The notes under the pieces were generated by a model, which saw nothing but the letters and a program-made list of their open reading frames with translations, made no database searches and was not told the origin of the DNA. Shown here piece by piece: positions 1-64,000 of a stretch of 64,000 bases of DNA. Source of the DNA: a phage; the NCBI GenBank assembly GCA_021537435.1, contig GCA_021537435.1_3050.1; one strand, given 5' to 3'. Both the position numbers and the translations under genes were made by a program. How positions within the stretch are numbered: the first letter of the stretch is position 1; every line of letters begins with the position of its first letter.

Positions 1-457
<457 letters not shown>

Positions 458-467
<10 letters not shown>

Positions 468-757
468 TTATCCTCTTTTAACTCTTGGCGATAATAACAT
501 ATCATAGTTTTCTGATCATGTACATATCGTTTTACATCATTAAGCCAAATACGAAATTCCTGGGAATCTTCGAATGGCATACCGACCCAAGCTTTACCAT
601 CAATAACTTTAACTTGCCAGGATAGTTTAGCTTCATCATATGACTTTATTTGTACTGGCCAATTAGGATGAACTGTTTCTTTCTTTACTTCTAGAGGCTT
701 TGTCGAACAACCAACTAGAAGACCAATAGATAATATTACTGCTGATAGTTTAATCAT
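458..757 (-). CDS. outer-membrane spanin candidate (lipoprotein)
   Basis: 99-aa ORF with signal peptide and lipobox LLVGC; overlaps upstream spanin-like ORF. Confidence 0.55.
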
Positions 758-1107
758 TTAGAAAGGTCCTGGATGTCTTCTGCGAACTTGTTGAAGGAGT
801 TGTTGATTTGTTTTTCAACCAATCCTGGCTTATGAGCCACCACATCCGCCTTCTTTGCGTCTTTGCGCAGTTTTTCATTTTCACGCTCAATAGCAGCAAT
901 TGCCTCACGATTTTTATTATTCATCGCATCAATATAATTATACTGAATTCGCAAATTATTTAATGCTAAAGCGTTTTCATTGGCCGTTTTTGTAATTTCT
1001 ACAACAGACGTTTCTAATCTTTCAATTTTATTTTTTAAAATTAAAGAAGTTCCGCCCAATGCAATTACAATTAATAGCAAGCCTGCTGTCGTATTACTTA
1101 ATTGCAT
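754..1107 (-). CDS. inner-membrane spanin candidate
   Basis: 117-aa ORF, N-terminal hydrophobic helix then charged coiled-coil-like region; immediately upstream of lipoprotein ORF. Confidence 0.5.
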   Translation of the reverse strand: MQLSNTTAGLLLIVIALGGTSLILKNKIERLETSVVEITKTANENALALNNLRIQYNYIDAMNNKNREAIAAIERENEKLRKDAKKADVVAHKPGLVEKQINNSFNKFAEDIQDLSK

Positions 1108-1601
1108 AAAGTTTTAATAACCTCTATAATATCGTCTTGAGAAAGACCGTTAATTAAAATATGATGTTCAGCAGGAGATTTAGAAATTTTAAAACATGCC
1201 TCAACATCTTCTGCCATATCCGATGCGCTACGATTTGGATTACTAATTCCAAGACGATGTTTTCCCGTTAAAGGATTAACGATGATATAGCATTTACAGT
1301 TGTTAATATGAACATTAGGTTGAGTCTGATTAATGAACACATCGCAATCATATTTCGCAAGCTGATTTTCTAAAAAGACTTTCATCTCCTCAACTGCATC
1401 AGGAAGCATATCACGGGCTTGCTCAAGACGACGATTTCGATATTCTTTAATGGTCGTTTTCCGCTTGACTTGTTTAGCTAAATCTTTCTTAAGATCGGTG
1501 ATATATCCAACTCGACGATTTCCTTTAAATACAGAAATCCCATCTGTAGTATCACCATATGCTTCAACGACCATCTCAGTAGTAATAAGCTGCAAATCCA
1601 T
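1098..1601 (-). CDS. alc: Alc, host transcription unfolding/termination protein
   Basis: 167-aa product MDLQLITTEMVVEAYGD... matches remembered T4 Alc; track ORF begins one Met earlier. Confidence 0.8.
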   Translation of the reverse strand: MDLQLITTEMVVEAYGDTTDGISVFKGNRRVGYITDLKKDLAKQVKRKTTIKEYRNRRLEQARDMLPDAVEEMKVFLENQLAKYDCDVFINQTQPNVHINNCKCYIIVNPLTGKHRLGISNPNRSASDMAEDVEACFKISKSPAEHHILINGLSQDDIIEVIKTLCN

Positions 1602-1665
1602 CATAAAGTCCTCATGTTATGTCAGTAAGACTACTGTAACACAACACGAGGGACTTGTAAACAGC

Positions 1666-3253
<1,588 letters not shown>

Positions 3254-3280
3254 AATAAAATGGGCCTTGTGGCCCACTCC

Positions 3281-3783
3281 TTAAAAATATTTTTTAAAAC
3301 TCATCATAACTTTATCATCAACATCATTATCAATCTGTGCTACAAGGTAAGATGACAGTTCTACTTCTTGTGGCGCGGATTGAACATTATCAGAATTAAG
3401 ATATTCACGAATCCAAGGATACGGATGTTTAACCGGAGCATCAGTAATTGGGCATGGAAGACCGCACTGTTTCATACGAGATACAGTTAAGTAATCAATA
3501 AAGCTCCACATGCTATTTGTATTTAATCCAGGAACATCGCCATCTTTAAATAAATGAACTGCCCAGTCTTTTTCTTGACGGTTAACTTCCATGAAAATAT
3601 CAACTGCTTCTTGTTCACACTCTTGAGCAATTTTAACCCATTCATCGCCATCAGTACCAGATTGAAGTTGACGAATAATATATTGGGTGCCTTTAAGGTG
3701 AAGCTGTTCATCGCGTGCAATGAACTTCATAATCTTGGCATTACCTTCCATGATTTCCATGTTTTTATGGAAGTTGAAAGTAC
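3281..3783 (-). CDS. nrdB: ribonucleotide reductase small subunit, exon 2
   Basis: in-frame ...TFNFHKNMEIMEGNAKIMKFIARDEQLHL... to stop; R2 C-terminal half; exon sizes sum to 388 codons. Confidence 0.85.
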
Positions 3784-4873
3784 CGTTATGTTCGATTGAG
3801 CTCGCTAATTCTCAATCCGTTCTCTTATGAACTGCTACATATTACTATGCAGACCAGACTATATCACAATCCCAGAGGGATTCTCCCCATTTCGAGTCGC
3901 TTGACCCTACGTCCGAAGACTAGTCGTTGAACCTTGCTTTGCAATTGTCGCCGTGCCATCGTTTATATGTTGATGGTGATAAATCTTTCTTATCACAATA
4001 TGGACAATTCAATTGAATTCTATTTGGATTTAATTTACATCTGTCATTATGTTTTAGATAAAATCCAGGACCTTTACCAATGTGACCACAGAAATCACAT
4101 GTGATTTCTTTTTGTGCAGGATGGGTCCCGTTCTTAACCATTTCTAATGTTTTTGCTGATGTTCTTTTCTTATGGTCTTCTGATAAGAAATGATGTGAAC
4201 CGTCATTTACCCGTTTTGATTGAGTTTCTGACTGCATTTTACCACCGCAAAATACATGAGTACCTTCTTTTATAGCTGCAATATTACGTTCTTTAACTTT
4301 TGCAATATGCTCAGCTTGTTGAAAATTATGTATACCTAATGCAACTCTATTTAAATTAGATTTACGCTGTATTTCACCATCTAAAAGATGAAATGTACCA
4401 TTTTCTATCTTAGATTTAATAGAGGCAATATTTTTAGCTCGTACTTCAGGGATATTAAAAATCTGGATTTCTCTAGATTTTGCGGCTTTAGAAGCTAATT
4501 CAGAAATTTCTTCAGGAGAATATTTCATTCTAAGCTTTATAGCATGACAAGCCTGGTAATCTTTTTGAGCTAAATGTATATCATAATGTTCCTGTATAGA
4601 AAGGCACATCAAATTATCTAAATCATTATTTTCACGGTTACCGTCTTTATGATGGATTTCGTATGTTCTTCCATCAGAATCTTTAGGTATAGGTCCGTTA
4701 GCATCTATCCAAATTTTTCTATAGTTCAATTGTGCATCCTCTTAAAAGTATAATCATATTTATATTATACTAATTAAAGGTGCAAGCAAAACCTTGGCTG
4801 CTAGTTTTCCATAAAGGACTTTCCAGCAATTAAAGGAGTTTTCGATAAACGTTACCGTTTAAAGGCGCATTTT
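3784..4873 (-). ncRNA. group I self-splicing intron in nrdB (about 1090 nt) carrying I-TevIII ORF
   Basis: NrdB reading frame interrupted after ...RFYVSFA plus split Cys codon; exon 1 ends in T and intron ends in G; HNH ORF inside. Confidence 0.7.
3920..4729 (-). CDS. intron-encoded HNH homing endonuclease I-TevIII, full length (269 aa)
   Basis: N-terminal HNH motif EIHHKDGNRENNDLDNLMCLSIQEH; C-terminal Cys-rich zinc finger; inside nrdB intron. Confidence 0.8.
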   Translation of the reverse strand: MNYRKIWIDANGPIPKDSDGRTYEIHHKDGNRENNDLDNLMCLSIQEHYDIHLAQKDYQACHAIKLRMKYSPEEISELASKAAKSREIQIFNIPEVRAKNIASIKSKIENGTFHLLDGEIQRKSNLNRVALGIHNFQQAEHIAKVKERNIAAIKEGTHVFCGGKMQSETQSKRVNDGSHHFLSEDHKKRTSAKTLEMVKNGTHPAQKEITCDFCGHIGKGPGFYLKHNDRCKLNPNRIQLNCPYCDKKDLSPSTYKRWHGDNCKARFND

Positions 4874-5537
4874 ACGCAAAAGATACATAAAAACGAATAG
4901 CTTCCAATGCGTTGATTACATGGAGGCAAAGGTAAAGAGATTTCATCAGATCTCGTTTAGCTCTTTGCTCAACGTCTTTATCAGCTAGAATTAGACCTTG
5001 GTCTTTATAATATTCAACCATGTCTTTAGCATTTTCCCATTCACGGGTTTTAACCAAGACATCATCATAATAGCGACCGATAGATTCAGCACGTTTCATG
5101 ATAGCTTCATCTAATACAATCTCATCAAATACCTTTGATGGATCAGTATAAAGATTTCGCATGATATGAGTATATGAACGACTGTGAATAGTTTCACTAA
5201 AAGTCCATGTAGCAACCCATGTATCAAGGCTTGGGTCTGAAATTAATGACATAAGTACAGCAGATGGCGCACGACCCTGAATGCTATCCAAAAGTGATTG
5301 ATACTTCAGGTTATTAGTAAAAATATTCTGCTGATACTGAGGAAGTTTATTAAATTGTGCAGCATCCATCATCAAGTTTACTTCTTCAGGACGCCAGAAA
5401 AATGATAATTGCTTTTCAGTCAAATCTTCAAAAACTTTATGGCGTTGAATATCATAACGCGCAATACCAAGACCTGAACCGAAGAACATAGGTTCTTTTA
5501 AAACATCAACTGGATTTGTATTAAAAACTGTAGACAT
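4874..5537 (-). CDS. nrdB: ribonucleotide reductase small subunit, exon 1
   Basis: MSTVFNTNPVDVLKEPMFFGSGL...LHVINALEAIRFYVSFA; R2 iron-centre region. Confidence 0.85.
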
Positions 5538-5571
5538 ATTATTCTCGCTTATTATAGGTTTAAATATTTAA

Positions 5572-6363
5572 TCACATATTATGTATAAGCACTTCGGTCT
5601 GAAATGATGCACCCTTCTTTTGCTTCCTATACATGGTTTCAAAATATTCAATTTTGAAATTATTAGAAAGGGCCCAATCTTTTAAAATATAATTATTAAT
5701 ATCGTCTGATAGATTATTAGTGATAATAAATTTAGACTTCGATTGTTTAATTTTGTCTAATAATTCTAATTCATCCTTTTCTTCCCAGCCTGAATATTTA
5801 AATTTAGTAGAAAGATACGGCGGGTCAATGAATAAATTTTTGTTTTCAAAATCCAAATCTCTGAATGATTTATTACTAAATGTAAATCGGTGCTGTCTAT
5901 TTTTAAATTCAGAAAATTTATCCTGCTGAGACTTATTAAAAGAAGTTCTGGAATACTTGGCTCTATTGGCGAAAGCCGCGTTATAATTCCCATTACTAGA
6001 AAATCGGATTAACGAACTGAATGAAAATAAATGTAGAACATAAAGATATAATCCGTTTTTGGTTTTATCGTATTCTTTTGACAGATTATAAAAAGGTGCT
6101 GAATCTTTGTCATTCAAATTAAAATCTTCAATAATTTTAACTATATCATTAATTGAAGATGATTTCATCTTTTTATACATGTCTATAAGAGGAGTATTAA
6201 TATCATTACATATAACATCTCTCTGACAATTCATAGAAAATCCAAGACCACCACAAAAAGCATCCAAAACAGGCTTATCGTCAAAGCGGTTTGAAAATTG
6301 TCTAATAAATGGCATATACTTATGTTTTGCACCTGGATATGTTATGGCAGGTAGGTCTTTCAT
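5572..6363 (-). CDS. Dam-family DNA N6-adenine methyltransferase (263 aa)
   Basis: SAM-binding motif DAFCGGLG near N-terminus and catalytic DPPY motif; region visibly AT-richer than flanking nrd genes. Confidence 0.75.
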   Translation of the reverse strand: MKDLPAITYPGAKHKYMPFIRQFSNRFDDKPVLDAFCGGLGFSMNCQRDVICNDINTPLIDMYKKMKSSSINDIVKIIEDFNLNDKDSAPFYNLSKEYDKTKNGLYLYVLHLFSFSSLIRFSSNGNYNAAFANRAKYSRTSFNKSQQDKFSEFKNRQHRFTFSNKSFRDLDFENKNLFIDPPYLSTKFKYSGWEEKDELELLDKIKQSKSKFIITNNLSDDINNYILKDWALSNNFKIEYFETMYRKQKKGASFQTEVLIHNM

Positions 6364-6406
6364 ATTATTTCTCGTTGTTGGTGACTCGTCCGTGAGTCAA
6401 ATTATA

Positions 6407-8671
6407 TCATAATTTACAGGATGAACAATCTTCAGCTTTTGGAGTTTCTATTTCATAATCATCAGTACCAGAACCATCACGGGTATTATGATAATAGAAA
6501 TTTTTTCCGCCAAAATACCAAAAGTACAAAAGGTCATCAATCATTACAGACATTGGAACCTTTCCTTTTGGAAAAATCTGCGGGTCATAATATGTATTTG
6601 CTGAAGCTGATTGACATACCCATTTAAGCATAATAGCTACCTGCGTAAGATAAGGTTTATTACCTTTCTTAGCTAATTTCCATGTATAATCATATAGGTC
6701 TATGTTATGTTCAATATTGGGCACGACTTGATTAAAGGAACCCTCTTTTGATTCTTTAACCGAGACTGGTCCACGTGGAGGCTCGATACCGTTTGTACTG
6801 TTAGAAACTTGGGAAGATGACTCACATGGCATAAGTGCTGATAATGTGCTATTACGGATGCCAAAGAGCTTAAGGTCTTCCCGCAGCGACGACCAGTCAC
6901 AAACGTATTTTGGAGCTGCGATTTGGTCAATCTTTTTATTGTACCAGTCGATAGGTAGTTCGCCTCGAGACCAACGAGTGTCTGAATAATATTCGCAAGG
7001 TCCTTTTTCTTTGGCGAGCTTAATGGATGCTTTAATGAGTCCATACTGTAATCTCTCAAATAGTTCATGTGTTAAATCGTTAGCATCTTCATAAGAAGCA
7101 AAGTTACTTGCCAGCCAAGCTGCATAGTTAGTAACACCTACACCAAGGTTACGACGCTTTTTAGCTTTTTCTGCTTCAGGAACTGGATATCCTTGGTAAT
7201 CCAAAAGATTATCAAGAGCACGAACTTGAACTTCTGCCAATTCATTAATTTTATCTTGGTCTTGCCAATCGAAGTTATCCAACACAAATGCAGATAACGT
7301 ACACAATCCAATTTCAGCATCAGGGCTATTCACATCATTTGTTGGAATAGCAATTTCACAGCATAAGTTACTCTGACGAATAGGTGCCTTTTCACGAATA
7401 AACGGAGTATAGTTATTCGTATTATCAATGAACTGTACATAAATCCTTGCTGTTCCTGAACGTTCAGTCATGAGCAATTCAAATAGTTCACGGGCTTTAA
7501 TACGCTTTTTACGAATATTAGGGTCTTTTTCTGCCGCTTCGTATAATTCACGGAAACGGTCTTGGTCTTTAAAATAAGAATAATAAAGCTCTCCACCCAT
7601 TTCATGGGGACTGAACAAAGTAATGTAATCGTTCTTTCCAAAACGTTCCATCATCAAATCATTCAGTTGAACACCATAATCCATATGACGAATGCGGTTT
7701 TCTTCTACGCCTTTGTTATTTTTCAAAACGAGAAGATTTTCAACTTCCAAATGCCAAATAGGATAATAAGCAGTAGCAGCGCCGCCACGAATTCCACCCT
7801 GTGAACATGATTTAACTGCAGTCTGAAAATGTTTCCAAAAAGGAATAACACCGGTATGGCGTACTTCACCCATGCCAATCTTAGAACCTTCGGCACGAAT
7901 CATACCAACGTTAATACCAATTCCAGCACGTTTGGAGATATATTCAACAATTGAAGCGGAAGCCTTATTGATAGACTTCAATGAATCTCCTGCCTCAATA
8001 ACAACACATGAACTAAACTGTCGAGTCGGAGTACGGCAACCAGCCATAATAGGAGTTGGCAATGAAATCTGTCGAGTAGATACTGCTTCATAAAAACGGA
8101 TAACATGTTTTAATCTATCAACAGGTTCGTCTTGATGCAATGCCATTCCAATAGCCATAAATGCAAACTGTGGAGTTTCATAAATTTGACCAGTGGTTTT
8201 ATCTTTAACTAAATATTTTTCTTTTAATTGCATCGCCCCGGAATAAGTAAATTCCATATCCCGCTCGTGCTTAATTTTTGATTCTAAAAATGTAATTTCT
8301 TCTGCTGAATATTTTGACAACAATTCAGGGTCGTATTTACCTTCATTTACACAGTAAGAAATATGGTCAATAAATGAACGTGGTTCATACTGCCTGTAAA
8401 CATGCTTACGAAGAGCGAACATTAAGCAGCGTGCAGCTACATATTGGTAATCAGGCTCTTCAACTGAAATAGAATTCGCAGCAGCCTTAATGACAATAGT
8501 CTGAATATCATCAGTTGTCATTCCATCACGGAGATAAGATTTAATATTTTCATATAATTCATAAGGATCTACTGATGTTCCCTCAGCTGCCCAAGATAAA
8601 ACTTTAATAATTTTTTGTGGGTCAAAGCTCTGAGAAACACCACTACTTTTGATAACATTAATTAATTGCAT
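6407..8671 (-). CDS. nrdA: ribonucleotide reductase large subunit
   Basis: 754-aa ORF; ATP-cone N-terminus and class I RNR catalytic motifs (NLCCEI, CESS); matches T4 NrdA length. Confidence 0.9.
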   Translation of the reverse strand: MQLINVIKSSGVSQSFDPQKIIKVLSWAAEGTSVDPYELYENIKSYLRDGMTTDDIQTIVIKAAANSISVEEPDYQYVAARCLMFALRKHVYRQYEPRSFIDHISYCVNEGKYDPELLSKYSAEEITFLESKIKHERDMEFTYSGAMQLKEKYLVKDKTTGQIYETPQFAFMAIGMALHQDEPVDRLKHVIRFYEAVSTRQISLPTPIMAGCRTPTRQFSSCVVIEAGDSLKSINKASASIVEYISKRAGIGINVGMIRAEGSKIGMGEVRHTGVIPFWKHFQTAVKSCSQGGIRGGAATAYYPIWHLEVENLLVLKNNKGVEENRIRHMDYGVQLNDLMMERFGKNDYITLFSPHEMGGELYYSYFKDQDRFRELYEAAEKDPNIRKKRIKARELFELLMTERSGTARIYVQFIDNTNNYTPFIREKAPIRQSNLCCEIAIPTNDVNSPDAEIGLCTLSAFVLDNFDWQDQDKINELAEVQVRALDNLLDYQGYPVPEAEKAKKRRNLGVGVTNYAAWLASNFASYEDANDLTHELFERLQYGLIKASIKLAKEKGPCEYYSDTRWSRGELPIDWYNKKIDQIAAPKYVCDWSSLREDLKLFGIRNSTLSALMPCESSSQVSNSTNGIEPPRGPVSVKESKEGSFNQVVPNIEHNIDLYDYTWKLAKKGNKPYLTQVAIMLKWVCQSASANTYYDPQIFPKGKVPMSVMIDDLLYFWYFGGKNFYYHNTRDGSGTDDYEIETPKAEDCSSCKL

Positions 8672-8988
8672 AAGTCCTCAACTTGAAAATCGTCTTTAAA
8701 CAATCGGTTAACTATATGAGCTATTATATCACCATGACACGGCTTTGGTTTACATGTGCATCCTAGCCTCATTCCACGTAAAGGCTCTAAATGTGCTTTA
8801 GTTATTTCTCCGGATTTAATTCGACGTATAAAATCTTTTTTGAATAATTCAATGGCAGCCTCCCGGCTGCCAGCATCTTTACCGACGTAATTTCCCCAAA
8901 ATGTACCACGGTGAATATTAACATCAAAGTCGGATTTATATTTATTCACTACTTGGCATAGACGGCCCGCGCGGTGATAATTCGTCAT
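8662..8988 (-). CDS. hypothetical protein (T4 nrdA.1 position)
   Basis: 108-aa ORF overlapping nrdA start. Confidence 0.5.
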
Positions 8989-9205
8989 ATTGTTTTTCCG
9001 TTAAAACAGTAATATCATAATAACAATCTGAAGAAGTTTTAACCGTAGAAATTTTATTATCAAAATACTCACGAGTCATTTTATGAGTATAATATTTTTT
9101 GCCATAAATGATAATAGGCTGATTTGGTCCTGGAACTTCTAACTCGCTTGGGTTAGGAAGTGTAAAAAGAACTACACCAGAAGTATCTTTAAATCGTAAA
9201 ATCAT
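8942..9205 (-). CDS. hypothetical protein (T4 nrdA.2 position)
   Basis: 87-aa ORF between td and nrdA. Confidence 0.45.
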
Positions 9206-9228
9206 ATATCCTCACAATTAATAATTAA

Positions 9229-9540
9229 TTACACCGCCATTTTTCCTTTCAAGACGCCGTGGGACTGATAATCTTTGAGAACGAAATCTTTAGGCCTGAG
9301 TTTAAGAATGTATTCCAATTGTTCTTTAGTAGAAAGATAGCGGAATTTATAAGGCAATCCGCCTATTACCAGTTCACAAAGCTCTTTAGGTTCACGACGC
9401 AAAATTTCTTTACATTGTTCTACGTGATTCATATAGATATGAGTATTACCACCGGAAAATATCAAATCTCCCGGAATAAGATTACACATCTTAGCTACAA
9501 TATGAACTAACGTAGCATATGATGCAATATTAAATGGAAG
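9229..9540 (-). CDS. td: thymidylate synthase, exon 2
   Basis: LPFNIASYATLVHIVAKMCNLIPGDLIFSGGNTHIYMNHV... to stop; joins exon 1 to give 286 aa. Confidence 0.9.
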   Translation of the reverse strand, partial: LPFNIASYATLVHIVAKMCNLIPGDLIFSGGNTHIYMNHVEQCKEILRREPKELCELVIGGLPYKFRYLSTKEQLEYILKLRPKDFVLKDYQSHGVLKGKMAV

Positions 9541-10556
9541 CATTATGTTCAGATAAGGTCGTTAATCTTACCCCGGAATTATATCCAGCTGCATGTCACC
9601 ATGCAGATCAGACTATATCTCCAACTTGTTAAAGCAAGTTGTCTATCGTTTCGAGTCACTTGACCCTACTCCCCAAAGGGATAGTCGTTAGGCATTTATG
9701 TAGAACCAATTCCATTTATCAGATTTTACACGATAAGTAACTAATCCAGACGAAATTTTAAAATGTCTAGCTGCATCTGCTGCACAATCAAAAATAACCC
9801 CATCACATGAAATCTTTTTAATATTACTAGGCTTTTTACCTTTCATCTTTTCTGATATTTTAGATTTAGTTATGTCTGAATGCTTATGATTAAAGAATGA
9901 ATTATTTTCACCTGAACGATTTCTGCATTTACTACAAGTATAAGCAGAAGTTTGTATGCGAACACCGCACTTACAAAACTTATGGGTTTCTGGATTCCAA
10001 CGCCCGTTTTTACTTCCGGGTTTACTGTAAAGAGCTTTCCGACCATCAGGTCCAAGTTTAAGCATCTTAGCTTTAACAGTTTTAGAACGTTTCTTAATAA
10101 TTTCTTCTTTTAATGGATGCGTAGAACATGTATCACCAAACGTTGCATCAGCAATATTGTATCCATTAATTTTAGAATTAAGCTCTTTAATCCAAAAATT
10201 TTCTCGTTCAATAATCAAATCTTTCTCATATGGAATTTCTTCCAAAATAGAACATTCAAACACATTACCATGTTTGTTAAAAGACCTCTGAAGCTTTATA
10301 GAAGAATGGCATCCTTTTTCTAAATCTTTAAAATGCCTCTTCCATCTCTTTTCAAAATCTTTAGCACTTCCTACATATACTTTATTGTTTAAAGTATTTT
10401 TAATCTGATAAATTCCGCTTTTCATAAATACCTCTTTAAATATAGAAGTATTTATTAAAGGGCAGTCCTACAATTTAGCACGGGATTGTCTACTAGAGAG
10501 GTTCCCCGTTTAGATAGATTACAAGTATAAGTCACCTTATACTCAGGCCTCAATTA
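9541..10556 (-). ncRNA. td group I intron (1016 nt) carrying I-TevI ORF
   Basis: exon 1 reads ...QRSVDVFLG then in-frame TAA; intron 5' end TAATTGAGGCCTGAGTATAAGGTGACTTATAC... as in T4 td intron; ends ...ATAATG before exon 2. Confidence 0.85.
9688..10425 (-). CDS. intron-encoded GIY-YIG homing endonuclease I-TevI (245 aa)
   Basis: MKSGIYQIKNTLNNKVYVGSAKDFEKRWKRH... GIY-YIG motif; zinc finger and C-terminal DNA-binding region. Confidence 0.9.
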   Translation of the reverse strand: MKSGIYQIKNTLNNKVYVGSAKDFEKRWKRHFKDLEKGCHSSIKLQRSFNKHGNVFECSILEEIPYEKDLIIERENFWIKELNSKINGYNIADATFGDTCSTHPLKEEIIKKRSKTVKAKMLKLGPDGRKALYSKPGSKNGRWNPETHKFCKCGVRIQTSAYTCSKCRNRSGENNSFFNHKHSDITKSKISEKMKGKKPSNIKKISCDGVIFDCAADAARHFKISSGLVTYRVKSDKWNWFYINA

Positions 10557-11105
10557 ACCCAAGAAAACATCTACTGATCGTTGATACCACTGCAAATCCA
10601 AATAGCCATTACGCACATTAAACTGATAGAACATATGACAAGGCGGTAATGCCATATATTTAAGTTCAGCTGGATTCCACGCAGAAACAATTTGTCGCCT
10701 ATCATTCGGCAGTTTTTTAATACGATCAATAACTTCTATAATTTGGTCTACACCACCAAAATCACGCCATTGTTTTCCATAAATTGGACCAAGTTCACCG
10801 CTATGGTATCCTAAATCTTTTGCTTGATTTTCGTAATTTTCATCCCAGACTGTTTTGCCTTGAATTAATGAATCATGCTGAATTAATCGTAAATCATTGA
10901 CATTCGTGCTTCCTGATAAAAACCATATTAACTCAGCAATGCAAGCTTTCCAAGCGAGCTTTTTAGTTGTTACTGCAGGAAAACCTTTGGTTAAATCCCA
11001 ACGCAATTTAGTACCGAACAAAGCAATTGTTCCTGTGCCCGTTCGGTCATCGGTTTCATAGCCGTTTTCAAGAATGTCTTTAATTAAATCTTGGTATTGT
11101 TTCAT
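10557..11105 (-). CDS. td: thymidylate synthase, exon 1
   Basis: MKQYQDLIKDILENGYETDDRTGTGT...PPCHMFYQF... TS active-site Cys region. Confidence 0.9.
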
Positions 11106-11108
11106 TTA
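11100..11108 (-). repeat. 9-bp direct repeat TAAATGAAA (minus-strand sense), td-proximal copy
   Basis: contains the td ATG; identical copy at 11517-11525. Confidence 0.6.
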
Positions 11109-11150
11109 GTACCTTATATAAATTATAATACATTTTATGAAGCTAAATAA

Positions 11151-11498
11151 TCAATACGGTTTAGCATCAAATTTTCTCTCAATTTCAGGCGTGAAATATA
11201 ATTCTTTACCGCGTTTGGAAAAGCGACCAATAATATGATAATTATTCTCATCAAACGTGATATTGCCGATATCCATAGCTTTCAACCAAATATCGATATT
11301 TCTATCCAACTTTATGTCAAAATTCCAATACGGAGAACTATTACCGAAAATACTGCAAGCGGATTCAGTAAAACAACTACTATAAATCTTGTCTTTAGGA
11401 ACTACTAATTGATAGACGCCTTTAATAAACTGAGGACCCTGCCATTTTGGTTGTTTCGCGTCTTTTTCTAATAGAATAGGGTAATAATTAAAATTCAT
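11151..11498 (-). CDS. hypothetical protein encoded by an insertion at the frd/td junction (about 115 aa; alternative GTG start at 11510)
   Basis: ORF MNFNYYPILLEKDAKQPKWQGPQF... fills a 410-bp spacer where T4 frd and td overlap; no motif recognised. Confidence 0.5.
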   Translation of the reverse strand: MNFNYYPILLEKDAKQPKWQGPQFIKGVYQLVVPKDKIYSSCFTESACSIFGNSSPYWNFDIKLDRNIDIWLKAMDIGNITFDENNYHIIGRFSKRGKELYFTPEIERKFDAKPY

Positions 11499-11516
11499 AT
11501 TTTCCGCCACGTGTTA

Positions 11517-12345
<829 letters not shown>

Positions 12346-12356
12346 TTTATCTCCTA

Positions 12357-12689
12357 TTAAAAAGGATCAGGAACATATCCACTAGCTTTAATCATTTTAA
12401 TTAATGTTACCATTCCTTTGTTAACTGCTTGTGAGATTTCATCAAAAACTTCATCATTAAAAAGTTCTAGCACACCCTTCTGAACTTTTAATTTACAGCC
12501 AACAATTTCGTCATCGCCTATAGTAAATTCATTACCGCCAATTCCACCGAAAAACTTAATTACCCCAGTTAACTGTCTTCCACGAGAATATGGGTCGTGC
12601 GATAAAGTAATATGAGTCACCCCAGGTACAGTTTTAAATTGGCAGCGGATGTTTACTTGAGCAATTCCAGTTACATGAATGTCAGACAT
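12357..12689 (-). CDS. hypothetical protein
   Basis: 110-aa ORF in early-gene array. Confidence 0.45.
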   Translation of the reverse strand: MSDIHVTGIAQVNIRCQFKTVPGVTHITLSHDPYSRGRQLTGVIKFFGGIGGNEFTIGDDEIVGCKLKVQKGVLELFNDEVFDEISQAVNKGMVTLIKMIKASGYVPDPF

Positions 12690-12699
12690 AATATTTTCC

Positions 12700-12942
12700 T
12701 CAAACAGTCTTTTTCACAATTTTCCAATCATCTTTAAACTGTTCAACATCAGAATGGTAAATCCAGAATCCTGCGCTTTCTCCATCCTCGTAAAGAGGGC
12801 ATCCATCACATTCATCTTCCCATCCCATGTCACGCAAAAGATGTTCAGCTTTTTTAACAAGTTCAGAATCTTTACCGATGATATTAAAATACCATTTACC
12901 TCTAACTTCTGAATCTTTAATACTCTGGCGTTGTAATCTCAT
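12700..12942 (-). CDS. hypothetical protein
   Basis: 80-aa ORF in early-gene array. Confidence 0.45.
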   Translation of the reverse strand: MRLQRQSIKDSEVRGKWYFNIIGKDSELVKKAEHLLRDMGWEDECDGCPLYEDGESAGFWIYHSDVEQFKDDWKIVKKTV

Positions 12943-13051
12943 TTTATTCTCCTTAGCAAGCTTTAATCAAAAGATATAAACAGACCAACATAACTATTGC
13001 CATAATATAAGGTGCGAACATTTTCTTTTCTCCATTAGTTTTGATAGGGTA

Positions 13052-13080
13052 ATAGTATCACACTACTACCCTTTTGTAAA
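13052..13080 (-). promoter_or_regulatory. early promoter (sigma-70 type)
   Basis: rc TTTACA, 17 nt, TACTAT with A/T-rich upstream tract. Confidence 0.45.
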
Positions 13081-13467
13081 CTACTTTTTGAAAGTTTTTC
13101 GCAAAAGTTCAATGATTTCATCTACATTGTTTTCGTCAACAATGCAGTGAATTTTTGTCACGCCAGAAACTATACCTTCATTAGCGGATTGAGGCTTTTC
13201 TAAAGTTACCTCAGTAAAGTATTTGAATTCTTCAGAGTAAATCTCAAAATACGTCTCAAGTGGGCCACCCGCCATGTATTCAGTGCCATCTTCCATAGTT
13301 ACACGTACCACACATTCACCAGCACAATCATCACTTTCCATTTCATCTACAACAAAACTAGGCCCGTGCTTCTCTATTAAATTTAGCATCATTACATTGC
13401 AACGGCACTCGTTAGCAAAGTCATTTTTAAATAAAGGGTTAATGATATAAGTTTTTCCAACTTCCAT
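13081..13467 (-). CDS. hypothetical protein
   Basis: 128-aa acidic ORF; early promoter-like element upstream. Confidence 0.5.
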   Translation of the reverse strand: MEVGKTYIINPLFKNDFANECRCNVMMLNLIEKHGPSFVVDEMESDDCAGECVVRVTMEDGTEYMAGGPLETYFEIYSEEFKYFTEVTLEKPQSANEGIVSGVTKIHCIVDENNVDEIIELLRKTFKK

Positions 13468-13511
13468 TTTGATTTCCTCATTTTAATAGGGGCTTGATAG
13501 CCCCTTGATAA

Positions 13512-13739
13512 TTATTGTTCAATTAATACCATGTAAAATTCTGTGTCTTCAGAATCCATACCATCACAATATTCATTAGCCATAAAGCGGGTGAGGTCTT
13601 CAAGAGGACCTTCAATAACGATTTGAATACTCCAAAACTTAGAATCTTGCACGCTTGTGATACTAAGTTCAGGATAACGATTACGAATAATTTCTTCGAT
13701 ATATTCAAAATCAACGATGTCAATATCAACTTTAGCCAT
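13512..13739 (-). CDS. hypothetical small acidic protein
   Basis: likely start [13 protein letters not shown]... with GAGGAAA RBS; the longer track ORF reads through the upstream promoter. Confidence 0.45.
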
Positions 13740-13782
13740 ATTATTTTCCTCTTTAATCATCAGCAGTATTGCCGATAGTTGT

Positions 13783-13811
13783 ATAGTACCACAGTTCTTA
13801 TAGTATGTAAA
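13783..13811 (-). promoter_or_regulatory. early promoter, conserved cassette
   Basis: rc GTTTACA, 17 nt, TACTAT; core CTGTGGTACTATACAACTATC shared with other copies. Confidence 0.5.
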
Positions 13812-13835
13812 CAACTTTGTGAAAAAATTTTTGAA

Positions 13836-13864
13836 ATAAAAAAAAGGGGACCTCTAGGGTCCCC
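13836..13864 (-). terminator. rho-independent terminator downstream of gene 32
   Basis: hairpin GGGGACC/GGTCCCC followed by U-run on the minus-strand transcript. Confidence 0.6.
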
Positions 13865-13886
13865 AATTAATTAGTAATATAATCTA

Positions 13887-14795
13887 TTAAAGGTCATTCA
13901 AAAGGTCATCCAGGTCCGTGTCATCAGCACTAGATGAACTGCCAGAGCTTGAGCTCATAAAATCATCTTCAGTTTTTGTATTGAAGTCATCAACATTGAA
14001 TGCATCCAAATCATCAGCAACTTTATCAGCTTTCTTAGCGGCAGTCGCTGCGGCACCACCCATAGCAGCAGTTCCCATAACTTGACTGAACTTAGTGCTC
14101 AGTTCTTCAAACGATTTGAATTTATCTTTAGAAGTCATTTCAGAAAGGTCAACCATTTGTTCGAACAGTTCTTTCTGGAAAGATTCATCATCAATGTTTG
14201 GAATCGCAGATTGATTCAGGAATTTAGATTCATCGTAGTTACTAAAACCAGAAACTTGTTTAACTTTCAGTACAAAGTTAGCACCTTCCCACGGACAAGT
14301 TACATCAACCGGAGTTTCACCCATTTCAACATCAACTGCAATCATTGCATTGATTTTATCCCAGATTTTCTTACCGAAACGGTATTTAAATACTTTACCT
14401 TCATTTTCTGGAGCAGCCGGGTCTTTTACTACAAGAATGTTAGCCCAGTAAGAAGTTTTACGTTTAACAAGACCGTACTCTTTATTGTCAGTGTTATACA
14501 AATCATTTTTATTGATGTACTGACATACTGGACAAGAATCGTAATCACCGTGGGTAGATGAACAGTTTTCGATATACCATTTACCATTTTTCTTGAAACC
14601 GTGATTTACAAGAATTGCGAATGGTGCTTGTTCATCATTTTTAGACGGAAGAAAACGAATTACTGCTTGACCGTTACCCGCATTATCGAGTTTCAGTTTC
14701 CACTCGCCTTTATCTTCAGAAGAAAAACCACCTTTATTTCCAGCCAGTTTAGCCATTTGTGCAGCGAGTTCAGCAGTAGATTTACGTTTAAACAT
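13887..14795 (-). CDS. 32: single-stranded DNA-binding protein gp32
   Basis: [52 protein letters not shown]...; acidic Ser/Asp-rich C-terminus. Confidence 0.9.
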
Positions 14796-14869
14796 TTTTA
14801 TTTCCTTTTTAATTTAATTAACAGTTGGTGCTATGACGATGTATGACCTCATAGCTGGTCAGTAAGATA

Positions 14870-14894
14870 ATTATAATCTATTTATAATAAGCAA
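14870..14894 (-). promoter_or_regulatory. gene 32 leader promoters: MotA-box middle promoter overlapping a late TATAAATA
   Basis: rc reads TTGCTTA, 12 nt, TATAAT, with TATAAATA between; 75-100 nt upstream of gene 32 ATG. Confidence 0.5.
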
Positions 14895-15548
14895 TTAATA
14901 CTTACAAGATTTCACAGTTTCAATAAAAACACTTTTAGCTTCCTGTGAATCAATATTTAAAATTTTTCTATAAGCCTTTAACTTTATAGAATAATTATTC
15001 CAGACTAAATTATCAGTCTGTTCATCATGTTTATCGATTATATTTAAAAACGAATCAAGCAAGATAAACGTCTCAAACGAAATTATATTCGATTGAAGTA
15101 GTTTAAAAATATAACTTGATTGGACTTTTGGATTATACTCAAAGATTTCTTTAAAAGCAGAAACTTCAACTTTTTTACTAAAATAATAAATGTTGCGAAT
15201 ATCTTCTTCAAACTTAAATTTAATTTGCTTTAAGCGTCCGATATATTCACGATAAAACACAAGTGCATCAGCGTCAGAGATGTCACCAATCCAAGCATCT
15301 TGGTTAGCAACAAGATTGCTTATAAAGATTAAAGCAAGTTCCTTTAATTTATATTTTTCTGATAACTTCTGGAAAAAATACTTATCCCTTCGCTTTTGAT
15401 AAGCGGCATCAGACACCCGCATGCACCAATTATACTTAATTACATCATACTTTCCATTCATATGTTGTTTTATCATTAAGTATAATTTATAAACTGATTT
15501 ACCATCAATATATCTTTCACCACCAGCAGGCATGCGGAGTTTAATCAT
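14895..15548 (-). CDS. 59: helicase loader gp59
   Basis: 217-aa ORF MIKLRMPAGGERYIDGKSVYKLYLMIKQHMNGKYD... matches T4 gp59. Confidence 0.85.
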   Translation of the reverse strand: MIKLRMPAGGERYIDGKSVYKLYLMIKQHMNGKYDVIKYNWCMRVSDAAYQKRRDKYFFQKLSEKYKLKELALIFISNLVANQDAWIGDISDADALVFYREYIGRLKQIKFKFEEDIRNIYYFSKKVEVSAFKEIFEYNPKVQSSYIFKLLQSNIISFETFILLDSFLNIIDKHDEQTDNLVWNNYSIKLKAYRKILNIDSQEAKSVFIETVKSCKY

Positions 15549-15883
15549 AGTAGAAAATCTAATGTATTAGTTTTTTCACAACGAACAACAGAAGGACGTA
15601 AAAGATTTTCGTCAATAGCTTCTGACTGAATTTTTTCAATTATACCCGAAGGAATAAATTTAGCAAATTGAGTTTCAGGAATAGAATTTTCTTCTAAGAA
15701 TGCTGTTGTAGCTTCAAGATAACTCATTCCAAACTCTTCTACCATTTTTTCAATAATAAATCCATTTTCTTGACGGTCAAGAAGCTTTGCAATTTCATCC
15801 TTTTCTTTCTTAATTGAAAGTTCTTTTTCTGAAAGACCGGTCTCATCGACCGGACGAATATCATTTAGAGAAAACTGTGTCAT
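15545..15883 (-). CDS. 33: late transcription co-activator gp33
   Basis: MTQFSLNDIRPVDETGLSEKELSIKKEKDEI... matches T4 gp33 (112 aa). Confidence 0.8.
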   Translation of the reverse strand: MTQFSLNDIRPVDETGLSEKELSIKKEKDEIAKLLDRQENGFIIEKMVEEFGMSYLEATTAFLEENSIPETQFAKFIPSGIIEKIQSEAIDENLLRPSVVRCEKTNTLDFLL

Positions 15884-16130
15884 AAAGTTCAACTACCTCT
15901 TCAGTTTCAGCTTCAAACACATCACGGTTATCTTTATGATACAAAGCTAACAGACGATTAAACATCTTGCCATCAACACCAAGTTCATCTTTGGCACGAA
16001 TTCGAATATCTTTAATCAATTCATTATAACCAGAAATTTTCAGTTTATGATCAGATGCTTCTTTAATAAATTTAGCCAAGTCTTCGCCATGGATAGCTTC
16101 ATCAAATTCAACCATTTCTTTTTTAGCCAT
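15861..16130 (-). CDS. dsbA: dsDNA-binding protein DsbA
   Basis: 89-aa ORF MAKKEMVEFDEAIHGEDLAKFIKEASDHKLK... Confidence 0.8.
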   Translation of the reverse strand: MAKKEMVEFDEAIHGEDLAKFIKEASDHKLKISGYNELIKDIRIRAKDELGVDGKMFNRLLALYHKDNRDVFEAETEEVVELYDTVFSK

Positions 16131-16138
16131 TATTCACC

Positions 16139-17056
16139 TCAAAATTCATTAATGCTATTAGTTAATTTAGAAAGACCCGCTTTTACAAAATATGAATAAA
16201 TTTTGCCACGCGGTGGTAATTTATATGAATTATAATAATTCACAATGTTTGAAGCAATATTATCAGGAATATAATCAAAATCAATTAGAACTAAATTTTC
16301 TTTATAACGATTATATTCAGATTCTGTGAGAAGCACCTTAGCTTGCTCACGGTCATTAGCAATAGCTTCAACAATAGAGGTTTTCATTGAAGGAGTTCGT
16401 TCACCTTCAACTCTGGTAAACCAGAAGTCAGATCGTACTTTAACTGAAGCAACGTTATCCTTTTTGTCGCCTTTAAGGATTTTAGTCATACAGTCAATTT
16501 CAGCAGAACCGCTTTTAATTTTAACCCACTTCTTGTGCATCGGTGACCATTGCTTAACATTTGGGTATTTGTGAAGTTGAGTAAAGTCACCATCCGATGA
16601 AATGATTAAAATCTTATGTCCTTCTAAAGAGAACTTTTTAACCAAAACAGCAATATGGTCATCTGCTTCATACTTATCAATATCCATAACGATGTATGGC
16701 ATATAAGCTTTCAATTCATCTATAACTTTATGGCTGGATTCAAAATAACCTTCCCAGTCCCAAGTAGATTCTTCTCGTGCTTTTCCACGGTTTTTCTTAT
16801 AATAATAAGCAAAATCACGACGCCAGTATCCAGATTTCGCGTTATCAATACACAATACAATTTTAGTGTATCCAAGAGTTTTTGCTTTTTTGACATTAAA
16901 CTTAATTGAGTTCAATATCAAATGACGAACCATTGATAAATTAATTTTTTCTTTATCTGGGAAGTTTACCAAAGCAGTTGAAAGCGCAATTTGACTAAAG
17001 TCAATTAAGCAGATTCCTTCTTTGTAATCTTCATCCAGCATCATTTCTAAATCCAT
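16139..17056 (-). CDS. rnh: RNase H / 5'-3' exonuclease
   Basis: MDLEMMLDEDYKEGICLIDFSQIALSTALVNF... FEN-family; 305 aa from second Met. Confidence 0.85.
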   Translation of the reverse strand: MDLEMMLDEDYKEGICLIDFSQIALSTALVNFPDKEKINLSMVRHLILNSIKFNVKKAKTLGYTKIVLCIDNAKSGYWRRDFAYYYKKNRGKAREESTWDWEGYFESSHKVIDELKAYMPYIVMDIDKYEADDHIAVLVKKFSLEGHKILIISSDGDFTQLHKYPNVKQWSPMHKKWVKIKSGSAEIDCMTKILKGDKKDNVASVKVRSDFWFTRVEGERTPSMKTSIVEAIANDREQAKVLLTESEYNRYKENLVLIDFDYIPDNIASNIVNYYNSYKLPPRGKIYSYFVKAGLSKLTNSINEF

Positions 17057-17118
17057 ATGAACCTCGTTCAATTAGTGAGATTTCTATTATATACCATCCA
17101 AATCTTAAAGTAAACAAG

Positions 17119-17126
17119 TATAAATA
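17119..17126 (+). promoter_or_regulatory. late promoter TATAAATA upstream of gene 34
   Basis: exact TATAAATA about 35 nt before the gene 34 ATG. Confidence 0.7.
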
Positions 17127-17160
17127 CTTATTATTGAAAACACAATAGGAGCCCGGGAGA

Positions 17161-20100
17161 ATGGCCGAGATTAAAAGAAAGTTCAGAGCAGAAGATGGTC
17201 TGGACGCAGGTGGTGATAAAATAATCAACGTAGCTTTAGCTGATCGTGCCGTAGGAACTGACGGTGTTAACGTTGATTACTTAATTCAAGAAAACACAGT
17301 TCAACAATACGATCCAACTCGTGGATATTTAAAAGATTTTGTAATCATTTATGATAACCGTTTTTGGGCTGCTATAAATGATATTCCAAAACCAGCAGGA
17401 GCTTTTAATAGCGTACGTTGGAGATCATTACGTACTGATGCTAATTGGACAACTGTTTCATCAGGACCTTATCAATTAAAGTCAGGCGAATCAATTTCAG
17501 TTGATACTGCATCTGGTAATGACATTACATTTACTTTACCATCTTCCCCAATTGATGGAGATACTATCGTTCTCCAAGACATTGGAGGAAAACCTGGAGT
17601 TAATCAAGTTTTAATTACCGCTTCAGTACAAAGTATTGTAAACTTTAGAGGTGAACAAGTACGTTCAGTACTAATGACTCATCCAAAGTCACAGTTAGTT
17701 TTAATTTTTAGTAATCGTCTGTGGCAAATGTATGTAGCTGATTATAGTAGAGAAGCTGTAGTTGTAACACCGGCAAGTCTCTACCAAGCGCAGTCAAACG
17801 ATTTTATCGTGCGTAGATTTACTTCCGCTGCGCCTATTAATATTAAACTTCCGAGATTTGCTAATCATGGCGATATTATTAATTTCGTTGATTTAGATAA
17901 ATTAAATCCTCTTTATCATACAATTGTTACTACATACGATGAAACTACTTCAATACAAGAAGATGGAACTCATTCCATTGAAGGCCGTACATCTATTGAT
18001 GGTTTCTTGATGTATGATGATAATGAGAAATTATGGAGATTATTTGACGGGGATAGTAAAGCACGTTTACGCGTTATAACAACTAATTCTAGCATTCGTC
18101 CAAATGAAGAAGTCATGGTATTTGGTGCGAATAACGGAACAACCCAAACAATTGAACTTCAGCTTCCAACTAATATTTCTGTTGGTGATACTGTTAAAAT
18201 TTCCATGAATTACATGAGAAAAGGACAAACAGTTAAAATCAAAGCTGCTGATGAAGATAAAATTGCTTCTTCAGTTCAATTACTGCAATTCCCAAAACGC
18301 TCAGAATATCCGCCTGAAGCTGAATGGGTGACTGTTCAAGAATTAGTTTTTAATGGTGAAACTAATTATGTTCCAGTTTTGGAACTTGCTTATATAGAAG
18401 ATTCTGATGGAAAATACTGGGTTGTACAACAAAACGTTCCAACAGTTGAAAGAGTTGATTCTTTAAATGATTCTACTAGAGCAAGATTAGGCGTAATTGC
18501 TTTAGCTACACAAGCTCAAGCAAATGCTGATTTAGAAAATTCTCCACAGAAAGAATTAGCAATTACACCAGAAACATTAGCTAACCGTACTGCTACAGAA
18601 ACTCGTAGAGGTATCGCAAGAATAGCAACCACTGCCCAAGTGAACCAGGATACTACATTCTCTTTTGCTGATGATATTATCGTCACTCCTAAAAAGCTGA
18701 ATGAAAGAACTGCCACAGAAACCCGTAGAGGTGTTGCTGAAATTGCTACACAGCAAGAAACTAATGCAGGTACTGATGATACTACAATCATCACTCCTAA
18801 AAAGCTTCAAGCTCGACAAGGTTCTGAATCATTATCTGGTATTGTAACCTTTGTATCTACCGCAGGAGCTACTCCAGCTTCTAGTCGTGAATTAAATGGT
18901 ACAAATGTTTACAATAAAAACACTAATAATTTAGTTGTTTCGCCTAAAGCTTTGGATCAGTATAAAGCTACTCCAACGCAACAAGGTGCAGTAATTTTAG
19001 CAGTTGAAAGTGAAGTAATTGCTGGAAAAAGTCAAGAAGGATGGGCAAATGCTGTTGTAACGCCAGAAACGTTACATAAAAAGACATCAACTGATGGAAG
19101 AATTGGTTTAATTGAAATTGCTACACAAAGTGAAGTTAATACAGGAACTGATTATACTCGTGCAGTCACTCCTAAAACTTTAAATGATCGTAAAGCAACT
19201 GAAAGTTTAAGTGGTATAGCTGAAATTGCTACACAAGTTGAATTCGACGCAGGCGTCGACGATACTCGTATCTCTACACCATTAAAAATTAAAACCAGAT
19301 TTAATAGTACTGATCGTACTTCTGTTGTTGCTCTATCTGGATTAGTTGAATCAGGAACTCTCTGGGACCATTATACCCTTAATATTCTTGAAGCAAATGA
19401 GACACAACGTGGTACACTTCGTGTAGCTACACAAGTTGAAGCTGCTGCAGGAACATTGGATAATGTTCTAATAACTCCTAAAAAGCTTTTAGGTACTAAA
19501 TCTACCGAATCGCAAGAAGGCGTTATTAAAGTTGCAACTCAGGCTGAAACTGTAGCTGGAACGTCAGCAAATACTGCTGTATCTCCAAAAAATTTAAAAT
19601 GGGTTGTACAGAGTGAACCTACTTGGGCAGCTACTACTTTGGTAAGAGGTTTTGTTAAAACTTCATCTGGTTCAATTACATTCGTTGGTAATGATATAGT
19701 TGGTTCAACACAGTCATTAGAATTATATGAGAAAAATAGCTATGCAGTATCGCCATATGAATTAAACCGCGTATTAGCAAATTATTTGCCGTTAAAAGCA
19801 AAAGCTGCAGATAGTAATTTATTAGATGGTCTAGATTCATCTCAGTTCATTCGTAGGGATATTGCACAGACAGTTAATGGTTCACTAACCTTAACGCAAC
19901 AAACGAATCTGAGTGCCCCTCTTGTATCATCTAGTACTGCTACGTTCGGTGGATCAGTTTCAGCAAATAGTACACTAACCATTTCTAATACTGATGGAAC
20001 AGCAACTCGTCTGATTTTTGAGAAAGGACCTCAAACTGGAACGAACCCGGCTCAAACGATGACAGTCAGCGTGTGGGGGAATCAATTTAGTGGGGAATCA

Positions 20101-21033
20101 AACACAACACGTTCTACCGTATTTGAAGTTAGTGATGAAACATCTTATCACTTTTATTCTCAACGCGATAAAGATGGTAATATAGCATTTAGCATTAATG
20201 GTACTGTAATGCCAATAAATGTGAATGCTTTAGGTTCTTTGAATGCGAATGGCGTTGCAACATTCGGTAGTTCAGTTACTGCTAATGGCGAATTTATCAG
20301 TAAATCATCGAATGCTTTCAGAGCAATAAATGGTAATTATGGATTCTTTATTCGTAACGCTGGTAATGACACCTATTTTATGCTCACTGCAGCCGGTGAT
20401 CAGAGCGGTGGATTTAATGCATTACGTCCATTATCAATTAATAATCAGTCCGGTCAAGTAACGATTGGTGAAAACTTAATCATTGCCAAAGGTGCTACTA
20501 TAAGTTCAGGTGGTTTAACTGTTAACTCGAGAATTCGTTCTCAGGGTACTAAAACCTCTGATTTATATACCCGTGCGCCAACATCTGATACTGTAGGATT
20601 CTGGTCAATCGATATTAATGATTCAGCCACTTATAACCAGTTCCCGGGTTATTTTGAAATGGTTGAAAAAACTAATGAAGTGACTGGACTTCCATACTTA
20701 GAACGTGGCGAAGAGGTTAAATCTCCTGGTACATTGACTCAGTTTGGTAACACACTCGATTCGCTTTACCAAGATTGGATTACTTATCCAACGACCCCAG
20801 ACGCGCGCACCACTCGCTGGACACGTACATGGCAGAAAACCAAAAACTCTTGGTCAAGTTTTGTTCAGGTATTTGATGGGGGTAACCCTCCTCAGCCATC
20901 TGATATCGGTGCTTTACCATCTGATAATGCTACAATGGGGAATCTTACTATTCGTGATTTCTTACGAATTGGTAATGTTCGCATTATTCCTGACCCAGTG
21001 AATAAATCTGTTAAATTTGAATGGATTGAATAA
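17161..21033 (+). CDS. 34: long tail fibre proximal subunit gp34
   Basis: 1290-aa ORF MAEIKRKFRAEDGLDAGGDKIINVALADRAVGTDGVNVDY...; TATAAATA late promoter upstream. Confidence 0.9.
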   Translation: MAEIKRKFRAEDGLDAGGDKIINVALADRAVGTDGVNVDYLIQENTVQQYDPTRGYLKDFVIIYDNRFWAAINDIPKPAGAFNSVRWRSLRTDANWTTVSSGPYQLKSGESISVDTASGNDITFTLPSSPIDGDTIVLQDIGGKPGVNQVLITASVQSIVNFRGEQVRSVLMTHPKSQLVLIFSNRLWQMYVADYSREAVVVTPASLYQAQSNDFIVRRFTSAAPINIKLPRFANHGDIINFVDLDKLNPLYHTIVTTYDETTSIQEDGTHSIEGRTSIDGFLMYDDNEKLWRLFDGDSKARLRVITTNSSIRPNEEVMVFGANNGTTQTIELQLPTNISVGDTVKISMNYMRKGQTVKIKAADEDKIASSVQLLQFPKRSEYPPEAEWVTVQELVFNGETNYVPVLELAYIEDSDGKYWVVQQNVPTVERVDSLNDSTRARLGVIALATQAQANADLENSPQKELAITPETLANRTATETRRGIARIATTAQVNQDTTFSFADDIIVTPKKLNERTATETRRGVAEIATQQETNAGTDDTTIITPKKLQARQGSESLSGIVTFVSTAGATPASSRELNGTNVYNKNTNNLVVSPKALDQYKATPTQQGAVILAVESEVIAGKSQEGWANAVVTPETLHKKTSTDGRIGLIEIATQSEVNTGTDYTRAVTPKTLNDRKATESLSGIAEIATQVEFDAGVDDTRISTPLKIKTRFNSTDRTSVVALSGLVESGTLWDHYTLNILEANETQRGTLRVATQVEAAAGTLDNVLITPKKLLGTKSTESQEGVIKVATQAETVAGTSANTAVSPKNLKWVVQSEPTWAATTLVRGFVKTSSGSITFVGNDIVGSTQSLELYEKNSYAVSPYELNRVLANYLPLKAKAADSNLLDGLDSSQFIRRDIAQTVNGSLTLTQQTNLSAPLVSSSTATFGGSVSANSTLTISNTDGTATRLIFEKGPQTGTNPAQTMTVSVWGNQFSGESNTTRSTVFEVSDETSYHFYSQRDKDGNIAFSINGTVMPINVNALGSLNANGVATFGSSVTANGEFISKSSNAFRAINGNYGFFIRNAGNDTYFMLTAAGDQSGGFNALRPLSINNQSGQVTIGENLIIAKGATISSGGLTVNSRIRSQGTKTSDLYTRAPTSDTVGFWSIDINDSATYNQFPGYFEMVEKTNEVTGLPYLERGEEVKSPGTLTQFGNTLDSLYQDWITYPTTPDARTTRWTRTWQKTKNSWSSFVQVFDGGNPPQPSDIGALPSDNATMGNLTIRDFLRIGNVRIIPDPVNKSVKFEWIE

Positions 21034-21041
21034 GAGGTATT

Positions 21042-22157
21042 ATGGAAAAATTTATGGCAGAGTTTGGACAAGGATATGTCCAAACGCCATTTTTATCGGA
21101 AAGCAATTCAGTAAGATATAAAATAAGTATAGCGGGTTCTTGCCCGCTTTCTACAGCAGGACCATATGTTAAATTTCAGGATAATCCTATCGGAAGTCAA
21201 ACATTTAACGCAGGTCTTCATTTAAGAGTTTTTGACCCTTCTACAGGAGCATTAGTTGATAGTAAGTCATATGCTTTTTCGACTTCAAATGATACTACAT
21301 CAGCTGCTTTTGTTAGTTTCATGAATTCTTTGACGAATAATAGACTTGTTGCTATATTAACTAGCGGAAAGGTTAATTTTCCTCCTGAAGTAGTATCTTG
21401 GTTAAGAGCTGCAGGAACATCTGCTTTTCCATCTGATTCTGTATTGTCAAGATTTGACGTATCATATGCTGCTTTTTATACTTCTTCTAAAAGAGCTATT
21501 GCATTAGAACACGTTAAACTAAGTAATAGAAAAAGTACAGATGACTATCAAACTATTTTAGATGTTGTATTTGATAGTTTAGAAGACGTTGGAGCTACAG
21601 GATTTCCTAAAAGAACATATGAAAGCGTTGAGCAATTTATGTCAGCTGTCGGTGGAACTAATAACGAAATTGCACGTTTACCAACTTCATCCGCGATAAG
21701 TAAATTATCTGACTATAATTTAATCCCTGGTGATGTTCTTTATCTTAAAGCGCAGCTATACGCTGACGCAGATTTACTTGCGCTTGGAACTACAAATATA
21801 TCTATCCGTTTTTATGATGAATCGAATGGATATATTTCTTCAACACATGCTGAGTTTACTGGACAAGCTGAGTCATGGGAATTAAAGGAAGATTATGTAG
21901 TTATTCCAGAAAATGCAGTAGGATTTACGATATATGCACAAAGAACTGCTCAAGCTGGTCAAGGCGGCATGAGGAATTTAAGCTTTTCGGAAGTGTCAAG
22001 AAATGGCGGAATTTCAAAACCTGCTGAATTTGGCGTCAATGGTATTCGAGTTAATTATGTCTGTGAATCTGCTTCACCTCCGGATATAATGGTACTTCCT
22101 ACGCAAGCATCGTCTAAAGCTGGTAAAGTATTTGGGCAAGAATTTAGAGAAGTATAA
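21042..22157 (+). CDS. 35: long tail fibre hinge protein gp35
   Basis: 371-aa ORF directly after gene 34. Confidence 0.8.
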   Translation: MEKFMAEFGQGYVQTPFLSESNSVRYKISIAGSCPLSTAGPYVKFQDNPIGSQTFNAGLHLRVFDPSTGALVDSKSYAFSTSNDTTSAAFVSFMNSLTNNRLVAILTSGKVNFPPEVVSWLRAAGTSAFPSDSVLSRFDVSYAAFYTSSKRAIALEHVKLSNRKSTDDYQTILDVVFDSLEDVGATGFPKRTYESVEQFMSAVGGTNNEIARLPTSSAISKLSDYNLIPGDVLYLKAQLYADADLLALGTTNISIRFYDESNGYISSTHAEFTGQAESWELKEDYVVIPENAVGFTIYAQRTAQAGQGGMRNLSFSEVSRNGGISKPAEFGVNGIRVNYVCESASPPDIMVLPTQASSKAGKVFGQEFREV

Positions 22158-22160
22158 ATT

Positions 22161-22189
22161 GAGGGAGCCTTCGGGTTCCCTTTTTCTTT
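22161..22189 (+). terminator. rho-independent terminator after gene 35
   Basis: GGGAGCC-TTCG-GGTTCCC followed by TTTTTCTTT. Confidence 0.55.
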
Positions 22190-22196
22190 ATAAATA
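22189..22196 (+). promoter_or_regulatory. late promoter TATAAATA upstream of gene 36
   Basis: exact TATAAATA about 24 nt before the gene 36 ATG, just after a hairpin. Confidence 0.7.
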
Positions 22197-22219
22197 CTAT
22201 TAAAATAAAGGGGCATACA

Positions 22220-22876
22220 ATGGCTGATTTAAAAGTAGGTTCAACAACTGGAGGCTCTGTCATTTGGCATCAAGGAAATTTTCCATTGAATCCAGCCGGT
22301 GACGATGTACTCTATAAATCATTTAAAATATATTCAGAATACAATAAACCGCAAGCTGCTGATAACGATTTCGTTTCTAAAGCTAATGGTGGTACGTATT
22401 TAAATAAAGTAATTTTTAATAAAGGAATGACTGTTCCTGGTGCAGGGTCAGGTGACAATGGTATTTTTGCTGGTCCTGGTGATAATGCCACATATGATAC
22501 TACAAATATGGATATTGTTTCGTGGTATGGTATTGGTTTTAAATCATCACAGGGATCAGCGGGTAGAACTGTAGTAATTAACACACGAAATGGGGATATT
22601 AGCTCAAAGGGTGTAATTGAAGCATCACAAATACGCGCAACTTCATTATCTCCAGTAAATAATTATGACCTCACGCGGAAAGATTATGTCGATGGAGCAA
22701 TAAATATTGTTACAGCAAACGCAAACTCTAGGGTATTACGCTCTGGAGATACTATGACAGGTAACTTAACCGCGCCAAACCTTTTTTCGCAGAATCCTGC
22801 ATCTCAACCATCACATGTTCCACGATTTGACCAAATTGTTATTAAGGATTCTGTTCAAGATTTCGGCTATTATTAA
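22220..22876 (+). CDS. 36: long tail fibre distal connector gp36
   Basis: 218-aa ORF MADLKVGSTTGGSVIWHQGNFPLNPAGDDVLYKS...; own TATAAATA promoter. Confidence 0.85.
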   Translation: MADLKVGSTTGGSVIWHQGNFPLNPAGDDVLYKSFKIYSEYNKPQAADNDFVSKANGGTYLNKVIFNKGMTVPGAGSGDNGIFAGPGDNATYDTTNMDIVSWYGIGFKSSQGSAGRTVVINTRNGDISSKGVIEASQIRATSLSPVNNYDLTRKDYVDGAINIVTANANSRVLRSGDTMTGNLTAPNLFSQNPASQPSHVPRFDQIVIKDSVQDFGYY

Positions 22877-22884
22877 GAGGACTT

Positions 22885-27004
<4,120 letters not shown>

Positions 27005-27034
27005 TTTGAATAAATATCCTTAAAAGGAGGGTCT

Positions 27035-27691
27035 ATGGCAGCACCTAGAATATCATTTTCGCCCTCTGATATTCTGTTGGGTGTTCTAGATCGCTTGTTC
27101 AAAGATAACGCTACCGGGAAGGTTCTTGCTTCCCGGGTAGCTGTCGTAATTCTTTTGTTTATAATGGCGATTGTTTGGTATAGGGGAGATAGTTTCTTTG
27201 AGTACTATAAGCAATCAAAGTATGAAACATACCGTGAAATTATTGAAAAGGAAAGAAATGCACGCTTTGAATCTGTCGCCCTGGAACAACTCCAGATAGT
27301 TCATATATCATCTGAGGCAGACTTTAGTGCGGTGTATTCTTTCCGCCCTAAAAACTTAAACTATTTTGTTGATATTATAGCATACGAAGGAAAATTACCT
27401 TCAACAATAAGTGAAAAATCACTTGGAGGATATCCTGTTGATAAAACTATGGATGAATATGCAGTTCATTTAAATGGACGTCATTATTATTCCAACTCAA
27501 AATTTGCTTTTTTACCAACTAAAAAGCCTACTCCCGAAATAAATTACATGTACAGTTGTCCATATTTCAATTTGGATAATATCTATACTGGAACAATAAC
27601 CATGTACTGGTATAGAAATGATCATATAAGTAATGACCGCCTTGAATCAATATGTGCTCAGGCGGCCAGAATATTAGGAAGGGCTAAATAA
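27035..27691 (+). CDS. t: holin
   Basis: 218-aa ORF MAAPRISFSPSDILLGVLDRLFKDNATGKVLASRVAVVILLFIMAIVWY...; one TM helix, large periplasmic domain. Confidence 0.9.
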   Translation: MAAPRISFSPSDILLGVLDRLFKDNATGKVLASRVAVVILLFIMAIVWYRGDSFFEYYKQSKYETYREIIEKERNARFESVALEQLQIVHISSEADFSAVYSFRPKNLNYFVDIIAYEGKLPSTISEKSLGGYPVDKTMDEYAVHLNGRHYYSNSKFAFLPTKKPTPEINYMYSCPYFNLDNIYTGTITMYWYRNDHISNDRLESICAQAARILGRAK

Positions 27692-27964
27692 TTATTTGTT
27701 TGTATACATCTCTAGATATCGATATACACCCTCAAAACCCTCGTTGAATTCGTCGATGAGGGTTTTCTTATCTTCTTGGGTTAATTCAGAAACAATTTTA
27801 CGGAATGAATTCTGATTTAACTTTCTACCTTCATGCGTTACTCCAATCTCATTCAGAAATGCAATAAAATTAGCACGATTCTCAACAATATCTTCTCTGG
27901 AAAATTTAATCAAAATAGATGCAACAGTAATAATTTCACGAACTGTATCAATGTTTTTATTCAT
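27692..27964 (-). CDS. asiA: anti-sigma-70 factor AsiA
   Basis: 90-aa ORF MNKNIDTVREIITVASILIKFSREDIVENRANFIAFLNEIG... Confidence 0.9.
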   Translation of the reverse strand: MNKNIDTVREIITVASILIKFSREDIVENRANFIAFLNEIGVTHEGRKLNQNSFRKIVSELTQEDKKTLIDEFNEGFEGVYRYLEMYTNK

Positions 27965-28125
27965 TAACTATACCACTCAATTAGTTGACTTTGTTATAAT
28001 ATCATCAGACGCTTGATTTGTAAACTGGTCTGTGTTATTTTCTTCAAAAATTTTTTCTACGAATTCCTTGAACGACTCACGTTCCTGAGCTACATTGTGC
28101 TCGATTACCTTTTCAAGATTATGAC

Positions 28126-28404
28126 TCATTCGAAATAATCTTCAATTTCGTAATCATGGACATAAATCATTATAGTTTTTAATACATCATCAATACTTTT
28201 TCCTGGAGCTGGAATTACGTAAAAATATCCTACTTTTGAGAGGTCTTTATAAGTTCCAATTAAGAAATCGTTATTCTCAAGATGTAGTTCTTCAACTAAT
28301 TCATTGACAATTGAGTGGTATAAATTTGGTAGTAACTTGTATAGCTTTTCTAGAATATCAATTTTGATTGTATATTGAACCACAGACTGAGAATCAATAA
28401 TCAT
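28126..28404 (-). CDS. arn: anti-restriction nuclease inhibitor Arn (acidic DNA-mimic protein)
   Basis: 92-aa acidic ORF MIIDSQSVVQYTIKIDILEKLYKLLPNLYHSIVNELVEEL... Confidence 0.65.
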   Translation of the reverse strand: MIIDSQSVVQYTIKIDILEKLYKLLPNLYHSIVNELVEELHLENNDFLIGTYKDLSKVGYFYVIPAPGKSIDDVLKTIMIYVHDYEIEDYFE

Positions 28405-28487
28405 AGACCTTCCCCTTATGTTTCTGTTTGCGATTAGATTCTTTAAACGCTTTCTTCTTATCCTTATGGACAGAAGCTTTATTAAAA

Positions 28488-28706
28488 TTATGTTTTGCGA
28501 CTAAATTGTTCATAGTGCTGAATTACCTCTCTTAAACATTTGCATGTGAATGAAAACTTTTTAGCTACACCACATTCAAATATATGTTCTCTTAAATCAC
28601 GTGTGTCAGTATATCCCATCTCAACGATAAAATGCCGTATTAGATTTTTATCTTTATCATTGAGAGAATTAAAATAATCGGATTTTGAATTAATTTCCCT
28701 GGCCAA
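28488..28706 (-). CDS. hypothetical protein
   Basis: 72-aa ORF with paired Cys (CGVAKKFSFTCKC). Confidence 0.4.
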   Translation of the reverse strand: MAREINSKSDYFNSLNDKDKNLIRHFIVEMGYTDTRDLREHIFECGVAKKFSFTCKCLREVIQHYEQFSRKT

Positions 28707-28986
28707 ATTGAATCACCTTCAGTTGACGTTTTAGCTCTTTTATCATCTCTTCATTCATCGCAATATAAAGATCACGTAAAGCAGGTTTTAACATTCCATT
28801 TATTGGAGAACTAAATGGGCATACATAATCTTTTCCTACGAGCTTTTTAGTGAATTCCATATTACAGAACTGAAATGCTGGTTCATTGGCATAAATTCCC
28901 CATTTAGTTGACATCATTTTATTGGCATATTCCAGCGCCTGAATTTGATTCATAATTCCATCAATTTGAAACTTTTTAATATTCAT
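28690..28986 (-). CDS. hypothetical protein
   Basis: 98-aa ORF, overlapping neighbours. Confidence 0.4.
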   Translation of the reverse strand: MNIKKFQIDGIMNQIQALEYANKMMSTKWGIYANEPAFQFCNMEFTKKLVGKDYVCPFSSPINGMLKPALRDLYIAMNEEMIKELKRQLKVIQFGQGN

Positions 28987-29447
28987 TAGTAAAGGTCCTC
29001 AGAGTAAAGTTCTTTTTCACTACCACCACGTTCAATACGTACTTGTCCGGCGTAAGTTGCAATAATCATTGCTTCTTCACGTGTCCAATAATTACTATAT
29101 TGGTCAATAAACCCTTGGTCATCATCACAAACTTGCTGAGTAACTAATTGGGGTTTAACTACATCTAAAACTTCGGCCATATCTTTAGAATAATGACGAG
29201 CACCTGGAATAACAAGAGTTCGTCCATCTTTTAATTTAAAACGATTGGCTGCGCAAACAATTCGTCGTTGATACTTTTGATTTTCATCCCAATATGCAGA
29301 CTGCCAACAGATTTCAGGAACTTCTTTTAAAATATCTTCTTCTGTATATTCACCGTTGTAAGAAGCTAATTTAGCAGCCAGACTTTCTGGAGTCTCACGT
29401 GACAAAGCTTTATCTAACAGAGCTAAACGTTCTTTAAAAGTTTTCAT
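28986..29447 (-). CDS. hypothetical protein
   Basis: 153-aa ORF, start/stop overlap with neighbours. Confidence 0.45.
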
Positions 29448-29773
29448 TTAAACCATCCTTTAATACGCTGCCATAAAGTTTTCTGTTGAGCTTTGTTAAC
29501 GCCAATTGAGCGAATAACTGGTTGAGATTCCTGAAATTCTTTATAATCAGCAAGGTAAATTTCGTAAGCTGCATCCGTAAAGGAACTTATCGCTGCCATA
29601 AAATTATTGCGAATACCTACTGGAGCATCTTTACTTTCACGAATAATCATGTATTTACCAGTCTTAATCTTTACAATAGTTCCAAGATAAGCCCCATGGT
29701 ACCAGATGTCCCACCCCTCTTGAGTGGGTTCTGCACAACGACGAAGTTCATTAACAATTTCTAACTTGTTCAT
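29444..29773 (-). CDS. hypothetical protein
   Basis: 109-aa ORF downstream of motA. Confidence 0.45.
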
Positions 29774-29783
29774 TATTTATTCC

Positions 29784-30419
29784 TCACAGTTCAGATGCTA
29801 CGGTGATTACTGCTTCAATGTTTTCTGCCGAGCGTTTAATGTCAAGATACACATTACCGTTTTTAGCGATTTTACATGACATTCCGATATCAGTAAATTT
29901 CTGAATATGGTGTTCCATCATTTTGTATCCAAAAATTCGCATATTTCCATTGTTGTTAATTTCAAAATTGCGAATTCCGTGAGTGCGTTTTTCTAAAATA
30001 GCGAGATAGTTACTACGATAAGTTTCAACCTTTTTAAGAACAAATCCATTTTCATCTAAAAGTTTTAACATGAAGTCTTTATCTTCTTCCATATCAGAAG
30101 TAATCTCGCGAGCTTTACGAGTTGCTCGTTTTTTCAGCAGTTCAGGAGCATTTTCCTGTGCATATAAAGTTGCCGCATTTGAAATAATATCCTGAGCTTC
30201 ACCAGTAATGATTAATCCATCACCAGATTTCTCCACCAGGCCTTTTTTAATCAATACCCCAATATTACTATTAACTACTGCGTTACCTAAATCTGGATGC
30301 ACCTCACGAACTTCTGCAGCTGTAATGAAATCTTTCTTAGCAATGGTAATTAAAATCGCAGCAGTTTTTTCATTCAGAACATCGTTAGAAGCTTTGATGA
30401 TGTAAGTTACTTTAGACAT
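29784..30419 (-). CDS. motA: middle-promoter transcription activator MotA
   Basis: 211-aa ORF MSKVTYIIKASNDVLNEKTAAILITIAKKDFITAAEVREV... Confidence 0.85.
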   Translation of the reverse strand: MSKVTYIIKASNDVLNEKTAAILITIAKKDFITAAEVREVHPDLGNAVVNSNIGVLIKKGLVEKSGDGLIITGEAQDIISNAATLYAQENAPELLKKRATRKAREITSDMEEDKDFMLKLLDENGFVLKKVETYRSNYLAILEKRTHGIRNFEINNNGNMRIFGYKMMEHHIQKFTDIGMSCKIAKNGNVYLDIKRSAENIEAVITVASEL

Positions 30420-30460
30420 TTTCTAATCTCCGTAATTCTGTATCAGTAGTTGATAGTTGT

Positions 30461-30489
30461 ATAGTACCACAGTATGCTTTGGTTGTAAA
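30461..30489 (-). promoter_or_regulatory. early promoter, conserved cassette, upstream of motA
   Basis: rc GGTTTACA, 17 nt, TACTAT; near-identical to the copies at 34322 and 60412. Confidence 0.55.
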
Positions 30490-30511
30490 CCGTTTTGTGA
30501 AAAAATTTTTG

Positions 30512-30541
30512 AAATAAAAAAGGGAGAGCCGAGGCTCTCCC
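30512..30541 (-). terminator. rho-independent terminator
   Basis: hairpin GGGAGAGCC/GGCTCTCCC followed by U-run (minus strand). Confidence 0.6.
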
Positions 30542-30546
30542 TAAAA

Positions 30547-30696
30547 TTACTGCATGACTGTGATAACTGTCATGATAACACGTTGAATTCCGAACGCAAG
30601 AAGACCTCCTGCTATGGCAGGAACAACACCTAAACCCGCCAGTAAAATGCTACCAGATACTAATGCCGCGCTTGTAATACCAATGAATGGACTCAT
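30547..30696 (-). CDS. small hydrophobic membrane peptide (49 aa)
   Basis: rc ORF MSPFIGITSAALVSGSILLAGLGVVPAIAGGLLAFGIQRVIMTVITVMQ; ATG overlaps gene 52 stop; below track cutoff. Confidence 0.4.
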   Translation of the reverse strand: MSPFIGITSAALVSGSILLAGLGVVPAIAGGLLAFGIQRVIMTVITVMQ

Positions 30697-32021
30697 TTGA
30701 TTTCCTCTAAATCTTTAGTGTATTCTGTAACTACATCAGTAGTTTTCCAATATTCGTTTTCTTCTTTTTTAGCTTTAGCTTCTTCAGCAAGTTTCTTTGC
30801 TTCATCGGAAGTCATATGAAAAATATTCATTCCAACTAGTTTATCAACATAAGAAGAATACATATCAATTTTAGAAAGTTCTTCGGTCAGTTCTTTGCGA
30901 GTTTTACCTTGTATAACAATTTCACCTGAAATTACTTTCTTAATGAAATGCGCCTTGGCAAAGGCTAAACGAAATGCTGATTCAGTTTCTTTGATTTTGT
31001 TATCAATTCGTTTTTGGACATAAGTTTTACGAACTTCAACGAAGTCTTTAATTAAATCAACTACGTTATCGTAAACTTGCAGCTTTCCTTTCTCATTAAT
31101 GACTGTAATATTCTGAGAACGACGCTCAATCAACCCGAAGTCTTTCATGATTTTTGCATGGCGTTCTTCTTCGTTATCACTCAAAGAGTATTCTTTGCGG
31201 AATTTAACTTTAAAGCCAAAACCATGCTCACCACAAGCATCATCCCATGTAATGAAGCCTTTATCTTCAAGCGGGTCTAAGATTTTACTCACATAAGTTT
31301 CACGATCATACTTATACGGAATCTCAGTGATATTCATTTGAGTTCGTGAAGTAAACTTGTACGTTCCACGAATTTCATATTGACCGTCAATTTCAACGAC
31401 TTCACCACGAAATTCTGGGAATTCTACCTTCGGTTTAGTTACTTTCTTTCCTTGAAGAGCTTGCAATACAGCTTTCTTGACAGAAGAAACACTATGAGGA
31501 AGAATGTAAGTTGCATAACCAGTTGCAATACCGGAAACACCATTAAGAAGAACAGTAGGAATAATAGGCAAATAGAAAGCAGGAGGAATGTGTTCTTTAT
31601 CTTGATGTACCGGAGCATATTCAGTATCTTTATATACGTTATAGAAATTTTTACTTACACGAGCAAAAATATAACGACTTGCTGCTGCTTTTTGAACAGT
31701 ACGAGAACCAAAGTTTCCTTGACCATCTAACAAAGGAAAGTTATTATTCCAAGTGTTAGCCATCAAAGCCCCCGCATCTTGCGCAGAGTTTTCACCATGA
31801 TGATATCCAAGGTCTGCTACACCACCTGCAATAGAAGCGAGTTTGTGAAACTTATCTTTATTTCCACGTGCCAAATCGAGAGCTCGAGCAATAACAAATC
31901 GTTGAACTGGCTTAAATCCATCAATCATATTTGGGATAGCACGATTTTCAACCGTGTACATAGCATAAGCCAATGCTTCATTATCAATGATACTTTTTAA
32001 ATCGCGATTATTCAGTTGCAT
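30693..32021 (-). CDS. 52: DNA topoisomerase II medium subunit gp52 (GyrA-like)
   Basis: 442-aa ORF; ...GFKPVQRFVIARAL... and active-site Tyr region. Confidence 0.9.
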   Translation of the reverse strand: MQLNNRDLKSIIDNEALAYAMYTVENRAIPNMIDGFKPVQRFVIARALDLARGNKDKFHKLASIAGGVADLGYHHGENSAQDAGALMANTWNNNFPLLDGQGNFGSRTVQKAAASRYIFARVSKNFYNVYKDTEYAPVHQDKEHIPPAFYLPIIPTVLLNGVSGIATGYATYILPHSVSSVKKAVLQALQGKKVTKPKVEFPEFRGEVVEIDGQYEIRGTYKFTSRTQMNITEIPYKYDRETYVSKILDPLEDKGFITWDDACGEHGFGFKVKFRKEYSLSDNEEERHAKIMKDFGLIERRSQNITVINEKGKLQVYDNVVDLIKDFVEVRKTYVQKRIDNKIKETESAFRLAFAKAHFIKKVISGEIVIQGKTRKELTEELSKIDMYSSYVDKLVGMNIFHMTSDEAKKLAEEAKAKKEENEYWKTTDVVTEYTKDLEEIK

Positions 32022-32025
32022 AAAT

Positions 32026-32166
32026 TTACCATACTAGTGAATGTAGTGCCATAATAACATCAGAAATGAAAAGCACGACTTGAATTAATCCGAACATTAC
32101 TCCATAATATAGTGCTACCAATAAAGTAGCAAGGGCTAATGAATAGCCCAAGATTTTCTTAATCAT
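32026..32166 (-). CDS. small membrane peptide (46 aa; T4 ac-like position)
   Basis: rc ORF MIKKILGYSLALATLLVALYYGVMFGLIQVVLFISDVIMALHSLVW directly upstream of gene 52. Confidence 0.35.
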   Translation of the reverse strand: MIKKILGYSLALATLLVALYYGVMFGLIQVVLFISDVIMALHSLVW

Positions 32167-32324
32167 TAGTAGATAACAACACAAATGTTAAATATGCACA
32201 CATACCCTGAGCTAAAGCTTGTGAAAACACGCTGCTGGCATCGATACAGATAGTTAAAACACATGCTACTATCCAACAAATAAATGAAATAACTCCTAAT
32301 AATTTTGCAATATTCATATTTTCC

Positions 32325-32405
32325 TCACTGGCGTCCGAAGACGCCTTTAGTTTTAAGATTATTACGATAGAACTGCATCACATGTTCGTTATGGAAATTG
32401 CTCAT
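32325..32405 (-). CDS. stp: Stp peptide (26 aa), known in T4 to activate the host PrrC anticodon nuclease by inhibiting EcoprrI
   Basis: rc [29 protein letters not shown]. Confidence 0.7.
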
Positions 32406-32860
32406 TAATATGCCTGCAAAACAAATTTAAAATTATCAGCCAACATACGATTCATTTCTTCAAGTGTTTGATACTCAGAATGATGATTACGGGTAAACGC
32501 TAAAGCTAACTGACCTTTTCCAAATCCCGTCGTCAGAGGTTTCATCTTAGAAGCAGGTAGATAAAATACCGTGTATGGAACATTGTTATTTGCAATAGTA
32601 CGCGCAAGCTGAGATCGACATTGGCGAATATGACTTAGAACTGCACTGAATCCTTGCTTAGAGCGCTGATTACCTACATAAAATCGTGCAGATACACACG
32701 GACTATCAAATGGACCACCAAATTTGCTCACTAAAAAGTAAAATCCAGGGTTAGACAAAATGTCTTTATGCGGAGTTCCAAAAACCCATTCACCACCCTT
32801 GATTGTACCAATAACAGTAGCACCTGCATTATTCAGATCAGTAACAGTCATGTATTTCAT
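32405..32860 (-). CDS. ndd: nucleoid disruption protein Ndd
   Basis: 151-aa [36 protein letters not shown]... Confidence 0.75.
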
Positions 32861-32919
32861 GTTAATTTCCTCTAATTATTTTCTACTCCAAGGCCGCATG
32901 AATACATACGGCCGATAAA

Positions 32920-33135
32920 TTAATCGTCGCAGTCGACGCTCAATTCCCAGAATTCTTCTACGGTGTAAGTTTCAGTATCATTTTCAATACAGAAACGTTC
33001 ATTACTGTTATTTGCTAAAGTAGCGTTAACTGTCATTTTCTCGCTGGTGCTCTTAAGAGGCGAAATACGAATTAACTGATCACCATTATCTAAACAGAAA
33101 ATTTCACCAACTTTTACATCTTTAAAAATTTTCAT
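32920..33135 (-). CDS. hypothetical protein
   Basis: 71-aa acidic ORF. Confidence 0.4.
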   Translation of the reverse strand: MKIFKDVKVGEIFCLDNGDQLIRISPLKSTSEKMTVNATLANNSNERFCIENDTETYTVEEFWELSVDCDD

Positions 33136-33250
33136 AATTCACCTCAGGGAGTATAAAATCCAAATGCAGTTGTTGACCATCCCATCCAATACGGAAAATT
33201 TGCGCCAATGTAAAACATGAGAATATAAAACCAACCACTCAGCAAATTTA

Positions 33251-33469
33251 TCATTTTACACCATTCCAAATTGTTTCAACCGCAGATTTTAAGCCATTTT
33301 GATGAATGTCCATTCCGACAACTACCATCAAATAAATTCCAACTACAACTGAACCTAAGGCAAAAATCAGCATGAAAATGAATAAAGCCGGAAAAATATT
33401 ATCGAAAAACCATTCAATAAATGTAAAAGCACTGCGTTTACGCTTCATGTTTTCCTCACATAAATCCAA
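33251..33469 (-). CDS. hypothetical membrane protein
   Basis: 72-aa ORF with two hydrophobic helices. Confidence 0.4.
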   Translation of the reverse strand: MDLCEENMKRKRSAFTFIEWFFDNIFPALFIFMLIFALGSVVVGIYLMVVVGMDIHQNGLKSAVETIWNGVK

Positions 33470-33569
33470 AGTAAGCGTTTAATACATCAATCATTAAAAC
33501 GATTGGGAATATACTCAAAACTATTAGTATTATAACTACATTCCATATAGCTTTAACAATCTTTTTCAT
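33456..33569 (-). CDS. small membrane peptide (37 aa)
   Basis: start MKKIVKAIWNVVIILIVLSIF... with GGAGG RBS; the longer track ORF reads through the early promoter. Confidence 0.35.
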   Translation of the reverse strand: MKKIVKAIWNVVIILIVLSIFPIVLMIDVLNAYFGFM

Positions 33570-33597
33570 TTTCTGTTCCTCCGTAGTTGATAGGGTA

Positions 33598-33626
33598 ATA
33601 GTACCACAGAGGAACCGTCTTGTAAA
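33598..33626 (-). promoter_or_regulatory. early promoter, conserved cassette
   Basis: rc GTTTACA, 17 nt, TACTAT. Confidence 0.5.
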
Positions 33627-33811
33627 CAACTTTTTAAAAATATTCGTAATAAATGTGAATACCAATCACCACTGCCGAAACTTGCGCAACCCACCATGCA
33701 CAAGCAATAAGTACAGAATTCAAAATTTTCATAATAACCTCATTACAAAAGTAAATGTTAAACAAATTAATGGAATACTAATTAACCAAACGAAACACCA
33801 CCATAATGAAC

Positions 33812-34084
33812 TCATAGTTCAATCTCAGCGATTTTCATTTCATTACTATTAATAGCCGCTTTAAGACTATCTGAAAGAATTACATTCCAGTGGTCATTCA
33901 TATGACCATTAACTAAGCGTGTAATTTCTTCGGGAGTTGAAAAATAAGGCGTATCAGACTCCCAATGCGATAATCCCAAGCGAGTATAAATCATACCTTC
34001 ATCATCGCTAGAATATTCAACTGACACAAACTCATCAGTTATTTTATGTTTAGCGTAATAAAATTTAAATTTCATTTTACTCAA
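33812..34084 (-). CDS. hypothetical protein
   Basis: 90-aa ORF. Confidence 0.4.
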   Translation of the reverse strand: MSKMKFKFYYAKHKITDEFVSVEYSSDDEGMIYTRLGLSHWESDTPYFSTPEEITRLVNGHMNDHWNVILSDSLKAAINSNEMKIAEIEL

Positions 34085-34287
34085 TAATCCGCTAAAAGAT
34101 CGACGATTGCATCACGAAGACACTTATTCGCAATACGTTTAAGAGCAATTTCAGTTTCTGGAGCATTTTGAATAATCATTGAATTCAATTCAGCCTCAGC
34201 AAACTGAAGTTCTTTAACTAATTCAGCTTTATATTTTCCTTGCCCTTTCTTAGCTTTTGCTCGTTTTAATTCAGCTGTAGTAAACAT
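34081..34287 (-). CDS. hypothetical protein
   Basis: start MFTTAELKRAKAKKGQGKYKAEL...; early promoter upstream; track ORF uses upstream TTG. Confidence 0.4.
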   Translation of the reverse strand: MFTTAELKRAKAKKGQGKYKAELVKELQFAEAELNSMIIQNAPETEIALKRIANKCLRDAIVDLLADY

Positions 34288-34321
34288 TTTATTCTCCAAA
34301 TCCGTATCAGTTGATAGTTGT

Positions 34322-34350
34322 ATAGTACCACAGTCCTTGTGGTATGTAAA
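34322..34350 (-). promoter_or_regulatory. early promoter, conserved cassette
   Basis: rc GGTTTACA, 17 nt, TACTAT. Confidence 0.55.
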
Positions 34351-34368
34351 CCGTTTTGTGAAAAATTT

Positions 34369-34926
34369 TTAAATGGAAAGATACCATCCGTTGTAGTTGC
34401 TTTTTCTTACAACCTTACGAAGGTCTTCTCTATCACCGATGAACTTCGGAGTGTACTGGATGACACCTGGGTGAATTTCTTTAGTGTTGAATATAATTAT
34501 ACAGTCAGCGACCTGATGATTCAGAATAGGCCCTAGATTTATTCCAGAACCATATGGATACTCTCCGCTGCATCCTGTTGTTACAGAAATCCAACGTGAG
34601 TCAGTTTGATGTGTCTTAACTTCTACACGAAGCCCGCAGTATCTTGGATGCGCCAATACATCCCATGCGTATGTATACGGGTCATTAACATCCTCTTGGC
34701 CTTTGTTAACATACCCGCTTAGCCAATCTGCTACAAAAAACTCTGCGTACACCGCGATACGACATCTTTCGATAACTTCTGCTTTATCCTGGTTCGGGTT
34801 TTGTTTTAAAGAGTATCTTGCTGTATCAGCAATTTTGACCTTCATTTCACTAGTCAAGTCACTGTTCGATAGGGTAAATGTCGGAATCTGAAATAGTCTC
34901 TGTAAACCTGGATTCGTTTTCTGCAT
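34369..34926 (-). CDS. denB: endonuclease IV (dC-specific)
   Basis: 185-aa ORF at the T4 denB position between ndd and rIIB. Confidence 0.6.
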   Translation of the reverse strand: MQKTNPGLQRLFQIPTFTLSNSDLTSEMKVKIADTARYSLKQNPNQDKAEVIERCRIAVYAEFFVADWLSGYVNKGQEDVNDPYTYAWDVLAHPRYCGLRVEVKTHQTDSRWISVTTGCSGEYPYGSGINLGPILNHQVADCIIIFNTKEIHPGVIQYTPKFIGDREDLRKVVRKSNYNGWYLSI

Positions 34927-35188
34927 TTAGACTTTCCTTTTTACCACTAAAATAAGCGTTATGTACTTTAAGAGTGCCGTAATAAATTCGATCATTTTCA
35001 TGTAAAGACTCACGGTCAAGTTCATCGAGTTTCTTTTTATCCATGACTATAACATCATTACAATAAAGAAACCCAAGTTTTTCGTGACCAAACTCAAATT
35101 TATTGCAGTACACAATATTAGCGTGATGATTTCCGTGCAGTTTAATCTCTTTTATGTCGGAATCACCGATATTCATACAATAAATCAT
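34859..35188 (-). CDS. hypothetical protein
   Basis: 109-aa ORF upstream of denB. Confidence 0.4.
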   Translation of the reverse strand: MIYCMNIGDSDIKEIKLHGNHHANIVYCNKFEFGHEKLGFLYCNDVIVMDKKKLDELDRESLHENDRIYYGTLKVHNAYFSGKKESLNAENESRFTETISDSDIYPIEQ

Positions 35189-35195
35189 AATTTTT

Positions 35196-35224
35196 CCTTA
35201 AAACAAAAGGGCCGAAGCCCCTTA
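35196..35224 (-). terminator. hairpin terminator
   Basis: GGGGC-UUCG-GCCC then U-rich tract (minus strand). Confidence 0.5.
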
Positions 35225-35226
35225 TT

Positions 35227-35421
35227 TTATTTAAATTGTGCAATTCTTTTCTCTAAACAATCTGCGTAAGATTTCATTGAGATAAATTGTGAAAGCAACA
35301 GTTCTTGCTCAACTTCATTAATCGTTAGAAACTTTGTGCTTTCTAAAAATTTGCTCAGTGCATTAATTTTGAGCATTAATTGATCGTATTCTTCTTTTAC
35401 TCGTGCTTGATAACCTAACAT
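35227..35421 (-). CDS. hypothetical protein
   Basis: 64-aa ORF between rIIB and denB; hairpin terminator downstream. Confidence 0.45.
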   Translation of the reverse strand: MLGYQARVKEEYDQLMLKINALSKFLESTKFLTINEVEQELLLSQFISMKSYADCLEKRIAQFK

Positions 35422-35435
35422 AATTTTCCTTAGTT

Positions 35436-35451
35436 AAGGGCCGAAGCCCTT
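35436..35451 (-). other. intercistronic stem-loop downstream of rIIB
   Basis: AAGGGC-UUCG-GCCCUU with no U-tract; next RBS follows immediately. Confidence 0.4.
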
Positions 35452-36388
35452 ATTTAAATTGTTCAGTAACGTCTTCAACTACTTCGTATTGACAGGTACG
35501 CATTTTAGCATCGTTGTAATCAATCGGAATTGATACTACATCGCGAGGATGCACTTTAACTTTTACAACTCGGCTGGTTGAACTGCCAAAGTGACGAATA
35601 TAAGATTTAGAACACACATGCAGACCACGAGAACAAGTTTGTGTATCATCGTCATTCACGCGAGTACGTGGCATTTTAACTACTTTACCAGGACTATTAT
35701 CAAAGGTATTTGAGTGACAGTCAAAGTAATTGCTGCGAACTACTTTCCAAGCATAGAAGTAACCATCTTCTGTAATTTCAATATCGTTTGCTACCAAGAA
35801 ATCAAAGAGTCGAGATACCGCTTTTTGGCTCGGGTTTTCCAACAGATTTTCCAAGAACGGAAAATAAAATTCAAAGTTTTCGCCTTTTTCCATCGAATCG
35901 AGAATACGATCAACTAAACCAGACCGCAATTCAATATTTTGATAGAACAAGCTTCCACCTTCAATTCGAACATCACCGGAAATATATTTTTCAACAGCGC
36001 GGCGAACATTAATTTTTTGTGCCGCTTCTTCCAATTTATCTGCAACAAGCAGATTAAGAATTTCCTGGAAGTTTGAATGAGTATTAGGAGTTGCGTTATA
36101 AGTTACACCGTCAACAGTAATTGAAATGAATTTTTTAGATGCATTCCAAATAATGTCAGATTTAGCAACTGGAGCGATAGCTGTATCGCTATTAACTTTA
36201 ACCGTAATGTCACCGCTAATGGTAACTTTGGGGCGCTCAGCTTCTTCAGCATTTTTCAAAACACGACGGATTGTGTCAACCGATACACCTTGCCAATCAG
36301 CCAATTCCTGCTGGGTGTAATTACCACTTGAATACAGTTTGACAATTTCAGCTTGTTCGTTTTTGGTCAGGCATTTAATATTGTACAT
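35450..36388 (-). CDS. rIIB: rIIB protein
   Basis: 312-aa ORF MYNIKCLTKNEQAEIVKLYSSGNYTQQELADWQGVSVDTIRR... Confidence 0.9.
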   Translation of the reverse strand: MYNIKCLTKNEQAEIVKLYSSGNYTQQELADWQGVSVDTIRRVLKNAEEAERPKVTISGDITVKVNSDTAIAPVAKSDIIWNASKKFISITVDGVTYNATPNTHSNFQEILNLLVADKLEEAAQKINVRRAVEKYISGDVRIEGGSLFYQNIELRSGLVDRILDSMEKGENFEFYFPFLENLLENPSQKAVSRLFDFLVANDIEITEDGYFYAWKVVRSNYFDCHSNTFDNSPGKVVKMPRTRVNDDDTQTCSRGLHVCSKSYIRHFGSSTSRVVKVKVHPRDVVSIPIDYNDAKMRTCQYEVVEDVTEQFK

Positions 36389-36399
36389 AATTTTCCTTA

Positions 36400-38577
36400 T
36401 TAGGCCGCAAGGGCCTTCATAGTTTTAGCGATTTGTGAAACTTCATCATCACTTAAAGAGTTGCGATAACCGATGAAGTCGGAAACAATACGGAATTTCT
36501 TAGTAAACTCAGTAACCATTTTATCACTGTTTTTTGAAGCATTGTTTGATAATACATCAAAAAGATTAGTTACTGTCCAGATGTCATGACCGATGGTATC
36601 TTTTCCACCGTTGAAATATACACCCTGTAATGAACTAACCATATTAGCGAGTCGTGTATATTCTTCAGAAACTTCATCTACGCTGAAGTACTTCATCATA
36701 AAATCTAACTCAGGATACTTAATAATTTTATCAATATATCGTTTAGCTGAACTTGAATAACCTACATACTTATCATAATCTACAGCATCAAAAGCATCTA
36801 CATATAAATCACGTAGAGTTTCAAAAATACATTGACACTGACCGAGTTCTTTTACCTTTTTCTGCAAAAGCGGACGAATAACATAAAATTCATTAATGCC
36901 AATAAGATTAGCCATACGAGTCAAAATACTCGTAGATGGATGACAAAGCGATGTAGTACCATCCATAGAGAAAATATCAGAACGATGCATGTATGCTACA
37001 TAACCAGTAATTTCATCTGCTTCTGATGTTAGCGTAAATAGTTCCTCTTTTTCCCAGCGCCCGTCTTTAATTTCAAACTTAAATGCAGTAGCAGCTTTAG
37101 GGCGAGGAGCTGTACTTTTTACTGCCTTTGGAATATAACTTTTAACTAAAGCTTCAATTTCTGACAAATAATGAATGTTAACTTCATCACTTTCAAACAT
37201 TGCCATAATATCAGGAAGCAAATCAATCTGTGATTCTACTTCCGGATTAATAAACAGAAGCCGCTCATTGTGATGAATATTCAAAGTGTTATTAAATTCA
37301 CTATCATCTAACGCGCGTGCTAATCCACGGACAATATTAACGCGATTTTTAATATTATCAATAACAATATTAATTTTTGTCGTATTAATACCAAACAGAC
37401 GATAACTTGATGCAACGGCTGAAGTTTCATGACTTTGCTTAATGCGTTTCAGTCGAGGGTCAAGATTTACTTCATACACAACCCCTGCATTGCATAACTT
37501 ACTGTCAGGTTCAAACATGCTCTGCATCTTTTTATATGACAGATTTTTAGTCGTGAATTTGACTGAATTGCTAATCATATAATCTCGAGCAGAATATCCC
37601 ATCTTCATCAATTCACGGTATGTATGACGAGGAGATGTAGATTCTTTAAATCGTTTTACATCTTCATTAAATGCTTTCTCACTGAGTTCTTTAACTCGTT
37701 CAATAATATTTTTACGAGTACGATCATCCAGTGAAAGAGCCTCACGAGATGGAGCAATATCAAGTGAACCCATTGGAAACTTAATGTAATTCACTTCATT
37801 GCGAATGCTTAGCCAGTTACGGTCTCTAATAACACCATCGATAGGATAAACAATACCGCCATAGATAGCATATAATCCACCACGATCTGGCCAGTATCTT
37901 TCTGGATTTACACCGTAATAGTCATCAAAATCCGGAAAATAATCAATTTCGCGGTCAAGACCATTAATGATAGCCAAATCTTTGAACGGTCGCATGATAT
38001 AAGAAACTTCATAAGCAAAGTTTCTAAAGTCTTTTTCTTCAACTGGAACTACGATTTCAATACCAGTTTTATCATCTGGACCCATTTCTTTTACGAATGT
38101 AGGTTTAATCTGTGGGCCATCACCATCCATGTAAGCTACATAACCACGAATTTCACCTTTATGATACGAAGTAATACTAAACGTATCAGTATAACTAAAC
38201 GGAGATTTAGAACCTAATCCAAATCCGCCAATAAAGTCATTAGATTCGGCTTTAGATGAACTGAAGTATGAATTATACAACCCAGGAGAATTATCATCAC
38301 CCTGAATATCAAAATCACTCATACCCGGACCAAAATCTCGACAAACAAATCGTGGATCTAAACGTCCAGGAACTTGAATGATAAATTTTTCAGGATTTCC
38401 ATTGAGAGCATGAGCATCAATCATGTTAGTAATCAATTCACGGACTACTGCGCGAATCTTGTTTGTATACAAATCAGATGACAGAATTTTAAATACTTTA
38501 GGATTTGCTGCGATGCTAAATGCTTTTGATTTAGAACCATTACCAAGAATTGTTTCTTTTTCAGTGGTGATAATCAT
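36400..38577 (-). CDS. rIIA: rIIA protein
   Basis: 725-aa [35 protein letters not shown]...; GHKL-type ATPase-like N-terminus. Confidence 0.9.
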
Positions 38578-38587
38578 AATTTCCTCA

Positions 38588-38791
38588 TTAATTCATATTA
38601 CGCTTAATAACTTCAGCAACTTCTAGTAGTTCATCTTTAGTTGCAGTGTCGGATTGAATTTTATCTCTAATATCTTTAAAGCGGTTTTTAAATTCTTCGG
38701 CTTCTCCCATATCGAAAAAGCGTTGAATGATTCTATATTCTCGATGAACTGCTTTATCAAAAAGTTCTAAATTTACTTTATATGATTTCAT
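38588..38791 (-). CDS. hypothetical protein (T4 rIIA.1 position)
   Basis: 67-aa ORF immediately upstream of rIIA. Confidence 0.5.
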
Positions 38792-38816
38792 TTCAATATC
38801 CTCATTTGCCCAATTA

Positions 38817-38845
38817 ATTATACCACATCCTTGTGGTAAAGTAAA
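38817..38845 (-). promoter_or_regulatory. early promoter upstream of rIIA.1/rIIA
   Basis: rc TTTACT, 17 nt, TATAAT. Confidence 0.5.
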
Positions 38846-40666
38846 CTATTGGCTCATCCATTCTTTACGAAGATCAGCATTATCTCCCATGAGCATTTCA
38901 AAAAGCTCTTTCCAGTTCTCAGGAAGTTTAACAACATCATATACTGGGTTTTGAATCATCTCACGATATTCAGATTTTTCCAAAGAGCCAAGTCCTTTAA
39001 TATAACGGATGCTATGTTTAGGTAGAGCATCTTTGGCACTCTCATATTCAGCGACTGTATAAAACCATTCTTGTTTTTTACCGACCTGAGCGATGATTAC
39101 AGGAGTTTTGACAAAGCGAATTCTTCCTTGCTCAAACAATTCTGGCCAATTACTAAAAAATCCGAGCAGAGAAGGATAAATGCTTCCTAGACCATCATGG
39201 TCAGCATCAGTCATAATAGCGATATTATGATAATTCAAGTTTTCAGCTTTTTCACCGAGAACTAGACCAGTGATTGCGCAAATATCAAATAGTTCTTTGT
39301 TTTTAAGCATATCTGCATAAGACATACCCCAACTGTTGAGAACTTTACCACGTAATGGATAACCACCATGAAGTTCTTTATCACGAACATCAATAAGATA
39401 TCCGATAGCAGAATCACCCTCAGTCAAGAAAAGAGTAGTGTCAGCATCTTTACCGCAAAGATTCGCTTTAATATGTTTATGAACCTTTGCCTTAGAGGCC
39501 TTTTTAGCTGCTTTAGTTTCAGCTGCTTTTTCTGCTGCCAATTTACGAGCCAAGGCAGCTTCAATAATTGGCATCAAAATAGCTTCATTATTTAGAATAG
39601 CGCGTGAAATCTTTTTAGCATCAAGTTGAATATGACTACGAATTTCACCAAATGGAGAAGTCAAACGCTCTTTAGTTTGAGAGTCAAATCGCATGTTTTT
39701 CATATCGCGAACAAACATAACGATAGTCAAACATTCTTTAACACGTGCTTTAGTTACATCAATTTTGAATTTACGTTTGATTTGTGGAATAAGGTCTTCA
39801 CAAATATCATCCATAACACAGTCAATGTGATGGCCACCATTCTTAGTATGAATGTTATTGACGTACGTCAACTGACGAAAACCATCCGGTGAACGACCAA
39901 CCGCAATAGAACAATTTTCTTGTTCTTGAACAATAGCATGTTCATCATACTGTCGTGCATATTTCTTAAAATTGCCCTGAACCTTTTTACCATTAAAGGT
40001 AAATTGAATATCAGGATAAACAACTGCGAGTGTCTGGAGACGATCCAGTGTAATGTCAAGATAAACTTGGGACAGCTCATTAGTTTCAAATGACATAAAA
40101 TCAGGAATGAAAGTAACACGAGTTCCTTTCCATTTTCCAGGAATATCTTCCCATGATTTATTTTCCATGCCATTTGAACAACGAACTACAATATTATTTT
40201 GACCGTCGCCAGTTTCACCAACAAACATCACAGAAAAAATGTTTGTCAAACTAGAACCAACACCATTCATACCGCCAGTGACGCGTTCTTTATCATCACC
40301 AAAGTTACCACCTGCTTTTGGAATAGTCCATGCAGCAACAGGACCAGGAATTTCTTCACCAGTAGGTGTTTTAACCATAGCCTGTGGAATACCACGACCG
40401 TTATCTTCAACTGTTACCTGATTATTTTTAATAGTAACATTAATTTTATTTGCGAATTTAAACTTAGTACGAATACCTTCATCTACTGAGTTATCGATAA
40501 TTTCATCAATAAGCTTAACAAGACCAGGTACATACTGAACACTTTCCCATTTACCAAACAGAAAGCGCTCATGCATTTCATTAGCAGAAGAGCCAATGTA
40601 CATGCCGCTACGCTTTTTGATATGTTCAATATCGCTCAGAATTTTAATTTCATTCTTAATCATCAC
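38846..40666 (-). CDS. 39: DNA topoisomerase II large subunit gp39 (GyrB-like), single uninterrupted 606-aa ORF
   Basis: GHKL ATPase motifs (DNGRGIP) and TOPRIM region in one frame; no separate gene 60. Confidence 0.9.
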   Translation of the reverse strand: MMIKNEIKILSDIEHIKKRSGMYIGSSANEMHERFLFGKWESVQYVPGLVKLIDEIIDNSVDEGIRTKFKFANKINVTIKNNQVTVEDNGRGIPQAMVKTPTGEEIPGPVAAWTIPKAGGNFGDDKERVTGGMNGVGSSLTNIFSVMFVGETGDGQNNIVVRCSNGMENKSWEDIPGKWKGTRVTFIPDFMSFETNELSQVYLDITLDRLQTLAVVYPDIQFTFNGKKVQGNFKKYARQYDEHAIVQEQENCSIAVGRSPDGFRQLTYVNNIHTKNGGHHIDCVMDDICEDLIPQIKRKFKIDVTKARVKECLTIVMFVRDMKNMRFDSQTKERLTSPFGEIRSHIQLDAKKISRAILNNEAILMPIIEAALARKLAAEKAAETKAAKKASKAKVHKHIKANLCGKDADTTLFLTEGDSAIGYLIDVRDKELHGGYPLRGKVLNSWGMSYADMLKNKELFDICAITGLVLGEKAENLNYHNIAIMTDADHDGLGSIYPSLLGFFSNWPELFEQGRIRFVKTPVIIAQVGKKQEWFYTVAEYESAKDALPKHSIRYIKGLGSLEKSEYREMIQNPVYDVVKLPENWKELFEMLMGDNADLRKEWMSQ

Positions 40667-40690
40667 TTATCCTCGTTTGGTTTCGGGAAT

Positions 40691-40715
40691 ATTATACTCC
40701 GGTAATCATAAAGCT
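40691..40715 (-). promoter_or_regulatory. middle (MotA-dependent) promoter candidate upstream of gene 39
   Basis: rc reads AGCTTTA, 12 nt, TATAAT, about 25 nt upstream of gene 39 start. Confidence 0.5.
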
Positions 40716-40732
40716 AAAGGCCGAAGGCCTTT
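40709..40732 (-). terminator. hairpin terminator-like element
   Basis: AAAGGCC-UUCG-GCCUUU then U-rich; overlaps the gene 39 promoter candidate. Confidence 0.4.
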
Positions 40733-41001
40733 TATTTAAAACGAATAGTTGAATCCTTAAAGAACAGCCCAGAACATACTGTTCCTTCTACTTTCTGCCC
40801 AGTAGGTCCAATAGCACGAAATCCAGTATGTTGGAAATCATTTTCAGAGCAACCGAACCAGTTATATCCAGTGATTTCAATATTAGTAAAACCGCTTGAA
40901 GACAAAACTTTGGTTGCATTATCAGCATCAGTACATCCTACTAAAGACACTGCTAATACTAATGCTGCAATAGAACGATTAATATATTTCATAATTTTCA
41001 C
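40732..41001 (-). CDS. hypothetical lipoprotein
   Basis: 89-aa ORF with signal peptide and lipobox LVGC. Confidence 0.5.
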   Translation of the reverse strand: MKIMKYINRSIAALVLAVSLVGCTDADNATKVLSSSGFTNIEITGYNWFGCSENDFQHTGFRAIGPTGQKVEGTVCSGLFFKDSTIRFK

Positions 41002-41369
41002 TTAAATTTAATGGCTTGAAGAAGACTAATAATTCTCAAGCGACTTCTTTCATCTTTAACTGTAAAAGAAAGAGGGTCACCAGATTTCATAGTAATAGTA
41101 CATTCAAAATCAAAATCTTCGGAAACTTCTTTGAAGAAGTCAAATTCTTCATCATAAATTAGAACATTACTCTGACAACTATGAAGAATTTTTCCATCAT
41201 TTCCAGATGCTGTACTAATCATTGTAACATTATGACCTTTCATATCTTCAACGATAAATTCACTAGTCAATATTACAGCATTAATAGAACTATTCCTATT
41301 ACTAGCAGAAAGTAGATATTTCTGTTCTTCACCTTCACGAATGCGATATTTCTTACCGATTTTAAACAT
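40998..41369 (-). CDS. hypothetical protein
   Basis: 123-aa ORF overlapping the lipoprotein gene. Confidence 0.45.
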   Translation of the reverse strand: MFKIGKKYRIREGEEQKYLLSASNRNSSINAVILTSEFIVEDMKGHNVTMISTASGNDGKILHSCQSNVLIYDEEFDFFKEVSEDFDFECTITMKSGDPLSFTVKDERSRLRIISLLQAIKFK

Positions 41370-41371
41370 AA

Positions 41372-41548
41372 TTACCCTTTAAGTAAGTCGTAAAAACCAC
41401 CATTCACATGCTTAGGAGCAGAAGGCCGACGAGTAGACAGACGATGACATTTAGGACAAACATCATTTTCTCGTTCAGAAATCTTTTTAATTTTTTCATA
41501 TTCATGCCCGCAATCTTCGGATTGGCATTTATAATCATACATTGGCAT
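41372..41548 (-). CDS. small zinc-ribbon protein (58 aa)
   Basis: rc ORF MPMYDYKCQSEDCGHEYEKIKKISERENDVCPKCHRL... with CxxC..CxxC; below track cutoff. Confidence 0.4.
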   Translation of the reverse strand: MPMYDYKCQSEDCGHEYEKIKKISERENDVCPKCHRLSTRRPSAPKHVNGGFYDLLKG

Positions 41549-41550
41549 AA

Positions 41551-41970
41551 TTATTCCTTAAAGTGTGCTTTCAACATCTGATACAAGGACCATGCCTGTT
41601 CATTATTTTCAATAGTAACTTTCATGACCGGGAATTCTGTGAAATCTTCTATTTGTTCTTGCTCTTCCTGCTTTTGCTCTTCGGACGCTTGATATGGATT
41701 TCCAACTTCGTCAAAGAACTCTGCTTCATTCGTGGAGAGCCAGATAAAGTTTTCATCAAGGATATCACCGCCTGTTGCGTATCCAACCGTGCCAGTAGAT
41801 GTCACAATTTTAGTAGGACGACTGAGATGGTCAACATCTAAAATTTTAAAAGGTTCCATACCTAAACGTCGTGCGTAGATTCCGTTATCAGTATGGTCTT
41901 TAATAAAAGCTTCCTGAGCTTGTTTATTTTTAAATTGATACCATTTATTAACTTCAAATCTAATAGCCAT
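41551..41970 (-). CDS. hypothetical protein (T4 goF position)
   Basis: 139-aa ORF with acidic Glu/Gln-rich segment. Confidence 0.4.
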
Positions 41971-42185
41971 TAATAAATTTCCTTCCAGTAAGTTGTACCG
42001 TCTTCAGTGATTTCACGGAATACACCATAAATCGGTTGTTTATCACCAACCTTTTCATACACATAAACCGAAGTCAAGTGAGTAAACTTGATGGTGTGTT
42101 CCTTTTGAACTACTACCAAATCTGGATCGAATAATACATCTTCAAATTCGTCATTAGTACAATTCTGAACAATTTTACGTTTCAT
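41970..42185 (-). CDS. hypothetical protein (T4 cef position)
   Basis: 71-aa ORF. Confidence 0.4.
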
Positions 42186-42198
42186 TACAATTTCCTCA

Positions 42199-42468
42199 TT
42201 AATTAAACAGTGGAGCGATGCGTTTCAGAAGAGTAGCAGCACCTTTGGCGAATTTTACATCATGAAAAACAGTTTCTTCTTCCGTTACAACACGAGCTTT
42301 AATGTTTTCACAATCCCAATTTTTACGAACAATCTTCAAAAGCTGCAGTAAATCTTTACATTCAGCAATATCGATAACACATCCACGAGAATCTTCCATT
42401 ATCGCACGATAACCGTAAGCCATACCATAATCGTTGAAAGATTGCTCGATGATAATTAAGTTTTCCAT
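42199..42468 (-). CDS. hypothetical protein
   Basis: start MENLIIIEQSFNDYGMAYGYRAIMEDS...; track ORF uses upstream TTG. Confidence 0.4.
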   Translation of the reverse strand: MENLIIIEQSFNDYGMAYGYRAIMEDSRGCVIDIAECKDLLQLLKIVRKNWDCENIKARVVTEEETVFHDVKFAKGAATLLKRIAPLFN

Positions 42469-42565
42469 TTTATTCTCCAAGTTGTTTTCTGTATCAGTAG
42501 TTGATATTGATATAGTACCATAATCAACTACTGATGTATATAGTTTTATGAAAAAATTTTAAACT

Positions 42566-43054
42566 TTATGCATAGAGAGCATTGCTATAGTGTTTAATCC
42601 AACTTTCAGGAATGACTTTGTATGTTCCTAAAAATACCACATTGTACAACTTAACACCATCTTCTACCCATTGATCGGTAATATATCCACACATAGCGCG
42701 AGTATAAGCAGCCTTTCCATCATCTTTGATAAATTTAAATTCGCAAGGAGCAATGAACTTAATAGCTTGACCGAGTTTCCACTTAAAGTCTACGCCTACA
42801 TGCGAAGTATCAATCGTTTCAATTCCTTTAGCAGGAACAGCTTTCAAAAACACAGATTCAAGAAATTTCGCACGAACATAGCCAAACTGAGGTTTAGACT
42901 TTCCATCTTTAGGAATGATACGCACTTTTACTTCAGAATCTTCATCTTTAACGCCATGTTTAAGCTGAATGCTTACAATTTCGACCAATTTTCCTGCTGC
43001 TTTAGAGCGGGATTTATCAGATACACGAGCTAATTCACCAATATTAATAATCAT
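42566..43054 (-). CDS. motB: MotB-like DNA-binding protein
   Basis: 162-aa ORF, same length as T4 MotB; early promoter upstream. Confidence 0.55.
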   Translation of the reverse strand: MIINIGELARVSDKSRSKAAGKLVEIVSIQLKHGVKDEDSEVKVRIIPKDGKSKPQFGYVRAKFLESVFLKAVPAKGIETIDTSHVGVDFKWKLGQAIKFIAPCEFKFIKDDGKAAYTRAMCGYITDQWVEDGVKLYNVVFLGTYKVIPESWIKHYSNALYA

Positions 43055-43098
43055 AGTTATTTCTCACTTGTTAAAAAGATTTTATACTCCGCGGGACC

Positions 43099-43127
43099 AT
43101 TATACTCTGGTCCCAAGAGTTTGTAAA
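43099..43127 (-). promoter_or_regulatory. early promoter upstream of motB
   Basis: rc TTTACA, 17 nt, TATAAT. Confidence 0.5.
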
Positions 43128-43565
43128 CTAGCTTACACGAACATTAATCACTGCGCTGCGAGGAACTACGGAGTACTCTCCAGCATGAACTACATTAAGA
43201 AGTTCAACGCCATCTTCAATCCACTGGTCAGTTACCCAACCGCCAATCGGATTCGCGAATGGACGACGAATATAAACTGCCTTACACAACAAATCAGTCG
43301 GGTCTTCAGGTTTTTCAATTTCTGTCAATAGACTAAAATCTTTTTCATAAATAATAAGCGGTGATACCATTCCATAATAGTTTCTAATTTCAATATACAT
43401 CATACCGATAAGAATTCCGCTATTAACACTAATAACAGTAAAAGGATATCCGCCAGTTAAACCAAGAAGTTCACAAAACTTATTATGAGCTGTATTAGAC
43501 AGTACCGAAAAATTCTTAATTTCATCAAATTTTTTCAATTGATAAACAGCATTATTTTTAATCAT
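43128..43565 (-). CDS. MotB-like paralogue
   Basis: 145-aa ORF; C-terminal ...GGWVTDQWIEDGVELLNVV... parallels ...CGYITDQWVEDGVKLYNVV... in the adjacent ORF. Confidence 0.45.
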   Translation of the reverse strand: MIKNNAVYQLKKFDEIKNFSVLSNTAHNKFCELLGLTGGYPFTVISVNSGILIGMMYIEIRNYYGMVSPLIIYEKDFSLLTEIEKPEDPTDLLCKAVYIRRPFANPIGGWVTDQWIEDGVELLNVVHAGEYSVVPRSAVINVRVS

Positions 43566-43575
43566 AATTTTCTCT

Positions 43576-44118
43576 TTAATCTAAGGTAATAAAGCCTTTT
43601 AATTCGGCATGGGATTTGCGGAACATTACTTGGTGCCCACCAATGATAACTTCATCTTCAGGAACTTCGTATACAGCAAGATAAAATCCTTTAGAAGCTA
43701 ATTCTTCACGCTCTTCTCGTGTGAACCATCTCATCATATCATATTCACTAGCGAAAGCAAAATGATAAAGAGCTATAAACCATCCTGGAATATAGTGATC
43801 TACGCCTACATATTCCTCTTTCTCAAATTTAGTATTAATTGCTATATTAGCATTTTTAACTAATAATTTGTCTTCGCGCGGAAGAGGAATTCTTTTGTTA
43901 TCATCACTATGATGCATAAAATTAGGTCTGCTATAACCTACCCGTAATAGCCACTCTTCGCTCCATGAATCTATTATACTCCTGTATGGCGTTATTTGAA
44001 CACAAAGATTTCGACGTATTGTTATAGCATCTTCATAATCAAGAATACTAAACGATGATTCAACACGATAAATTTTCATTTTATTATCCTCAGTAGCTAT
44101 GGTGTTATAATACCACAA
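43576..44118 (-). CDS. hypothetical protein
   Basis: 180-aa ORF; early promoter upstream. Confidence 0.45.
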   Translation of the reverse strand: MWYYNTIATEDNKMKIYRVESSFSILDYEDAITIRRNLCVQITPYRSIIDSWSEEWLLRVGYSRPNFMHHSDDNKRIPLPREDKLLVKNANIAINTKFEKEEYVGVDHYIPGWFIALYHFAFASEYDMMRWFTREEREELASKGFYLAVYEVPEDEVIIGGHQVMFRKSHAELKGFITLD

Positions 44119-44135
44119 CTAACCGAGGAAGTAAA
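44107..44135 (-). promoter_or_regulatory. early promoter
   Basis: rc TTTACT, 17 nt, TATTAT. Confidence 0.45.
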
Positions 44136-44142
44136 CAACTTT

Positions 44143-44826
44143 TTATCGTTTTGTTGGAAGGGAAAGAGGATCGCACTCTTCCTCTGACGGAGCATCTTCA
44201 AGACCCATAGCATATCGCAAAGCATACTTCATCATCAGGATGTCTTTTGCACAGTCATGAATAGAATCATGTGCAACGAATCCGTCTAAAGTTCCCTTTG
44301 GAAGAGGACATGTGGTCATATCACGAACAAGCAGAAGTGCTTCAATTCTGGTACGAATATCACGTTGATTCCAGAATTTACAAGGTTCTAACTTAAACGT
44401 ATCAAGCTCATTCTCGGAAACGCCGTTAAGACGTTGAATATCACGAATGAGATCAACTAAAATTGGAAAATCAAACGACATTCCACGGCACCAGCCCTGA
44501 GATTTCCAAGGATCGATATTATGCGCATTGATGTAATCATTAAATTTTGCAATACCATCGATGGTGCTTACATCTTCATCTGATGGTGCAATATTTTTTC
44601 GAGCTTCTGGAGATTGGTTTTTCCACCATTCGATAGTGCTTTTAGTAAAAAGACGATGTCCTTTTTGACTTTTTAAATCAAATTTGATTTTAATACCGCG
44701 CGAAACTAATTCATCAAACGTTTCAACTACTTCTGGATTAGGGTCAAAGGCAATAACAGCCAAATCAATAACAGCTGCCTTTTCACCGCTTCCCATTGTT
44801 TCAAAATCTATAATAAAATCAAACAT
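44143..44826 (-). CDS. dexA: exonuclease A
   Basis: 227-aa ORF MFDFIIDFETMGSGEKAAVIDLAVIAF... DEDDh-type 3'-5' exonuclease motif. Confidence 0.85.
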   Translation of the reverse strand: MFDFIIDFETMGSGEKAAVIDLAVIAFDPNPEVVETFDELVSRGIKIKFDLKSQKGHRLFTKSTIEWWKNQSPEARKNIAPSDEDVSTIDGIAKFNDYINAHNIDPWKSQGWCRGMSFDFPILVDLIRDIQRLNGVSENELDTFKLEPCKFWNQRDIRTRIEALLLVRDMTTCPLPKGTLDGFVAHDSIHDCAKDILMMKYALRYAMGLEDAPSEEECDPLSLPTKR

Positions 44827-45101
44827 TAAATTTTCCTCGCTAAATCGCGAATTTGACCTACAGTATAATCTTGGATATAAACTTTATTAATAGGCTCATC
44901 AATAAATTTTGCCATAGATTCAATATCTTTTTGTATCTCTTCAAGACTGTATACTATCTTTAAAGCTTTTTCGCGAATAGTAACATTATCAGGTCCTGAA
45001 TTTTCTTGGATGACAGCTTTAACATTTGCCATAAGAGATTTAAACTGATGCAAACTTAATTCAATCATTAATAACCGCCTTATAAAGATGGCTAATTTCA
45101 C
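44826..45101 (-). CDS. hypothetical protein
   Basis: 91-aa ORF. Confidence 0.4.
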   Translation of the reverse strand: MKLAIFIRRLLMIELSLHQFKSLMANVKAVIQENSGPDNVTIREKALKIVYSLEEIQKDIESMAKFIDEPINKVYIQDYTVGQIRDLARKI

Positions 45102-45321
45102 CTAAAACATAATCACTGATTGTAACAGTTTTCACTTCACCGCAAAAGAATTCTAATGCAATCAAATCTCGTTCAATTTCTTCCAATTGAAGCATTAACT
45201 TGCCTGATTCAATTTTCACGTTTTTGCGATTTTTACTATAAGCTATTTCATAAATTTCGCTCACTTTATCTTGAAGTAGATAAAACTGGTCTTTAGTTAT
45301 TTCCACGAATAGCTTCCTCAA
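45061..45321 (-). CDS. hypothetical protein
   Basis: 86-aa ORF. Confidence 0.4.
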   Translation of the reverse strand: MRKLFVEITKDQFYLLQDKVSEIYEIAYSKNRKNVKIESGKLMLQLEEIERDLIALEFFCGEVKTVTISDYVLGEISHLYKAVIND

Positions 45322-45553
45322 ATTTAATCAACAGCTTACAGACACTTTCATCTAATGTAATTACCGTATCTGTATTACTGTGATATGATTGTTTTTCAAT
45401 TCGTTTAATTGCTAGTATAGTATCACTTATAAGATTAAGCTTATAAAGGAGCTCAGCTCCTGTTACCATAACACTGAGGTTATCTTGCTTATCAGTGTGC
45501 TTCTTTATACCATCTATTAGACGATTTAAATATTTTGAATTGATGTTAATCAT
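45293..45553 (-). CDS. hypothetical protein
   Basis: 86-aa ORF. Confidence 0.4.
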   Translation of the reverse strand: MININSKYLNRLIDGIKKHTDKQDNLSVMVTGAELLYKLNLISDTILAIKRIEKQSYHSNTDTVITLDESVCKLLIKFEEAIRGNN

Positions 45554-45559
45554 ATATCC

Positions 45560-46879
45560 TCACACATAAAACACATCATAACGACCACGAGTGACACCAA
45601 CATAAAGAAGCTGCTGAGCCAATTCAGCATCTGCATAATGAATACAAGGAGTATAGATGAAAGCACGATCTACAGACATGCCCTGAGCTTTGTGGAATGT
45701 TGATGCAGGAAGTGCTTTCACTTTACTAAACTGTGATTTAGCATCCCAAAAATCACTCCACGGAGCTTTTCCACCTTTATTCCAATTTTTATACGTTTCT
45801 GCCGTTTTACCTAAAAATAAGTTAAACTTATACAGCTCTTCATCAGATGAAATTATTTTAATCTTTTCACGATAATATTCATCATCGCCGTAAGTTTCTA
45901 CTGTTAAATCCCAATGACGAATTAGATATTCTCCAGAAACACCACGAGCTTTAACAAATGTTGATGTATACTCTGCTTCTATAATACGAACTAATTGTCC
46001 GTTATTAAAAATAATTTCTGACACAGGCTTTCCATCAATTTTATATGTTTTAATTAATGGTTCCTGCATTACAATAATTTCACCAACGATAAAATCTTTA
46101 TCAGTTTCAAAAATCTTTTTGCGAATAATGTTATTTAACTTATCAACAGATTTATTCGTAAATGCCATTACGCGATTTTCAAACAAATCATCTAGTGATT
46201 TTACGATTGAAAAATAATTTACCATAAAATCGCGTAAAGCGGTATCACCAGTAAATCCACGTACTCCATGCCCGTCAACAACTTTATCATAAATCCACTT
46301 ACCGTTGCGAACATCAGTAGCTACATCAATAATAGGAGCATTACTGCGTTTAACTTCAGTGAGTTCACACTGATAAAAATCTTTATGTGTAAAGAACGGG
46401 CTGATATAAGCGGTGTTTTCTCCTGGGTCAACAGGTCTAATTTGCTTATTATCGCCTATTCCAATTATAGTACACCATGGTGGAATAGTTGAAAGCAGAA
46501 TTTTAAATAGCTTTCTATCATACATTGACACTTCGTCGCAGATTAATACTCTACATTTAGCTAAATCCGGTACTTCTTTTTGTTCAAAAAGAACGTTTTC
46601 TTCATATGTTACTGGGTTAATTTTAAGAATACTGTGAATAGTACTCGCTTCTTTCCCTGATAGTTTTGAAAGAATCTTTTTAGCCGCATGTGTAGGAGCT
46701 GCTAAAATAATGCCAGTTTCGCCCGTAGATATTAAGGCTTCAATGATGAACTTAGTAAGAGTAGTCTTACCAGTACCAGCAGGTCCATTAATAGTTACAT
46801 GATGTTTCTTTTCTTTAATAGCCCTCATAACGATGTTAAAGGCATTTTTCTGGCCTTCGGTCAAATCATCAAATGTCAT
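45560..46879 (-). CDS. dda: Dda DNA helicase (SF1B)
   Basis: 439-aa ORF; Walker A GPAGTGKTT. Confidence 0.9.
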   Translation of the reverse strand: MTFDDLTEGQKNAFNIVMRAIKEKKHHVTINGPAGTGKTTLTKFIIEALISTGETGIILAAPTHAAKKILSKLSGKEASTIHSILKINPVTYEENVLFEQKEVPDLAKCRVLICDEVSMYDRKLFKILLSTIPPWCTIIGIGDNKQIRPVDPGENTAYISPFFTHKDFYQCELTEVKRSNAPIIDVATDVRNGKWIYDKVVDGHGVRGFTGDTALRDFMVNYFSIVKSLDDLFENRVMAFTNKSVDKLNNIIRKKIFETDKDFIVGEIIVMQEPLIKTYKIDGKPVSEIIFNNGQLVRIIEAEYTSTFVKARGVSGEYLIRHWDLTVETYGDDEYYREKIKIISSDEELYKFNLFLGKTAETYKNWNKGGKAPWSDFWDAKSQFSKVKALPASTFHKAQGMSVDRAFIYTPCIHYADAELAQQLLYVGVTRGRYDVFYV

Positions 46880-47187
46880 CGTAAATTCCCTGCAATTGGT
46901 ATACTAACAATACGCCCAGTATCTAAAATTCGCCGATATAATCTTTGTGTGTCTACATCAGGCTTAACATGTTTAACTTCTATTTTATTAAACCAAAACT
47001 TGCGTGGAGTTTCAACTAATCTCGGAATTCCCATACCTAAAGCTAGTCGATACTGCTCTTTAAGAGTGGTAAATACTTTATCAGCAATCTCCCTTTCAAA
47101 AAATACAGCAGGACGATGTTCATCAAGCGGAACAGGCACTGCAAATCCATCTTTATCTCTATACACTATCGCATATACATAAAACAT
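46876..47187 (-). CDS. hypothetical protein
   Basis: 103-aa ORF overlapping dda start. Confidence 0.45.
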   Translation of the reverse strand: MFYVYAIVYRDKDGFAVPVPLDEHRPAVFFEREIADKVFTTLKEQYRLALGMGIPRLVETPRKFWFNKIEVKHVKPDVDTQRLYRRILDTGRIVSIPIAGNLR

Positions 47188-47188
47188 A

Positions 47189-47935
47189 TTATCCTCGGAT
47201 AAGTTTAAAAATTGAACAATTTAGCGGGTATCCTCTTTTCAGTTTAAGTTTATCAATAAAAGACAAGTTTTGATACCGCTCTACACCTTGAATAATTTTA
47301 TCACACATATCATATTGCATTTCTGCTTCTGACAACTTTTTCACAGTTTTCCAATCAGAGCCTTTAAGAAGAACGTTCAATTTAACAACTTCAGTGCCTT
47401 CTGCTATACGAGAACCATCAATACGAGCTTTGAGTGCTACAATCGTTAGCTTAATGTCAGAGGTTTGTTTTGATTTAGAAAGCTGAGAAATGTGTTCAAT
47501 TCGGTTTTCACGTTTTTTCTGTATAGCTTTAATTTGATTATAAGTCTTTTTGATTTTAGCCCATTTCTTTTCATCTAAATTTAGTTTATGAACTTTTTTC
47601 GCAGATGAACGACCAATTCGCAAAGCAAATAAATCACGCTTTTCAATCAACTCTTCTAAAGTATAATCAGAACGAAATGTATTGTACTTTTTCTTTACTG
47701 CAATAACATTCCCTTTAATGTATCCAACGTTATTATCAAAACGTTCTAATGATAATTTCTCTCCTTCAATACGATTATCAAAAGGTTCTCCCGAGTAAGC
47801 GCAAACTTTCTGATCTAAAATGTTCTTAATGTAATTGAAGTCTAAGTTAAAATCTTTAGAACGTCTTTTAGCAGATGCCTGAGTGTGCTCTAGACGACGT
47901 GTAATTTTACGAATTTGATTTTTAGACAGTTTCAT
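47189..47935 (-). CDS. srd: Srd-like protein
   Basis: 248-aa basic ORF at the T4 srd position between dda and modA. Confidence 0.5.
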   Translation of the reverse strand: MKLSKNQIRKITRRLEHTQASAKRRSKDFNLDFNYIKNILDQKVCAYSGEPFDNRIEGEKLSLERFDNNVGYIKGNVIAVKKKYNTFRSDYTLEELIEKRDLFALRIGRSSAKKVHKLNLDEKKWAKIKKTYNQIKAIQKKRENRIEHISQLSKSKQTSDIKLTIVALKARIDGSRIAEGTEVVKLNVLLKGSDWKTVKKLSEAEMQYDMCDKIIQGVERYQNLSFIDKLKLKRGYPLNCSIFKLIRG

Positions 47936-47965
47936 ATTTTTCTCACGGACGGGTTAACTACTTAT

Positions 47966-47994
47966 ACTATAACATTTTTACTTCAGCTTGTAAA
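47966..47994 (-). promoter_or_regulatory. early promoter upstream of srd
   Basis: rc TTTACA, 17 nt, TATAGT. Confidence 0.45.
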
Positions 47995-48051
47995 CAACTT
48001 TATGAAAAATGCTTTAAAACTTTCATGGTATAATGAATCTAAGTCCTTCCA

Positions 48052-48654
48052 TTATAGATTAAATCCTTCAAAAACAAGAGTATAGATAGTGTATGTTGAA
48101 TACTTTTTATACTCGTATCTATCCGCAATTCTAAATACACTTCCAGCTGGTATCATTACTTCTTGTTCATCTGAAACTAATTCCATATTACGATAGCGAT
48201 GGCTATCCGGAAATTTAAAACTTGGACTATATTCTTTACAACGTAGAGCTTTTATAGCATACTCCTGGAAATTAAACACCATAGGAGCTTTGAATTCAAA
48301 AATAACTTGTGTGTTGTATTCTAATCCAGAAGCAAAATGTAGAGCTATATTTTTATCATATGAAGCTGATACTACTTTATCAAATGTAATAATATCAATT
48401 CCTTGATTTAACACCTGCTTAGTCTCAACCGGAACACCTCTCCAAAGAGGTTTATCGTTTGGTTCCAAACGAGATTGGATTATTTCATTTAACCAAGAAT
48501 GATCGTCTGGCTTATTAGTAATACAATGAATTAAAAGTTCAATTTCGGATAAATTAAATCCTTCAGAAAGTAATTCTTCGCGAATAGAAGCACGCACCGA
48601 TGCATCCATTGATTTTATTTTAAAATCTTTTAATTGCATTGCTGAATATTTCAT
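48052..48654 (-). CDS. modA: ADP-ribosyltransferase ModA
   Basis: 200-aa ORF; paralogous to the next ORF; T4 order modA-modB. Confidence 0.6.
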   Translation of the reverse strand: MKYSAMQLKDFKIKSMDASVRASIREELLSEGFNLSEIELLIHCITNKPDDHSWLNEIIQSRLEPNDKPLWRGVPVETKQVLNQGIDIITFDKVVSASYDKNIALHFASGLEYNTQVIFEFKAPMVFNFQEYAIKALRCKEYSPSFKFPDSHRYRNMELVSDEQEVMIPAGSVFRIADRYEYKKYSTYTIYTLVFEGFNL

Positions 48655-49286
48655 TCAACTACCTCAATATCATACACTTTAAATGTTCCAAATGAATCGT
48701 GTAATTTTTCTTTTGAAATAGAAGTTATTTTATACTTTCCAATTGGAATCATCCATTCTTGTTCACGCACAATCATCATTAAGTTATCAGTACGTTCTGA
48801 ATCTAATCCATCGGTATCTTCATATGTATACTTAAACTCAGTATTAGGAGAAGAAAGTATAATATCGCTGATATGGTCAGAATAATTAAAAGCTTTATCA
48901 GTTTTTAAGCGAAATATTATTTCAGTGGAATATTCAACATAAGAAAAACCACATGCTGTATGCAAACTAGTAGTAAATGAATCTACTCTGTTCGTTGAAA
49001 ACACTTCTCCAACTTGTAAATCTTTAATGAGTTCTTTTGTCGATTTTGATATACCACGATATAGCTGATAAGGCGATTTAGTTAAATGCTTTTTAACGAT
49101 TTTATTCAACTGCTGATGAAGAGCTTCATTCTTTTTGGCTTCCATACATTGCCAAAGAATTGACTGTTCAAAGTCAGTAAATTTTTCACAGACCTTTTTA
49201 TACATATCATATTGAAAATCGACACTTTCAGCTTTTATAGATAACTGTTCAACATCTGCAAGATTAATAATCATGATAGCCTCCAT
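48651..49286 (-). CDS. modB: ADP-ribosyltransferase ModB
   Basis: 211-aa ORF overlapping modA. Confidence 0.6.
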   Translation of the reverse strand: MEAIMIINLADVEQLSIKAESVDFQYDMYKKVCEKFTDFEQSILWQCMEAKKNEALHQQLNKIVKKHLTKSPYQLYRGISKSTKELIKDLQVGEVFSTNRVDSFTTSLHTACGFSYVEYSTEIIFRLKTDKAFNYSDHISDIILSSPNTEFKYTYEDTDGLDSERTDNLMMIVREQEWMIPIGKYKITSISKEKLHDSFGTFKVYDIEVVE

Positions 49287-49300
49287 ATACTTCAGAAGCT

Positions 49301-49329
49301 ATCATATCATTGTTAGGAAGGAAAGTAAA
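49301..49329 (-). promoter_or_regulatory. early promoter upstream of modB
   Basis: rc TTTACT, 17 nt, TATGAT. Confidence 0.45.
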
Positions 49330-49341
49330 CAACTTTTTGAA

Positions 49342-49524
49342 TTATTTTGCCCAGGGAGCCCAGGGCGGAGGGTCAAGATGGTATGAAGCTAGTTCTTCTA
49401 GAAGAGCATCTGGGGCTTCAATTCCATAATTCTGTAATACTATACGGTACTCTTTCTTATAATCACTAGAATCATTCTGGATATTCGTAGAATGATTATC
49501 TTCTAACATCTCAAATAAATCCAT
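49342..49524 (-). CDS. hypothetical protein
   Basis: 60-aa ORF. Confidence 0.35.
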   Translation of the reverse strand: MDLFEMLEDNHSTNIQNDSSDYKKEYRIVLQNYGIEAPDALLEELASYHLDPPPWAPWAK

Positions 49525-49532
49525 ATTAATTC

Positions 49533-50003
49533 CTAGCGATAAAAACCAAATTGACGATTAGCTTCAATAATCTTTCTTTCTTCTTCGGACATTCTCCAGC
49601 GTAGTCCAACATCAAAATGAGCCCAGACCATCTTAACAAATGCATTTATATCTTTAATATCTTCAATAATGAATGTTTTACTTTTATAAGGTTGACTAGC
49701 TAATTTAACTTTATCGTCTTCAAACAGGTCAAAAAGACCGTATTCATGAGCTCTTTTATAGCCTTTAATAGTTAAAGCTTCAGAAGAAGAAAACGGTGAA
49801 TCGGTATTCTGTAAAATATCTTCAGTATGCTTTATAATTAGAATAACATTTTCTGGATATTTTCTTTCTTTTATATCTTTAATTAAAAAATCCGGATTTT
49901 CTGCTAAAGGAATAATTAATGAGCAATTTTTATTAAGTGTATTTACTGATTTACCTTCTTTAGACATAAATTCTATTGAATATCGTTTTGCTACTTCAAT
50001 CAT
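49533..50003 (-). CDS. hypothetical protein
   Basis: 156-aa ORF. Confidence 0.45.
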
Positions 50004-50156
50004 GTGATTTCCTTTTGCCTACTAATGGACCGTCAGGAATTTTGTTTTCCTGGATATATTTCTCATTTTCTTCCATCATTTTACTGCCAATTTTAAGAAG
50101 CAAATCCAGTGCTTCGTTTGCTTTAGCTTTAGCCTCTTCTAATGCCATATCTCTGT

Positions 50157-50360
50157 TCACGATTTATCCCCATAGATGTCTCTCATCAATTTAAGCGCTG
50201 AGCGTTCTAATTTCTTTTCTTTCTCAGCACTAATCATTGATTTCATCCATTCTTCTGATTCGTTCTGCATTTCTTTATTTGCTTGTTCAACCCAACCATC
50301 GTCAATATACATTGAGTTTGGTCTATTGAACCATTCAAGCATTTTCTTCAGAACTTTCAT
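50157..50360 (-). CDS. hypothetical protein
   Basis: 67-aa ORF. Confidence 0.4.
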
Positions 50361-50832
50361 TTGTTTTACCTAAAACAACAGTAGGAGCATCATCAAATTC
50401 ATGAATTTTTAGCAAATTTGGATGTAAACTATTCCACACAGAAGAAATAAAGTATGATAAAGCATCTTCACTCGCAATTATAAATTTATTTCCTTTATCT
50501 ATTTTCCAACTATATACTGAATCATACGAATAGAAAGATAAAGGATTATCATTATATTGTTCTGCGCTAACATTAATGTATTCTGATTTAGTAAATGCTT
50601 CAATTGCTCTAAATGGAATATTTGGTACAGTTTCAATAATACCAATCTTTTTAAGTTTTATTTCAGCATCTTCTGGAACTGGCATTGAAACGAAATTTTC
50701 TACGAGATACATTGGGTCACAATAACCCTTATCAATCATTACTGCTACGGTAATTGGAACGTCTTTAGCAAACGACAAACTATTACTGCTAATATACATT
50801 TCAAACAAAATCGCTTCCATAATTTTCCTCAA
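50335..50832 (-). CDS. hypothetical protein
   Basis: 165-aa ORF. Confidence 0.45.
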
Positions 50833-51176
50833 TCACAAGATGTAGATGAACAACTAGAATCACAAGAACTTCCACATGAATCGCCCGTCCATACATGAAC
50901 AGGAACAGGAACATTAGTATCATATGAATCAGAACTAGACTGTGTATTCTGCGTATTAGATGATGTAGTAGGTGTTGACCAACGCCAAGGATTTTTATAA
51001 TATTCTTGGGCTTCTTCATAAGTCATAGTAACTGCTTCTACTGTTCCATCTCCCATATAAACATATTCAACTACAGTTAAAGGGAGGTAGTCGTTTGAAA
51101 TAGGAACTACACCTTCTCCGGGAGTTGTAGAGAAAAAATCCGTAAAGAAACTTTTAAACCAATTAAAGATAAACAT
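50829..51176 (-). CDS. hypothetical protein with Cys/Ser-rich C-terminal tail
   Basis: 115-aa ORF ending ...[19 protein letters not shown]. Confidence 0.45.
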
Positions 51177-51388
51177 TACAAAAAGCCTCTTTGAAATTCG
51201 ACTCTTTGAAATCCACCCCAGTCAGTGTATCGCATTTCAGCATTGAACTCGACTGAACCATCTGCATGCATCATGAATGAATGCGTGACGATATCACAAT
51301 CCCAGCTTTTCATACCCCATTTATCAGAGATAGCTTTATCAAGAACCTTCTGGAGGTCTTCATTTGGTTTAATCCAACGATTTAACAT
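51176..51388 (-). CDS. hypothetical protein
   Basis: 70-aa ORF; early promoter upstream. Confidence 0.45.
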   Translation of the reverse strand: MLNRWIKPNEDLQKVLDKAISDKWGMKSWDCDIVTHSFMMHADGSVEFNAEMRYTDWGGFQRVEFQRGFL

Positions 51389-51414
51389 AGTGCTTTCCTC
51401 TATAAGATAATTCT

Positions 51415-51443
51415 ATTATACCATACTTGTTTTGGAAAGTAAA
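51415..51443 (-). promoter_or_regulatory. early promoter
   Basis: rc TTTACT, 17 nt, TATAAT. Confidence 0.5.
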
Positions 51444-51485
51444 CCGGTAAAATGAAAAAGGACTCCCGAAGGAGTCCTTGAATTA

Positions 51486-51722
51486 TTAACCACCTATTTC
51501 TGTAGGCGTAAACATTGCAGCATTCTTAGTTTTCCAAGTTGCTGCATCGGAAACTACATCAGAATAAGCTGCTTTTTCTGACGGAAAGATTTGATAATGA
51601 GAATCTGCAATACGGTGTTCATTTGAATATACATCAAATGCTACAGAAACTTCCATACCTTTAACTTCTTTGCCTTCACCTGCTGGATGAGTAAAGGTCT
51701 TGATGTTAACGAAACCACCCAT
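51486..51722 (-). CDS. soc: small outer capsid protein Soc
   Basis: 78-aa ORF ...VNIKTF...QIFPSEKAAYS...; minus-strand TATAAATA late promoter upstream. Confidence 0.8.
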   Translation of the reverse strand: MGGFVNIKTFTHPAGEGKEVKGMEVSVAFDVYSNEHRIADSHYQIFPSEKAAYSDVVSDAATWKTKNAAMFTPTEIGG

Positions 51723-51753
51723 AATAAACTCCTTTATTGTTTAATTACAGGTG

Positions 51754-51761
51754 TATTTATA
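51754..51761 (-). promoter_or_regulatory. late promoter TATAAATA (minus strand) upstream of soc
   Basis: rc TATAAATA about 32 nt upstream of soc start, in the 56-soc spacer. Confidence 0.6.
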
Positions 51762-51764
51762 TCA

Positions 51765-52283
51765 TCAATAACCTCGGTCTTGACGAGCGAAGTTTTCAGC
51801 ATTTTTCAGATAATAAAGTTTAAAGATTTCTTCAGCCGTAAGACCGAGACCTTGGAACATGTTCAGAACGAAATGAAGAATATCAATCATTTCGAATTTA
51901 ATTTCCAACTGGTCTTGTGGAGATAAGTCAGTAATCAGAGTTTCACGACGTTCACCGTGTTGCGACTTCCACGGCTTCCATACAGCAGATGCATCTTTTT
52001 CGCCATTGCTCATACCACCAAGAGAAGTCAGAAGTTCGCGGAATTCATCATCAATATAATCTTTCTGATTACGCAACCAATCAACAACTTCACCTGCAGT
52101 AGCCAAATCATCAGGATGACGGTTATATTCAGGTTTATCTTTAGCTAAACGAACCTGCAGAGATTTCTGCATATCAAGCATAACCTGCAGCGGGTCTTTT
52201 TCATCACCGAGAATATCCCAGTATTCATTTTGAGCTTTATCAGCACCTTCGATCAGTTGACTACATTCGTTAAAGTATGCCAT
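51765..52283 (-). CDS. 56: dCTPase/dUTPase gp56
   Basis: start MAYFNECSQLIEGADKAQNEYWDILGDEKDPLQVMLDMQ...; track ORF extended upstream. Confidence 0.85.
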   Translation of the reverse strand: MAYFNECSQLIEGADKAQNEYWDILGDEKDPLQVMLDMQKSLQVRLAKDKPEYNRHPDDLATAGEVVDWLRNQKDYIDDEFRELLTSLGGMSNGEKDASAVWKPWKSQHGERRETLITDLSPQDQLEIKFEMIDILHFVLNMFQGLGLTAEEIFKLYYLKNAENFARQDRGY

Positions 52284-52354
52284 TATTTTTCCTTTCAATT
52301 CATGGGTTAGTAGATTAATTATACAATAAATATATAAAGCAATAAGGAGGATAT

Positions 52355-52555
52355 ATGGTACAAAAATTAATGGCACTTGTTAATGCCATAAAAGGTAATA
52401 AAAAACGTATAGCTTTTACTATTTCTGCTATGGTAGGAATTTTACTCTGGAATTTTGTTTTATCACCAATTGCTATTGCTCATGGTGTTAATATTCCAGT
52501 AATTACTCTTGATACATTCGTAGATTTAGCATTTGCTTTGGTTGGGTTAATTTAA
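52355..52555 (+). CDS. small membrane protein (66 aa) on the opposite strand
   Basis: strong RBS AAGGAGG seven nt before ATG; two hydrophobic helices. Confidence 0.5.
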   Translation: MVQKLMALVNAIKGNKKRIAFTISAMVGILLWNFVLSPIAIAHGVNIPVITLDTFVDLAFALVGLI

Positions 52556-53580
52556 ATCTTAGCATATTTAGATAGCCGCATTTTAGCCATCAACCCTTGG
52601 GCAATATTATTTTTCATATATTCCATAATTTGTTCAGGGGTTGCACCTTCCTTTCTAATCATATCATTAACATCTTTTGATTTCCAGGGAGATTTATCCC
52701 AAAACATAACCCTTTCTCCTGCATCAACTAATTTAGTCATTCGTTTAATAGTGTCAGGGTGACGAGGTTCATTATCTAAAACCCATACACGTCTATCTTT
52801 AAATGGAACAATTTCTAGGTCTAATTGACCACCCGTAATAGCTATACCATTTTCAATAAAAAGTGAATCTATAGGTCCTTCTAGAACATATACATCACCA
52901 TCTTTGACTCGTTCAACTCCATAGATTTTTGTTGCCTCAGGATAAGCTTTGATGGTGATATATTTTTGAGGAGCATCTTTCTTTAATGCACGTCCTTGAA
53001 AGGACTCGGCTTTTCCGTTAGCATTATAAATTGGAATAACAAGACGAGGCTCGGGCATTTCCTTTTTATATGTTCCTGGCGCTATACTATTAACTAATTT
53101 AGGCCATTCAGTTGTAAACCAAAGATATTTCCATTTATCCTTTGGAATACAACGAGCTTTTACATATTTTATAATTGGATGGTCTTCCGCCAGTTTATCT
53201 AATCTAATGCATGACGGAAGAGATTTAATTATTTTCTTCTCAGGTTGTTTAGGAAGTTCTTTAGGTTTTTCTACTGGACGACTTTTACCTTTTTCTTTTC
53301 TTATTTCAAAGATATATTCACGATATAAATCAGGTTCAAACTCCTTTAAATATATTCCGATTGGTGCATGATAGTTGCAGTTATAACAATGAATATTTCC
53401 TTCATTATTATCACCATAATACCATCCACGGGCTTTATTTTGGTCGGTTTTTGAATCTCCACAAACAGGGCATCTAAACCGTAATTTAAAAGTTGAACTA
53501 TTATTTACTTGTACGAATTTAGGTAAATGAGCCAATGCACGGTATGCAAACTCATTATCAATCCAAGGTATTGATGACAT
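52552..53580 (-). CDS. 61: DNA primase gp61
   Basis: 342-aa ORF; N-terminal zinc-binding CPVCGDS...CYNC; TOPRIM core. Confidence 0.9.
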   Translation of the reverse strand: MSSIPWIDNEFAYRALAHLPKFVQVNNSSTFKLRFRCPVCGDSKTDQNKARGWYYGDNNEGNIHCYNCNYHAPIGIYLKEFEPDLYREYIFEIRKEKGKSRPVEKPKELPKQPEKKIIKSLPSCIRLDKLAEDHPIIKYVKARCIPKDKWKYLWFTTEWPKLVNSIAPGTYKKEMPEPRLVIPIYNANGKAESFQGRALKKDAPQKYITIKAYPEATKIYGVERVKDGDVYVLEGPIDSLFIENGIAITGGQLDLEIVPFKDRRVWVLDNEPRHPDTIKRMTKLVDAGERVMFWDKSPWKSKDVNDMIRKEGATPEQIMEYMKNNIAQGLMAKMRLSKYAKI

Positions 53581-53748
53581 TTTTACTCTTCTTTTTCTTT
53601 AGATTCCTCTTTTTTCTTTTTAGGAATCTGTTCAGGACCTTTATTTACTACAGCACCTGACGTTGTTCCAGTGGAGATATTTTCAGGATTACCACCTGAA
53701 TCTCCAGCTACCATATCTTCTTTAATAAATTCTTTATATGTTTTCATA

Positions 53749-54105
53749 TTAACCTCTATTCATAAAAGCATTAAAAATTTGGTCATCAATAGATGGAATA
53801 GCAACCTTTTCTACATCATTTAACAAATCATTAATTTCATCAGATAGCATAACGCATGTACCTTTATTTCCTGTAATTGTTACTGCACAATTACGAACGT
53901 TTTCTTTATCAAATTTTAGGTTAATATTTTCGTAGTGAAAATCCTTTAATGCCGAATATATTTTTAAAATGAAATTGTCTTTTACTACAATAAACCCAAC
54001 TTCACTATTAAAACGTGGTTCATGGAAACTGTAATAAACCTTTTCATCTATAAAATCGTATGATATTTTTTCCATTTTTAAATATGAAAATTCAGAACTA
54101 TACAT
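53749..54105 (-). CDS. hypothetical protein (T4 61.2 position)
   Basis: 118-aa ORF between primase and sp. Confidence 0.45.
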   Translation of the reverse strand: MYSSEFSYLKMEKISYDFIDEKVYYSFHEPRFNSEVGFIVVKDNFILKIYSALKDFHYENINLKFDKENVRNCAVTITGNKGTCVMLSDEINDLLNDVEKVAIPSIDDQIFNAFMNRG

Positions 54106-54117
54106 ACTAACCTCTAA

Positions 54118-54411
54118 TTACTCACCTACCACTTCAGCGATGATATTTTTATTATTAAAGTTTTTATCGCAATACAGAACATAATTATACTGCATTACAC
54201 CACCAGACTTAAGCTGTTTTTGTACTTCAGCTTTCATTTCAGGACGGTCACGCTCAACAATATTCATAATATCTGCTTCAATTTGAGTTTCAACTTCAGT
54301 CTGATCTGCAGTCATAGACCATTCACACAAATCTTTGTCATAACCCGCCATAGCAGGCTGAGCAGCACAAGAAGATAAAGCAAAAATTGTAGCAAAGATA
54401 AATTTTTTCAT
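54118..54411 (-). CDS. sp: Spackle periplasmic protein
   Basis: 97-aa ORF with signal peptide MKKFIFATIFALSSCAAQPAMA. Confidence 0.7.
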   Translation of the reverse strand: MKKFIFATIFALSSCAAQPAMAGYDKDLCEWSMTADQTEVETQIEADIMNIVERDRPEMKAEVQKQLKSGGVMQYNYVLYCDKNFNNKNIIAEVVGE

Positions 54412-54471
54412 GATAATCTCCTCAGTAGTTTATGTTTATATAGTATCTCAATTTCCAATAAAAGTAAACAG

Positions 54472-54771
54472 CTATTTTAAAACTTCTGCATAATCACATG
54501 TTACAAACTGTTTCTCTAACTTGACGATTTTACGAAAGTATCTTTTGCATTGGCGAATCTGCCGCTTTGTAGGGCGCACAGCAAACTTAATAAATTCAAC
54601 TCGACCAAATGGAGGGCTTTCTTCTGCCGGAATATCTAATACTAATTCCCACGTATCTGCAATAAGTGCTTTGAATTGAGTATTTTTCCTGACGTTATAC
54701 GGTGTAGGTTTAAATAAAACGATATGCATATTATCCTCGGCAATCCACTTCGCATACTTTCTTGTCATCAA
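54472..54771 (-). CDS. hypothetical basic protein (T4 61.4 position)
   Basis: 99-aa ORF overlapping dmd. Confidence 0.45.
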   Translation of the reverse strand: MMTRKYAKWIAEDNMHIVLFKPTPYNVRKNTQFKALIADTWELVLDIPAEESPPFGRVEFIKFAVRPTKRQIRQCKRYFRKIVKLEKQFVTCDYAEVLK

Positions 54772-54913
54772 TGAAAGCTTTAACTAGTGCTTTATTAACT
54801 TCAGCATATTGATTAGTAGCCCAGTGAACGTCATCTTTCATCATTGTGATTTCTTTAGTAAACATGCTTTCATTCTTAAACCACCCCATAAAAACTACCT
54901 TTACTAATTCCAT
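54731..54913 (-). CDS. dmd: Dmd, inhibitor of host RnlA/LsoA toxins
   Basis: 60-aa ORF MELVKVVFMGWFKNESMFTKEITMMKDDVHWATNQYAEVNKALVKAFIDDKKVCEVDCRG. Confidence 0.8.
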   Translation of the reverse strand: MELVKVVFMGWFKNESMFTKEITMMKDDVHWATNQYAEVNKALVKAFIDDKKVCEVDCRG

Positions 54914-54942
54914 AACAATCTCCTCATTTAACCAACAAGACT

Positions 54943-54971
54943 ATTATACCATAGTCTTGTCGGCTTGTAAA
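54943..54971 (-). promoter_or_regulatory. early promoter upstream of dmd
   Basis: rc TTTACA, 17 nt, TATAAT. Confidence 0.5.
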
Positions 54972-56399
54972 CTAAAATTTTAATTCATTCGCCAAAGCAT
55001 CTAACTGAGCTCGAGCGGATTCGTTTCTTTGATAGCGATTCTGTTCAGCCTGAATCTGCTGTGAACCTGCTACTTCGTTCACTTCGGTTGGAGTAGAATC
55101 TTGTTCAATTTCTACCCATTTCTGATTTCCTTTTTGAACACCCATCAAAAACTTATTCCATTTATTCTTATCACCATATCGTGATTTGATTTGCTTAATG
55201 AGTTGTTGTTCAGCAGCTGCTAGCTCCTCGGTTTCAATGACCGCAAGCATAAAATCGGCTGTTGCTGGAAGACCGGCAGATTCTGCAATATCGCTCATGT
55301 TAACATCAGAAGAATCCCAAGCTTGCTTACCAACCTGTGCTGCAGTCCAAAGAACAGTTTCAGTTTCAACAGCCAAAGCACGCAATTCTTCTGCGATGGC
55401 TTTAACAGTTGTGTAACTATTTTCTGAATAAACTCTGATGCGGCAAGATTTACAAATACCTAGATAGTCAACAATAATGATTGTTGGAACAAAATTCTTC
55501 TTGAGCTTCAATTCGTTTAAAAGAGATCGAAATGTATTAGCGTCTGCTCCACCAGTAGGATATTGCTTAACGATTAAACGGCCGAGAGTAGATTTCTCAC
55601 GCCATTTTTCCATCTTTCCTTTATATTCAGCGTAAGAAATATGCCCATCATCAATGTCATCAAGAGAAACATCAAGCATATTAGCATCAATACGCTTAGC
55701 ACAAACTTCTTCTGCCATTTCCATGGAAATGTAAAGAACGTTATGCCCGAGCTGCAAATAATCTGCTGCCAATGAACACAATCCTAATGACTTACCGACG
55801 TTAACACCAGCCATTAAAACGTTCAGTGTTCCAGTTTCAGCTCCGCCTTTAGTAATTTTATTTAGAATTTTGAGTTTAAATGGAACCTTACGAGCTTTAT
55901 TCATATAAGATAGCCAACGTGCTTCGTAGTCATCCATCCAATCATGACCAACGTAACTATCAAATGAAATTGATAATGCTTGGCGCATGATGTCAGGAAT
56001 AGCACCGACATCCGGCATTTTCTTATTTCGTTTTTCCGGAGGAAGCTCAGCATTAGTTTGAATTTCAATTATTTTAGACGTAGCATTAAACATCGCCCTT
56101 TGCTGAACATATTTTTCTGTTTCTTTTACTAACCAGCTGTGGTCTTCTGGAGAATCGGCTAGTTTCGAAATAAGTGTTTTTACACCAGAATATTCTGTTT
56201 CAGTAAATGAACTATTTTCTAATGCAACATTTAACGCATTAATAGATGGAACGCTATGGTATTCATTAACATGAGATTTAATTAATTTGAATGTATTTTT
56301 AGCTGGACCACTTTCAAAATATTCTGAATCCATATATGGCCAAACTTTTGAAAAATAAGCTTGATCAAATATGAGATGAGAAAGAATAATTTCTACCAC
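54972..56399 (-). CDS. 41: replicative DNA helicase gp41 (DnaB family)
   Basis: 475-aa ORF; Walker A GVNVGKS. Confidence 0.9.
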   Translation of the reverse strand: MVEIILSHLIFDQAYFSKVWPYMDSEYFESGPAKNTFKLIKSHVNEYHSVPSINALNVALENSSFTETEYSGVKTLISKLADSPEDHSWLVKETEKYVQQRAMFNATSKIIEIQTNAELPPEKRNKKMPDVGAIPDIMRQALSISFDSYVGHDWMDDYEARWLSYMNKARKVPFKLKILNKITKGGAETGTLNVLMAGVNVGKSLGLCSLAADYLQLGHNVLYISMEMAEEVCAKRIDANMLDVSLDDIDDGHISYAEYKGKMEKWREKSTLGRLIVKQYPTGGADANTFRSLLNELKLKKNFVPTIIIVDYLGICKSCRIRVYSENSYTTVKAIAEELRALAVETETVLWTAAQVGKQAWDSSDVNMSDIAESAGLPATADFMLAVIETEELAAAEQQLIKQIKSRYGDKNKWNKFLMGVQKGNQKWVEIEQDSTPTEVNEVAGSQQIQAEQNRYQRNESARAQLDALANELKF

Positions 56400-56408
56400 A
56401 CTTACTCC

Positions 56409-56771
56409 TTAAAAGAATTTAAATTTTTTCTTTGACCTTTTATTAAATGCATCTTGTAGTTGCATTGTAATACATTTTTCTACATGAGGAGCTAACTCAG
56501 CTTTTCTTTCTTGGTCAAGAACAGCAAAGTCCATTACGACTTTTCCATCAACCCAATCTAATTTTGTCACATACACAATGTGTGTAGAACCGTCTTCTAG
56601 TTTAATGACAATCTCCTGGATAACATTTTCCATGGCAGATTTAATTATCTTAAGAGATTCATTAAAAAGACGTTCTTTTCTTTCTTCTTCCCCCTCCGAA
56701 GAGGGGGATTCATCGATAATTTCTAGATCTAAATCTAAATCATCTTTATTCATTAAATTCTTCCATATCAC
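56409..56771 (-). CDS. acidic hypothetical protein (T4 gene 40 position)
   Basis: 120-aa ORF between uvsX and 41. Confidence 0.45.
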   Translation of the reverse strand: MIWKNLMNKDDLDLDLEIIDESPSSEGEEERKERLFNESLKIIKSAMENVIQEIVIKLEDGSTHIVYVTKLDWVDGKVVMDFAVLDQERKAELAPHVEKCITMQLQDAFNKRSKKKFKFF

Positions 56772-57927
56772 TTAACTGATCTAGGTCAGTTTCTAAATCA
56801 GCTGCTGATTTACTTTTACTTTCTGGAGATTTAAATTTTTCAACCTTTGAGTTAATCAATTCATCAACTTCAGCTTCAACAATTTCATTACTATCAATAG
56901 CACCTAACTGATAAGCACGTTTAATAGCATCTCGGAATGGCTGATGCTTAAATAAAGGACCCCAGAATGTAGTGCAGTTGGTATCTTTTGCACGCCAAGA
57001 TTTTTCTTCGCGAATCATCTCACCGGTTTCTTCGTCAAGAAATTCACGAGCATACCAGCCATTTTTAGGTTTTACCACAAATCCTAATTCTAGAGCCATA
57101 TCTAACAATCCAGAATAAGGATCGATGCCACCGTCAAATTTAACATCAATAAAGAATTTACTTTTTTCTTTAACGGTACGAGATTTTTCTACATTTAGAA
57201 CAAATTGATACCCCTGAAGATCAGAACCATCTTTAATCTGGCGCTTACCGATAATGAATACAGTATCAGCCGAATACATTACGCCTGTACCACCTGTCAT
57301 CACGGTTTTACTAAACATTTCAATTGTTTCAATTGTATGGTTAACCGCAACACATGGAATGTTTTTAATACTAAAATAAGGAGTAACAATACGGAATAAT
57401 GACTTCAGTGATTTAGCACGAGTCATATCTGCCACAGATTTTTCATTCAAGGCATCTTCCGTTTCTTTCTTAGAAGCCATATTACCAATTGAGTCAATGA
57501 ATACAATAACTTTTTCACCACGCTCAATAGCTTCAAGCTGATTCACCATATCAATTTTCAGCTGTTCAACTGACTGAATTGGTGTATGAATTACTCGTTC
57601 CGGGTCAACTCCCATGGATCGCAAATAAGCTGGAGTAATACCAAATTCGCTATCATAGAATAGACATACCGCGTCAGGATATTTGTTCAAATACGCCGCA
57701 ACCATGGTCAAAGACATATTTGATTTAAAGTGTTTAGAAGGACCTGCAAAAATAGTTAAACCAGACTGCATACCACCATCAATCGCACCTGAAATAGCGA
57801 TATTAAGCATTGGGATTTTTGTACGGATTACATCCTTTTCATTAAAGAATTTAGATGTAGTCAGTTCAGCAGTCATTTTAGAAGTGGAAGCTTTAATCAA
57901 ACGGGATTTTAAATCTGCAATAGACAT
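56746..57927 (-). CDS. uvsX: UvsX recombinase (RecA-like)
   Basis: 393-aa ORF MSIADLKSRLIKASTSKMTAELTTSKFFNEKDVIRTKIPMLNIAISGAIDGG... Confidence 0.9.
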   Translation of the reverse strand: MSIADLKSRLIKASTSKMTAELTTSKFFNEKDVIRTKIPMLNIAISGAIDGGMQSGLTIFAGPSKHFKSNMSLTMVAAYLNKYPDAVCLFYDSEFGITPAYLRSMGVDPERVIHTPIQSVEQLKIDMVNQLEAIERGEKVIVFIDSIGNMASKKETEDALNEKSVADMTRAKSLKSLFRIVTPYFSIKNIPCVAVNHTIETIEMFSKTVMTGGTGVMYSADTVFIIGKRQIKDGSDLQGYQFVLNVEKSRTVKEKSKFFIDVKFDGGIDPYSGLLDMALELGFVVKPKNGWYAREFLDEETGEMIREEKSWRAKDTNCTTFWGPLFKHQPFRDAIKRAYQLGAIDSNEIVEAEVDELINSKVEKFKSPESKSKSAADLETDLDQLSDMEEFNE

Positions 57928-58004
57928 TCATTTTTTCCATAGGCATCATTATATTTTCCTCACTGGTTAAAGATAAAGTAATTATAACACAATAAATTTA
58001 GGCA

Positions 58005-58853
58005 TTAATCAACTGCTATTGGATGAATAGCATTAAACTTATGAAACGCTTCTGATTTTTCTTTGCGCGAAACACACATGCGAAGAACCTTTAATGGCTC
58101 ATCTTCTTCACCCAACGATTTTCTCTTTTCAATATTCGATGTTTTCCAACGAGCTTGCTCTGGAAACTCTCTATTGATTTGCTCAAGAGCTCTATTATGT
58201 TTTGAATTACTACGAATTGAACTACATCCGCCGGGAGCCTGTGCTTTTCCAGATACAACCAGATATTTGAACAAGGCCAAATGCGGATAACCTTGATTAA
58301 TTAAATTGAGAAATGCATACATATCTTCGCATAAATCAATTTTTCCATACCCAATTTGTTCTGTCGTAAGTTTTCCAAGGTCATACCATGTATTCGTGAA
58401 TCCATATGAATTTTCACGATAATTACCCCAAGATGAAGTAATTTTAAAAATAGGCAGACGAGCATGACCATGATAATACCCGCAATCCATGGCATCTTCA
58501 ACGTATTGAATCAATTCATAGAACTGTTCACGGGTTAATTGATTAATTTTATCTACGCAGCGACGATCATCTTTCTTTCGCATTGAACTCATACGAATAG
58601 TAGTATCATCATCAATCATCCAAATTCGTTGACCTGCATACATATCAGTAATTGCTTTACGAGTACCAGCAATTCCATTAACATCATCAGGAATAGTTAT
58701 AATTTTAGCTCTAGACCCATAAGCGTCATAATAAGCTTTTTCTTCGTGTTCACGTACTACAATATGTGGTTCATAATCAGTCGGAAACATATCAAGGGCA
58801 GAAACTGCCCCTACGCGTTGATAGCTTGGAATTACGAATTGAATCATTTCCAC
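58005..58853 (-). CDS. DNA glycosyltransferase, GT-A fold with DxD motif (likely T2/T6-type beta-glucosyl-HMC alpha-glucosyltransferase)
   Basis: 282-aa ORF with QRIWMIDDDTTI; sits at the T4 beta-gt locus between 42 and uvsX but does not resemble T4 beta-gt. Confidence 0.6.
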   Translation of the reverse strand: MEMIQFVIPSYQRVGAVSALDMFPTDYEPHIVVREHEEKAYYDAYGSRAKIITIPDDVNGIAGTRKAITDMYAGQRIWMIDDDTTIRMSSMRKKDDRRCVDKINQLTREQFYELIQYVEDAMDCGYYHGHARLPIFKITSSWGNYRENSYGFTNTWYDLGKLTTEQIGYGKIDLCEDMYAFLNLINQGYPHLALFKYLVVSGKAQAPGGCSSIRSNSKHNRALEQINREFPEQARWKTSNIEKRKSLGEEDEPLKVLRMCVSRKEKSEAFHKFNAIHPIAVD

Positions 58854-59584
58854 TCACCGTTATAATCTTTTTTCGCAATATGAGTTTCGCCAGTTTTCCA
58901 CCAATGGTCAACCAAATAAAAATGACGGGAATACACGTGAAGGCTCCCGACATTCCATATAATGGAACCTGCTTTATACTGACGAGTTGAATCACCTGCA
59001 TTCAAATCAGATACTAATTTATCTAGTACGTATTTTTGCCATGCATAATCATTACGGAATCCGAAGACCACGTCATTTGAACGCATGCTTACTACTGCAT
59101 TGACTTTCTTATCACGAATCAGGTACTGTACTGTATTCGTACACATGAAATCTGACATACCATCTTTATTGTAGTCAAACTGCATGGATGGACGAGTATA
59201 AATCATGATACCACGTCGAGAATCAGGATTTTGACCAAGTTCAGCTAAACACATATCATACTGGGCATAGTTATCTTCTGACCAGATGGCCCAACCATAA
59301 TTCGAGTTAATTTCGCCTTTAGAAGATGCTACCTGTTGCCAAATCTTCGGTGTTTCGCCCGGAATATCTTTAACAAACAAACTTTTAGATTTATACCATT
59401 CAAGTTCACGCTGAATGTATTCATCATTAAGAGCGCCAAAAATAAACGGTTCATCTGCTACAAATGATGCGCCAATAATTTCAATAGTTTTAACGCCAGT
59501 TTTATCAATTACGAAATCTTTTTCCTTTAACGCAATTCCCAAATGAAGACGAGTTTCTTCAACTGTCAAAGAGTCATTAATCAT
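58844..59584 (-). CDS. 42: dCMP hydroxymethylase gp42
   Basis: 246-aa ORF MINDSLTVEETRLHLGIALKEKDFVIDKTGVKTIEIIGASFV... Confidence 0.9.
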   Translation of the reverse strand: MINDSLTVEETRLHLGIALKEKDFVIDKTGVKTIEIIGASFVADEPFIFGALNDEYIQRELEWYKSKSLFVKDIPGETPKIWQQVASSKGEINSNYGWAIWSEDNYAQYDMCLAELGQNPDSRRGIMIYTRPSMQFDYNKDGMSDFMCTNTVQYLIRDKKVNAVVSMRSNDVVFGFRNDYAWQKYVLDKLVSDLNAGDSTRQYKAGSIIWNVGSLHVYSRHFYLVDHWWKTGETHIAKKDYNGEWK

Positions 59585-59737
59585 TTAAACCTCAATTGAT
59601 ACATTCATATTTAACTTGTAACAGTAATAAACTCCACCCTATAATAAGCGTTGGAATCATACAAGGAACCGTTACGCTATAGTATATACTTATTATAATC
59701 ATCAAGATTAAAAGCAATACTGTTAAAATTTTGCTTT

Positions 59738-59989
59738 TCATTCCTTCTCTCTGATGATAATTACTTGATTTTGCTGCACAGATTTTTTAGTTTCACCCGC
59801 AATTGACCAAATAAATGTAATAAACCAACCAATAATTGACCAGTTAAACAGTAAAGATGTGAAAAAGATTCCTACTGTCGATTTTGACCCGCGCATCAAG
59901 GCGATGAACCATGGAAGCATGTATATAATAATAGCCAACACGCATGAAACTAAAACCATAAAAATTGAACCTGCTACTAAAGTTTCCAT
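59738..59989 (-). CDS. imm: immunity (superinfection exclusion) membrane protein
   Basis: 83-aa ORF with two TM helices. Confidence 0.7.
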   Translation of the reverse strand: METLVAGSIFMVLVSCVLAIIIYMLPWFIALMRGSKSTVGIFFTSLLFNWSIIGWFITFIWSIAGETKKSVQQNQVIIIREKE

Positions 59990-59996
59990 CTTTTCC

Positions 59997-60377
59997 TCAC
60001 TTAGTCAAATTTTTTACACATGAATTATAAGAATTCACTACATACTCCATTGGAGCATTTTTACCAGTTCGCCATTGGTAATTATTAGCCCAATTAGCCC
60101 AAAGTTCGGCGCAGTAGTTTTCAATTTTTTCTTCGCGTGTAATTACATCTGAATTACGATATGCTTGAGCAGATTCATCTGGACGAATGGCTTCGTCAAA
60201 ATTCGCCTGCATATGTTCTACTGTCTGTTTTGGAGCTTCTTTATAACACTTGACGTTAGGATTATAAAATTTGCTTGAACAGTTTACAATTTTTCCTACA
60301 TCAGATTGATTTACTACCGGTCCTTGAGCTACACAACCAGTAAGACCCAATGCAATAACCAAAATAGCGATTTTCAT
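59997..60377 (-). CDS. hypothetical lipoprotein (126 aa)
   Basis: start MKIAILVIALGLTGCVAQ (lipobox LTGC); the longer track ORF reads through the upstream early promoter. Confidence 0.5.
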   Translation of the reverse strand: MKIAILVIALGLTGCVAQGPVVNQSDVGKIVNCSSKFYNPNVKCYKEAPKQTVEHMQANFDEAIRPDESAQAYRNSDVITREEKIENYCAELWANWANNYQWRTGKNAPMEYVVNSYNSCVKNLTK

Positions 60378-60411
60378 TTCATTCTCCAAATCCGTATCAG
60401 TTGATAGTTGT

Positions 60412-60440
60412 ATAGTACCACAGAGGAACAGTCTTGTAAA
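60412..60440 (-). promoter_or_regulatory. early promoter, conserved cassette, upstream of the imm.1-position lipoprotein gene
   Basis: rc GGTTTACA, 17 nt, TACTAT. Confidence 0.55.
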
Positions 60441-60523
60441 CCGTTTTGTGAAAAATTTTTTAATGAATTCCAAAGGTCCAGAATCATCTATTTTTCCTAA
60501 GTATAGATTTATATTACTTGTAT

Positions 60524-60546
60524 GAAAAAGGGACCCGGAGGTCCCT
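60524..60546 (-). terminator. rho-independent terminator downstream of gene 43
   Basis: hairpin GGGACC/GGTCCC followed by U-run (minus strand). Confidence 0.55.
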
Positions 60547-60558
60547 AGATTTATTCTA

Positions 60559-63255
60559 TCAGCCAAACAGGAAGTCTAACGAAGCTTTTTCCTCATAGTC
60601 CATACCTGCCGATTCACACATGCCCGCAAGCGGTTTAACAAACGATTTTTGGAACAAAGTTGAGTAGTCAATCCAAGACAGTACGTCAGAACGAATTTCT
60701 TTTGGAAGTTCCGTACCCGATGGCCAAGCAATGCACTTGTCACCAAATGGATTTCCTTCACGTAATGGAAGAACCATTACCTTATTTCCATCCAAAATTG
60801 GAGCTACACCTAAACCGTTAACAGCTCGACGATAAGTTAGTACACCACGAATATGGAATGGGCATTTAAATCCTGGCCAACCTTTATCATCATATTTCGC
60901 TATATCGTTCGCAGTTTTTACTTCAGCAATAACTTTATAGTCAAGTTGACGATATTCTTTCTCAAAGTTCTTGTAGTATTCTTGGACAGACTCTTCGCCT
61001 TCTTGAAGAATACGACGAATACTTTCTTCGAGAGCTTTTTGTACTGCTTTTGGTGTTGAGCTCTGCTGAGTTTCCATACCCATGATTTTTAGATGTGGTT
61101 CGGCAAATCGCTTATCTTCCATATCATAAACGTTCAGAGCATAACGTTTTTTCGCTTTCCAAAATCCACCAACACCCTTTGAACCAAGCGGAGGGCAAGA
61201 AATAGCTTCACGGTCCATATGCATCAGATGCTCGCGGTTATTCATATAGTCACATAACTCACGATATGCAACATCAATCATCGGTTCCATCTTTTTCTTA
61301 CCGAACTGATTCATGAATTCAACTAAATCATTTTGTTCTTTAAAGCGGTCAAGACCTACTTTTTCAATTACTTTATCTACACAAACATATACCGAATCAG
61401 TATCACCTGCTGCGATGAAATCTTCACCATTAGTTCCACATACTTTATTCAGATATTCATTAATTTTGCGAGCAATCCATTGAATACCGACTTGACCGAA
61501 AATTGTGATAGCAGTAGCATTTCGCAAATCATAGTAGCGAAAATGAATATTACCAAGAGCACCATAAAGACTGTTAATAAGAATTTTACGGTTCAGCTGA
61601 TTTGTGTTAGCAAGCGTAGCTGCTTTTTCACATTCTTCGATCAGACTATTAAGAACAGATTCAGTGTAATTCGATAATTCGTTTAAGAAATCATCATTGA
61701 ACTTAACATATCGTTCAACTTCCGGTTTAGTTGAACAAGACCCTGCACCTTTCATAATAATCTTTTTAATAGCTTCGGCATTCATTTCTTCCGCGAACAT
61801 TTTCTTTTTCCAATCTTTACGCTGGAAAAATACTTTAGCGATTTCCTTTGGAATGATACCTTCTTGGTGCTTATCATACATCCATCCATTCGGAGAGCAA
61901 GAATATTCATCACTTGGCTTAGGAGCTGTTCCTGCGATATATTCATGAATTGGATGAACTTTAAACTGCCCACGAATAGTCTCAGGACTAATGTTAACCT
62001 GACGAATAATGCTAGGATACAGAGACGTCAAGTCAAAACTCATAATGTATCGACGAGCAATCGGTTTAGGTTCAAACACAAATGCACCTGGAAAACTCTG
62101 TTTAACGTGCGAACCTTGTTGAGGAATAACCTTATGTTCACCTTTCAGTGAGTTAAAAATAATAGCATCCCAAGTTTTAATAGGACTCATTACACCAGAA
62201 AAAGGCATTTTAGCGTAATAAGACATACTTAAAACTAGATCGATAAACCCACGAATTTTATCAATTGCTTGAACTGATTCTACGTCAATGATGTTATAAC
62301 TAATGTATCGTTGATGATTAGTCTCACGAAGTTTATTAATAGGACCATCGTACGGCAATTTACCTTTTTTGGTTTCATGTTGAGCAACTGATTCCAAAGA
62401 GAACGATGGCAAATTAGTAAATGCGAATTTCTTGTACAAATCTAAATAATCAAGAATAGATACGCCATCAATAGAATAAATTTCTTTGCTACCGTACATA
62501 TTTTGAATTAGTTTAGATTTTACTCGACCGATTGGAGAGAAGCGTTTCATACTGCGTTCACCGAGAACCATTTTAACGCGATTCATGATATACGGAACGT
62601 CAAATCCCTCAATATTCCAACCAGTAAAAATAGCAGGTCGTTTTTGTTCCCAGAGATTAATATATTCCATGAGCATATCACGCTCATTATCAAATGGCAT
62701 ATAAATTACTCGGTCAAGAATTTCTTGAGGAACTTCATCACCACCTTCACAGTCAAGCTTAGCAGCTAACTTTGCATCCCATTTTGATACTGAACCGTAC
62801 ATTGAATTCAACAAATCAAAGACGTAAAAACGATCGTCAATTGAATCATAATGAGTGATAGCATCAATTTCATATTCTGCTTTCATTGGGTCAGGAAATT
62901 TATCACCAGTAACCTCAATGTCGCAGTTAGCTACACGAACAAATTTTCGGTCATAAACAATTTCTGAACCATATGTATCACTGATATAAGCGAGTTTAAA
63001 ATCGTTCATACCAAGAGCTTCGAGACCGATGTCTTCCATTCGTTTCATCCAATCTCGTGCATCTTTCATTGATGGAAATTTTTGAGGAGCACAGTTTTTA
63101 CCATAAATGTCTTTGTATTTTGACTCTTCCTTACAATGCCTAAACATAGTCGGAAGATATTCTACTTCACGAGTACGTTCCTTTCCGTTTTCATCAATAT
63201 AGCGCTCAACAATGTTATTTCCGACTGTTTCGATAGAGATATAAAATTCTTTCAT
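60559..63255 (-). CDS. 43: DNA polymerase gp43 (family B)
   Basis: 898-aa ORF MKEFYISIETVGNNIVERYIDENGKERTREVEYLPTMFRH...; exo motifs and DTDS polymerase motif. Confidence 0.95.
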   Translation of the reverse strand: MKEFYISIETVGNNIVERYIDENGKERTREVEYLPTMFRHCKEESKYKDIYGKNCAPQKFPSMKDARDWMKRMEDIGLEALGMNDFKLAYISDTYGSEIVYDRKFVRVANCDIEVTGDKFPDPMKAEYEIDAITHYDSIDDRFYVFDLLNSMYGSVSKWDAKLAAKLDCEGGDEVPQEILDRVIYMPFDNERDMLMEYINLWEQKRPAIFTGWNIEGFDVPYIMNRVKMVLGERSMKRFSPIGRVKSKLIQNMYGSKEIYSIDGVSILDYLDLYKKFAFTNLPSFSLESVAQHETKKGKLPYDGPINKLRETNHQRYISYNIIDVESVQAIDKIRGFIDLVLSMSYYAKMPFSGVMSPIKTWDAIIFNSLKGEHKVIPQQGSHVKQSFPGAFVFEPKPIARRYIMSFDLTSLYPSIIRQVNISPETIRGQFKVHPIHEYIAGTAPKPSDEYSCSPNGWMYDKHQEGIIPKEIAKVFFQRKDWKKKMFAEEMNAEAIKKIIMKGAGSCSTKPEVERYVKFNDDFLNELSNYTESVLNSLIEECEKAATLANTNQLNRKILINSLYGALGNIHFRYYDLRNATAITIFGQVGIQWIARKINEYLNKVCGTNGEDFIAAGDTDSVYVCVDKVIEKVGLDRFKEQNDLVEFMNQFGKKKMEPMIDVAYRELCDYMNNREHLMHMDREAISCPPLGSKGVGGFWKAKKRYALNVYDMEDKRFAEPHLKIMGMETQQSSTPKAVQKALEESIRRILQEGEESVQEYYKNFEKEYRQLDYKVIAEVKTANDIAKYDDKGWPGFKCPFHIRGVLTYRRAVNGLGVAPILDGNKVMVLPLREGNPFGDKCIAWPSGTELPKEIRSDVLSWIDYSTLFQKSFVKPLAGMCESAGMDYEEKASLDFLFG

Positions 63256-63304
63256 AGATATTCCTTAGTTTATAGCCCGAGTTATTAGGCTCTTGATATA
63301 TTAT

Positions 63305-63331
63305 ACTCCAAATAAGGGGCCGAAGCCCCTT
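63305..63331 (-). terminator. hairpin terminator downstream of regA
   Basis: GGGGC-UUCG-GCCCC then UUAUUU on the minus-strand transcript; overlaps a TATAAT upstream of gene 43. Confidence 0.5.
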
Positions 63332-63333
63332 GC

Positions 63334-63702
63334 TTAATTACCAATCGTATATTTAGGAACGAGTTTCCATTCGTGTTTCTGTTTAAAAGAAATAACTCGG
63401 AAGTTATTGGTTAAATCTTTCATAAAAGTTCTTTGACCAGGAACGATTTCAATCAGTCCCCAATCTTCTAACAGCCATGCAATCGAATCACGACGAACTT
63501 CATCTTCTTCTGTCATTTCAACCTGACGGCCATCCATACGAAGCATTTCTTTAAAATGAACGATATAGTATAGTCCTTTTTTCTGAAGAATGTGGCAGGA
63601 CTGATACAGAACTTTATCTTTATTGTTAGCAATTCCCATGCGAGTCAAAGTTTCTTTTACTTTCAGAAAATCTTCAGGTTTTTTAAGAGTAATTTCAATC
63701 AT
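63334..63702 (-). CDS. regA: translational repressor RegA
   Basis: 122-aa ORF MIEITLKKPEDFLKVKETLTRMGIANNKDKVLYQSCHIL... Confidence 0.85.
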   Translation of the reverse strand: MIEITLKKPEDFLKVKETLTRMGIANNKDKVLYQSCHILQKKGLYYIVHFKEMLRMDGRQVEMTEEDEVRRDSIAWLLEDWGLIEIVPGQRTFMKDLTNNFRVISFKQKHEWKLVPKYTIGN

Positions 63703-63703
63703 T

Positions 63704-64000
63704 TTACCATTCCAATGCTAGTTTTTTGAGTTGTTTCTGTTCTTTTACATTCTTAGTCACTTCTTTTAAAAAATCATCCGTGACTAAACCTTTTAGTTCT
63801 TTTAAAACTAAAGGAAGTTTTCCATTTTTAGTAAGAATTGATTTATAGTTAATTGCATCATTTGTATTAACTTGATACCGCTTAGCAAGTAACTTAATAA
63901 TCAATACTTCAGTAGAATCTTCGACCAGTTTTGCCCATTTACCATATCTTTTACCCCGAGGAACAGCAGCCATCAGATAATTAAAATGGGCTTCATCGCT
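63704..64000 (-). CDS. 62: clamp-loader small subunit gp62, C-terminal part (gene runs off window end)
   Basis: ORF open to the window edge; stop abuts regA start. Confidence 0.7.

Follow-up and report, generated by a model that had tools for sequence, protein, structure and literature searches.

The nrdB gene of the Tequatrovirus (T4-like phage) analysed here is very probably interrupted by an RB3-type group I intron that carries the gene for the homing endonuclease I-TevIII, and splicing, expression and homing of the element would be expected by homology. The DNA examined, referred to below as the window, is a stretch of 64,000 nucleotides (contig GCA_021537435.1_3050.1). The element in it is an ordinary RB3-type nrdB group I intron with an intact I-TevIII gene, and it is already known: introns of this type were described in 1991 (Eddy and Gold) and their biochemistry was reported in 2007 (Robbins et al., PMC1865063). 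A first-pass annotation of the sequence had placed such an intron at 3784-4873, with a length of 1.09 kb, an internal ORF of 269 aa and an exon sum of 388 codons, and all these values proved exact when they were checked against the raw sequence, the ORF listing and the joined exons. The features of the locus are listed in Table 1, in which the helices are taken from a hand-drawn structure.

Table 1. Features of the nrdB and td loci in the window. Helices P1 to P9.2 are given in intron numbering (5' strand / 3' strand where both are given); all other positions are window coordinates.
Feature	Position	Strand	Remarks
nrdB exon 1	4874..5537	-	664 nt; codons 1-221 and first base of Cys222
nrdB exon 2	3281..3783	-	503 nt including stop
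nrdB group I intron, full-length RB3 type	3784..4873	-	1090 nt; near-identity to RB3 and e11/2
5' ribozyme half	4783..4877	-	P1 to P6a 5' strand
3' ribozyme half	3784..3938	-	P6a'/P6' (936-943) to terminal G1090
I-TevIII ORF	3920..4729	-	269 aa; TTG start; N-terminal H-N-H; two C-terminal zinc fingers
RBS-hiding hairpin of I-TevIII in long (early/middle) transcripts	4733..4784	-	RNAfold; pairing in relatives
TATAAATA, T4 late-promoter consensus	4757..4764	-	within RBS hairpin; motif position
AAGAGGA ribosome-binding site	4737..4743	-	hairpin 3' arm; 7 nt upstream of TTG start
Putative I-TevIII operator	4772..4791	-	20 nt resembling homing-site positions -8..+12
P1	exon -4..+1 with +5..+9		U(-1).G6
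P2	13-18/23-28
P3	36-41/986-991		5' strand / P3'
P4	46-51/70-75
P5	56-58/64-66
P6	76-78/941-943
P6a	85-89/936-940
P7	949-953/1013-1017
P7.1	954-963
P7.2	967-980
P8	992-1006
P9	1022-1039
P9.1	1042-1055
P9.2	1057-1080
td exon 1	11105..10554	-
I-TevI ORF	10425..9688	-	245 aa; GIY-YIG, zinc-finger and DNA-binding domains
td exon 2	9543..9229	-

The identity of the intron was established by comparison with phage records. The 2257-nt nrdB region matched 786 of them, the best being RB3, e11/2 and phages like these, and the intron alone matched 127. Over 1090 nt the intron was 99.4-99.5% identical to the nrdB introns of RB3 and e11/2, and the match is therefore not due to chance. A full-length intron (1090 nt or close) was present in 85 phage records, and 59 records reached an identity of at least 99%; the T4-type form of 598 nt (56% coverage) was found in about 40 records and an ORF-less form of about 300 nt in a few. 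The intact version had been attributed to RB3, which is right as far as RB3 carries it, but with 85 records of the full-length form it is not peculiar to that phage.

Compared with RB3 (X59078, KM606994), the window has the same gene, insertion site, ORF place, TTG start and ORF length of 269 aa at 99.4% identity, and the late promoter, the RBS hairpin and all ribozyme helices are common to both. The two introns differ at 7 of 1091 positions, including an A that is missing from the P5 loop of the window, as in T4, and a change from G to A in P9.2 that turns a G.U pair into A-U. The intron length is 1090 nt both in the window and in X59078, and 1091 nt in KM606994. The original 1991 RB3 sequence X59078 has CCTCTGGG in P8 where KM606994 has CCCTCTGGG; the latter is also present in every other aligned copy except that of the more divergent DCP80, and this mismatch of lengths within one phage is probably an old sequencing difference. 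In e11/2 (vB_EcoM_112), WilhelmHis, phiD1 and other RB3-like Tequatroviruses I-TevIII is identical to that of the window and the intron is 99.5% identical; however, these phages encode the RB3-type NrdB of 392 aa, whereas positions 501-600 of exon 1 in the window are those of T4.

The shorter relatives share the same ribozyme. The T4 intron has the same insertion site and architecture but is only 598 nt long, since it lacks 492 nt of the I-TevIII ORF, which is the whole H-N-H domain, and keeps a C-terminal remnant of 97 aa that is annotated as defective; the T4 ORF had been described as truncated and inactive, and the records agree. Several substitutions, some of them compensatory in P9, separate the 3' half of T4 from that of the window. 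The ORF-less introns of vB_vPM_PD112 (304 nt) and DCP80 (309 nt) consist of the same ribozyme with no endonuclease gene. A heptamer, ACAATTG, occurs in the window both at the ORF start (4733..4727, minus strand) and 27 nt before the stop codon (3948..3942, minus strand), and the introns of PD112 and DCP80 are the exact product expected of a deletion between these two repeats.

Exon 1 of nrdB is a mosaic. Over positions 1-450 it most resembles NR1 and Sf23, over positions 501-600 it matches T4 without a difference, which accounts for an NrdB of 388 aa compared with 392 aa in RB3, and from exon -73 to intron +62 the window is identical to WilhelmHis. Exon 1 differs from that of RB3 at 78 of 676 positions, including a length difference of 12 nt, and its best match as a whole in the phage collection was 93.7%, with the intron at 99.5% to many records. 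At the insertion site the intronless alleles (Sf23, NR1, T4_ev240) read TCTTTCGCAT or TCTTTCGCCT and the intron-bearing alleles all read TCTTTTGCGT; in the window, exon -55..-32 resembles the former and exon -31..-1 the latter. This pattern was first read as the trace of a homing event of its own, recent and with a short tract of co-conversion; the reading was withdrawn, because the sequence from exon -70 to intron +30 is 100% identical in WilhelmHis, Ozark, AV119/120 and G2285, all of which bear the intron. Since the same junction haplotype occurs in other intron-bearing phages, there is no ground for claiming a unique homing event. In IMG/VR, exact-pattern scanning was uninformative: it gave 0 matches to the junction haplotype, and even the generic exon-intron junction matched only 1 contig.

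Taken together with its surroundings, the locus combines a 5' ribozyme half of T4 type with an ORF and 3' half of RB3/e11/2 type in which I-TevIII is intact, a three-way mosaic exon 1 that was not found whole in the phage collection, and a rare Dam-like methyltransferase that takes the place of MobE in the slot between nrdA and nrdB. It is conceivable, although we consider it rather unlikely, that the intron is self-sufficient, with I-TevIII as the sole nuclease acting on nrdB, and that the locus is a record of repeated recombination around the homing site. If this were true, the identity of the element would be unchanged.

The ORF inside the intron had been read as an HNH and zinc-finger protein, and both parts were found: Pfam HNH_3 matched residues 4-48 (E 6e-13, 48.7 bits against a cut-off of 24.8), and two motifs of the form CX2CX12-13HX3C are present at residues 211 and 242. 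The protein aligned with PHROG 12324 'intron-like DNA endonuclease' over positions 1-269 of 269 (E 1.9e-193), and solved structures searched by sequence with I-TevIII gave no match. Truncation relative to RB3 I-TevIII, which had been named as the finding that would speak against a full-length ORF, is absent, as the alignment covers 269/269 aa and the TTG start is the same as in the RB3 annotation. The window protein is identical to that of e11/2 and shares 268 of 269 residues with RB3, the one substitution being Y23 for D23; the other four nucleotide differences from the RB3 ORF are synonymous, which suggests purifying selection.

According to Robbins et al. (2007, PMC1865063), RB3 I-TevIII is an active, dimeric enzyme and gives the nrdB intron of RB3 its mobility. 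In the same study, alanine mutants of eight residues lost cleavage or DNA binding: the RB3 enzyme requires H26, H27, N39 and H48 for cleavage, and the zinc fingers with C211/C214 and C242/C245 for DNA binding (PMC1865063). All eight residues are kept in the window. Y23 lies 3 residues before the catalytic His pair and is the commoner state, and the exact protein of the window is encoded by many phages; tblastn located it in numerous phages of Escherichia, Yersinia, Shigella, Salmonella and Klebsiella.

The signals upstream of the ORF also correspond to those of the characterised copies. The hairpin that hides the ribosome-binding site comprises 18 pairs, which are 99.3% paired across 8 relatives, and its folding energy by RNAfold was -14.9 kcal/mol, compared with -0.7 kcal/mol for a transcript starting just past the late promoter. 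Such a hairpin mechanism has been described for I-TevI, II and III, and middle and late promoters have been mapped upstream of intron ORFs (Edgell et al. 2010 review, PMC2988022); the late promoter and hairpin of the window match this published regulatory scheme. The late-promoter site varies among relatives. U5 lacks 12 alignment columns (9 window bases) over most of TATAAATA, so that only the first three bases are left, PD112 lacks 2 nt at this site, and S16, HY03 and DCP80 have 3-6 extra nt. An alternative hairpin of U5 I-TevIII has been mentioned (PMC2988022). An operator resembling the homing site has also been proposed (PMC2988022), and the minus-strand segment 4791..4772 is a putative I-TevIII operator of this kind. 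It is identical to the phage's own exon junction at 15 of 20 positions and to RB3-type exon 2 at 17 of 20 when counted by eye; 18 of 500 shuffles were as good, and the resemblance is suggestive only.

The enzyme and its signals bear on whether the intron still moves. A copy that splices but is no longer mobile, its enzyme inactive or unexpressed and its persistence due only to vertical descent or to hitch-hiking on neighbouring recombination, in the manner of the T4 copy that MobE mobilises in trans, would agree with the TTG start codon, with Y23 in place of the D23 of the only enzyme tested (RB3), and with the fact that Eddy and Gold originally saw no mobility of the RB3 intron, as recounted in PMC1865063. 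The defunct T4 copy persists through MobE, on which it depends for spread (PMC2790892), and the window phage has no mobE between nrdA and nrdB. However, I-TevIII-dependent homing of the RB3 intron was demonstrated by Robbins et al. (PMC1865063), the eight mutationally defined residues are all intact, the four remaining ORF differences are silent, the promoter, ribosome-binding site and hairpin are preserved, and the same protein occurs in numerous phages that differ in host and place. Loss of mobility is thus considered very unlikely, and an RB3-type intron with an I-TevIII that is predicted to be functional is the preferred reading.

On the minus strand the raw ORFs of the locus are collinear: 5537..4872 (221 aa) is the N-terminal part of NrdB, 4729..3920 the 269-aa ORF and 3760..3281 the C-terminal part of NrdB. 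The minus strand reads ...TCTTTTGCGT|AAAATGCGCC... at 4874|4873 and ...ACATAACG|GTACTTTC... at 3784|3783, or, at greater length, UCUUUUGCGU|AAAAUGCGCC and ACAUAACG|GUACUUUC, respectively. Exon 1 ends in ...GCGU, the last U of which takes part in the U.G pair of P1, and exon 2 begins with GU ACU UUC..., which completes Cys222 and is followed by TFNFHKNMEIMEGNAK. Joining the exons gives 664+503 = 1167 nt, that is 388 codons and a stop. The spliced NrdB matched Pfam Ribonuc_red_sm (PF00268; E 2.4e-37, 129.3 bits) and E. coli R2 (1piy_A; E 2.3e-128, residues 3-384 covered), and the latter alignment is free of gaps at the junction (AIRFYVSFAC|TFNF vs AIRFYVSFACSFAF). The product of the spliced ORF is a full-length R2 protein, the beta subunit of a class Ia ribonucleotide reductase (NrdB).

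When the whole window was scanned with Rfam at the gathering score, no family matched, Intron_gpI (RF00028) included. With relaxed thresholds, Intron_gpI gave a partial match to the 3' half (34 bits, E 1.4e-6, model positions about 100-253), and the 5' half searched alone gave 19 bits (E 0.005, model positions 1-134). The control loci of T4 and RB3, whose introns are experimentally established, also stayed below the gathering score, whereas the natural ORF-less intron of PD112, at 68.6 bits, passed this threshold of 50. If the ORF is left aside, three differences separate PD112 from the window: a single base in the P5 loop, another in P9.2, and 2 nt ahead of the ORF that PD112 lacks. The two cores differ by two bases; within the stretch matched by the model only one base is different, as the P9.2 change lies beyond the model end. 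Because the T4 and RB3 controls missed too and the ORF-less PD112 passed, the miss was put down to the inserted ORF, likely through the roughly 800 nt that it adds in the P6 loop of the model, and was not counted as evidence against an intron.

In the hand-drawn structure, the window sequence builds all core helices P3-P8 and the P3/P7 pseudoknot from standard pairs. In P1, exon GCGU(-1) and A1 pair with U5-G6-C7-G8-C9, which places a U.G wobble at the 5' splice site, and the last intron base is a G (...AACG1090). The ORF runs into the core with its final 19 nt, TAG stop included, and these also serve as P6a', P6', J6/7 and the 5' strand of P7. Pairs were counted in an alignment of eight ORF-deleted introns (window, RB3, T4, PD112, S16, HY03, DCP80 and U5). 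P1-P9.2 and the RBS hairpin together make 90 pairs, and 99.4% of the 718 cells were standard pairs, compared with 36-43% when the partners were slid by 1-3 columns. Compensatory changes on both sides were found at 8 pairs, namely in P2 (3), P5, P7.2, P9 and P9.2 (2); the slid controls had none, and the real structure was equalled by 0 of 500 shuffles. The covariation comes from these five helices, and P3, P4, P6, P7 and P8 had no two-sided change across the eight introns.

Guanosine-dependent self-splicing is established for the nrdB introns of T4 and RB3, and the window agrees with the self-splicing T4 intron at every position from exon -12 to intron +140 (152 nt, 100% identity). P5 has 3 pairs in the window compared with 4 in most relatives, with one A missing in the loop; the idea that this could cripple the ribozyme was rejected, because the self-splicing T4 intron has the same loop. 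The intron is subgroup IA2-like, with P7.1/P7.2 and P9.1/P9.2, and the I-TevIII gene is looped out of P6a. The assignment to group I made in the first-pass annotation is thus borne out by the near-identity to the introns of RB3, e11/2 and T4 together with a P1-P9.2 fold supported by covariation.

That there is no intron at all, and that nrdB is instead a gene in pieces like nrdA of Aeromonas phage Aeh1, which is split by mobE, would be in line with several GenBank records that give two separate 'NrdB' CDSs and a 'hypothetical protein' at this locus, with the TAA stop that exon 1 meets right at the intron start and with the in-frame ATG at 3760 in exon 2. This arrangement, in which a free-standing HNH gene splits nrdB and two separately translated fragments assemble, was rejected as extremely improbable, because the ORF flanks together form an entire group I core, with compensatory changes, and Rfam recognises this core when no ORF is present, both the reading frame and the conserved FYVSFAC|TFNF helix are restored exactly at the junction, a start at ATG 3760 would lose 8 conserved residues, and the T4 intron, the first 140 nt of which are identical to those of the window, is annotated as group IA and has long been established as self-splicing (treated as such in PMC1865063 and PMC2988022, where self-splicing is implied for the RB3 intron also).

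Several neighbouring genes of the window were also noted. Between nrdA and nrdB, 5572..6363 (minus strand) encodes a D12-class N6-adenine DNA methyltransferase of 263 aa (Pfam PF02086, E 5.5e-24; DPPY at residue 180); the same slot holds mobE, a free-standing endonuclease gene, in T4 and RB3, and hef in U5. This methyltransferase occurs in only 9 of 50,697 phage records and has an identity of about 32% with the usual Dam of T4 type. Its closest carriers are vB_Eco_NR1 (99.7%) and T4_ev240, in which the adjoining nrdB is intronless. Between frd (12100..11519) and td, an ORF of 119 aa with a GTG start (11151..11510, minus strand) matched no Pfam family and fell into PHROG 1928, of unknown function (E 9.5e-36); in T4, frd and td abut. 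A single ORF of 606 aa (38846..40666, minus strand) has the GyrB, HATPase and TOPRIM_C domains of the topoisomerase large subunit and looks like a fused form of gene 39, in contrast to the split 39/60 arrangement of T4.

The thymidylate synthase gene td (9229..11105, minus strand) is likewise interrupted by a group I intron, at about 9544..10553, with a full-length I-TevI gene; Intron_gpI of Rfam scored 42.5 bits at 9589..9819, below gathering. Like the nrdB intron, the T4 td intron with I-TevI interrupts a gene of nucleotide metabolism and has its ORF looped out of the ribozyme, and it shares the late promoter and the RBS-hiding hairpin (PMC2988022). The enzymes differ, as I-TevI is a GIY-YIG monomer that cuts 23/25 nt upstream (PMC2988022), whereas I-TevIII is an H-N-H dimer that cuts 14/16 bp upstream (PMC1865063).

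From the near-identity to these characterised copies, we infer how the window copy would be spliced, expressed and mobilised. The pre-mRNA would self-splice at U(-1)|A1 and G1090|G, and the joined exons would encode the 388-aa NrdB. Late in infection, the intron-internal promoter TATAAATA is predicted to yield a short transcript without the 5' arm of the hairpin, which would leave the ribosome-binding site exposed, and I-TevIII would then be made from its TTG start. The dimer would be expected to bind intronless nrdB via its two zinc fingers, and in a mixed infection double-strand-break repair from the intron-bearing allele would transfer the intron, along with some of the flanking exon, to the recipient.

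The element is a further example of a textbook mobile intron and adds nothing new on mechanism. Its main value is for annotation, as the locus is labelled as two 'NrdB' fragments and a 'hypothetical protein' in many deposited genomes; the correct annotation is a joined nrdB CDS (5537..4874 + 3783..3281), an intron feature and I-TevIII. Phage group I introns that bear an ORF are missed by Rfam at its gathering threshold. That the exons are mosaic and the intron between them is nearly invariant agrees with the established traffic of introns and homing endonucleases among T-even phages.

What the first reader, a model, noticed from the sequence alone, without database searches (positions are those of the whole stretch)
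5572..6363. Dam-family adenine methyltransferase gene sitting in the nrdA-nrdB spacer
The ORF between the two ribonucleotide reductase subunit genes carries the SAM-binding DAFCGGLG and catalytic DPPY motifs of alpha-class N6-adenine methyltransferases and is visibly more AT-rich than nrdA and nrdB. In T4, as I recall, this spacer carries the mobE homing-endonuclease gene and dam lies between genes 56 and 61; here the 56-61 interval has no methyltransferase. So this looks like either a relocated or an independently acquired orphan methyltransferase at a known insertion hotspot. Its target site and its relationship to T4/T2 Dam cannot be determined by eye.
Basis: partly seen in the sequence, partly recalled or inferred. 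Interest (0 to 1): 0.7.

Follow-up and report, generated by a model that had tools for sequence, protein, structure and literature searches.

The report
Second-lineage Dam-like methyltransferase between nrdA and nrdB
A T4-like phage that lacks the usual T4 dam gene carries a distantly related, intact DNA adenine methyltransferase gene between its two ribonucleotide reductase genes; the gene is real, conserved and rare, but it is a known kind of gene that several GenBank records already annotate as a methylase.

Summary
Window 5572-6363 (minus strand) is an intact 263-aa ORF between nrdA and nrdB exon 1. It has the DAFCGGLG and DPPY motifs, a Pfam D12 hit and a predicted T4-Dam fold. The window has no dam between genes 56 and 61.

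The protein is not a relocated T4 dam. It is 34% identical to T4 Dam and falls below NCBIfam's Dam cut-off (94 bits against 114.85; T4 Dam scores 239.5). It belongs to a fully supported separate clade whose sister is an Alcaligenes phage Dam.

Every clade member examined, more than 25 genomes and contigs from at least three T4-like genera plus one unclassified phage, sits in this same spacer. About 1% of relatives carry it. The spacer is otherwise empty (about 80%) or holds a mobE-type homing endonuclease (about 15%).

dN/dS of 0.07-0.17 indicates a working protein. Its divergence tracks nrdA between genera, apart from one clear allele transfer in phage BGP, which also keeps the canonical dam.

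The DNA-recognition hairpin keeps the Arg that reads the GATC guanine. It has Ala in place of Pro126 and a 7-residue insertion at the first-base-pair contact, so the target site (GATC or a relaxed variant) is unresolved.

Most likely it is an orphan protective N6-adenine methyltransferase. This is a new member of a known kind, of modest interest.

The parts
5572..6363 (-). Coding sequence of the 263-aa Dam-like (D12 class) N6-adenine DNA methyltransferase, stop codon included
   Evidence: ORF list. PF02086 E 5.5e-24. T4 Dam is the best solved relative, E 4e-38. AF2 model pLDDT 87, TM 0.83 to T4 Dam. dN/dS 0.07-0.17.
6241..6264 (-). Codons for DAFCGGLG, the motif I (FxGxG) SAM-binding loop, residues 34-41
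   Evidence: F36 and G38 are invariant in alignment A1.
5815..5826 (-). Codons for DPPY, catalytic motif IV, residues 180-183
   Evidence: Invariant in alignments A1, A2 and A3.
5944..6021 (-). Codons for the DNA-recognition beta-hairpin region, residues 115-140 (FSSLIRFSSNGNYNAAFANRAKYSRT). It holds R120 (= T4 R116 / Eco R124), A130 (= T4 P126 / Eco P134) and a clade-specific insertion of about 7 residues.
   Evidence: Alignment A1 and residue mapping. Roles of the EcoDam residues are from PMC4417163.
6361..6373 (-). Translation-initiation region of the methyltransferase (GAGAAATAATATG). It is a near-copy of the nrdB initiation region.
   Evidence: Sequence. Comparison with the empty site of JS98.
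6382..6399 (-). Conserved stem-loop (TGACTCACGGACGAGTCA) just after the nrdA stop codon and a TATAAT (6401-6406). The insertion lies 3' of it.
   Evidence: Present in empty-site phages (WilhelmHis, JS98) and in all carriers. Klebsiella phage PhiKpNIH-6 has a compensatory change, GGCTC...GAGCC. Folds at -7.5 kcal/mol. No U-tract, and not scored as a terminator.
5535..5571 (-). Methyltransferase-nrdB spacer with the second copy of the initiation region (GAGAATAATATG) and the nrdB start codon (ATG TCT ...)
   Evidence: The TCT second codon co-occurs with the methyltransferase; empty Tequatrovirus sites have AGC and mobE sites have AGT.
6407..8671 (-). nrdA (context: upstream flank, same transcription direction)
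   Evidence: 754 aa, 98-100% identical to NR1 and T4-type NrdA.
4872..5537 (-). nrdB exon 1 (context: downstream flank). It is followed by a group I intron carrying a full-length 269-aa HNH endonuclease (3920-4729).
   Evidence: The same layout is seen in L014 and BGP.
52281..52551 (-). Gene 56-gene 61 interval, the canonical T4 dam site, with no methyltransferase gene
   Evidence: tblastn with T4 Dam, the ORF list and blastn against T4.

Best explanation
The ORF encodes an active, orphan, alpha-class N6-adenine DNA methyltransferase of the Dam/D12 superfamily. It belongs to a lineage separate from the canonical T4/T2 Dam, and this lineage lives only in the nrdA-nrdB spacer of T4-like phages.

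Expression (inferred). The gene is read as part of the td-nrdA-nrdB transcription unit and has no T4 middle or late promoter motif of its own. It is translated from its own Shine-Dalgarno/ATG, which is a duplicated copy of the nrdB initiation region.

Chemistry (inferred from family). The enzyme binds SAM through DAFCGGLG, flips the target adenine into the DPPY pocket and methylates N6. It reads DNA with a beta-hairpin, as T4 Dam and EcoDam do.

Target (inferred, unresolved). R120 is kept; its EcoDam equivalent reads the guanine paired with the C of GATC. Also kept are L118 and the intercalating F115. This points to a GATC-related core. The Pro at the third-base-pair contact is Ala, and 7 residues are inserted where T4 Dam and EcoDam contact the first base pair. 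Recognition is therefore probably relaxed or altered at the outer positions.

Role (inferred). Self-methylation of phage DNA to blunt host restriction. In this phage it fills the place of the missing canonical dam.

History (shown). It is an old, rarely retained accessory gene at a homing-endonuclease hotspot, an alternative occupant to mobE, and is occasionally exchanged between genera by recombination in the conserved nrd flanks.
For: Family and fold:
- PF02086 85.7 bits.
- phrog_56 'DNA methyltransferase', E 9e-36.
- T4 Dam is the top PDB sequence hit, E 4e-38, full length.
- AF2 pLDDT 87; Foldseek top hits are T4 Dam (TM 0.83), then EcoDam and DpnM.

Motifs: G11, K13, F36, G38, D54 and DPPY are invariant with T4 Dam and EcoDam.

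Functional constraint: dN/dS is 0.07-0.17 between alleles. The ORF is intact in all carriers.

Separate lineage:
- 34% identity to T4 Dam.
- In a search of 1.84 billion cluster representatives, only its own cluster scores below 1e-30; the next best is 116 bits.
- NJ tree: the spacer clade is supported 200/200 and its sister, Afa-NA1 Dam, 198/200. T4 Dam and the canonical Dam of BGP fall in a different clade.
- BGP carries both genes.

Fixed locus: nrdA-MT-nrdB in Tequatrovirus, Gelderlandvirus, Marfavirus, fDHCT2 and all metagenomic contigs examined.

Orphan status: the flanks are always nrdA and nrdB, and no nuclease gene is adjacent.

Age and exchange: MT dS is close to nrdA dS between genera (window against CF-SP2: 1.15 and 1.35). 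BGP is discordant (MT dS 0.88 against nrdA 0.145 to the window; MT 92% nt identity to CF-SP2).

Expression: there is no terminator and no late or MotA-box motif on the sense strand of 5300-8800. A GAG lies 7-8 nt before the ATG.
Against: No methylation data exist for any carrier. The one study of NR1 and BGP DNA looked only at cytosine modifications (PMC13390438).

The clade scores below NCBIfam's curated Dam cut-off (94.1, and 71-91 for relatives, against 114.85). Membership of the GATC-specific Dam subfamily is therefore not established.

The BGP/CF-SP2-type alleles have Lys in place of the guanine-reading Arg. The target may therefore differ even within the clade.

The gene is absent from about 99% of relatives, so any benefit is conditional.

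Loss of the canonical dam is common. About 182 records carry a Dam at least 90% identical to T4's, out of several hundred Tequatrovirus records. The apparent 'replacement' is therefore not statistically supported: 1 of 6 Tequatrovirus carriers keeps the canonical dam, similar to the background.
Confidence: 0.85

Rival explanations
1. It is a strict GATC-specific Dam isozyme: a plain functional equivalent of T4 Dam that happens to sit at another locus.
For: T4 Dam is the closest solved relative. R120, L118, F115 and S116 match the T4/EcoDam hairpin residues that read GATC (residue roles from PMC4417163). The window lacks the canonical dam. GATC is the most depleted tetranucleotide in the window, O/E 0.30, which fits GATC being a site under selection.
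Against: The clade is below the curated Dam cut-off. Pro126/Pro134 is replaced by Ala or Ser. Seven residues are inserted at the first-base-pair contact. Some alleles have R to K at the guanine contact. BGP keeps both genes, which is harder to explain if they are redundant. The GATC depletion is the same in T4 and so carries no information about this enzyme.
Confidence: 0.4
2. It is a relaxed or altered-specificity adenine methyltransferase, for example a GAT/ATC core, a naturally 'hypermethylating' Dam. This would give broader anti-restriction cover than canonical Dam.
For: Ala or Ser occupies the position of T4 Pro126 throughout the clade. The hairpin insertion is shared with the sister Afa-NA1 enzyme. 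I recall that the T4 damh hypermethylating mutant is P126S (Miner, Schlagman and Hattman 1989), but I could not verify this in the library. Dam-related enzymes with extremely relaxed specificity exist (PMC3299994). First-base-pair contacts are not conserved in the Dam family (PMC4417163). BGP carries this gene alongside the canonical dam.
Against: The inference rests purely on sequence. Position 126 also varies (S, K, Q, A) among relatives of unknown specificity on the T4-Dam side of the tree. There are no biochemical data.
Confidence: 0.4
3. It is a selfish passenger with little benefit to the phage. It would be kept because it sits within the co-conversion range of neighbouring homing endonucleases (I-TevIII in the nrdB intron, I-TevI in td) and spreads by hitch-hiking.
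For: The nrd region is a documented endonuclease hotspot with long co-conversion tracts (PMC2790892). The window has a full-length I-TevIII-like gene 0.8-1.5 kb away and I-TevI 3.3 kb away. The BGP allele was clearly transferred between genera. Polymorphisms at the start of nrdB travel with the gene.
Against: Most carriers (NR1, ECO07P2, L015-L019, fDHCT2) have no nrdB intron, and several have no td intron. A dN/dS near 0.1 over deep divergence indicates selection on the protein itself. A frequency of about 1% is not what an efficient drive would give.
Confidence: 0.15
4. It is a decaying or inactive remnant, or a mis-called ORF.
For: Rare distribution. The lowest GC in the window.
Against: The ORF is intact at full length, with all catalytic motifs, in every carrier. 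dN/dS is 0.07-0.17. The fold is predicted with confidence. GC3 equals that of the flanks.
Confidence: 0.03

Closest known systems
Bacteriophage T4/T2 Dam (M.EcoT4Dam; PDB 1YFJ, 1YFL, 1Q0S)
   Same: Same superfamily (PF02086), same alpha-class motif order, same size (263 against 259 aa) and same predicted fold (TM 0.83). It is an orphan methyltransferase of a T4-like phage. It shares the hairpin residues F, S and R (T4 F111, S112, R116) and the DPPY and FxGxG motifs.
   Different: Only 34% identical. It falls in a separate, well-supported clade and scores 94 against 239.5 bits on the curated Dam model. P126 is Ala, and 7 residues are inserted near R130. The locus differs (nrdA-nrdB spacer, not 56-61). 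It can coexist with the canonical dam, as in BGP.
Alcaligenes phage Afa-NA1 'DNA adenine methylase Dam' (PV550095.1)
   Same: The closest relative outside the clade: 40.6% identity, sister in the tree 198/200. It shares the insertion in the recognition hairpin and the 'FILTN' type C-terminal region.
   Different: It comes from an unrelated 78-kb phage, sits next to topoisomerase genes rather than nrd genes, and is also uncharacterised.
E. coli Dam and DpnM (GATC methyltransferases)
   Same: Same fold and the same catalytic and SAM-binding motifs. The Arg equivalent to EcoDam R124 is conserved.
   Different: 16-18% identity. The EcoDam first-base-pair contacts K9 and Y138 are not conserved (T8 here, plus the insertion). 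P134 is not conserved.
mobE, the free-standing HNH homing endonuclease of the T4 nrdA-nrdB spacer
   Same: It occupies exactly the same intergenic niche, in the same orientation, embedded in the nrdA-nrdB transcription unit. The two are alternative occupants and were never seen together.
   Different: The window gene has no nuclease domain and no evidence of self-mobility. It is a methyltransferase.

Membership tests
Pfam PF02086, D12 class N6-adenine-specific DNA methyltransferase | HMM score above the gathering threshold over the full domain | tested here: met
   85.7 bits against 22, residues 9-245 of 263, profile positions 1-251 of 253.
Pfam PF02086, D12 class N6-adenine-specific DNA methyltransferase | Motif I (FxGxG) and motif IV (DPPY) in alpha-class order, with the target-recognition region between them | tested here: met
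   D34-AFCGGLG-41, recognition hairpin at 115-140, D180-PPY-183.
Pfam PF02086, D12 class N6-adenine-specific DNA methyltransferase | Dam-type three-dimensional fold | tested here: met
   AF2 pLDDT 87, pTM 0.86. Foldseek top hits are T4 Dam (E 1e-21, TM 0.83), EcoDam and DpnM.
Pfam PF02086, D12 class N6-adenine-specific DNA methyltransferase | SAM-dependent transfer of a methyl group to adenine N6 in DNA | not testable with these tools
   No methylome or biochemistry exists for any carrier. PMC13390438 analysed cytosine modifications only.
NCBIfam TIGR00571, Dam family site-specific (GATC) methyltransferase | Score above the curated cut-off of 114.85 bits | tested here: not met
   Window 94.1 bits; clade relatives 71.5 and 87.4; Afa-NA1 91.4; T4 Dam 239.5.
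NCBIfam TIGR00571, Dam family site-specific (GATC) methyltransferase | Arg that reads the guanine of the fourth base pair (EcoDam R124 / T4 R116) | tested here: met
   R120 in the window allele; Lys in the BGP/CF-SP2-type allele represented by P0003. Residue role from PMC4417163.
NCBIfam TIGR00571, Dam family site-specific (GATC) methyltransferase | Third-base-pair contacts (EcoDam L122 and P134 / T4 M114 and P126) | tested here: inconclusive
   L118 is kept. The Pro is replaced by A130, or by Ser in other alleles.
NCBIfam TIGR00571, Dam family site-specific (GATC) methyltransferase | First-base-pair contact (EcoDam K9 and Y138 / T4 R130) | tested here: inconclusive
   T8 lies at the K9 position. 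A 7-residue insertion (NRAKYSR) sits at the R130/Y138 position, with Arg residues nearby but ambiguous alignment. This contact is not conserved in the family in any case (PMC4417163).
NCBIfam TIGR00571, Dam family site-specific (GATC) methyltransferase | Methylation of GATC | not testable with these tools
   Needs DpnI/MboI digestion or a SMRT/nanopore methylome.
Orthologue of the canonical T4/T2 dam gene | Location between genes 56 and 61 | tested here: not met
   The gene lies between nrdA and nrdB. The 56-61 interval of the window is empty of dam.
Orthologue of the canonical T4/T2 dam gene | Groups with T4 Dam in a phylogeny, with high identity | tested here: not met
   34% identity. Separate clade, 200/200 for the spacer clade and 198/200 with Afa-NA1. 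T4 Dam groups with the canonical Dam of BGP 200/200.
Free-standing homing endonuclease cassette (mobE type) of the nrdA-nrdB spacer | Encodes an HNH or GIY-YIG nuclease | tested here: not met
   The only Pfam hit is PF02086.

The most novel reading that the evidence does not exclude
The spacer clade is a natural Dam variant with relaxed or altered specificity. It has Ala or Ser at the position whose Pro-to-Ser change, as I recall, makes T4 Dam hypermethylating, and it has an extended recognition hairpin. Under this reading it gives broader protection against restriction than canonical Dam, competes with mobE for the same intergenic niche, and moves between T4-like genera by recombination in the nrd flanks.
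Probability: 0.3. Interest if true: 0.5.

Novelty: new member of a known kind. Interest (0 to 1): 0.3.

Why it matters
T4 Dam is a textbook enzyme, and the nrdA-nrdB spacer is a textbook homing-endonuclease site. This finding shows that the spacer has a third state, a methyltransferase. It also shows that T4-like phages carry at least two unrelated Dam lineages, which can coexist in one genome.

If the enzyme's target differs from GATC, it would add a new specificity to the Dam family. It would also give a natural test of which hairpin residues set specificity.

For phage therapy and defence-system work, it marks a small set of Tequatrovirus, Gelderlandvirus and Marfavirus phages whose adenine methylation state, and hence sensitivity to restriction and to m6A-dependent nucleases, may differ from close relatives.

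The gene is, however, already annotated as a methylase in several records, and its kind is well known.

Tried and rejected
- **Relocated T4 dam:** rejected by 34% identity, the separate clade and coexistence with the canonical dam in BGP.
- **Recent foreign acquisition inferred from low GC:** rejected as evidence. GC3 equals that of the flanks, and MT dS tracks nrdA dS between genera.
- **Complementary distribution with canonical dam:** not supported. Most Tequatrovirus records lack the canonical dam anyway, and 1 of 6 carriers has both.
- **Own T4 late or middle promoter, or a terminator between nrdA and the gene:** none found by motif search. One sigma-70-like match inside the ORF (6113-6085, 11 of 12) is within the shuffle expectation for the region.
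- **GATC depletion as a clue to the target:** GATC is the most depleted 4-mer (O/E 0.30), but it is equally depleted in T4, so this is uninformative.
- **Flanking direct repeats by the gapless repeat finder:** nothing was returned because the two copies differ by an indel. The duplication was seen only by direct comparison with the JS98 empty site.
- **Literature checks:** the T4 damh P126S paper and the T4 Dam-DNA structure paper are not in the held library. T4 residue roles are therefore mapped from the EcoDam paper through the alignment.
- **Technical failures:** local MAFFT runs timed out twice. They were replaced by pairwise alignment and by the align_proteins tool.
- **Word-index protein search:** it returned few hits and missed T4 Dam. 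The exhaustive search was used instead.

Full report
**What is there.** Window 5572-6363 on the minus strand is a 263-aa ORF with an ATG start. It lies 43 nt downstream of the nrdA stop codon (nrdA 6407-8671) and 34 nt upstream of the nrdB start codon (nrdB exon 1, 4872-5537). All three genes read in the same direction. The protein matches Pfam PF02086, the D12 class of N6-adenine DNA methyltransferases, at 85.7 bits against a cut-off of 22. It also matches PHROG 56, 'DNA methyltransferase'. DAFCGGLG is residues 34-41 and DPPY is residues 180-183.

GC content is 29.0%, against 37.5% for nrdA and 35.7% for nrdB exon 1. The region holds the lowest-GC 792-nt windows in the 64 kb. Third-position GC is 0.25, the same as in the flanks. 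The AT-richness therefore reflects a Lys/Asn/Phe/Ser-rich protein and not foreign codon usage.

These were checked against the T4 record. mobE and nrdB.1 lie between nrdA and nrdB, and dam lies between genes 56 and 61. In the window the 56-61 interval aligns to T4 on both sides, and dam is cleanly missing. tblastn with T4 Dam finds only the nrdA-nrdB ORF.

**Relationship to T4 Dam.** T4 Dam is by far the closest solved structure by sequence: E 4e-38 and 134 bits over the full length, against 30 bits for DpnM and 25 bits for EcoDam. It is also the closest by predicted fold. The AlphaFold2 model has pLDDT 87, and Foldseek gives TM 0.83 and E 1e-21 to T4 Dam, followed by EcoDam and DpnM.

Identity to T4 Dam is nevertheless only 34%. 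On NCBIfam's curated Dam model, T4 Dam scores 239.5 bits. The window protein scores 94.1 and its relatives 71-91, all below the 114.85 cut-off.

An exhaustive HMMER search of 1.84 billion cluster representatives found only the protein's own cluster below 1e-30. The next hit, a T4-Dam-like sequence, scores 116 bits.

In a neighbour-joining tree of 40 sequences, the spacer enzymes form a clade with 200/200 bootstrap support. Their sister is the Dam of Alcaligenes phage Afa-NA1 (198/200). T4 Dam groups with the canonical Dam of phage BGP (200/200) in a different clade. This is a second Dam lineage and not a moved copy of dam.

**Distribution.** Of about 806-811 phage records with megablast-detectable nrdA/nrdB, eight hold the gene in the spacer. 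tblastn adds Klebsiella phage PhiKpNIH-6, where the gene is split by the record ends. The carriers are:
- Tequatrovirus: NR1, T4_ev240, ECO07P2, 236Ecol005PP, EP02SG and BGP
- Gelderlandvirus: CF-SP2
- Marfavirus: PhiKpNIH-6
- unclassified: fDHCT2

Every metagenomic or assembly contig that encodes a clade member shows the same nrdA-MT-nrdB order. More than 25 contexts were examined, with no exception.

A spread sample of the related records gives a rough census of the spacer. About 80% are empty (51-64 nt). About 15% hold a mobE-type endonuclease (about 640-730 nt; T4, T6, U115, EC121, slur04, FelixPlatter). About 1% hold the methyltransferase. Gelderlandvirus S16 has an endonuclease at the site where its relative CF-SP2 has the methyltransferase. 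The literature describes the nrd region as an endonuclease insertion hotspot (PMC2790892).

**History.** Between genera, the gene's divergence matches that of nrdA. Window against CF-SP2 gives MT dS 1.15 and nrdA dS 1.35. Window against PhiKpNIH-6 gives 74% and 72% nucleotide identity. This fits long residence at this locus with frequent loss.

BGP is the exception. Its nrdA is 97% identical to the window's, but its methyltransferase is only 80% identical to the window's and 92% identical to that of CF-SP2. MT dS to the window is 0.88 against 0.145 for nrdA. This is an inter-genus allele transfer.

The insertion point can be read from empty sites. In Dhakavirus JS98, the conserved stem-loop after nrdA is followed by CACTAACAAATGAGAATAACATG-TCT (the nrdB start). 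In carriers, a copy of this initiation region precedes both the methyltransferase and nrdB. Carrier Tequatroviruses have ATG TCT as the nrdB start, like JS98, CF-SP2 and PhiKpNIH-6. Empty Tequatrovirus sites have ATG AGC, and mobE sites have ATG AGT. The exchanged unit therefore reaches into the first codons of nrdB.

**Is it functional?** dN/dS between alleles is 0.07-0.17. The ORF is intact in all carriers, and all catalytic and SAM-binding residues shared by T4 Dam and EcoDam are present. No terminator and no T4 late (TATAAATA) or MotA-box motif lies on the sense strand between 5300 and 8800. Expression by read-through of the nrdA transcript, using the gene's own ribosome-binding site, is the simplest model. 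This is an inference.

**Target site.** EcoDam's DNA contacts are taken from PMC4417163: R124 reads Gua4, L122 and P134 contact the third base pair, Y119 intercalates, N120 also contacts DNA, and K9 and Y138 contact the first base pair. Mapped through the alignment, the window protein compares as follows:

| EcoDam / T4 Dam residue | Window protein |
|---|---|
| Y119 / F111 | F115, kept |
| N120 / S112 | S116, kept |
| L122 / M114 | L118, kept |
| R124 / R116 | R120, kept (Lys in the BGP/CF-SP2 allele) |
| P134 / P126 | A130 (Ser in other alleles) |
| K9 (EcoDam only) | T8 |
| Y138 / R130 | about 7 residues (NRAKYSR) inserted here |

The hairpin insertion is shared with Afa-NA1. A GATC-related core is therefore plausible, but strict GATC specificity cannot be assumed.

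From memory, and not verifiable in the held library, the T4 damh hypermethylating mutant is P126S. If so, the natural Ala or Ser at this position would be suggestive of relaxed specificity. Dam relatives with very relaxed specificity are known (PMC3299994). GATC is the most depleted tetranucleotide in the window (O/E 0.30), but it is equally depleted in T4, so this says nothing about this enzyme.

**Prior knowledge.** Several GenBank records already call the gene 'DNA adenine methylase' or 'putative methylase'. The only paper found that handles carriers (NR1 and BGP) analysed cytosine modifications. It mentions the canonical Dam-like gene of BGP but not the spacer gene (PMC13390438). No paper found describes the locus or the enzyme.

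**Verdict.** It is an orphan Dam-superfamily adenine methyltransferase from a lineage distinct from T4 Dam. It is an old but rare alternative occupant of the nrdA-nrdB hotspot, is under purifying selection, and its target specificity is unresolved. It is a new member of a known kind, of modest interest.

Noticed in passing
window 6382-6406 (minus strand); also L003, L022, L007: A TATAAT directly after the nrdA stop codon, followed by a stem-loop (GACTC-ACGGAC-GAGTC), is conserved in both empty-site and occupied phages of several genera. Klebsiella phage PhiKpNIH-6 has a compensatory double change (GGCTC...GAGCC). It has no U-tract, so it is not a classic terminator. It may be a promoter with a 5' stabilising hairpin, or a processing signal for nrdB.
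   Followed up: partly
window 6361-6373 and 5535-5546; L006, L008, L022: The methyltransferase and nrdB are each preceded by near-identical initiation regions (GAGAAATAATATG and GAGAATAATATG). The JS98 empty site CACTAACAAATGAGAATAACATG appears on both sides of the gene in CF-SP2 and PhiKpNIH-6. This looks like a duplication of about 20 nt of the nrdB ribosome-binding region, made at insertion.
   Followed up: partly
window 3920-4729 (minus), inside the nrdB intron (about 3761-4871): The nrdB intron carries a full-length 269-aa HNH endonuclease (I-TevIII type). In T4 this gene is a truncated, defective 97-codon remnant.
   Followed up: no
window 9688-10425 (minus): The td gene is split by an intron encoding a 245-aa GIY-YIG endonuclease (I-TevI type). 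Two intron endonucleases therefore flank the methyltransferase within 3.5 kb.
   Followed up: no
window 38846-40666 (minus): Topoisomerase gene 39 is a single 606-aa ORF. The T4 arrangement, with a split 39/60 and the 50-nt translational bypass, appears to be absent here.
   Followed up: no
window 52355-52555 (plus strand): A 66-aa hydrophobic ORF lies antisense in the 61-56 interval. Its DNA is conserved in T4 next to dam. It is annotated as 'Phage protein' in BGP (BGP_063), but it is not annotated in the T4 stretch fetched here.
   Followed up: no
whole window; L001, L002, L004, L006, L009, L011: GATC is the most under-represented of all 256 tetranucleotides: 66 observed against 219 expected, O/E 0.30. 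It is similarly depleted in T4 and other Tevenvirinae segments (0.07-0.38), but not in the Klebsiella Marfavirus segment (0.79) or the Alcaligenes phage segment (0.72).
   Followed up: partly
L011 4404-5743 (phage BGP, OZ035849.1 33403-34742): [quoted passage not shown] BGP thus has two Dam-type genes and a possible nuclease partner for one of them.
   Followed up: no
window 4938-5537 versus L004 and L005 (nrdB 5' 600 nt): The first 600 nt of nrdB are much more diverged between close Tequatroviruses than nrdA is: 91-92% against 97-98% nucleotide identity, with dN/dS 0.32 for window against BGP. This is the region where MobE nicks nrdB according to PMC2790892, so it may be a mosaic left by repeated homing and co-conversion.
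   Followed up: no
window 58005-58853 (minus): A 282-aa ORF lies next to the dCMP hydroxymethylase gene (58844-59584). Its size matches my recollection of the T2/T6-type beta-alpha glucosyl-HMC glucosyltransferase rather than T4 beta-gt; no homology search was run. The close relative NR1 has gentiobiosyl-hmC DNA (PMC13390438). The methyltransferase therefore probably acts on heavily glycosylated DNA.
   Followed up: no

Follow-up and report, generated by a model that had tools for sequence, protein, structure and literature searches.

The 64,000-nt stretch of phage DNA analysed here (the window) belongs to a Tequatrovirus, that is, a T4-like phage, and shows ~97% identity to phages ECP2301, ime09, and RB14; its 29.5–35.5 kb region is 96–97% identical to these three Tequatrovirus genomes. 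The gene order of the window is that of T4, with colinearity running from ~134.7 kb of the T4 map past the map's end and on to ~30.6 kb, and genes lie on the minus strand throughout except for tail-fibre genes 34–38, which lie on the plus strand. Compared with T4, this phage has no counterpart of the segG, 60.1/mobA, and segF segments or of T4 16.8–17.7 kb (dam), and 946 nt of unrelated sequence stand in place of the segA/beta-gt segment. Segment differences from T4 are positioned at 14858–14894, 39181–39246, 51766–51802, 52323–52344, and 57915–58862, and extra segments relative to T4 occupy 4181–4656, 11109–11510, and 12121–12677.

Positions 30430–30545 form the intergenic region between motA.1 (30547–30696) and motA (29784–30419). 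Read on the minus strand, the region opens with a hairpin that begins 5 nt past the motA.1 stop codon, upstream of the motA promoter (RNA fold −21.1 kcal/mol, z −6.0), and closes with a GGAG Shine–Dalgarno sequence at 30428–30431 ahead of the motA ATG at 30417–30419. The elements between motA.1 and motA are as follows.

30521–30542, minus strand: intrinsic terminator, AGGGAGAGCC-UCGG-CUCUCCCU with a U-run behind it; 9 base pairs, of which 6 are GC (terminator scan)
30491–30520, minus strand: A/T-rich UP block of the motA cassette, TTTTTTATTTCAAAAATTTTTTCACAAAACG (from the sequence)
30484–30490, minus strand: −35 element of the motA cassette, GTTTACA (sequence pattern)
30461–30469, minus strand: extended −10 element of the motA cassette, TGG-TACTAT (sequence pattern; TG before the hexamer)
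30420–30454, minus strand: predicted motA leader, with the putative start A at 30454, 7 nt after the −10

A repeat finder locates nine 70-nt copies of this block in the window (13043, 13774, 30452, 33589, 34313, 42503, 44098, 47957, and 60403). Four of these, at 13774, 30452, 34313, and 60403, share the 20-mer TGTGGTACTATACAACTATC exactly on the minus strand and are referred to here as the core copies; at least three others are diverged. The first-pass annotation had noted further copies near 13780, 33590, and 42500, and the repeat finder groups at 13774, 33589, and 42503 bear this out. The 32-mer CCGTATCAGTTGATAGTTGTATAGTACCACAG is exact at 34302–34333 and 60392–60423 (chance expectation 0), and the 26-mer TGTAAACCGTTTTGTGAAAAATTTTT is exact at 34345 and 60435, with one mismatch at 30484 (chance expectation zero). 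The repeat is real and far beyond chance. The claim that the 30430 block recurs almost verbatim near 34300 and 60380 holds for those two sites, where the quoted strings are found letter for letter, but not for the 30430 copy itself, which reads CCGTAATTCTGTATCAGTAGTTGATAG... and has indels within its leader. Likewise, the description of the copies as near-identical is apt for exact blocks of 43, 26, and 25 nt but not for the copies as wholes: pairwise alignment of the three named copies (30430, 34302, and 60392) gives only 76–80% identity over ~100–110 nt, since the blocks are interrupted by spacers with almost nothing in common. Comparison anchored on the −35 and −10 gives 72% identity for the four core copies and a mean of 42% for the window's remaining early promoters. 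Because the spacers are completely divergent, the copies are not recent duplicates.

Each copy stands in front of a gene. Designated by the position of the −35 element, the copies precede motA (30490), a 68-aa ORF (34351), imm.1 (60441), frd.3 (13812), and ndd.4 (33627), and the diverged copies also include those before frd.1 (13081) and an 89-aa ORF upstream of cef (42541). The cassettes other than that of motA, and the terminators associated with them, are listed below.

34285–34382, minus strand: cassette before the 68-aa ORF (34081–34287); −35 34345–34351, −10 34322–34327, predicted start 34315, ATG 34285–34287
60375–60472, minus strand: cassette before imm.1; −35 60435–60441, −10 60412–60417, predicted start 60405, ATG 60375–60377
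about 60529–60546, minus strand: gene 43 terminator, AGGGACC-UCCG-GGUCCCU with a trailing U-run, located ~90 nt 5′ of the imm.1 −35
13737–13864, minus strand: cassette before frd.3; −35 13806–13812, −10 13783–13788, predicted start 13776
13846–13864, minus strand: gene 32 terminator, GGGGACC-CUAGA-GGUCCCC, within the frd.3 cassette
33567–33660, minus strand: diverged cassette before ndd.4; −35 33621–33627, −10 33598–33603, predicted start 33591
13019–13112, minus strand: diverged cassette before frd.1; −35 13075–13081, −10 13052–13057, predicted start 13045
42466–42575, minus strand: diverged cassette before the 89-aa ORF between motB and cef; −35-like ATATACA 42535–42541, −10 42512–42517, predicted start 42505

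Hairpin terminators had been proposed to follow several copies. They are present at three copies, but they lie 5′ of the promoter in the sense of transcription and follow the block only when the plus strand is read. A terminator hairpin was looked for at the 34351 and 33627 copies and none was found; the 34351 cassette adjoins the denB stop codon, has no upstream terminator, and carries in its spacer a weak 7-bp palindrome, TACCACA-AGGAC-TGTGGTA. The diverged copies contain stems of a different kind. In the ndd.4 cassette, the spacer segment GGUUCCUCUGUGG (33604–33616) is complementary to the Shine–Dalgarno segment CUACGGAGGAACA (33574–33586), with a fold of −19.6 kcal/mol (z −3.0) and a duplex of −22.1 kcal/mol (z −3.6). 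A hairpin formed by AGGGUAGUAGUG and UACUAUUACCCU spans the −10 of the frd.1 cassette (fold −18.2 kcal/mol, z −4.7), and a 13-bp stem of CAUCAGUAGUUGA and UCAACUACUGAUG encloses the −10 of the 42541 cassette (fold −20.2 kcal/mol, z −5.0). The imm.1 cassette has its T4 orthologue at 27,0xx. The frd.3 promoter (window 13783–13812 compared with T4 146,8xx, L002:15876) differs from that of T4 at 8 of 17 spacer positions, while the flanks are ~95% identical; the T4 spacer, AGCATAAAGCTTTATGG, is a perfect palindrome, and that of this phage, TACTATAAGAACTGTGG, is close to the 34351 spacer. In two IMG/VR genomes, the T4 frd.3 spacer is also found at other loci.

On the minus strand, the order of the unit is an A/T-rich UP block, GTTTACA, 17 nt ending in TGG, TACTAT, a leader of ~28–45 nt, a GGAG-type Shine–Dalgarno sequence, and ATG; the promoter anatomy originally proposed (UP element, GTTTACA, 17 nt, TACTAT) is found as claimed. 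The pattern GTTTACW-N17-TANNNT occurs 18 times in the window against 0.81 expected, and 17 of the 18 lie on the minus strand, which is the early-transcribed strand. The named copies fit GTTTAC(A/T)-17 nt-TAYWAT, with the exception of 42541, which has ATATACA at the −35. The copies at 30489, 33626, and 34350 have TG ahead of the −10, TGG standing directly before TACTAT, and the 30 nt 5′ of the −35 are 73–87% A+T in the six copies scanned (13081, 13812, 30490, 33627, 34351, and 60441). Copies 13812, 30490, 34351, and 60441 have in common the block ...TTTTTCACAAAAC(N)GTTTACA, and AAAAATTTTTTCACAAAAC agrees with the E. coli UP consensus. The consensus of the early promoters in the window extends into +1 to +14. 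The −10 hexamer TACTAT matches TATAAT at four of six positions, and a scan of the window with a generic sigma-70 consensus returned 74 sites compared with 72.7 in shuffled sequences, which is no enrichment, so that the argument relies on the T4-specific pattern together with orthology. The cassette sequences fit the published PST/T4 promoter consensus, TTTACW-N17-TAYWAT (PMC4122927), and T4 early promoters have been described as UP, −35, TGn, and −10 elements with extra consensus regions (Hinton 2010, PMC2988021). All copies are oriented with early transcription and lie directly 5′ of a Shine–Dalgarno sequence and ATG, and all copies checked have T4 orthologues in the same intergenic sites; motA itself is an early transcript in T4 (bioRxiv 10.1101/2024.04.04.588121). 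The early-promoter reading of the first-pass annotation is thus consistent with every sequence test run (consensus, TGn, UP block, strand, Shine–Dalgarno–ATG position, and T4 orthology), and the blocks are very probably T4-type early promoter cassettes read on the minus strand.

Strong RegB sites have the consensus GG*AGRAYARAA (Uzan & Miller 2010, PMC3014915). Matches to GGAGRAYARAA are complete (11/11) in the predicted RegB sites of the 68-aa-ORF and 89-aa-ORF leaders and reach 10/11 in motA, imm.1, and frd.1; ndd.4 has 8/11, and frd.3 is without GGAG. At the level of individual 3′ ends, GGAGAATAAAA, GGAGAATGAAA, and GGAGATTAGAA agree with 10–11 of the 11 RegB consensus positions, GGAGATTAGAA being that of motA with 10/11. 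RNA folding of the leaders of the core copies gave no significant structure. In this consensus, the leaders resemble the RegB-sensitive translation initiation regions of T4 early mRNAs and may likewise be cleaved.

Beyond the window, the cassette occurs in 400 phage records at 687 places in a phage GenBank collection, all of them T4-like phages of enterobacteria; the 20-mer scan of IMG/VR comprised nine stretches only. Upstream of motA, the order of terminator hairpin, TTTTTCTCACAAAAC, GTTTACA, N17, and TAYTAT is kept in relatives with only 52–70% MotA identity, which argues for functional constraint. In two loci whose MotA is 52% identical (L022/L023), the hairpin GGGAGC-TTCG-GCTCCC is followed by a block, TTTTTCTCACAAAACAGTTTACA, that is nearly the same as that of the window. 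A MotA box was considered in the motA promoter spacer of relatives and rejected: TGCTT is present, but it is not spaced from the −10 as a middle promoter would require.

Such conservation could also reflect a binding site. If TCACAAAAC beside the −35 and ACAACTATCAAC downstream of the −10 formed an operator for a phage factor, the factor might act, for example, in early shut-off or in Alt-dependent stimulation. T4 early promoters have consensus positions beyond the sigma-70 and alpha-CTD elements, with the basis of Alt stimulation unexplained (PMC2988021), and early shut-off still lacks a mechanistic explanation (PMC3014915); in addition, the UP-proximal TCACAAAAC upstream of motA appears to be under strong constraint, being conserved at 52% MotA protein identity (L022/L023). 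However, these positions fall inside the normal footprint of RNA polymerase, in the proximal UP subsite and the initial transcribed region, and this is enough for their conservation. Neither a candidate binding protein nor dyad symmetry was seen in the blocks, and they are present in only ~4–6 of the window's 18 early promoters, so that we regard an operator as very unlikely.

Dispersed copies with exact blocks of 25–43 nt might also come from a small MITE- or REP-like mobile element whose likeness to a promoter is coincidental. We rejected this reading, to which we give hardly any credence: terminal inverted repeats and target-site duplications are absent, all copies are oriented with transcription and end exactly at the Shine–Dalgarno–ATG, the internal spacers are unrelated, and the positions are orthologous across the genus. 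An Rfam search of the whole window matched no family.

T4 early promoters have reportedly been reviewed by Miller and colleagues in 2003 and by Wilkens and Ruger in 1994. Those upstream of T4 motA, imm.1, frd.3, and ndd.4 have the same elements on the same strand at the same intergenic positions as in this phage, and the window copies are 82–100% identical to them; the window differs only slightly, by a 3-nt leader indel, another frd.3 spacer, and other ORFs behind two cassettes. Composite units of terminator, early promoter, and Shine–Dalgarno–ATG in T4-like phages have been named PeSL and proposed to serve modular shuffling (Arbiol 2010, PMC2839356). They have been described in the T4/PST pair, where the exchange of ndd.4/.5 for ORF268/269 was illustrated (Comeau 2014, PMC4122927), and the site of this published exchange falls at ~33.4–34.3 kb of the window. 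The cassettes resemble PeSLs in combining a terminator or stem–loop with an A/T-rich region, an early promoter, a Shine–Dalgarno sequence, and an ATG in plastic regions, and, qualitatively, in adjoining ORFs that differ between close relatives. The stem–loop is supplied either by upstream terminators (30521–30542, 13846–13864, and 60529–60546) or by straddling stems (33627, 42541, and 13081). Unlike the published units, not every window copy has one, 34351 offering only its spacer palindrome. The cassettes are therefore already known, as T4 early promoters or PeSL cassettes, and their recognition here is a rediscovery.

The ORFs behind these promoters vary among relatives, as T4 and five IMG/VR genomes show. 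At three loci in seven genomes, orthologous sites have one and the same cassette but differing ORFs behind it: imm.1 alternates with an ORF beginning MKIVMGCLAV..., motA with one beginning MKFKIENEIV..., and at the 34351 site the 68-aa ORF alternates with MKFKFYYAK... or with an MKIAEIEL remnant. Of the two ORFs of 68 and 90 aa that follow the 34351 cassette, T4 has neither (window 33812–34299 compared with T4 166,997–167,025; L001:6985–7120) and keeps an 8-codon remnant, MKIAEIEL followed by a stop, that is identical to the C terminus of the 90-aa ORF and overlaps the start of ndd.6. This remnant, downstream of denB, looks like a deletion scar, and the junction at which the two ORFs are lost, AAT(A/G)AAATG, lies at the 3′ edge of the cassette. 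Behind the 42541 cassette, T4 has a 200-bp deletion that starts from the ATG (window 42199–42468 compared with T4 6,483–6,652, L003). Four IMG/VR relatives carry an extra 78-aa ORF behind the gene 43-side cassette and ahead of imm.1, each of its junctions being marked by ATGAAAAT, and in three relatives the motA cassette is separated from motA by an additional ORF and a second promoter.

Two of these loci show further details. A remnant of the 89-aa ORF persists in T4 as an unannotated, frame-shifted MENSLKVLILF followed by a stop, behind the same promoter. In three IMG/VR Tequatrovirus genomes with 100% identical MotA (L013–L015, ~9,540–10,000; also L007), the motA.1 terminator and a window-type promoter would drive the extra ORF MKFKIENEIV..., and in L013–L015 motA has a second, different early promoter, so that tandem cassettes flank a single ORF, which is the PeSL arrangement.

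The first-pass annotation had called the cassettes potential recombination substrates, which is the published PeSL hypothesis. Alternatively, the copies might be early promoters and nothing more, kept similar by selection for a very strong promoter and leader, with recombination incidental and no commoner than at other gene boundaries. The flanks are conserved while the spacers are unrelated between copies, as this would predict, and the UP/−35 block is conserved across genera at motA. Of 17 indels relative to T4, most of which are homing endonuclease genes or tail fibres, 2–3 abut a cassette, as random placement gives in this window (P=0.43). Two indel junctions do lie ≤6 nt from a cassette ATG (P=0.016), in a post hoc comparison whose null is random positions and not gene starts. 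These junctions end in 8–9 nt of microhomology at the Shine–Dalgarno–ATG and not in a second full cassette, which again suits a purely promoter-based account. Such an account does not, however, predict the exchanged ORFs behind the same cassette in the seven genomes, nor the identical 17-nt spacers found at non-orthologous loci. The imm.1 cassette also carries four clustered changes specific to the window relative to six orthologues, all four of which match paralogous cassettes of the same genome and suggest a gene-conversion tract. Moreover, deletion circles between neighbouring PeSLs have been demonstrated experimentally in RB49/phi1 (PMC2839356). Recombination at the cassettes is thus supported qualitatively, without enrichment of indels relative to T4, and we consider promoters alone a credible explanation, though the less probable one.

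We therefore favour an immediate-early expression unit in which both processes take part. In this model, host sigma-70 RNA polymerase would bind the UP element, the −35 GTTTACA, the 17-nt spacer ending in TGG, and the −10 TACTAT, and transcription would start at an A 7 nt 3′ of the −10. The resulting leader of 35–40 nt would end in a GGAG Shine–Dalgarno sequence matching the cleavage consensus of the phage nuclease RegB, and with such a sequence the downstream gene would be on at once and silenced within minutes. The motA, frd.3, and imm.1 copies, situated just 3′ of the intrinsic terminator of the preceding gene, form the terminator–promoter unit published as PeSL. The similarity of the copies would be kept mainly by selection on the positions contacted by polymerase and on those of the leader, given that the spacers can vary freely. 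A second contribution would come from occasional exchange from one copy to another, homologous or microhomology-mediated, allowing ORFs to be inserted, deleted, or swapped directly behind a cassette. We infer promoter activity, start sites, RegB cleavage, and ongoing recombination from the sequence, and on this basis each cassette is read as a portable immediate-early unit that would combine upstream insulation, a very strong promoter for the host polymerase, and a leader for rapid inactivation.

A separate observation concerns early promoters, two of the diverged copies of the first-pass annotation among them, with dyad symmetry straddling the −10. In these, the spacer, lying 5′ of the predicted start, is complementary to the downstream leader or Shine–Dalgarno sequence, so that both the −10 and the predicted start fall within the stem. 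The stems are of two kinds.

1598–1662 (alc), 33574–33616 (ndd.4), and 44079–44136 (motB.2): spacer–leader stems, fold z −3 to −6
42505–42541, 43060–43128 (motB), 54915–54972 (dmd), and 13020–13081 (frd.1): stems enclosing the −10, fold z −3 to −6

Within the window, spacers pair better with their own leaders than with other leaders (P=0.016). At the alc promoters of nine genera, the stem is kept with different sequences, and its two arms covary. The mean duplex energy there is −15.7 kcal/mol for cognate pairs compared with −10.3 kcal/mol for non-cognate pairs (permutation P ~1e-5, nine genera). In a hand-registered count, which itself leans towards the structure, standard pairs fill 70 of 84 cells, and at least two pair types are seen at 8 of 14 positions. 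The motB.2 spacer–leader stem is also present in three genera (Tequatrovirus, Dhakavirus, and Mosigvirus). None of the 4 promoters that have a terminator carries a straddling stem, compared with 7 of the 14 that lack a terminator, a difference that is not significant (Fisher exact, ~P=0.11). The four core copies have no spacer–leader stem and mostly lie 3′ of terminators instead.

These stems raise the possibility that a subset of early cassettes (alc 1662, ndd.4 33627, and motB.2 44136) uses the −35/−10 spacer as an anti-Shine–Dalgarno arm. In RNA reading through from upstream, the ribosome site and the RegB site would be masked by the spacer stem, and RNA from the cassette's own promoter would be missing the 5′ arm and would remain open. 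A review of post-transcriptional control in T4 names e, soc, 49, and I-TevI as the only genes with masked starts of this type, each with an internal late promoter (PMC3014915). The alc, ndd.4, and motB.2 starts are alike in having the Shine–Dalgarno sequence paired with sequence 5′ of the predicted start, a feature that the four core copies do not share. In the published cases, however, the promoters are late and translation is delayed, whereas here the internal promoter is early and the 5′ arm is the −35/−10 spacer. Stem–loops between or over promoter boxes were noted in RB49/phi1 and read as terminators (Arbiol 2010, PMC2839356), and in the T4 literature examined we found no description of anti-Shine–Dalgarno spacers at early promoters. 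They may be the only new element in these data, and we put them forward tentatively, thinking it rather doubtful that the idea is both correct and not already described. If true, translation of alc, ndd.4, and motB.2 would be confined to the few minutes of early-promoter firing, and the spacer stem would act as an insulator in cassettes that have no upstream terminator.

The cassettes have direct consequences for annotation, since they mark true gene starts and remove spurious N-terminal extensions. Such extensions had been predicted to arise from the copies and to share the peptide FLCGTIQLS. Two ORFs are indeed extended in this way, and the remaining copies generate either no extension or one of 4 codons only; the peptide itself occurs once, in ORF 59997–60566, and its variant FLCGTITLS once, in ORF 33456–33665. 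The 189-aa ORF 59997–60566 is really the 126-aa imm.1, and ORF 33456–33665 is really ndd.4. Starts behind cassettes are easily over-extended by mechanical ORF calls and in at least one deposited annotation: in Escherichia phage AnYang the alc CDS (L041) has an annotated start 15 nt upstream of the ATG proximal to the Shine–Dalgarno sequence, through the promoter. In a phage with no promoter annotation, the cassettes would also delimit the early transcription units, and for phage engineering they may offer compact insulated expression modules that are fast on and fast off. For the evolution of T4-like phages, they provide one more example of the published PeSL picture, which they leave unchanged, in which ORFs would be gained and lost behind a conserved promoter–leader.

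What the first reader, a model, noticed from the sequence alone, without database searches (positions are those of the whole stretch)
50829..51176. Small protein with a Cys/Ser-rich C-terminal tail
The 115-aa ORF ends ...[19 protein letters not shown], a low-complexity Cys/Ser/Asp tail that could bind metal or be a modification substrate. Function is unknown and nothing similar is recognisable elsewhere in the window.
Basis: seen in the sequence. Interest (0 to 1): 0.4.

Follow-up and report, generated by a model that had tools for sequence, protein, structure and literature searches.

The report
T4 mrh.1: conserved Cys-Asp tail
The ORF is the T4-type early gene mrh.1, a catalogued protein of unknown function, and its Cys/Ser/Asp tail is a strongly conserved C-terminal motif with two invariant cysteines whose chemistry has never been tested.

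Summary
Window 50829..51176 (-) encodes a 115-aa protein ending [19 protein letters not shown]. It is the orthologue (97-98% identical) of phage T4 gene mrh.1 (UniProt P20706; Pfam DUF7206; phrog_2031), annotated "hypothetical" everywhere.

The tail is a family signature, not a random low-complexity stretch or a linker:
- In 113 full-length homologue clusters from T4-like phages of Enterobacterales, the penultimate residue is always Cys (C-D 109, C-E 2, C-N 2).
- Every member has at least two Cys in the last 25 residues, against 0.1% Cys elsewhere.
- No member has K, R or H in the last 20 residues.
- T4-type proteins have four Cys; the two extra ones align with Tyr in other genera.

The protein is acidic and mostly disordered. 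It has an N-terminal amphipathic helix resembling the MinD and MreB membrane-targeting helices, a small beta-hairpin core, and a floppy tail. In T4 it is transcribed early, non-essential on K-12, and mildly fitness-relevant ("Semi-Fit") in a knock-down screen. It sits next to the sigma32-linked genes srh and mrh.

Best guess (about 0.3): a membrane-tethered protein whose Cys-Asp dyads bind a metal ion or a host metal/thiol centre. The function remains unproven. Interest is moderate.

The parts
50829..51176 (-). mrh.1 CDS (115 aa plus TGA stop), orthologue of T4 Mrh.1 / Pfam DUF7206 / phrog_2031
   Evidence: ORF. DUF7206 E=6e-30, full length; phrog_2031 E=4e-33. 97-98% identical to T4 and pSs-1 proteins.
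51186..51189 (-). Shine-Dalgarno GAGG, 9 nt before the mrh.1 ATG. The ATG overlaps the mrh.2 stop (TAATG), which suggests translational coupling.
   Evidence: Sequence. The same arrangement is conserved in related loci.
51132..51176 (-). Residues 1-15, N-terminal amphipathic helix ([15 protein letters not shown]; family consensus M-I-x-W-L-K-N-L-F-K), a putative membrane-targeting or partner-binding helix
   Evidence: AF2 helix 3-15. Hydrophobic moment 0.66; family mean 0.68 against 0.40+-0.15 for other window ORF N-termini. E. coli MinD ...GFLKRLFGG and MreB MLKKFRGMF verified.
51099..51125 (-). Residues 18-26, conserved TPGEGVVPI motif
   Evidence: Nearly invariant P19, G, P in alignments A1 and A2.
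50994..51077 (-). Residues 34-61, the only confidently folded part: a beta-hairpin carrying the [13 protein letters not shown] motif, then a short helix
   Evidence: AF2 E34-40, E46-52, H53-61 with pLDDT 76-85. Most conserved island of the family; Y40, G42, G44 invariant.
50889..50993 (-). Residues 62-96, a poorly conserved, indel-rich Ser/Thr/Asn/Gln-rich disordered linker. It is a shortened version of a longer helical/hydrophobic segment found in other genera.
   Evidence: pLDDT 43-50. Mean weighted relative entropy 0.58 against 2-3.6 for the motifs. Insertion variant P0003.
50832..50888 (-). Residues 97-115, the C-terminal tail [19 protein letters not shown]. Family-conserved dyads are C105-D106 (50859..50864) and C114-D115 (50832..50837). 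C101 (50874..50876) and C109 (50850..50852) are extras specific to the T4 group.
   Evidence: Penultimate Cys in 113/113; at least 2 Cys in the last 25 aa in 113/113; no K/R/H in the last 20 aa. Synonymous variation within identical tails. Disordered in both AF2 models.
51415..51443 (-). Sigma70-type promoter-like site (TTTACT-17-TATAAT with extended -10 TG) upstream of mrh.2 and mrh.1; probably the early promoter
   Evidence: Best-scoring site in the scan, 10/12 matches. T4 mrh.1 mRNA is classed 'early' (PMC9697503 supplement).
51458..51479 (-). Intrinsic-terminator-like hairpin after soc that separates soc from the mrh.2-mrh.1 unit
   Evidence: 9-bp stem with 5 GC pairs, followed by a T-run.
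51176..51388 (-). mrh.2 (70 aa; phrog_1873; Pfam Phage_T4_Y01J in relatives), the usual upstream, translationally coupled neighbour
   Evidence: Absent in 4 of 25 related loci, so it is not an obligate partner.
50335..50820 (-). mrh (Pfam T4_MRH), the downstream neighbour. Its SD GAGGA (50826..50830) overlaps the mrh.1 stop codon.
   Evidence: An Mrh-family gene lies just downstream of mrh.1 in 24/25 loci.
50157..50360 (-). srh (annotated 'decoy of host sigma32'). In non-T4 genera it follows mrh.1 directly with overlapping stop and start.

Best explanation
Window 50829..51176 (-) is the T4-type early gene mrh.1. Its product is a small, acidic (pI about 4), largely disordered cytoplasmic protein built from three conserved short modules joined by variable linkers. 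Module 1 is an N-terminal amphipathic helix (M-I-x-W-L-K-N-L-F) that most likely parks the protein on the inner face of the cytoplasmic membrane or on a partner. Module 2 is a small beta-hairpin carrying YMGDG. Module 3 is a flexible, purely anionic Ser/Asp/Gly tail with two invariant 'S-C-D' dyads, the second placed at the very C-terminus (...S-C-D-COOH). I infer that the tail is the working end. Its thiolates, the adjacent Asp carboxylates and the free terminal carboxylate would act as ligands for a metal ion. The tail would then either chelate a free ion (within one chain, or between chains in a dimer) or reach into a metal or thiol centre of a host protein and block it, much as thiol-plus-carboxylate inhibitors do in zinc enzymes. 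Shown here: gene identity, architecture, motif conservation, and (from T4 studies) early transcription and a mild fitness effect. Inferred: membrane tethering, metal ligation and any host target.
For: Identity: DUF7206 E=6e-30 over the full length and phrog_2031; 97-98% identity to T4 and pSs-1 Mrh.1; conserved order 56-soc-mrh.2-mrh.1-(srh)-mrh.

Expression: SD plus translational coupling. T4 mRNA is classed 'early' (PMC9697503 supplement). CRISPRi-ART translational knock-down gives 'Semi-Fit' (0.79, p=0.069) while mrh.2, mrh, soc and srh are 'Not Fit' (PMC11879866 supplement).

Tail is selected: penultimate Cys in 113/113; C-D/E/N end in 113/113; at least 2 Cys in the last 25 aa in 113/113 against 0.1% Cys elsewhere; the first conserved Cys is followed by Asp in 97/113; the Cys-Cys spacer is a variable Ser/Gly stretch of 4-12 residues; no K/R/H in the last 20 aa. 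Identical tails differ at synonymous sites (TGT/TGC, TCN/AGY, GAT/GAC). The tail is one of three conservation islands (2.78 against 0.58 for the linker).

Why this points to metal ligation: conserved Asp after each Cys and a fixed distance to the free carboxylate are what ligand dyads would need. A bare disulfide pair would not need them.

Disorder: pLDDT of about 45-53 for the tail in two AF2 models.

N-terminal helix: hydrophobic moment averages 0.68 against 0.40+-0.15 for control N-termini, and is higher than the verified MinD (0.48) and MreB (0.58) membrane-targeting helices. The sequence pattern W-L-K-N-L-F resembles MinD F-L-K-R-L-F. No TM segment (maximum KD19 0.84).
Against: There is no direct evidence of metal binding, membrane association or any partner. 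Most members have only two Cys, no His and no CxxC, so a classical tetrahedral Zn site would need the Asp residues or dimerisation. Ser, at 46% of the tail, is itself conserved and is not explained by metal ligation. The two extra T4 Cys align with Tyr in other genera, and Tyr is not a soft-metal ligand, which hints at a role where Tyr and Cys are interchangeable (packing contacts or nucleophiles). The gene is dispensable on E. coli K-12, with transposon hits at 31/31 TA sites (bioRxiv 10.1101/2025.11.20.689424 supplement). The CRISPRi-ART effect is marginal (p=0.069). The protein was not detected in the T4 proteome, although that is expected because its tryptic peptides are 8, 53, 4 and 48 aa.
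Confidence: 0.3

Rival explanations
1. Redox tail. The two invariant Cys on a flexible C-terminal arm form a reversible intramolecular disulfide and exchange with thioredoxin or glutaredoxin (host or T4 NrdC). The tail would act as a decoy substrate or an electron shuttle, like the mobile C-terminal Cys pair of class Ia ribonucleotide reductase R1.
For: There is an even number of Cys (2 in 107/113, 4 in the T4 group) and a flexible Ser/Gly spacer of 4-12 residues that would allow loop closure. The tail is disordered. The window's own NrdA ends ...EDCSSCKL, a Cys pair on an acidic Ser-containing C-terminal tail. That R1 tail cysteines shuttle reducing equivalents is established knowledge, not tested here.
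Against: A disulfide role does not explain the near-invariant Asp after each Cys, the strict penultimate position of the last Cys, or the conserved Ser/Tyr pattern. Mrh.1 carries no catalytic domain that would need re-reduction. There is no sequence similarity to NrdA beyond composition.
Confidence: 0.15
2. Non-chemical linear motif or decoy. The tail is a multivalent short linear motif (repeats of S-S-[Y/C]-D-S-G) that binds a host or phage partner. Alternatively it is a hydroxyl/thiol-rich decoy that soaks up a host enzyme modifying Ser/Tyr/Cys side chains (kinase, nucleotidyl- or ADP-ribosyl-transferase). In either case the Cys act only as contact residues or nucleophiles.
For: The tail reads as degenerate repeats (SSYDSGS / SYSSCDSGS / SSCD). 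About 65% of its residues are nucleophilic (Ser, Tyr, Cys, Thr) and the rest are Asp or Gly. Tyr and Cys interchange between genera. The whole protein looks like three linear motifs on a disordered chain. Neighbouring genes are host-takeover factors, including the ADP-ribosyltransferases ModA and ModB.
Against: Cys is rarely invariant for simple packing contacts, and no K/R/H or hydrophobic anchor is present. No partner or modifying enzyme is known. T4 Alt and Mod enzymes are Arg-specific (established knowledge).
Confidence: 0.2
3. RiPP-like precursor. The Cys/Ser/Asp tail is a core peptide that is post-translationally cyclised (lanthionine, thiazole/oxazole or Cys-Asp thioether).
For: There is a weak match of residues 97-111 to the FxLD lanthipeptide precursor model TIGR04363 (E=0.002, 18.1 bits). 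The composition resembles microcin B17, lanthipeptide and ranthipeptide cores (from memory).
Against: The score is below the curated cutoff of 30 bits. The sequence has no FxLD leader motif. The neighbours are soc, mrh.2, mrh and srh, with no synthetase, cyclodehydratase or RiPP radical-SAM enzyme. The same tail is kept in about 800 phages with different hosts.
Confidence: 0.03
4. Nothing special. The ORF is untranslated, or the tail is an ordinary low-complexity stretch drifting without function.
For: The protein was not detected in the T4 time-resolved proteome. The gene is non-essential on K-12.
Against: Non-detection is expected from the tryptic peptide sizes of 8, 53, 4 and 48 aa. An SD and translational coupling are conserved. 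The motif is kept in 113/113 divergent homologues with synonymous variation. mrh.1 stays at about 97% identity while the flanking soc and mrh.2 alleles drop to 49-59%. The knock-down is Semi-Fit.
Confidence: 0.02

Closest known systems
Phage T4 Mrh.1 (gene mrh.1, T4p027, NP_049642, UniProt P20706); Pfam PF23836 DUF7206; PHROG phrog_2031
   Same: Same gene. It is 97% identical, has the same length class (113 against 115 aa), an identical 18-residue tail, the same position between mrh.2 and mrh, and a full-length HMM match.
   Different: The window protein has a 2-residue insertion (VPVPVHVW against VPVHVW) and T in place of A at WTGD. It is closest to the Shigella phage pSs-1 lineage. No function has been assigned to the family anywhere.
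Membrane-targeting amphipathic helices of E. coli MinD (C-terminal ...KKGFLKRLFGG) and MreB (N-terminal MLKKFRGMF)
   Same: It is a short terminal helix of about 9 residues with a [aromatic]-L-K-x-L-F pattern and an equal or higher hydrophobic moment (0.68 against 0.48 and 0.58).
   Different: This is an analogy of pattern only, with no homology. Membrane binding of Mrh.1 is untested, and the helix could equally be a protein-binding peptide.
Phage lambda CIII and Bacillus SpoVM, small amphipathic-helix, membrane-associated inhibitors/substrates of the Zn-protease FtsH (PMC1838920)
   Same: Mrh.1 is also a small protein with an amphipathic helix. CIII is phage-encoded and SpoVM is a Bacillus sporulation peptide. 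CIII stabilises sigma32, and mrh.1 sits beside the sigma32-linked genes srh and mrh in 21-24 of 25 loci.
   Different: No sequence similarity was detected; Pfam gives only DUF7206. CIII's active helix is internal (residues 14-37) and CIII has no Cys-Asp tail. FtsH inhibition by Mrh.1 is pure hypothesis.
Mobile C-terminal Cys pair of class Ia ribonucleotide reductase R1 (window NrdA, 6407..8671, ends EDCSSCKL)
   Same: Both carry a Cys pair on an acidic, Ser-containing, presumably flexible extreme C-terminus.
   Different: NrdA has CxxC two residues from the end on a 754-aa enzyme. Mrh.1 has C-x(4-12)-C with the last Cys penultimate, each Cys followed by Asp, and no enzyme domain.
Thiol-plus-carboxylate ligands of zinc enzymes (the 'cysteine switch' PRCGxPD of pro-matrix-metalloproteinases; captopril/thiorphan-type inhibitors). 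Established chemistry, cited from memory.
   Same: A thiol sits next to one or two carboxylates (...Cys-Asp-COOH) on a flexible chain. That is the minimal pharmacophore by which such molecules ligate a catalytic Zn.
   Different: This is a purely chemical analogy. No sequence relation, target or binding data exist.

Membership tests
Pfam DUF7206 / T4 Mrh.1 family | Full-length match to the family HMM above the gathering score | tested here: met
   104.4 bits against a cutoff of 25.6, residues 3-115 on profile positions 1-107/107. phrog_2031 E=4e-33.
Pfam DUF7206 / T4 Mrh.1 family | N-terminal M-[IF]-x-[WF]-[LI]-K-x-[LF]-F motif and central [YW]-x-Y-x-G-D-G motif | tested here: met
   [11 protein letters not shown] and EYVYMGDG are present. 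Y40, G42 and G44 are invariant; K8, F15 and P19 are nearly invariant.
Pfam DUF7206 / T4 Mrh.1 family | C-terminus ending in Cys-[Asp/Glu/Asn], with a second Cys 4-12 residues upstream in a Ser/Asp/Gly tail (signature derived here) | tested here: met
   The window protein ends ...[13 protein letters not shown]. The rule holds in 113/113 members.
Pfam DUF7206 / T4 Mrh.1 family | Genomic position downstream of 56-soc(-mrh.2) and upstream of srh/mrh in a Tevenvirinae genome | tested here: met
Lanthipeptide precursor, FxLD family (TIGR04363) | Score at or above the curated cutoff | tested here: not met
   18.1 bits against a cutoff of 30. Only the Cys/Ser tail aligns.
Lanthipeptide precursor, FxLD family (TIGR04363) | Adjacent lanthipeptide synthetase or other RiPP maturase | tested here: not met
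   The flanking genes are soc, mrh.2, mrh, srh, modA.x and the Mod ARTs. The rest of the window was not scanned family by family.
Classical zinc finger / zinc ribbon / metallothionein | Four Cys/His ligands arranged as CxxC (or CxC) pairs | tested here: not met
   There is no CxxC, CxC or His in the tail. 107/113 members have only two Cys, spaced 4-12 apart.
Generic metal-binding tail (functional class, not a family) | Measured metal occupancy or affinity | not testable with these tools
   Needs ICP-MS or native MS of the purified protein.
Membrane-targeting amphipathic helix (MinD/MreB type) | Short terminal helix with a high hydrophobic moment and a basic/hydrophobic pattern | tested here: met
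   Hydrophobic moment 0.66 (window) and 0.68 (family mean), against MinD 0.48, MreB 0.58 and window controls 0.40+-0.15. AF2 helix 3-15.
Membrane-targeting amphipathic helix (MinD/MreB type) | Demonstrated membrane localisation | not testable with these tools
   Needs a GFP fusion or fractionation.
Lambda CIII / SpoVM-type FtsH inhibitors | Sequence homology to CIII or SpoVM | tested here: not met
   The Pfam scan gives only DUF7206. The resemblance is limited to 'small protein with an amphipathic helix'.
Lambda CIII / SpoVM-type FtsH inhibitors | Inhibition of FtsH / stabilisation of sigma32 | not testable with these tools
   Only contextual evidence: srh and mrh are adjacent.
Secreted / membrane-spanning protein | Signal peptide or hydrophobic TM segment | tested here: not met
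   The maximum Kyte-Doolittle 19-residue mean is 0.84 (below the usual threshold of about 1.6). The N-terminus is interrupted by K8 and D13.

The most novel reading that the evidence does not exclude
Mrh.1 is a new kind of phage-encoded protease or metallo-enzyme inhibitor. In this reading the N-terminal amphipathic helix docks it at the inner membrane, and its long disordered tail is fed into the membrane Zn-protease FtsH (or another membrane-proximal metal enzyme). The terminal thiol/carboxylate 'Cys-Asp-COOH' warhead then ligates the catalytic metal. This would stabilise sigma32 and act together with the adjacent srh ('sigma32 decoy') and mrh genes as a T-even heat-shock-control module.
Probability: 0.08. 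Interest if true: 0.75.

Novelty: already known. Interest (0 to 1): 0.38.

Why it matters
The gene itself is not new. It is T4 mrh.1, catalogued for decades and now Pfam DUF7206. What the analysis adds is a precise, testable signature: two invariant Cys-Asp dyads at the free C-terminus of a disordered, probably membrane-tethered early protein. That signature is kept in roughly 800 or more cultured T4-like phages of Enterobacterales. mrh.1 is also one of only five T4 genes of purely unknown function that scored Semi-Fit in a genome-wide knock-down screen, and it is tightly linked to the poorly understood sigma32-related genes srh and mrh. If the tail proves to be a metal or thiol warhead against a host enzyme, it would give a function to a conserved piece of T4 'dark matter' and might reveal a new inhibitor chemistry. 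If it does not, this remains one more small accessory protein.

Tried and rejected
- **Sequence search of PDB chains.** The whole protein and a tail-only profile both gave no hits at E<=10.
- **AF2 and Foldseek.** Two AF2 models (T4-type and typical 2-Cys type) had mean pLDDT of about 59. Foldseek against the PDB gave a best E of 1.5, which is not meaningful. The viral structure library was not searched because the model is too disordered.
- **HHpred-style database search.** Pfam, NCBIfam and PHROGs hmmscan gave only DUF7206, phrog_2031 and a sub-threshold lanthipeptide hit.
- **Literature.** 'mrh.1' and 'DUF7206' appear in no main text. Information came only from supplements.
- **Mrh.2 as an obligate partner.** Rejected, because it is absent from 4 of 25 loci.
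- **Secreted protein with a periplasmic disulfide.** Rejected, because there is no signal peptide or TM segment.
- **Proteome non-detection as evidence against translation.** Rejected, because the protein yields no MS-friendly tryptic peptides.
- **Conservation of the terminal Asp codon caused by the overlapping SD of mrh.** Rejected, because other genera have a different downstream gene and junction but the same C-D end.
- **Met-rich hairpin compensating for Cys number** (3 Met with 2 Cys, against 1 Met with 4 Cys). This rests on a single lineage, so it carries no statistical weight.
Full report
**1. Observation**

The ORF exists as described. It runs ATG to TGA at 50829..51176 on the minus strand and encodes 115 aa ending ...[19 protein letters not shown]. 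A GAGG Shine-Dalgarno lies 9 nt upstream, and the start codon overlaps the stop of the preceding gene (TAATG). The tail has 4 Cys, 8 Ser and 3 Asp in 19 residues. With the window's own amino-acid usage, such a stretch has probability 2e-10, so about 4e-6 are expected over all window ORFs. No other ORF comes close. The only other C-terminal Cys pair in the window belongs to ribonucleotide reductase NrdA (6407..8671...EDCSSCKL).

**2. Identity**

The window is a Tequatrovirus. The closest record is Shigella phage pSs-1, at 98% over the 1.5 kb around the ORF. On the minus strand the local gene order is:
- 56 (dCTPase)
- soc
- mrh.2
- this ORF
- mrh
- srh

This matches T4, RB32 and pSs-1. The ORF is the orthologue of T4 mrh.1 (NP_049642, UniProt P20706). 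Identity is 97-98%, and the 18-residue tail is identical in T4. It matches Pfam DUF7206 over its whole length (104 bits against a cutoff of 25.6) and phrog_2031, both of unknown function. Every record annotates it as hypothetical, and no paper in the library names mrh.1 or DUF7206 in its text.

**3. The family and its tail**

A single-sequence search of 5.8 billion proteins and an exhaustive HMMER scan of 1.84 billion representatives each found only about ten relatives. A profile of these retrieved 144 clusters, nearly all carrying PF23836. Judging from the named records, they belong to T4-like phages of Escherichia, Shigella, Salmonella, Yersinia, Klebsiella, Enterobacter, Citrobacter, Serratia, Erwinia, Kosakonia and Edwardsiella. 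That is roughly 800 or more cultured genomes.

In 113 full-length members:
- The penultimate residue is Cys in all (C-D 109, C-E 2, C-N 2).
- All have at least two Cys in the last 25 residues. 107 have exactly two, and the T4 group has four.
- Cys makes up 0.1% of the rest of the protein.
- The last two Cys are separated by a Ser/Gly spacer of 4-12 residues, most often 6.
- The upstream Cys is followed by Asp in 97 of 113.
- The last 20 residues are S 46%, D 17%, G 14%, C 10% and Y 8%.

No member has Lys, Arg or His in the last 20 residues. The consensus is ...S-S-Y-D-S-G-S-S-C-D-S-G-x-S-x-S-C-D-COOH. The two extra T4 Cys align with Tyr in other genera, a one-base codon change. Which of C105 or C109 matches the family's upstream Cys depends on the alignment (A1 against A2). 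C105-D106 fits the 'S-C-D' dyad.

Tails with identical amino acids differ at synonymous sites and use both Ser codon families at fixed positions, so selection acts on the protein. Conservation along the protein forms three islands. Weighted relative entropy is 2.0 for the N-terminus, 3.6 for the hairpin motif and 2.8 for the tail, against 0.6 for the indel-rich middle.

**4. Architecture**

Two AlphaFold2 runs with alignments of 66 and 67 sequences agree, one for the window protein and one for a typical two-Cys member. Each shows:
- an N-terminal helix
- a beta-hairpin carrying EYVYMGDG, followed by a helix
- a disordered remainder that includes the tail

For the window protein, pLDDT reaches 76-85 only for residues 31-60. 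Mean pLDDT is about 59 in both runs. Foldseek and PDB sequence searches gave nothing. The protein is acidic (pI 4.05) and has no TM segment or signal peptide.

The first nine residues follow M-I-x-W-L-K-N-L-F and have a high helical hydrophobic moment. The family mean is 0.68, against 0.40+-0.15 for other window ORF N-termini. I verified the E. coli K-12 MinD C-terminus (...KKGFLKRLFGG, 0.48) and the MreB N-terminus (MLKKFRGMF, 0.58) from the genome. The pattern [W/F]-L-K-x-L-F is shared with MinD. This makes peripheral membrane tethering plausible but does not show it.

**5. Expression and phenotype (T4 literature, supplements only)**

- **Transcription.** mrh.1 mRNA is classed early. The protein class is 'NA' (not detected), while Mrh.2 and Mrh are detected (PMC9697503).
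- **Why non-detection is uninformative.** Trypsin gives peptides of 8, 53, 4 and 48-50 residues.
- **Promoter.** A promoter-like site (TTTACT-17-TATAAT with TG) follows the soc terminator and precedes mrh.2.
- **Knock-down.** In the CRISPRi-ART dCas13d screen mrh.1 is 'Semi-Fit' (0.79, p=0.069). It is one of five Semi-Fit T4 genes of purely unknown function, while mrh.2, mrh, soc and srh are 'Not Fit' (PMC11879866).
- **Essentiality.** HIDEN-SEQ transposon mapping hit 31 of 31 TA sites, so the gene is non-essential on K-12 (bioRxiv 10.1101/2025.11.20.689424). This fits with viable deletions in the 39-56 region (PMC6071114).

**6. Context**

mrh.2 is the usual upstream, translationally coupled neighbour, but it is missing from 4 of 25 loci, so it is not obligate. 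An Mrh-family gene lies just downstream in 24 of 25 loci. In the non-T4 genera srh follows mrh.1 directly with overlapping stop and start codons. The ancestral order appears to be soc - mrh.2 - mrh.1 - srh - x - mrh. The sigma32-related annotations of srh ('decoy of host sigma32') and mrh come from the database records; I did not test them. Within Tequatrovirus, mrh.1 stays at about 97% identity while the soc and mrh.2 alleles drop to 49-59%.

**7. Mechanism (inference)**

Four features need explaining: an invariant thiol pair, an Asp after each thiol, a fixed position next to the free carboxylate, and a flexible spacer of variable length. Together they are most simply read as ligand dyads for a metal ion or for a metal or thiol centre on a partner. 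I give this about 0.3.

The rivals are:
- A Trx/Grx-type redox tail (0.15). This would not need the Asp residues or the terminal position.
- A non-chemical linear motif or a decoy for a side-chain-modifying enzyme (0.2). This is favoured by the Ser dominance and the Tyr/Cys interchange.
- A RiPP-like core (0.03). The lanthipeptide hit is sub-threshold and no maturase is nearby.
- 'Nothing' (0.02). Conservation contradicts this.

The remaining probability is for mechanisms I have not imagined.

The most novel reading still open combines three facts. First, the helix resembles membrane-targeting helices. Second, lambda CIII and SpoVM are amphipathic, membrane-associated FtsH inhibitors, and CIII stabilises sigma32 (PMC1838920). 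Third, mrh.1 is linked to srh and mrh. Together they suggest a thiol/carboxylate 'warhead' aimed at FtsH or another membrane metallo-enzyme. I put this at about 0.08.

**8. Verdict**

The entity is already catalogued (T4 mrh.1 / DUF7206) but functionally blank. Interest is moderate: this is a sharply defined, testable motif in a conserved, mildly fitness-relevant T4 early gene, not a demonstrated new mechanism.

Noticed in passing
window 6407..8671 (-): The 754-aa ribonucleotide reductase large subunit (ATP-cone + RNR domains) ends ...KAEDCSSCKL. It is the only other ORF in the window with a Cys pair at the extreme C-terminus, presumably the mobile redox tail known from class Ia R1.
   Followed up: partly
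window 51176..51722 (-) compared with L002, L003, L007-L012: There is local mosaicism in Tequatrovirus. mrh.1 stays at about 97% identity across phages, while the adjacent soc and mrh.2 fall into two allele classes (49-59% against 92-100% identity to the window).
   Followed up: partly
window 51722..51765 against T4 (L003 3107..3781): T4 carries the homing endonuclease segF between soc and gene 56. The window, like pSs-1 and RB32, has no segF, and 56 abuts soc.
   Followed up: no
window 52355..52555 (+): A 66-aa ORF sits on the opposite strand between gene 56 and primase gene 61. It is very hydrophobic (…ISAMVGILLWNFVLSPIAIAHG…LAFALVGLI) and is annotated as hypothetical in pSs-1 (gp45) and RB32 (ORF030w). 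It is possibly a small membrane protein in an otherwise minus-strand block.
   Followed up: no
window 50818..50832 (-): the ORF listing starts mrh at a TTG (50832) that overlaps mrh.1. The annotated start in relatives is the ATG at 50820, and its SD GAGGA (50826..50830) overlaps the mrh.1 TGA stop.
   Followed up: yes
P0003 (Escherichia phage 235Ecol030PP, 164 aa): This Tequatrovirus variant of Mrh.1 carries a ~50-aa insertion (…AGNVGAGALPLNSKKLKEHLDSRR…DTAPIITATAVSSW). The insertion is homologous to the middle segment of Dhakavirus- and Mosigvirus-type proteins, while the four-Cys T4 tail is kept. The standard T4 protein therefore looks like a deletion derivative, or this variant is a recombinant.
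   Followed up: partly
P0005 (phage ERS-1, 141 aa) and L012 2216..2428: Some records carry apparently frameshifted or N-terminally truncated mrh.1 copies. P0005 switches into the alternative frame after residue 61, and in L012 the family motif and tail lie in a 70-aa ORF that starts at an internal Met. These are either sequencing errors or occasional loss of the gene.
   Followed up: no
L019 (IMGVR_UViG_2974666281), L022/L023, L025: In the most divergent loci mrh.1 follows soc without an mrh.2 homologue, and in L019 no Mrh or Srh homologue was detected within 3 kb. mrh.1 is therefore more widely kept than its neighbours.
   Followed up: partly

Follow-up and report, generated by a model that had tools for sequence, protein, structure and literature searches.

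A small plus-strand open reading frame between genes 56 and 61 of T-even phages is assigned by its sequence to dam.1 and predicted to encode a late, accessory inner-membrane protein

The stretch of phage DNA analysed here (64,000 nucleotides of contig GCA_021537435.1_3050.1, GenBank assembly GCA_021537435.1; referred to as the window) contains a short plus-strand open reading frame (ORF) between gene 56 and primase gene 61, inside a minus-strand early block. A preliminary description of the locus had read this ORF as standing there instead of the DNA methyltransferase gene dam, had called its strand unusual and had predicted a two-helix membrane protein. The locus therefore raised the question of what this ORF is, whether its presence has anything to do with the absence of dam, when it would be expressed and what its product might do.

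The window is derived from a Tequatrovirus: over 2 kb it showed 98.9% identity to the Shigella phages ESh16/ESh34 and 98.8% to pSs-1. As read from the sequence, the gap between genes 56 and 61 runs from 52287 to 52551 and measures 265 bp, in agreement with the approximately 270 bp given before. The description of its content also held. The ORF list contained no methyltransferase in this interval, tblastn of T4 Dam against the window gave no match there, and the 66-aa plus-strand ORF with its strong ribosome binding site AAGGAGG was recovered at the expected place (Table 1), where it matched PHROG 2024 and proved to be under purifying selection. On one side, 68 bp separate the ORF from gene 56, its immediate neighbour. 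At its other end, its stop codon (TAA, 52553-52555) and the minus-strand stop codon of gene 61 (TAA, 52554-52552) overlap by 4 nt. The same 4-nt overlap was found in T4, Mosigvirus, Dhakavirus, Marfavirus and Kanagawavirus and was missing from a metagenomic relative (locus L014), and GGAGG or GGAG was kept at the Shine-Dalgarno position in every genus compared. Further along the early block, at the position of gene 61.2 (53749-54105, minus strand), a 118-aa ORF of the RB32ORF033c type replaces the 208-aa 61.2 of T4.

Table 1. Coordinates of genes and predicted signals at the gene 56-gene 61 locus of the window
Feature	Position	Strand	Basis
Gene 56 (dCTPase/dUTPase, 173 aa), divergent neighbour of dam.1	51765..52286	-	phrog_173, E = 1.5e-46; annotations in relatives
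Putative MotA-type middle promoter for gene 56: TGCTTTA 52341..52335, 11-nt spacer, -10 TATAAT 52323..52318	52318..52341	-	Read from sequence
Putative gp55-type late promoter AATAAATA, core ATAAATA 52326-52332	52325..52332	+	Core conservation, motif depletion
Shine-Dalgarno AAGGAGG, 4 nt 5' of dam.1 ATG	52344..52350	+	Read from sequence
dam.1 / RB32ORF030w / PHROG 2024 coding sequence, 66 aa + stop	52355..52555	+	ORF listing; phrog_2024 match
Terminator-like hairpin ATGGCATTAACAAGTGCCAT then TAATTTTTGT, 3' of gene 61, inside dam.1 codons 6-12	52370..52389	-	Consensus scan
Palindrome ATTTAAAT with the overlapping stops of dam.1 and gene 61	52550..52557	.	Read from sequence
Gene 61 (DNA primase, 342 aa), convergent neighbour of dam.1	52552..53580	-	ORF listing; phrog_47, E = 1.9e-107; pSs-1 and vB_SsoM_113 annotations

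When the translated ORF was compared with phrog_2024, residues 2-66 aligned with positions 1-65 of the 65-position profile (E = 5.4e-31), and the protein was 95.5% identical to Dam.1 of T4T (T4Tp032, ADJ39749). The ORF is thus an already known gene, annotated as hypothetical (dam.1, PHROG 2024). By tblastn dam.1 was detected in 693 phage records, approximately 500 of them at 90-100% identity (Tequatrovirus) and approximately 190 at about 50% (Mosigvirus and Gaprivervirus), and it overlapped the annotated primase gene in all tblastn records among the matches listed. A plus-strand copy convergent with gene 61 is found in T4, T4T, pSs-1, ST0, VR25, WG01, Marfa and CIP9, and the slot abutting gene 61 is filled by a family member in Tequatro-, Mosig-, Gapriver-, Dhaka-, Marfa- and Kanagawavirus; both the gene and its synteny are conserved. 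The ORF is called dam.1 in T4T, RB32ORF030w in RB14 and vB_SsoM_113, and hypothetical protein in hundreds of genomes, and it is left unannotated in the T4 records NC_000866 and AF158101 and in the 1984 record X01416. The T4 copy is located at 17738..17938 (+) of NC_000866 (3739..3939 of retrieved locus L003) and encodes a protein 94% identical to that of the window. Dam.1 of T4 and T4T resembles the window copy in length, in the 4-nt overlap with gene 61, in the Shine-Dalgarno sequence and in an upstream ATAAATA core. Judged by this similarity, the ORF is an orthologue of T4 dam.1 and a conserved accessory gene of the enterobacterial T-even phages.

A profile search of 1.84 billion representative proteins returned nothing outside this phage group except one match to a PQQ-repeat protein, which was spurious and arose via 'LLWNF..SSPAVANG' repeats. 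Foldseek against viral models (BFVD) likewise returned family members only, and the match to CIP9 at 27% identity led to a second, divergent subfamily. Gaprivervirus VR25 carries both subfamilies as two tandem copies 8 nt apart (2495-2901 of retrieved locus L005), where the second copy belongs to the divergent subfamily and shares 23% identity with the protein of the window. This second subfamily alone fills the slot in Dhakavirus (WG01, JS98), Marfavirus and Kanagawavirus (CIP9, PEi26), and all subfamilies match phrog_2024. In VR25 the second copy lacks a separate promoter core, so that the two genes presumably form one operon. In TH40 the second copy was broken by frameshifts or a deletion (approximately 1690-1930 of retrieved locus L017), and several further records matched it only in part. 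In Edwardsiella phage PEi26 an unannotated member (MTKKPLFRLNNHKKKVVIVSVGVLVVLWNFIIIPVAASNGLVLPPVTIEHLRTAATLMLGF) was found between ORF-028 and the primase gene, at approximately 1480-1670 (+) of retrieved locus L024.

The relation of dam.1 to dam was evaluated by comparing the 56-61 interval among T-even genomes, a check that had been proposed with the preliminary description. The ORF was constant and the dam slot variable. T4 carries both genes, with dam.1 lying between dam and gene 61, which contradicts the view that the ORF is present 'instead' of dam. The 310 bp from the end of dam to gene 61 in T4, an apparently empty stretch, contain dam.1. In T4 and T4T, dam sits between dam.1 and gene 56, whereas in the window nothing lies between them; the same slot holds a homing endonuclease in fPS-2 and unrelated ORFs in Marfa, KpNIH-6, CIP9 and PEi26. 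dam.1 is an accessory gene independent of dam and is no replacement for it. The lack of dam, which had been singled out as noteworthy, is not exceptional either. T4-type dam (at least 90% identity) was found in approximately 182 records, compared with approximately 500 Tequatrovirus records for dam.1, and the dam-less state is therefore the commoner one.

Although the phage has no dam at the 56-61 position, it does have a Dam-family enzyme elsewhere. A D12-class N6-adenine DNA methyltransferase of 263 aa is encoded at 5572..6363 on the minus strand (PF02086, E = 5.5e-24) and is only 34% identical to T4 Dam by tblastn. Its neighbours are nrdA (6407..8671) on one side and, on the other, the first part of nrdB (4872..5537). 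This methyltransferase is rare, with five phage records at 95% identity or above (e.g. T4_ev240) and four at 60-80%, one of the latter being Marfavirus PhiKpNIH-6. A 269-aa ORF with an HNH-like N-terminus (EIHHKDGNRENNDLDNL; 3920-4729, minus strand) adjoins the nrdB fragment and may be a full-length I-TevIII-type intron endonuclease.

The timing of dam.1 expression was approached through its upstream sequence. Late genes of T4 (gp55/gp33/gp45-dependent), whose transcripts appear late and require DNA replication, have a TATAAATA-type element at about -13 to -6, close to the gene and with no -35 element; AATAAATA in the window, 22 nt before the ATG, is an element of this type. Within diverged flanks, an ATAAATA core preceded the ATG by 14-22 nt in six genera (Tequatro-, Mosig-, Gapriver-, Dhaka-, Marfa- and Kanagawavirus) and was the only upstream element conserved across genera; the metagenomic relative (locus L014) had no exact core. 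The base 5' of the core varies: the site reads AATAAATA in the window, Mosigvirus and Dhakavirus, GATAAATA in T4 (G), CATAAATA in Gaprivervirus (C in VR25) and the canonical TATAAATA in Marfavirus and Kanagawavirus (CIP9). The T at -13 is known to be poorly conserved in T4-like phages, where A is common (Nolan et al. 2006, PMC1524935). Counted over its two strands, the window contained 13 copies of ATAAATA as against 37.7 +/- 5.8 in shuffled sequences, a three-fold depletion, as would be expected if the T4 late-promoter core were avoided wherever it does not serve as a promoter. Six of the 12 other occurrences lie upstream of ORFs recognised as T4 late or late-promoter-driven genes, which from N-terminal sequence and length are presumably gp34, gp36, holin t, soc, I-TevI and gene 32. 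Like dam.1, t and I-TevI have the variant AATAAATA, and in t the element is followed by 18 nt and the ATG. The probability of chance placement of the motif in such a position was approximately 0.0025 per lineage. With about half of its occurrences just upstream of late genes, ATAAATA can be used as a late-gene marker in this genome. The occurrences at 43347 (+), 8945 (-), 4763 (-) and 10424 (+) had no obvious gene start downstream.

From these motifs, dam.1 is very probably transcribed late from a gp55-dependent promoter, with a predicted transcription start near 52338 and a leader of approximately 17 nt. Such a promoter would explain why dam.1 lies on the plus strand, convergent with the early/middle gene 61. 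T4 late genes are normally transcribed from the plus strand, and with a conserved late-promoter core in front of it the orientation of the ORF is not unusual, contrary to the first impression. The late gene soc, approximately 600 bp away in the same early block, has its own TATAAATA on the minus strand.

The MotA/-10 middle promoter consensus was used for the gene 56 promoter listed in Table 1. Its position matches that of P(M) 16.53 upstream of gene 69/56 (X01416), which is associated with oriA in T4, and that of a 'predicted middle promoter' annotated in fPS-2. The 68-bp spacer between gene 56 and dam.1 thus contains two divergent putative promoters of different temporal classes on the same bases. 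Part of the local conservation of ATAAATA could stem from overlap with the spacer of the gene 56 middle promoter. In the literature on dam.1, RB32ORF030w, T4 ribosome profiling and transcription-start maps, no transcript, protein or phenotype data for the ORF were found.

Alternatively, dam.1 might be an early or middle gene, read by sigma-70 RNA polymerase alone or together with MotA, whose product acts like Imm and Sp in superinfection exclusion. We consider this rather improbable. The gene does lie within the early/middle cluster, few genes from sp (54118..54411), and a weak sigma-70-like match (9/12) was detected at 52257-52286 (+). However, this site is inside gene 56 and has no equivalent in T4, whose sequence there belongs to dam; sigma-70-like sites numbered 13 in the region compared with 11.2 in shuffled sequences, which is no excess; and the sole upstream element shared across genera is the late core. 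T4 Imm and Sp are, as the dam.1 product probably is, small non-essential envelope proteins encoded among early genes, and sp is approximately 1.6 kb from dam.1 in the window. imm and sp are early-strand genes with early expression, whereas dam.1 lies on the late strand behind a late-promoter core. No sequence similarity to Imm, Sp or other small T4 membrane proteins was detected, RI (see below) being the only such protein compared directly, and the comparison is otherwise one of kind.

The predicted protein is hydrophobic. Residues 2-13 form an amphipathic helix, followed by a basic cluster, KGNKKR, which together give the N-terminus a net charge of +5. Residues 18-42, approximately, constitute a clear transmembrane segment, with a Hessa 19-mer sum of about 0 kcal/mol (18-40). 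In residues 43-66 the sum was +4 to +7 kcal/mol and the net charge -2; the C-terminal helix carries the conserved acidic residues D53 and D57 on one helical face and is even less hydrophobic in the second subfamily. An AF2 model built from a five-sequence alignment had helices at 2-13, 16-42 and 52-63 with a mean pLDDT of 73. Hence, of the two membrane helices described earlier, the one at approximately 18-42 was retained, while the acidic second helix, at +4 to +7 kcal/mol, is doubtful as a transmembrane segment. The residues M1, W32, N33, P38, G44 and P48 were invariant across both subfamilies. A dual start at M1...M6, seen only in Tequatrovirus, was dismissed.

Because of the positive-inside rule, these features suggest an N-in/C-out topology, based on a simple hydrophobicity sum and an AF2 model of moderate confidence. 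With this topology the C-terminal helix, which is short, would lie in the periplasm or at the interface. A hairpin of two transmembrane segments, or cleavage at the AXA-like A40-I41-A42, is conceivable. The dam.1 product is probably a small inner-membrane protein, and the invariant Asn next to Trp in the middle of the membrane, along with the likewise invariant Pro, suggests action through intramembrane helix contacts.

The cleavage model in its full form takes the first 42 residues as a cleavable Sec signal peptide and the product as a secreted 24-residue acidic amphipathic periplasmic peptide. It would account for the basic n-region, the hydrophobic core, the Pro at -5 and the small residues at -3/-1 in most members (AIA, ALA, AAS, AAT). 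The n-region of 18 aa and the h-region of approximately 20-24 aa are, however, much longer than those of typical SPase I substrates, and in Mosigvirus members this position reads LVA. That W32-N33 never varies in the hydrophobic core also argues for a functional segment and not for a disposable leader. We therefore prefer the uncleaved membrane protein and regard secretion of a peptide as quite unlikely.

Genome-wide screens bear on whether dam.1 is required. In the HIDEN-SEQ table for the T4 relative Bas37, a 201-nt plus-strand ORF, bas37_0144, overlaps the primase stop by 4 nt. Its TA sites were disrupted at 20 of 24 positions, it was classed 'Non-essential', and q was 1.0 in two conditional comparisons. 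It was not named among the hits in the main text. From this geometry we infer that bas37_0144 is the dam.1 orthologue, and by analogy dam.1 is probably non-essential. Since dam.1 is absent from the T4 reference annotation, neither CRISPRi-ART nor HIDEN-SEQ has it among its T4 genes: the CRISPRi-ART list was taken from NC_000866, its tables passing from dam straight to gene 61, and the HIDEN-SEQ T4 table omits the ORF.

Searches of Pfam, NCBIfam, PDB sequences and the BFVD fold library revealed no homology to any protein of known function. The best PDB match, NqrE (E = 0.12), was attributed to hydrophobic composition. One UniProt entry of the family (vB_EcoM_OE5505) is labelled 'Holin', and a holin or pinholin would be consistent with a small hydrophobic protein whose late-type promoter and strong Shine-Dalgarno sequence resemble those of t in the window. 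We nevertheless consider this identity highly improbable. The label is that of the submitter, and Pfam, PHROGs and NCBIfam gave no match to back it; the protein ends in a hydrophobic, acidic segment, as opposed to the typical basic hydrophilic tail of holins; only one transmembrane helix is confident; and the apparent Bas37 orthologue tolerates insertions, which a required holin should not. Moreover, T4 t mutants do not lyse, so the holin of T4 is already known to be T. Of the features by which holins are recognised, dam.1 has at least one transmembrane segment, and it shows neither a charged hydrophilic C-terminus nor, judging from the apparent Bas37 orthologue, a requirement for lysis or plaque formation. 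With T4 T and the class II/III holins the dam.1 product would share a late-type promoter, a strong Shine-Dalgarno sequence and the form of a small bitopic N-in protein. In contrast to them, it has no charged C-terminal or large periplasmic domain, and no sequence or fold similarity between dam.1 and holins was found.

The antiholin RI of T4 was a further candidate, as both it and the dam.1 product are small envelope proteins with a membrane segment, predicted N-in, that ends in FVLSP. BLASTP aligned Dam.1 residues 19-38 with RI residues 1-20 at 8/20 identities and a pairwise E of 0.009. At profile level the similarity was not significant, with an hhalign probability of 0.2%. The two proteins also differ in that RI has a periplasmic domain of 70 residues behind its weakly hydrophobic, releasable signal anchor (signal-anchor-release, SAR), compared with 24 residues in Dam.1, and the transmembrane segment of Dam.1 is more hydrophobic than the SAR segment of RI (sum approximately 4.5 for RI, calculated by hand on the same scale).

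dam.1 is a real protein-coding gene under purifying selection. Pairs from the same genus (Tequatrovirus or Mosigvirus) gave Nei-Gojobori dN/dS values of 0.16-0.28; in comparisons between genera dS was saturated and dN was 0.28-0.47. Variable alignment columns by codon position 1/2/3 numbered 45/23/59, in the order 3 > 1 > 2, and the reading frame stayed open at 63-66 aa across genera saturated at synonymous sites. The terminator-like hairpin inside the coding sequence had an unremarkable fold z-score of -1.6 and was not conserved in Mosigvirus, while the annotators of fPS-2 placed a terminator at the matching position. The RNA structure of the 5' region of dam.1 was unremarkable on both strands. 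That the ORF is only a non-coding spacer composed of regulatory elements (a terminator for gene 61, the middle promoter of gene 56/oriA and a late promoter in antisense), with an incidental frame and a late transcript serving as antisense RNA to gene 61, is barely credible: the minus-strand hairpin within the ORF, the abutting MotA-type promoter and the lack of a plus-strand terminator in the 1.4 kb scanned downstream, so that late transcription would continue into gene 61 in antisense, are in its favour, but the hairpin is not significant and not conserved outside Tequatrovirus, the frame keeps a constant length despite saturated synonymous sites, dN/dS is well below 1 with second codon positions varying least, and an antisense role could coexist with coding and cannot account for conservation at the protein level.

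Taken as a whole, the reading that we consider likely is that the ORF is the dam.1 orthologue and encodes a late, dispensable inner-membrane protein that acts by helix contacts and is independent of dam. In this proposal gp55-RNA polymerase would start at the AATAAATA promoter approximately 30 nt upstream of the ATG and produce a leader of approximately 17 nt with a strong Shine-Dalgarno sequence. The 66-aa product would insert into the inner membrane with its short amphipathic N-terminal helix and basic cluster (+5) in the cytoplasm and with one transmembrane helix (approximately 18-42) bearing W32-N33 and P38, which are invariant in the family. The likewise invariant G44 and P48 would be followed by the 24-residue acidic amphipathic C-terminal helix, probably at the periplasmic face or re-entrant. 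The protein would act through contacts between membrane helices, whether with further copies of itself or with another membrane protein, and is unlikely to be an enzyme; dam.1 would be dispensable for growth on laboratory E. coli. The coding nature, conservation, synteny and hydrophobicity of dam.1 are shown by the sequences, whereas its late timing, topology and mode of action are inferred. As for the process concerned, our best guess, held with low confidence, is that dam.1 modulates an envelope event late in infection, such as the timing or inhibition of lysis, protection from superinfection or a host-specific membrane function.

A bolder version of this proposal, which we think unlikely, is that dam.1 is an unrecognised late component of the T-even envelope repertoire, for instance a membrane partner that tunes holin T, antiholin RI or the spanins or that protects the late cell from superinfection or from membrane-targeting host defences. 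If this were true, a late envelope role would have escaped notice for decades owing to the omission of dam.1 from the T4 reference annotation. A practical point is that a gene that is conserved in at least six T-even genera, is under purifying selection and has its own putative late-promoter core is missing from NC_000866 and AF158101, and the T4 reference annotation should include dam.1. Beyond that, dam.1 would simply add to the many small membrane proteins of the phage.
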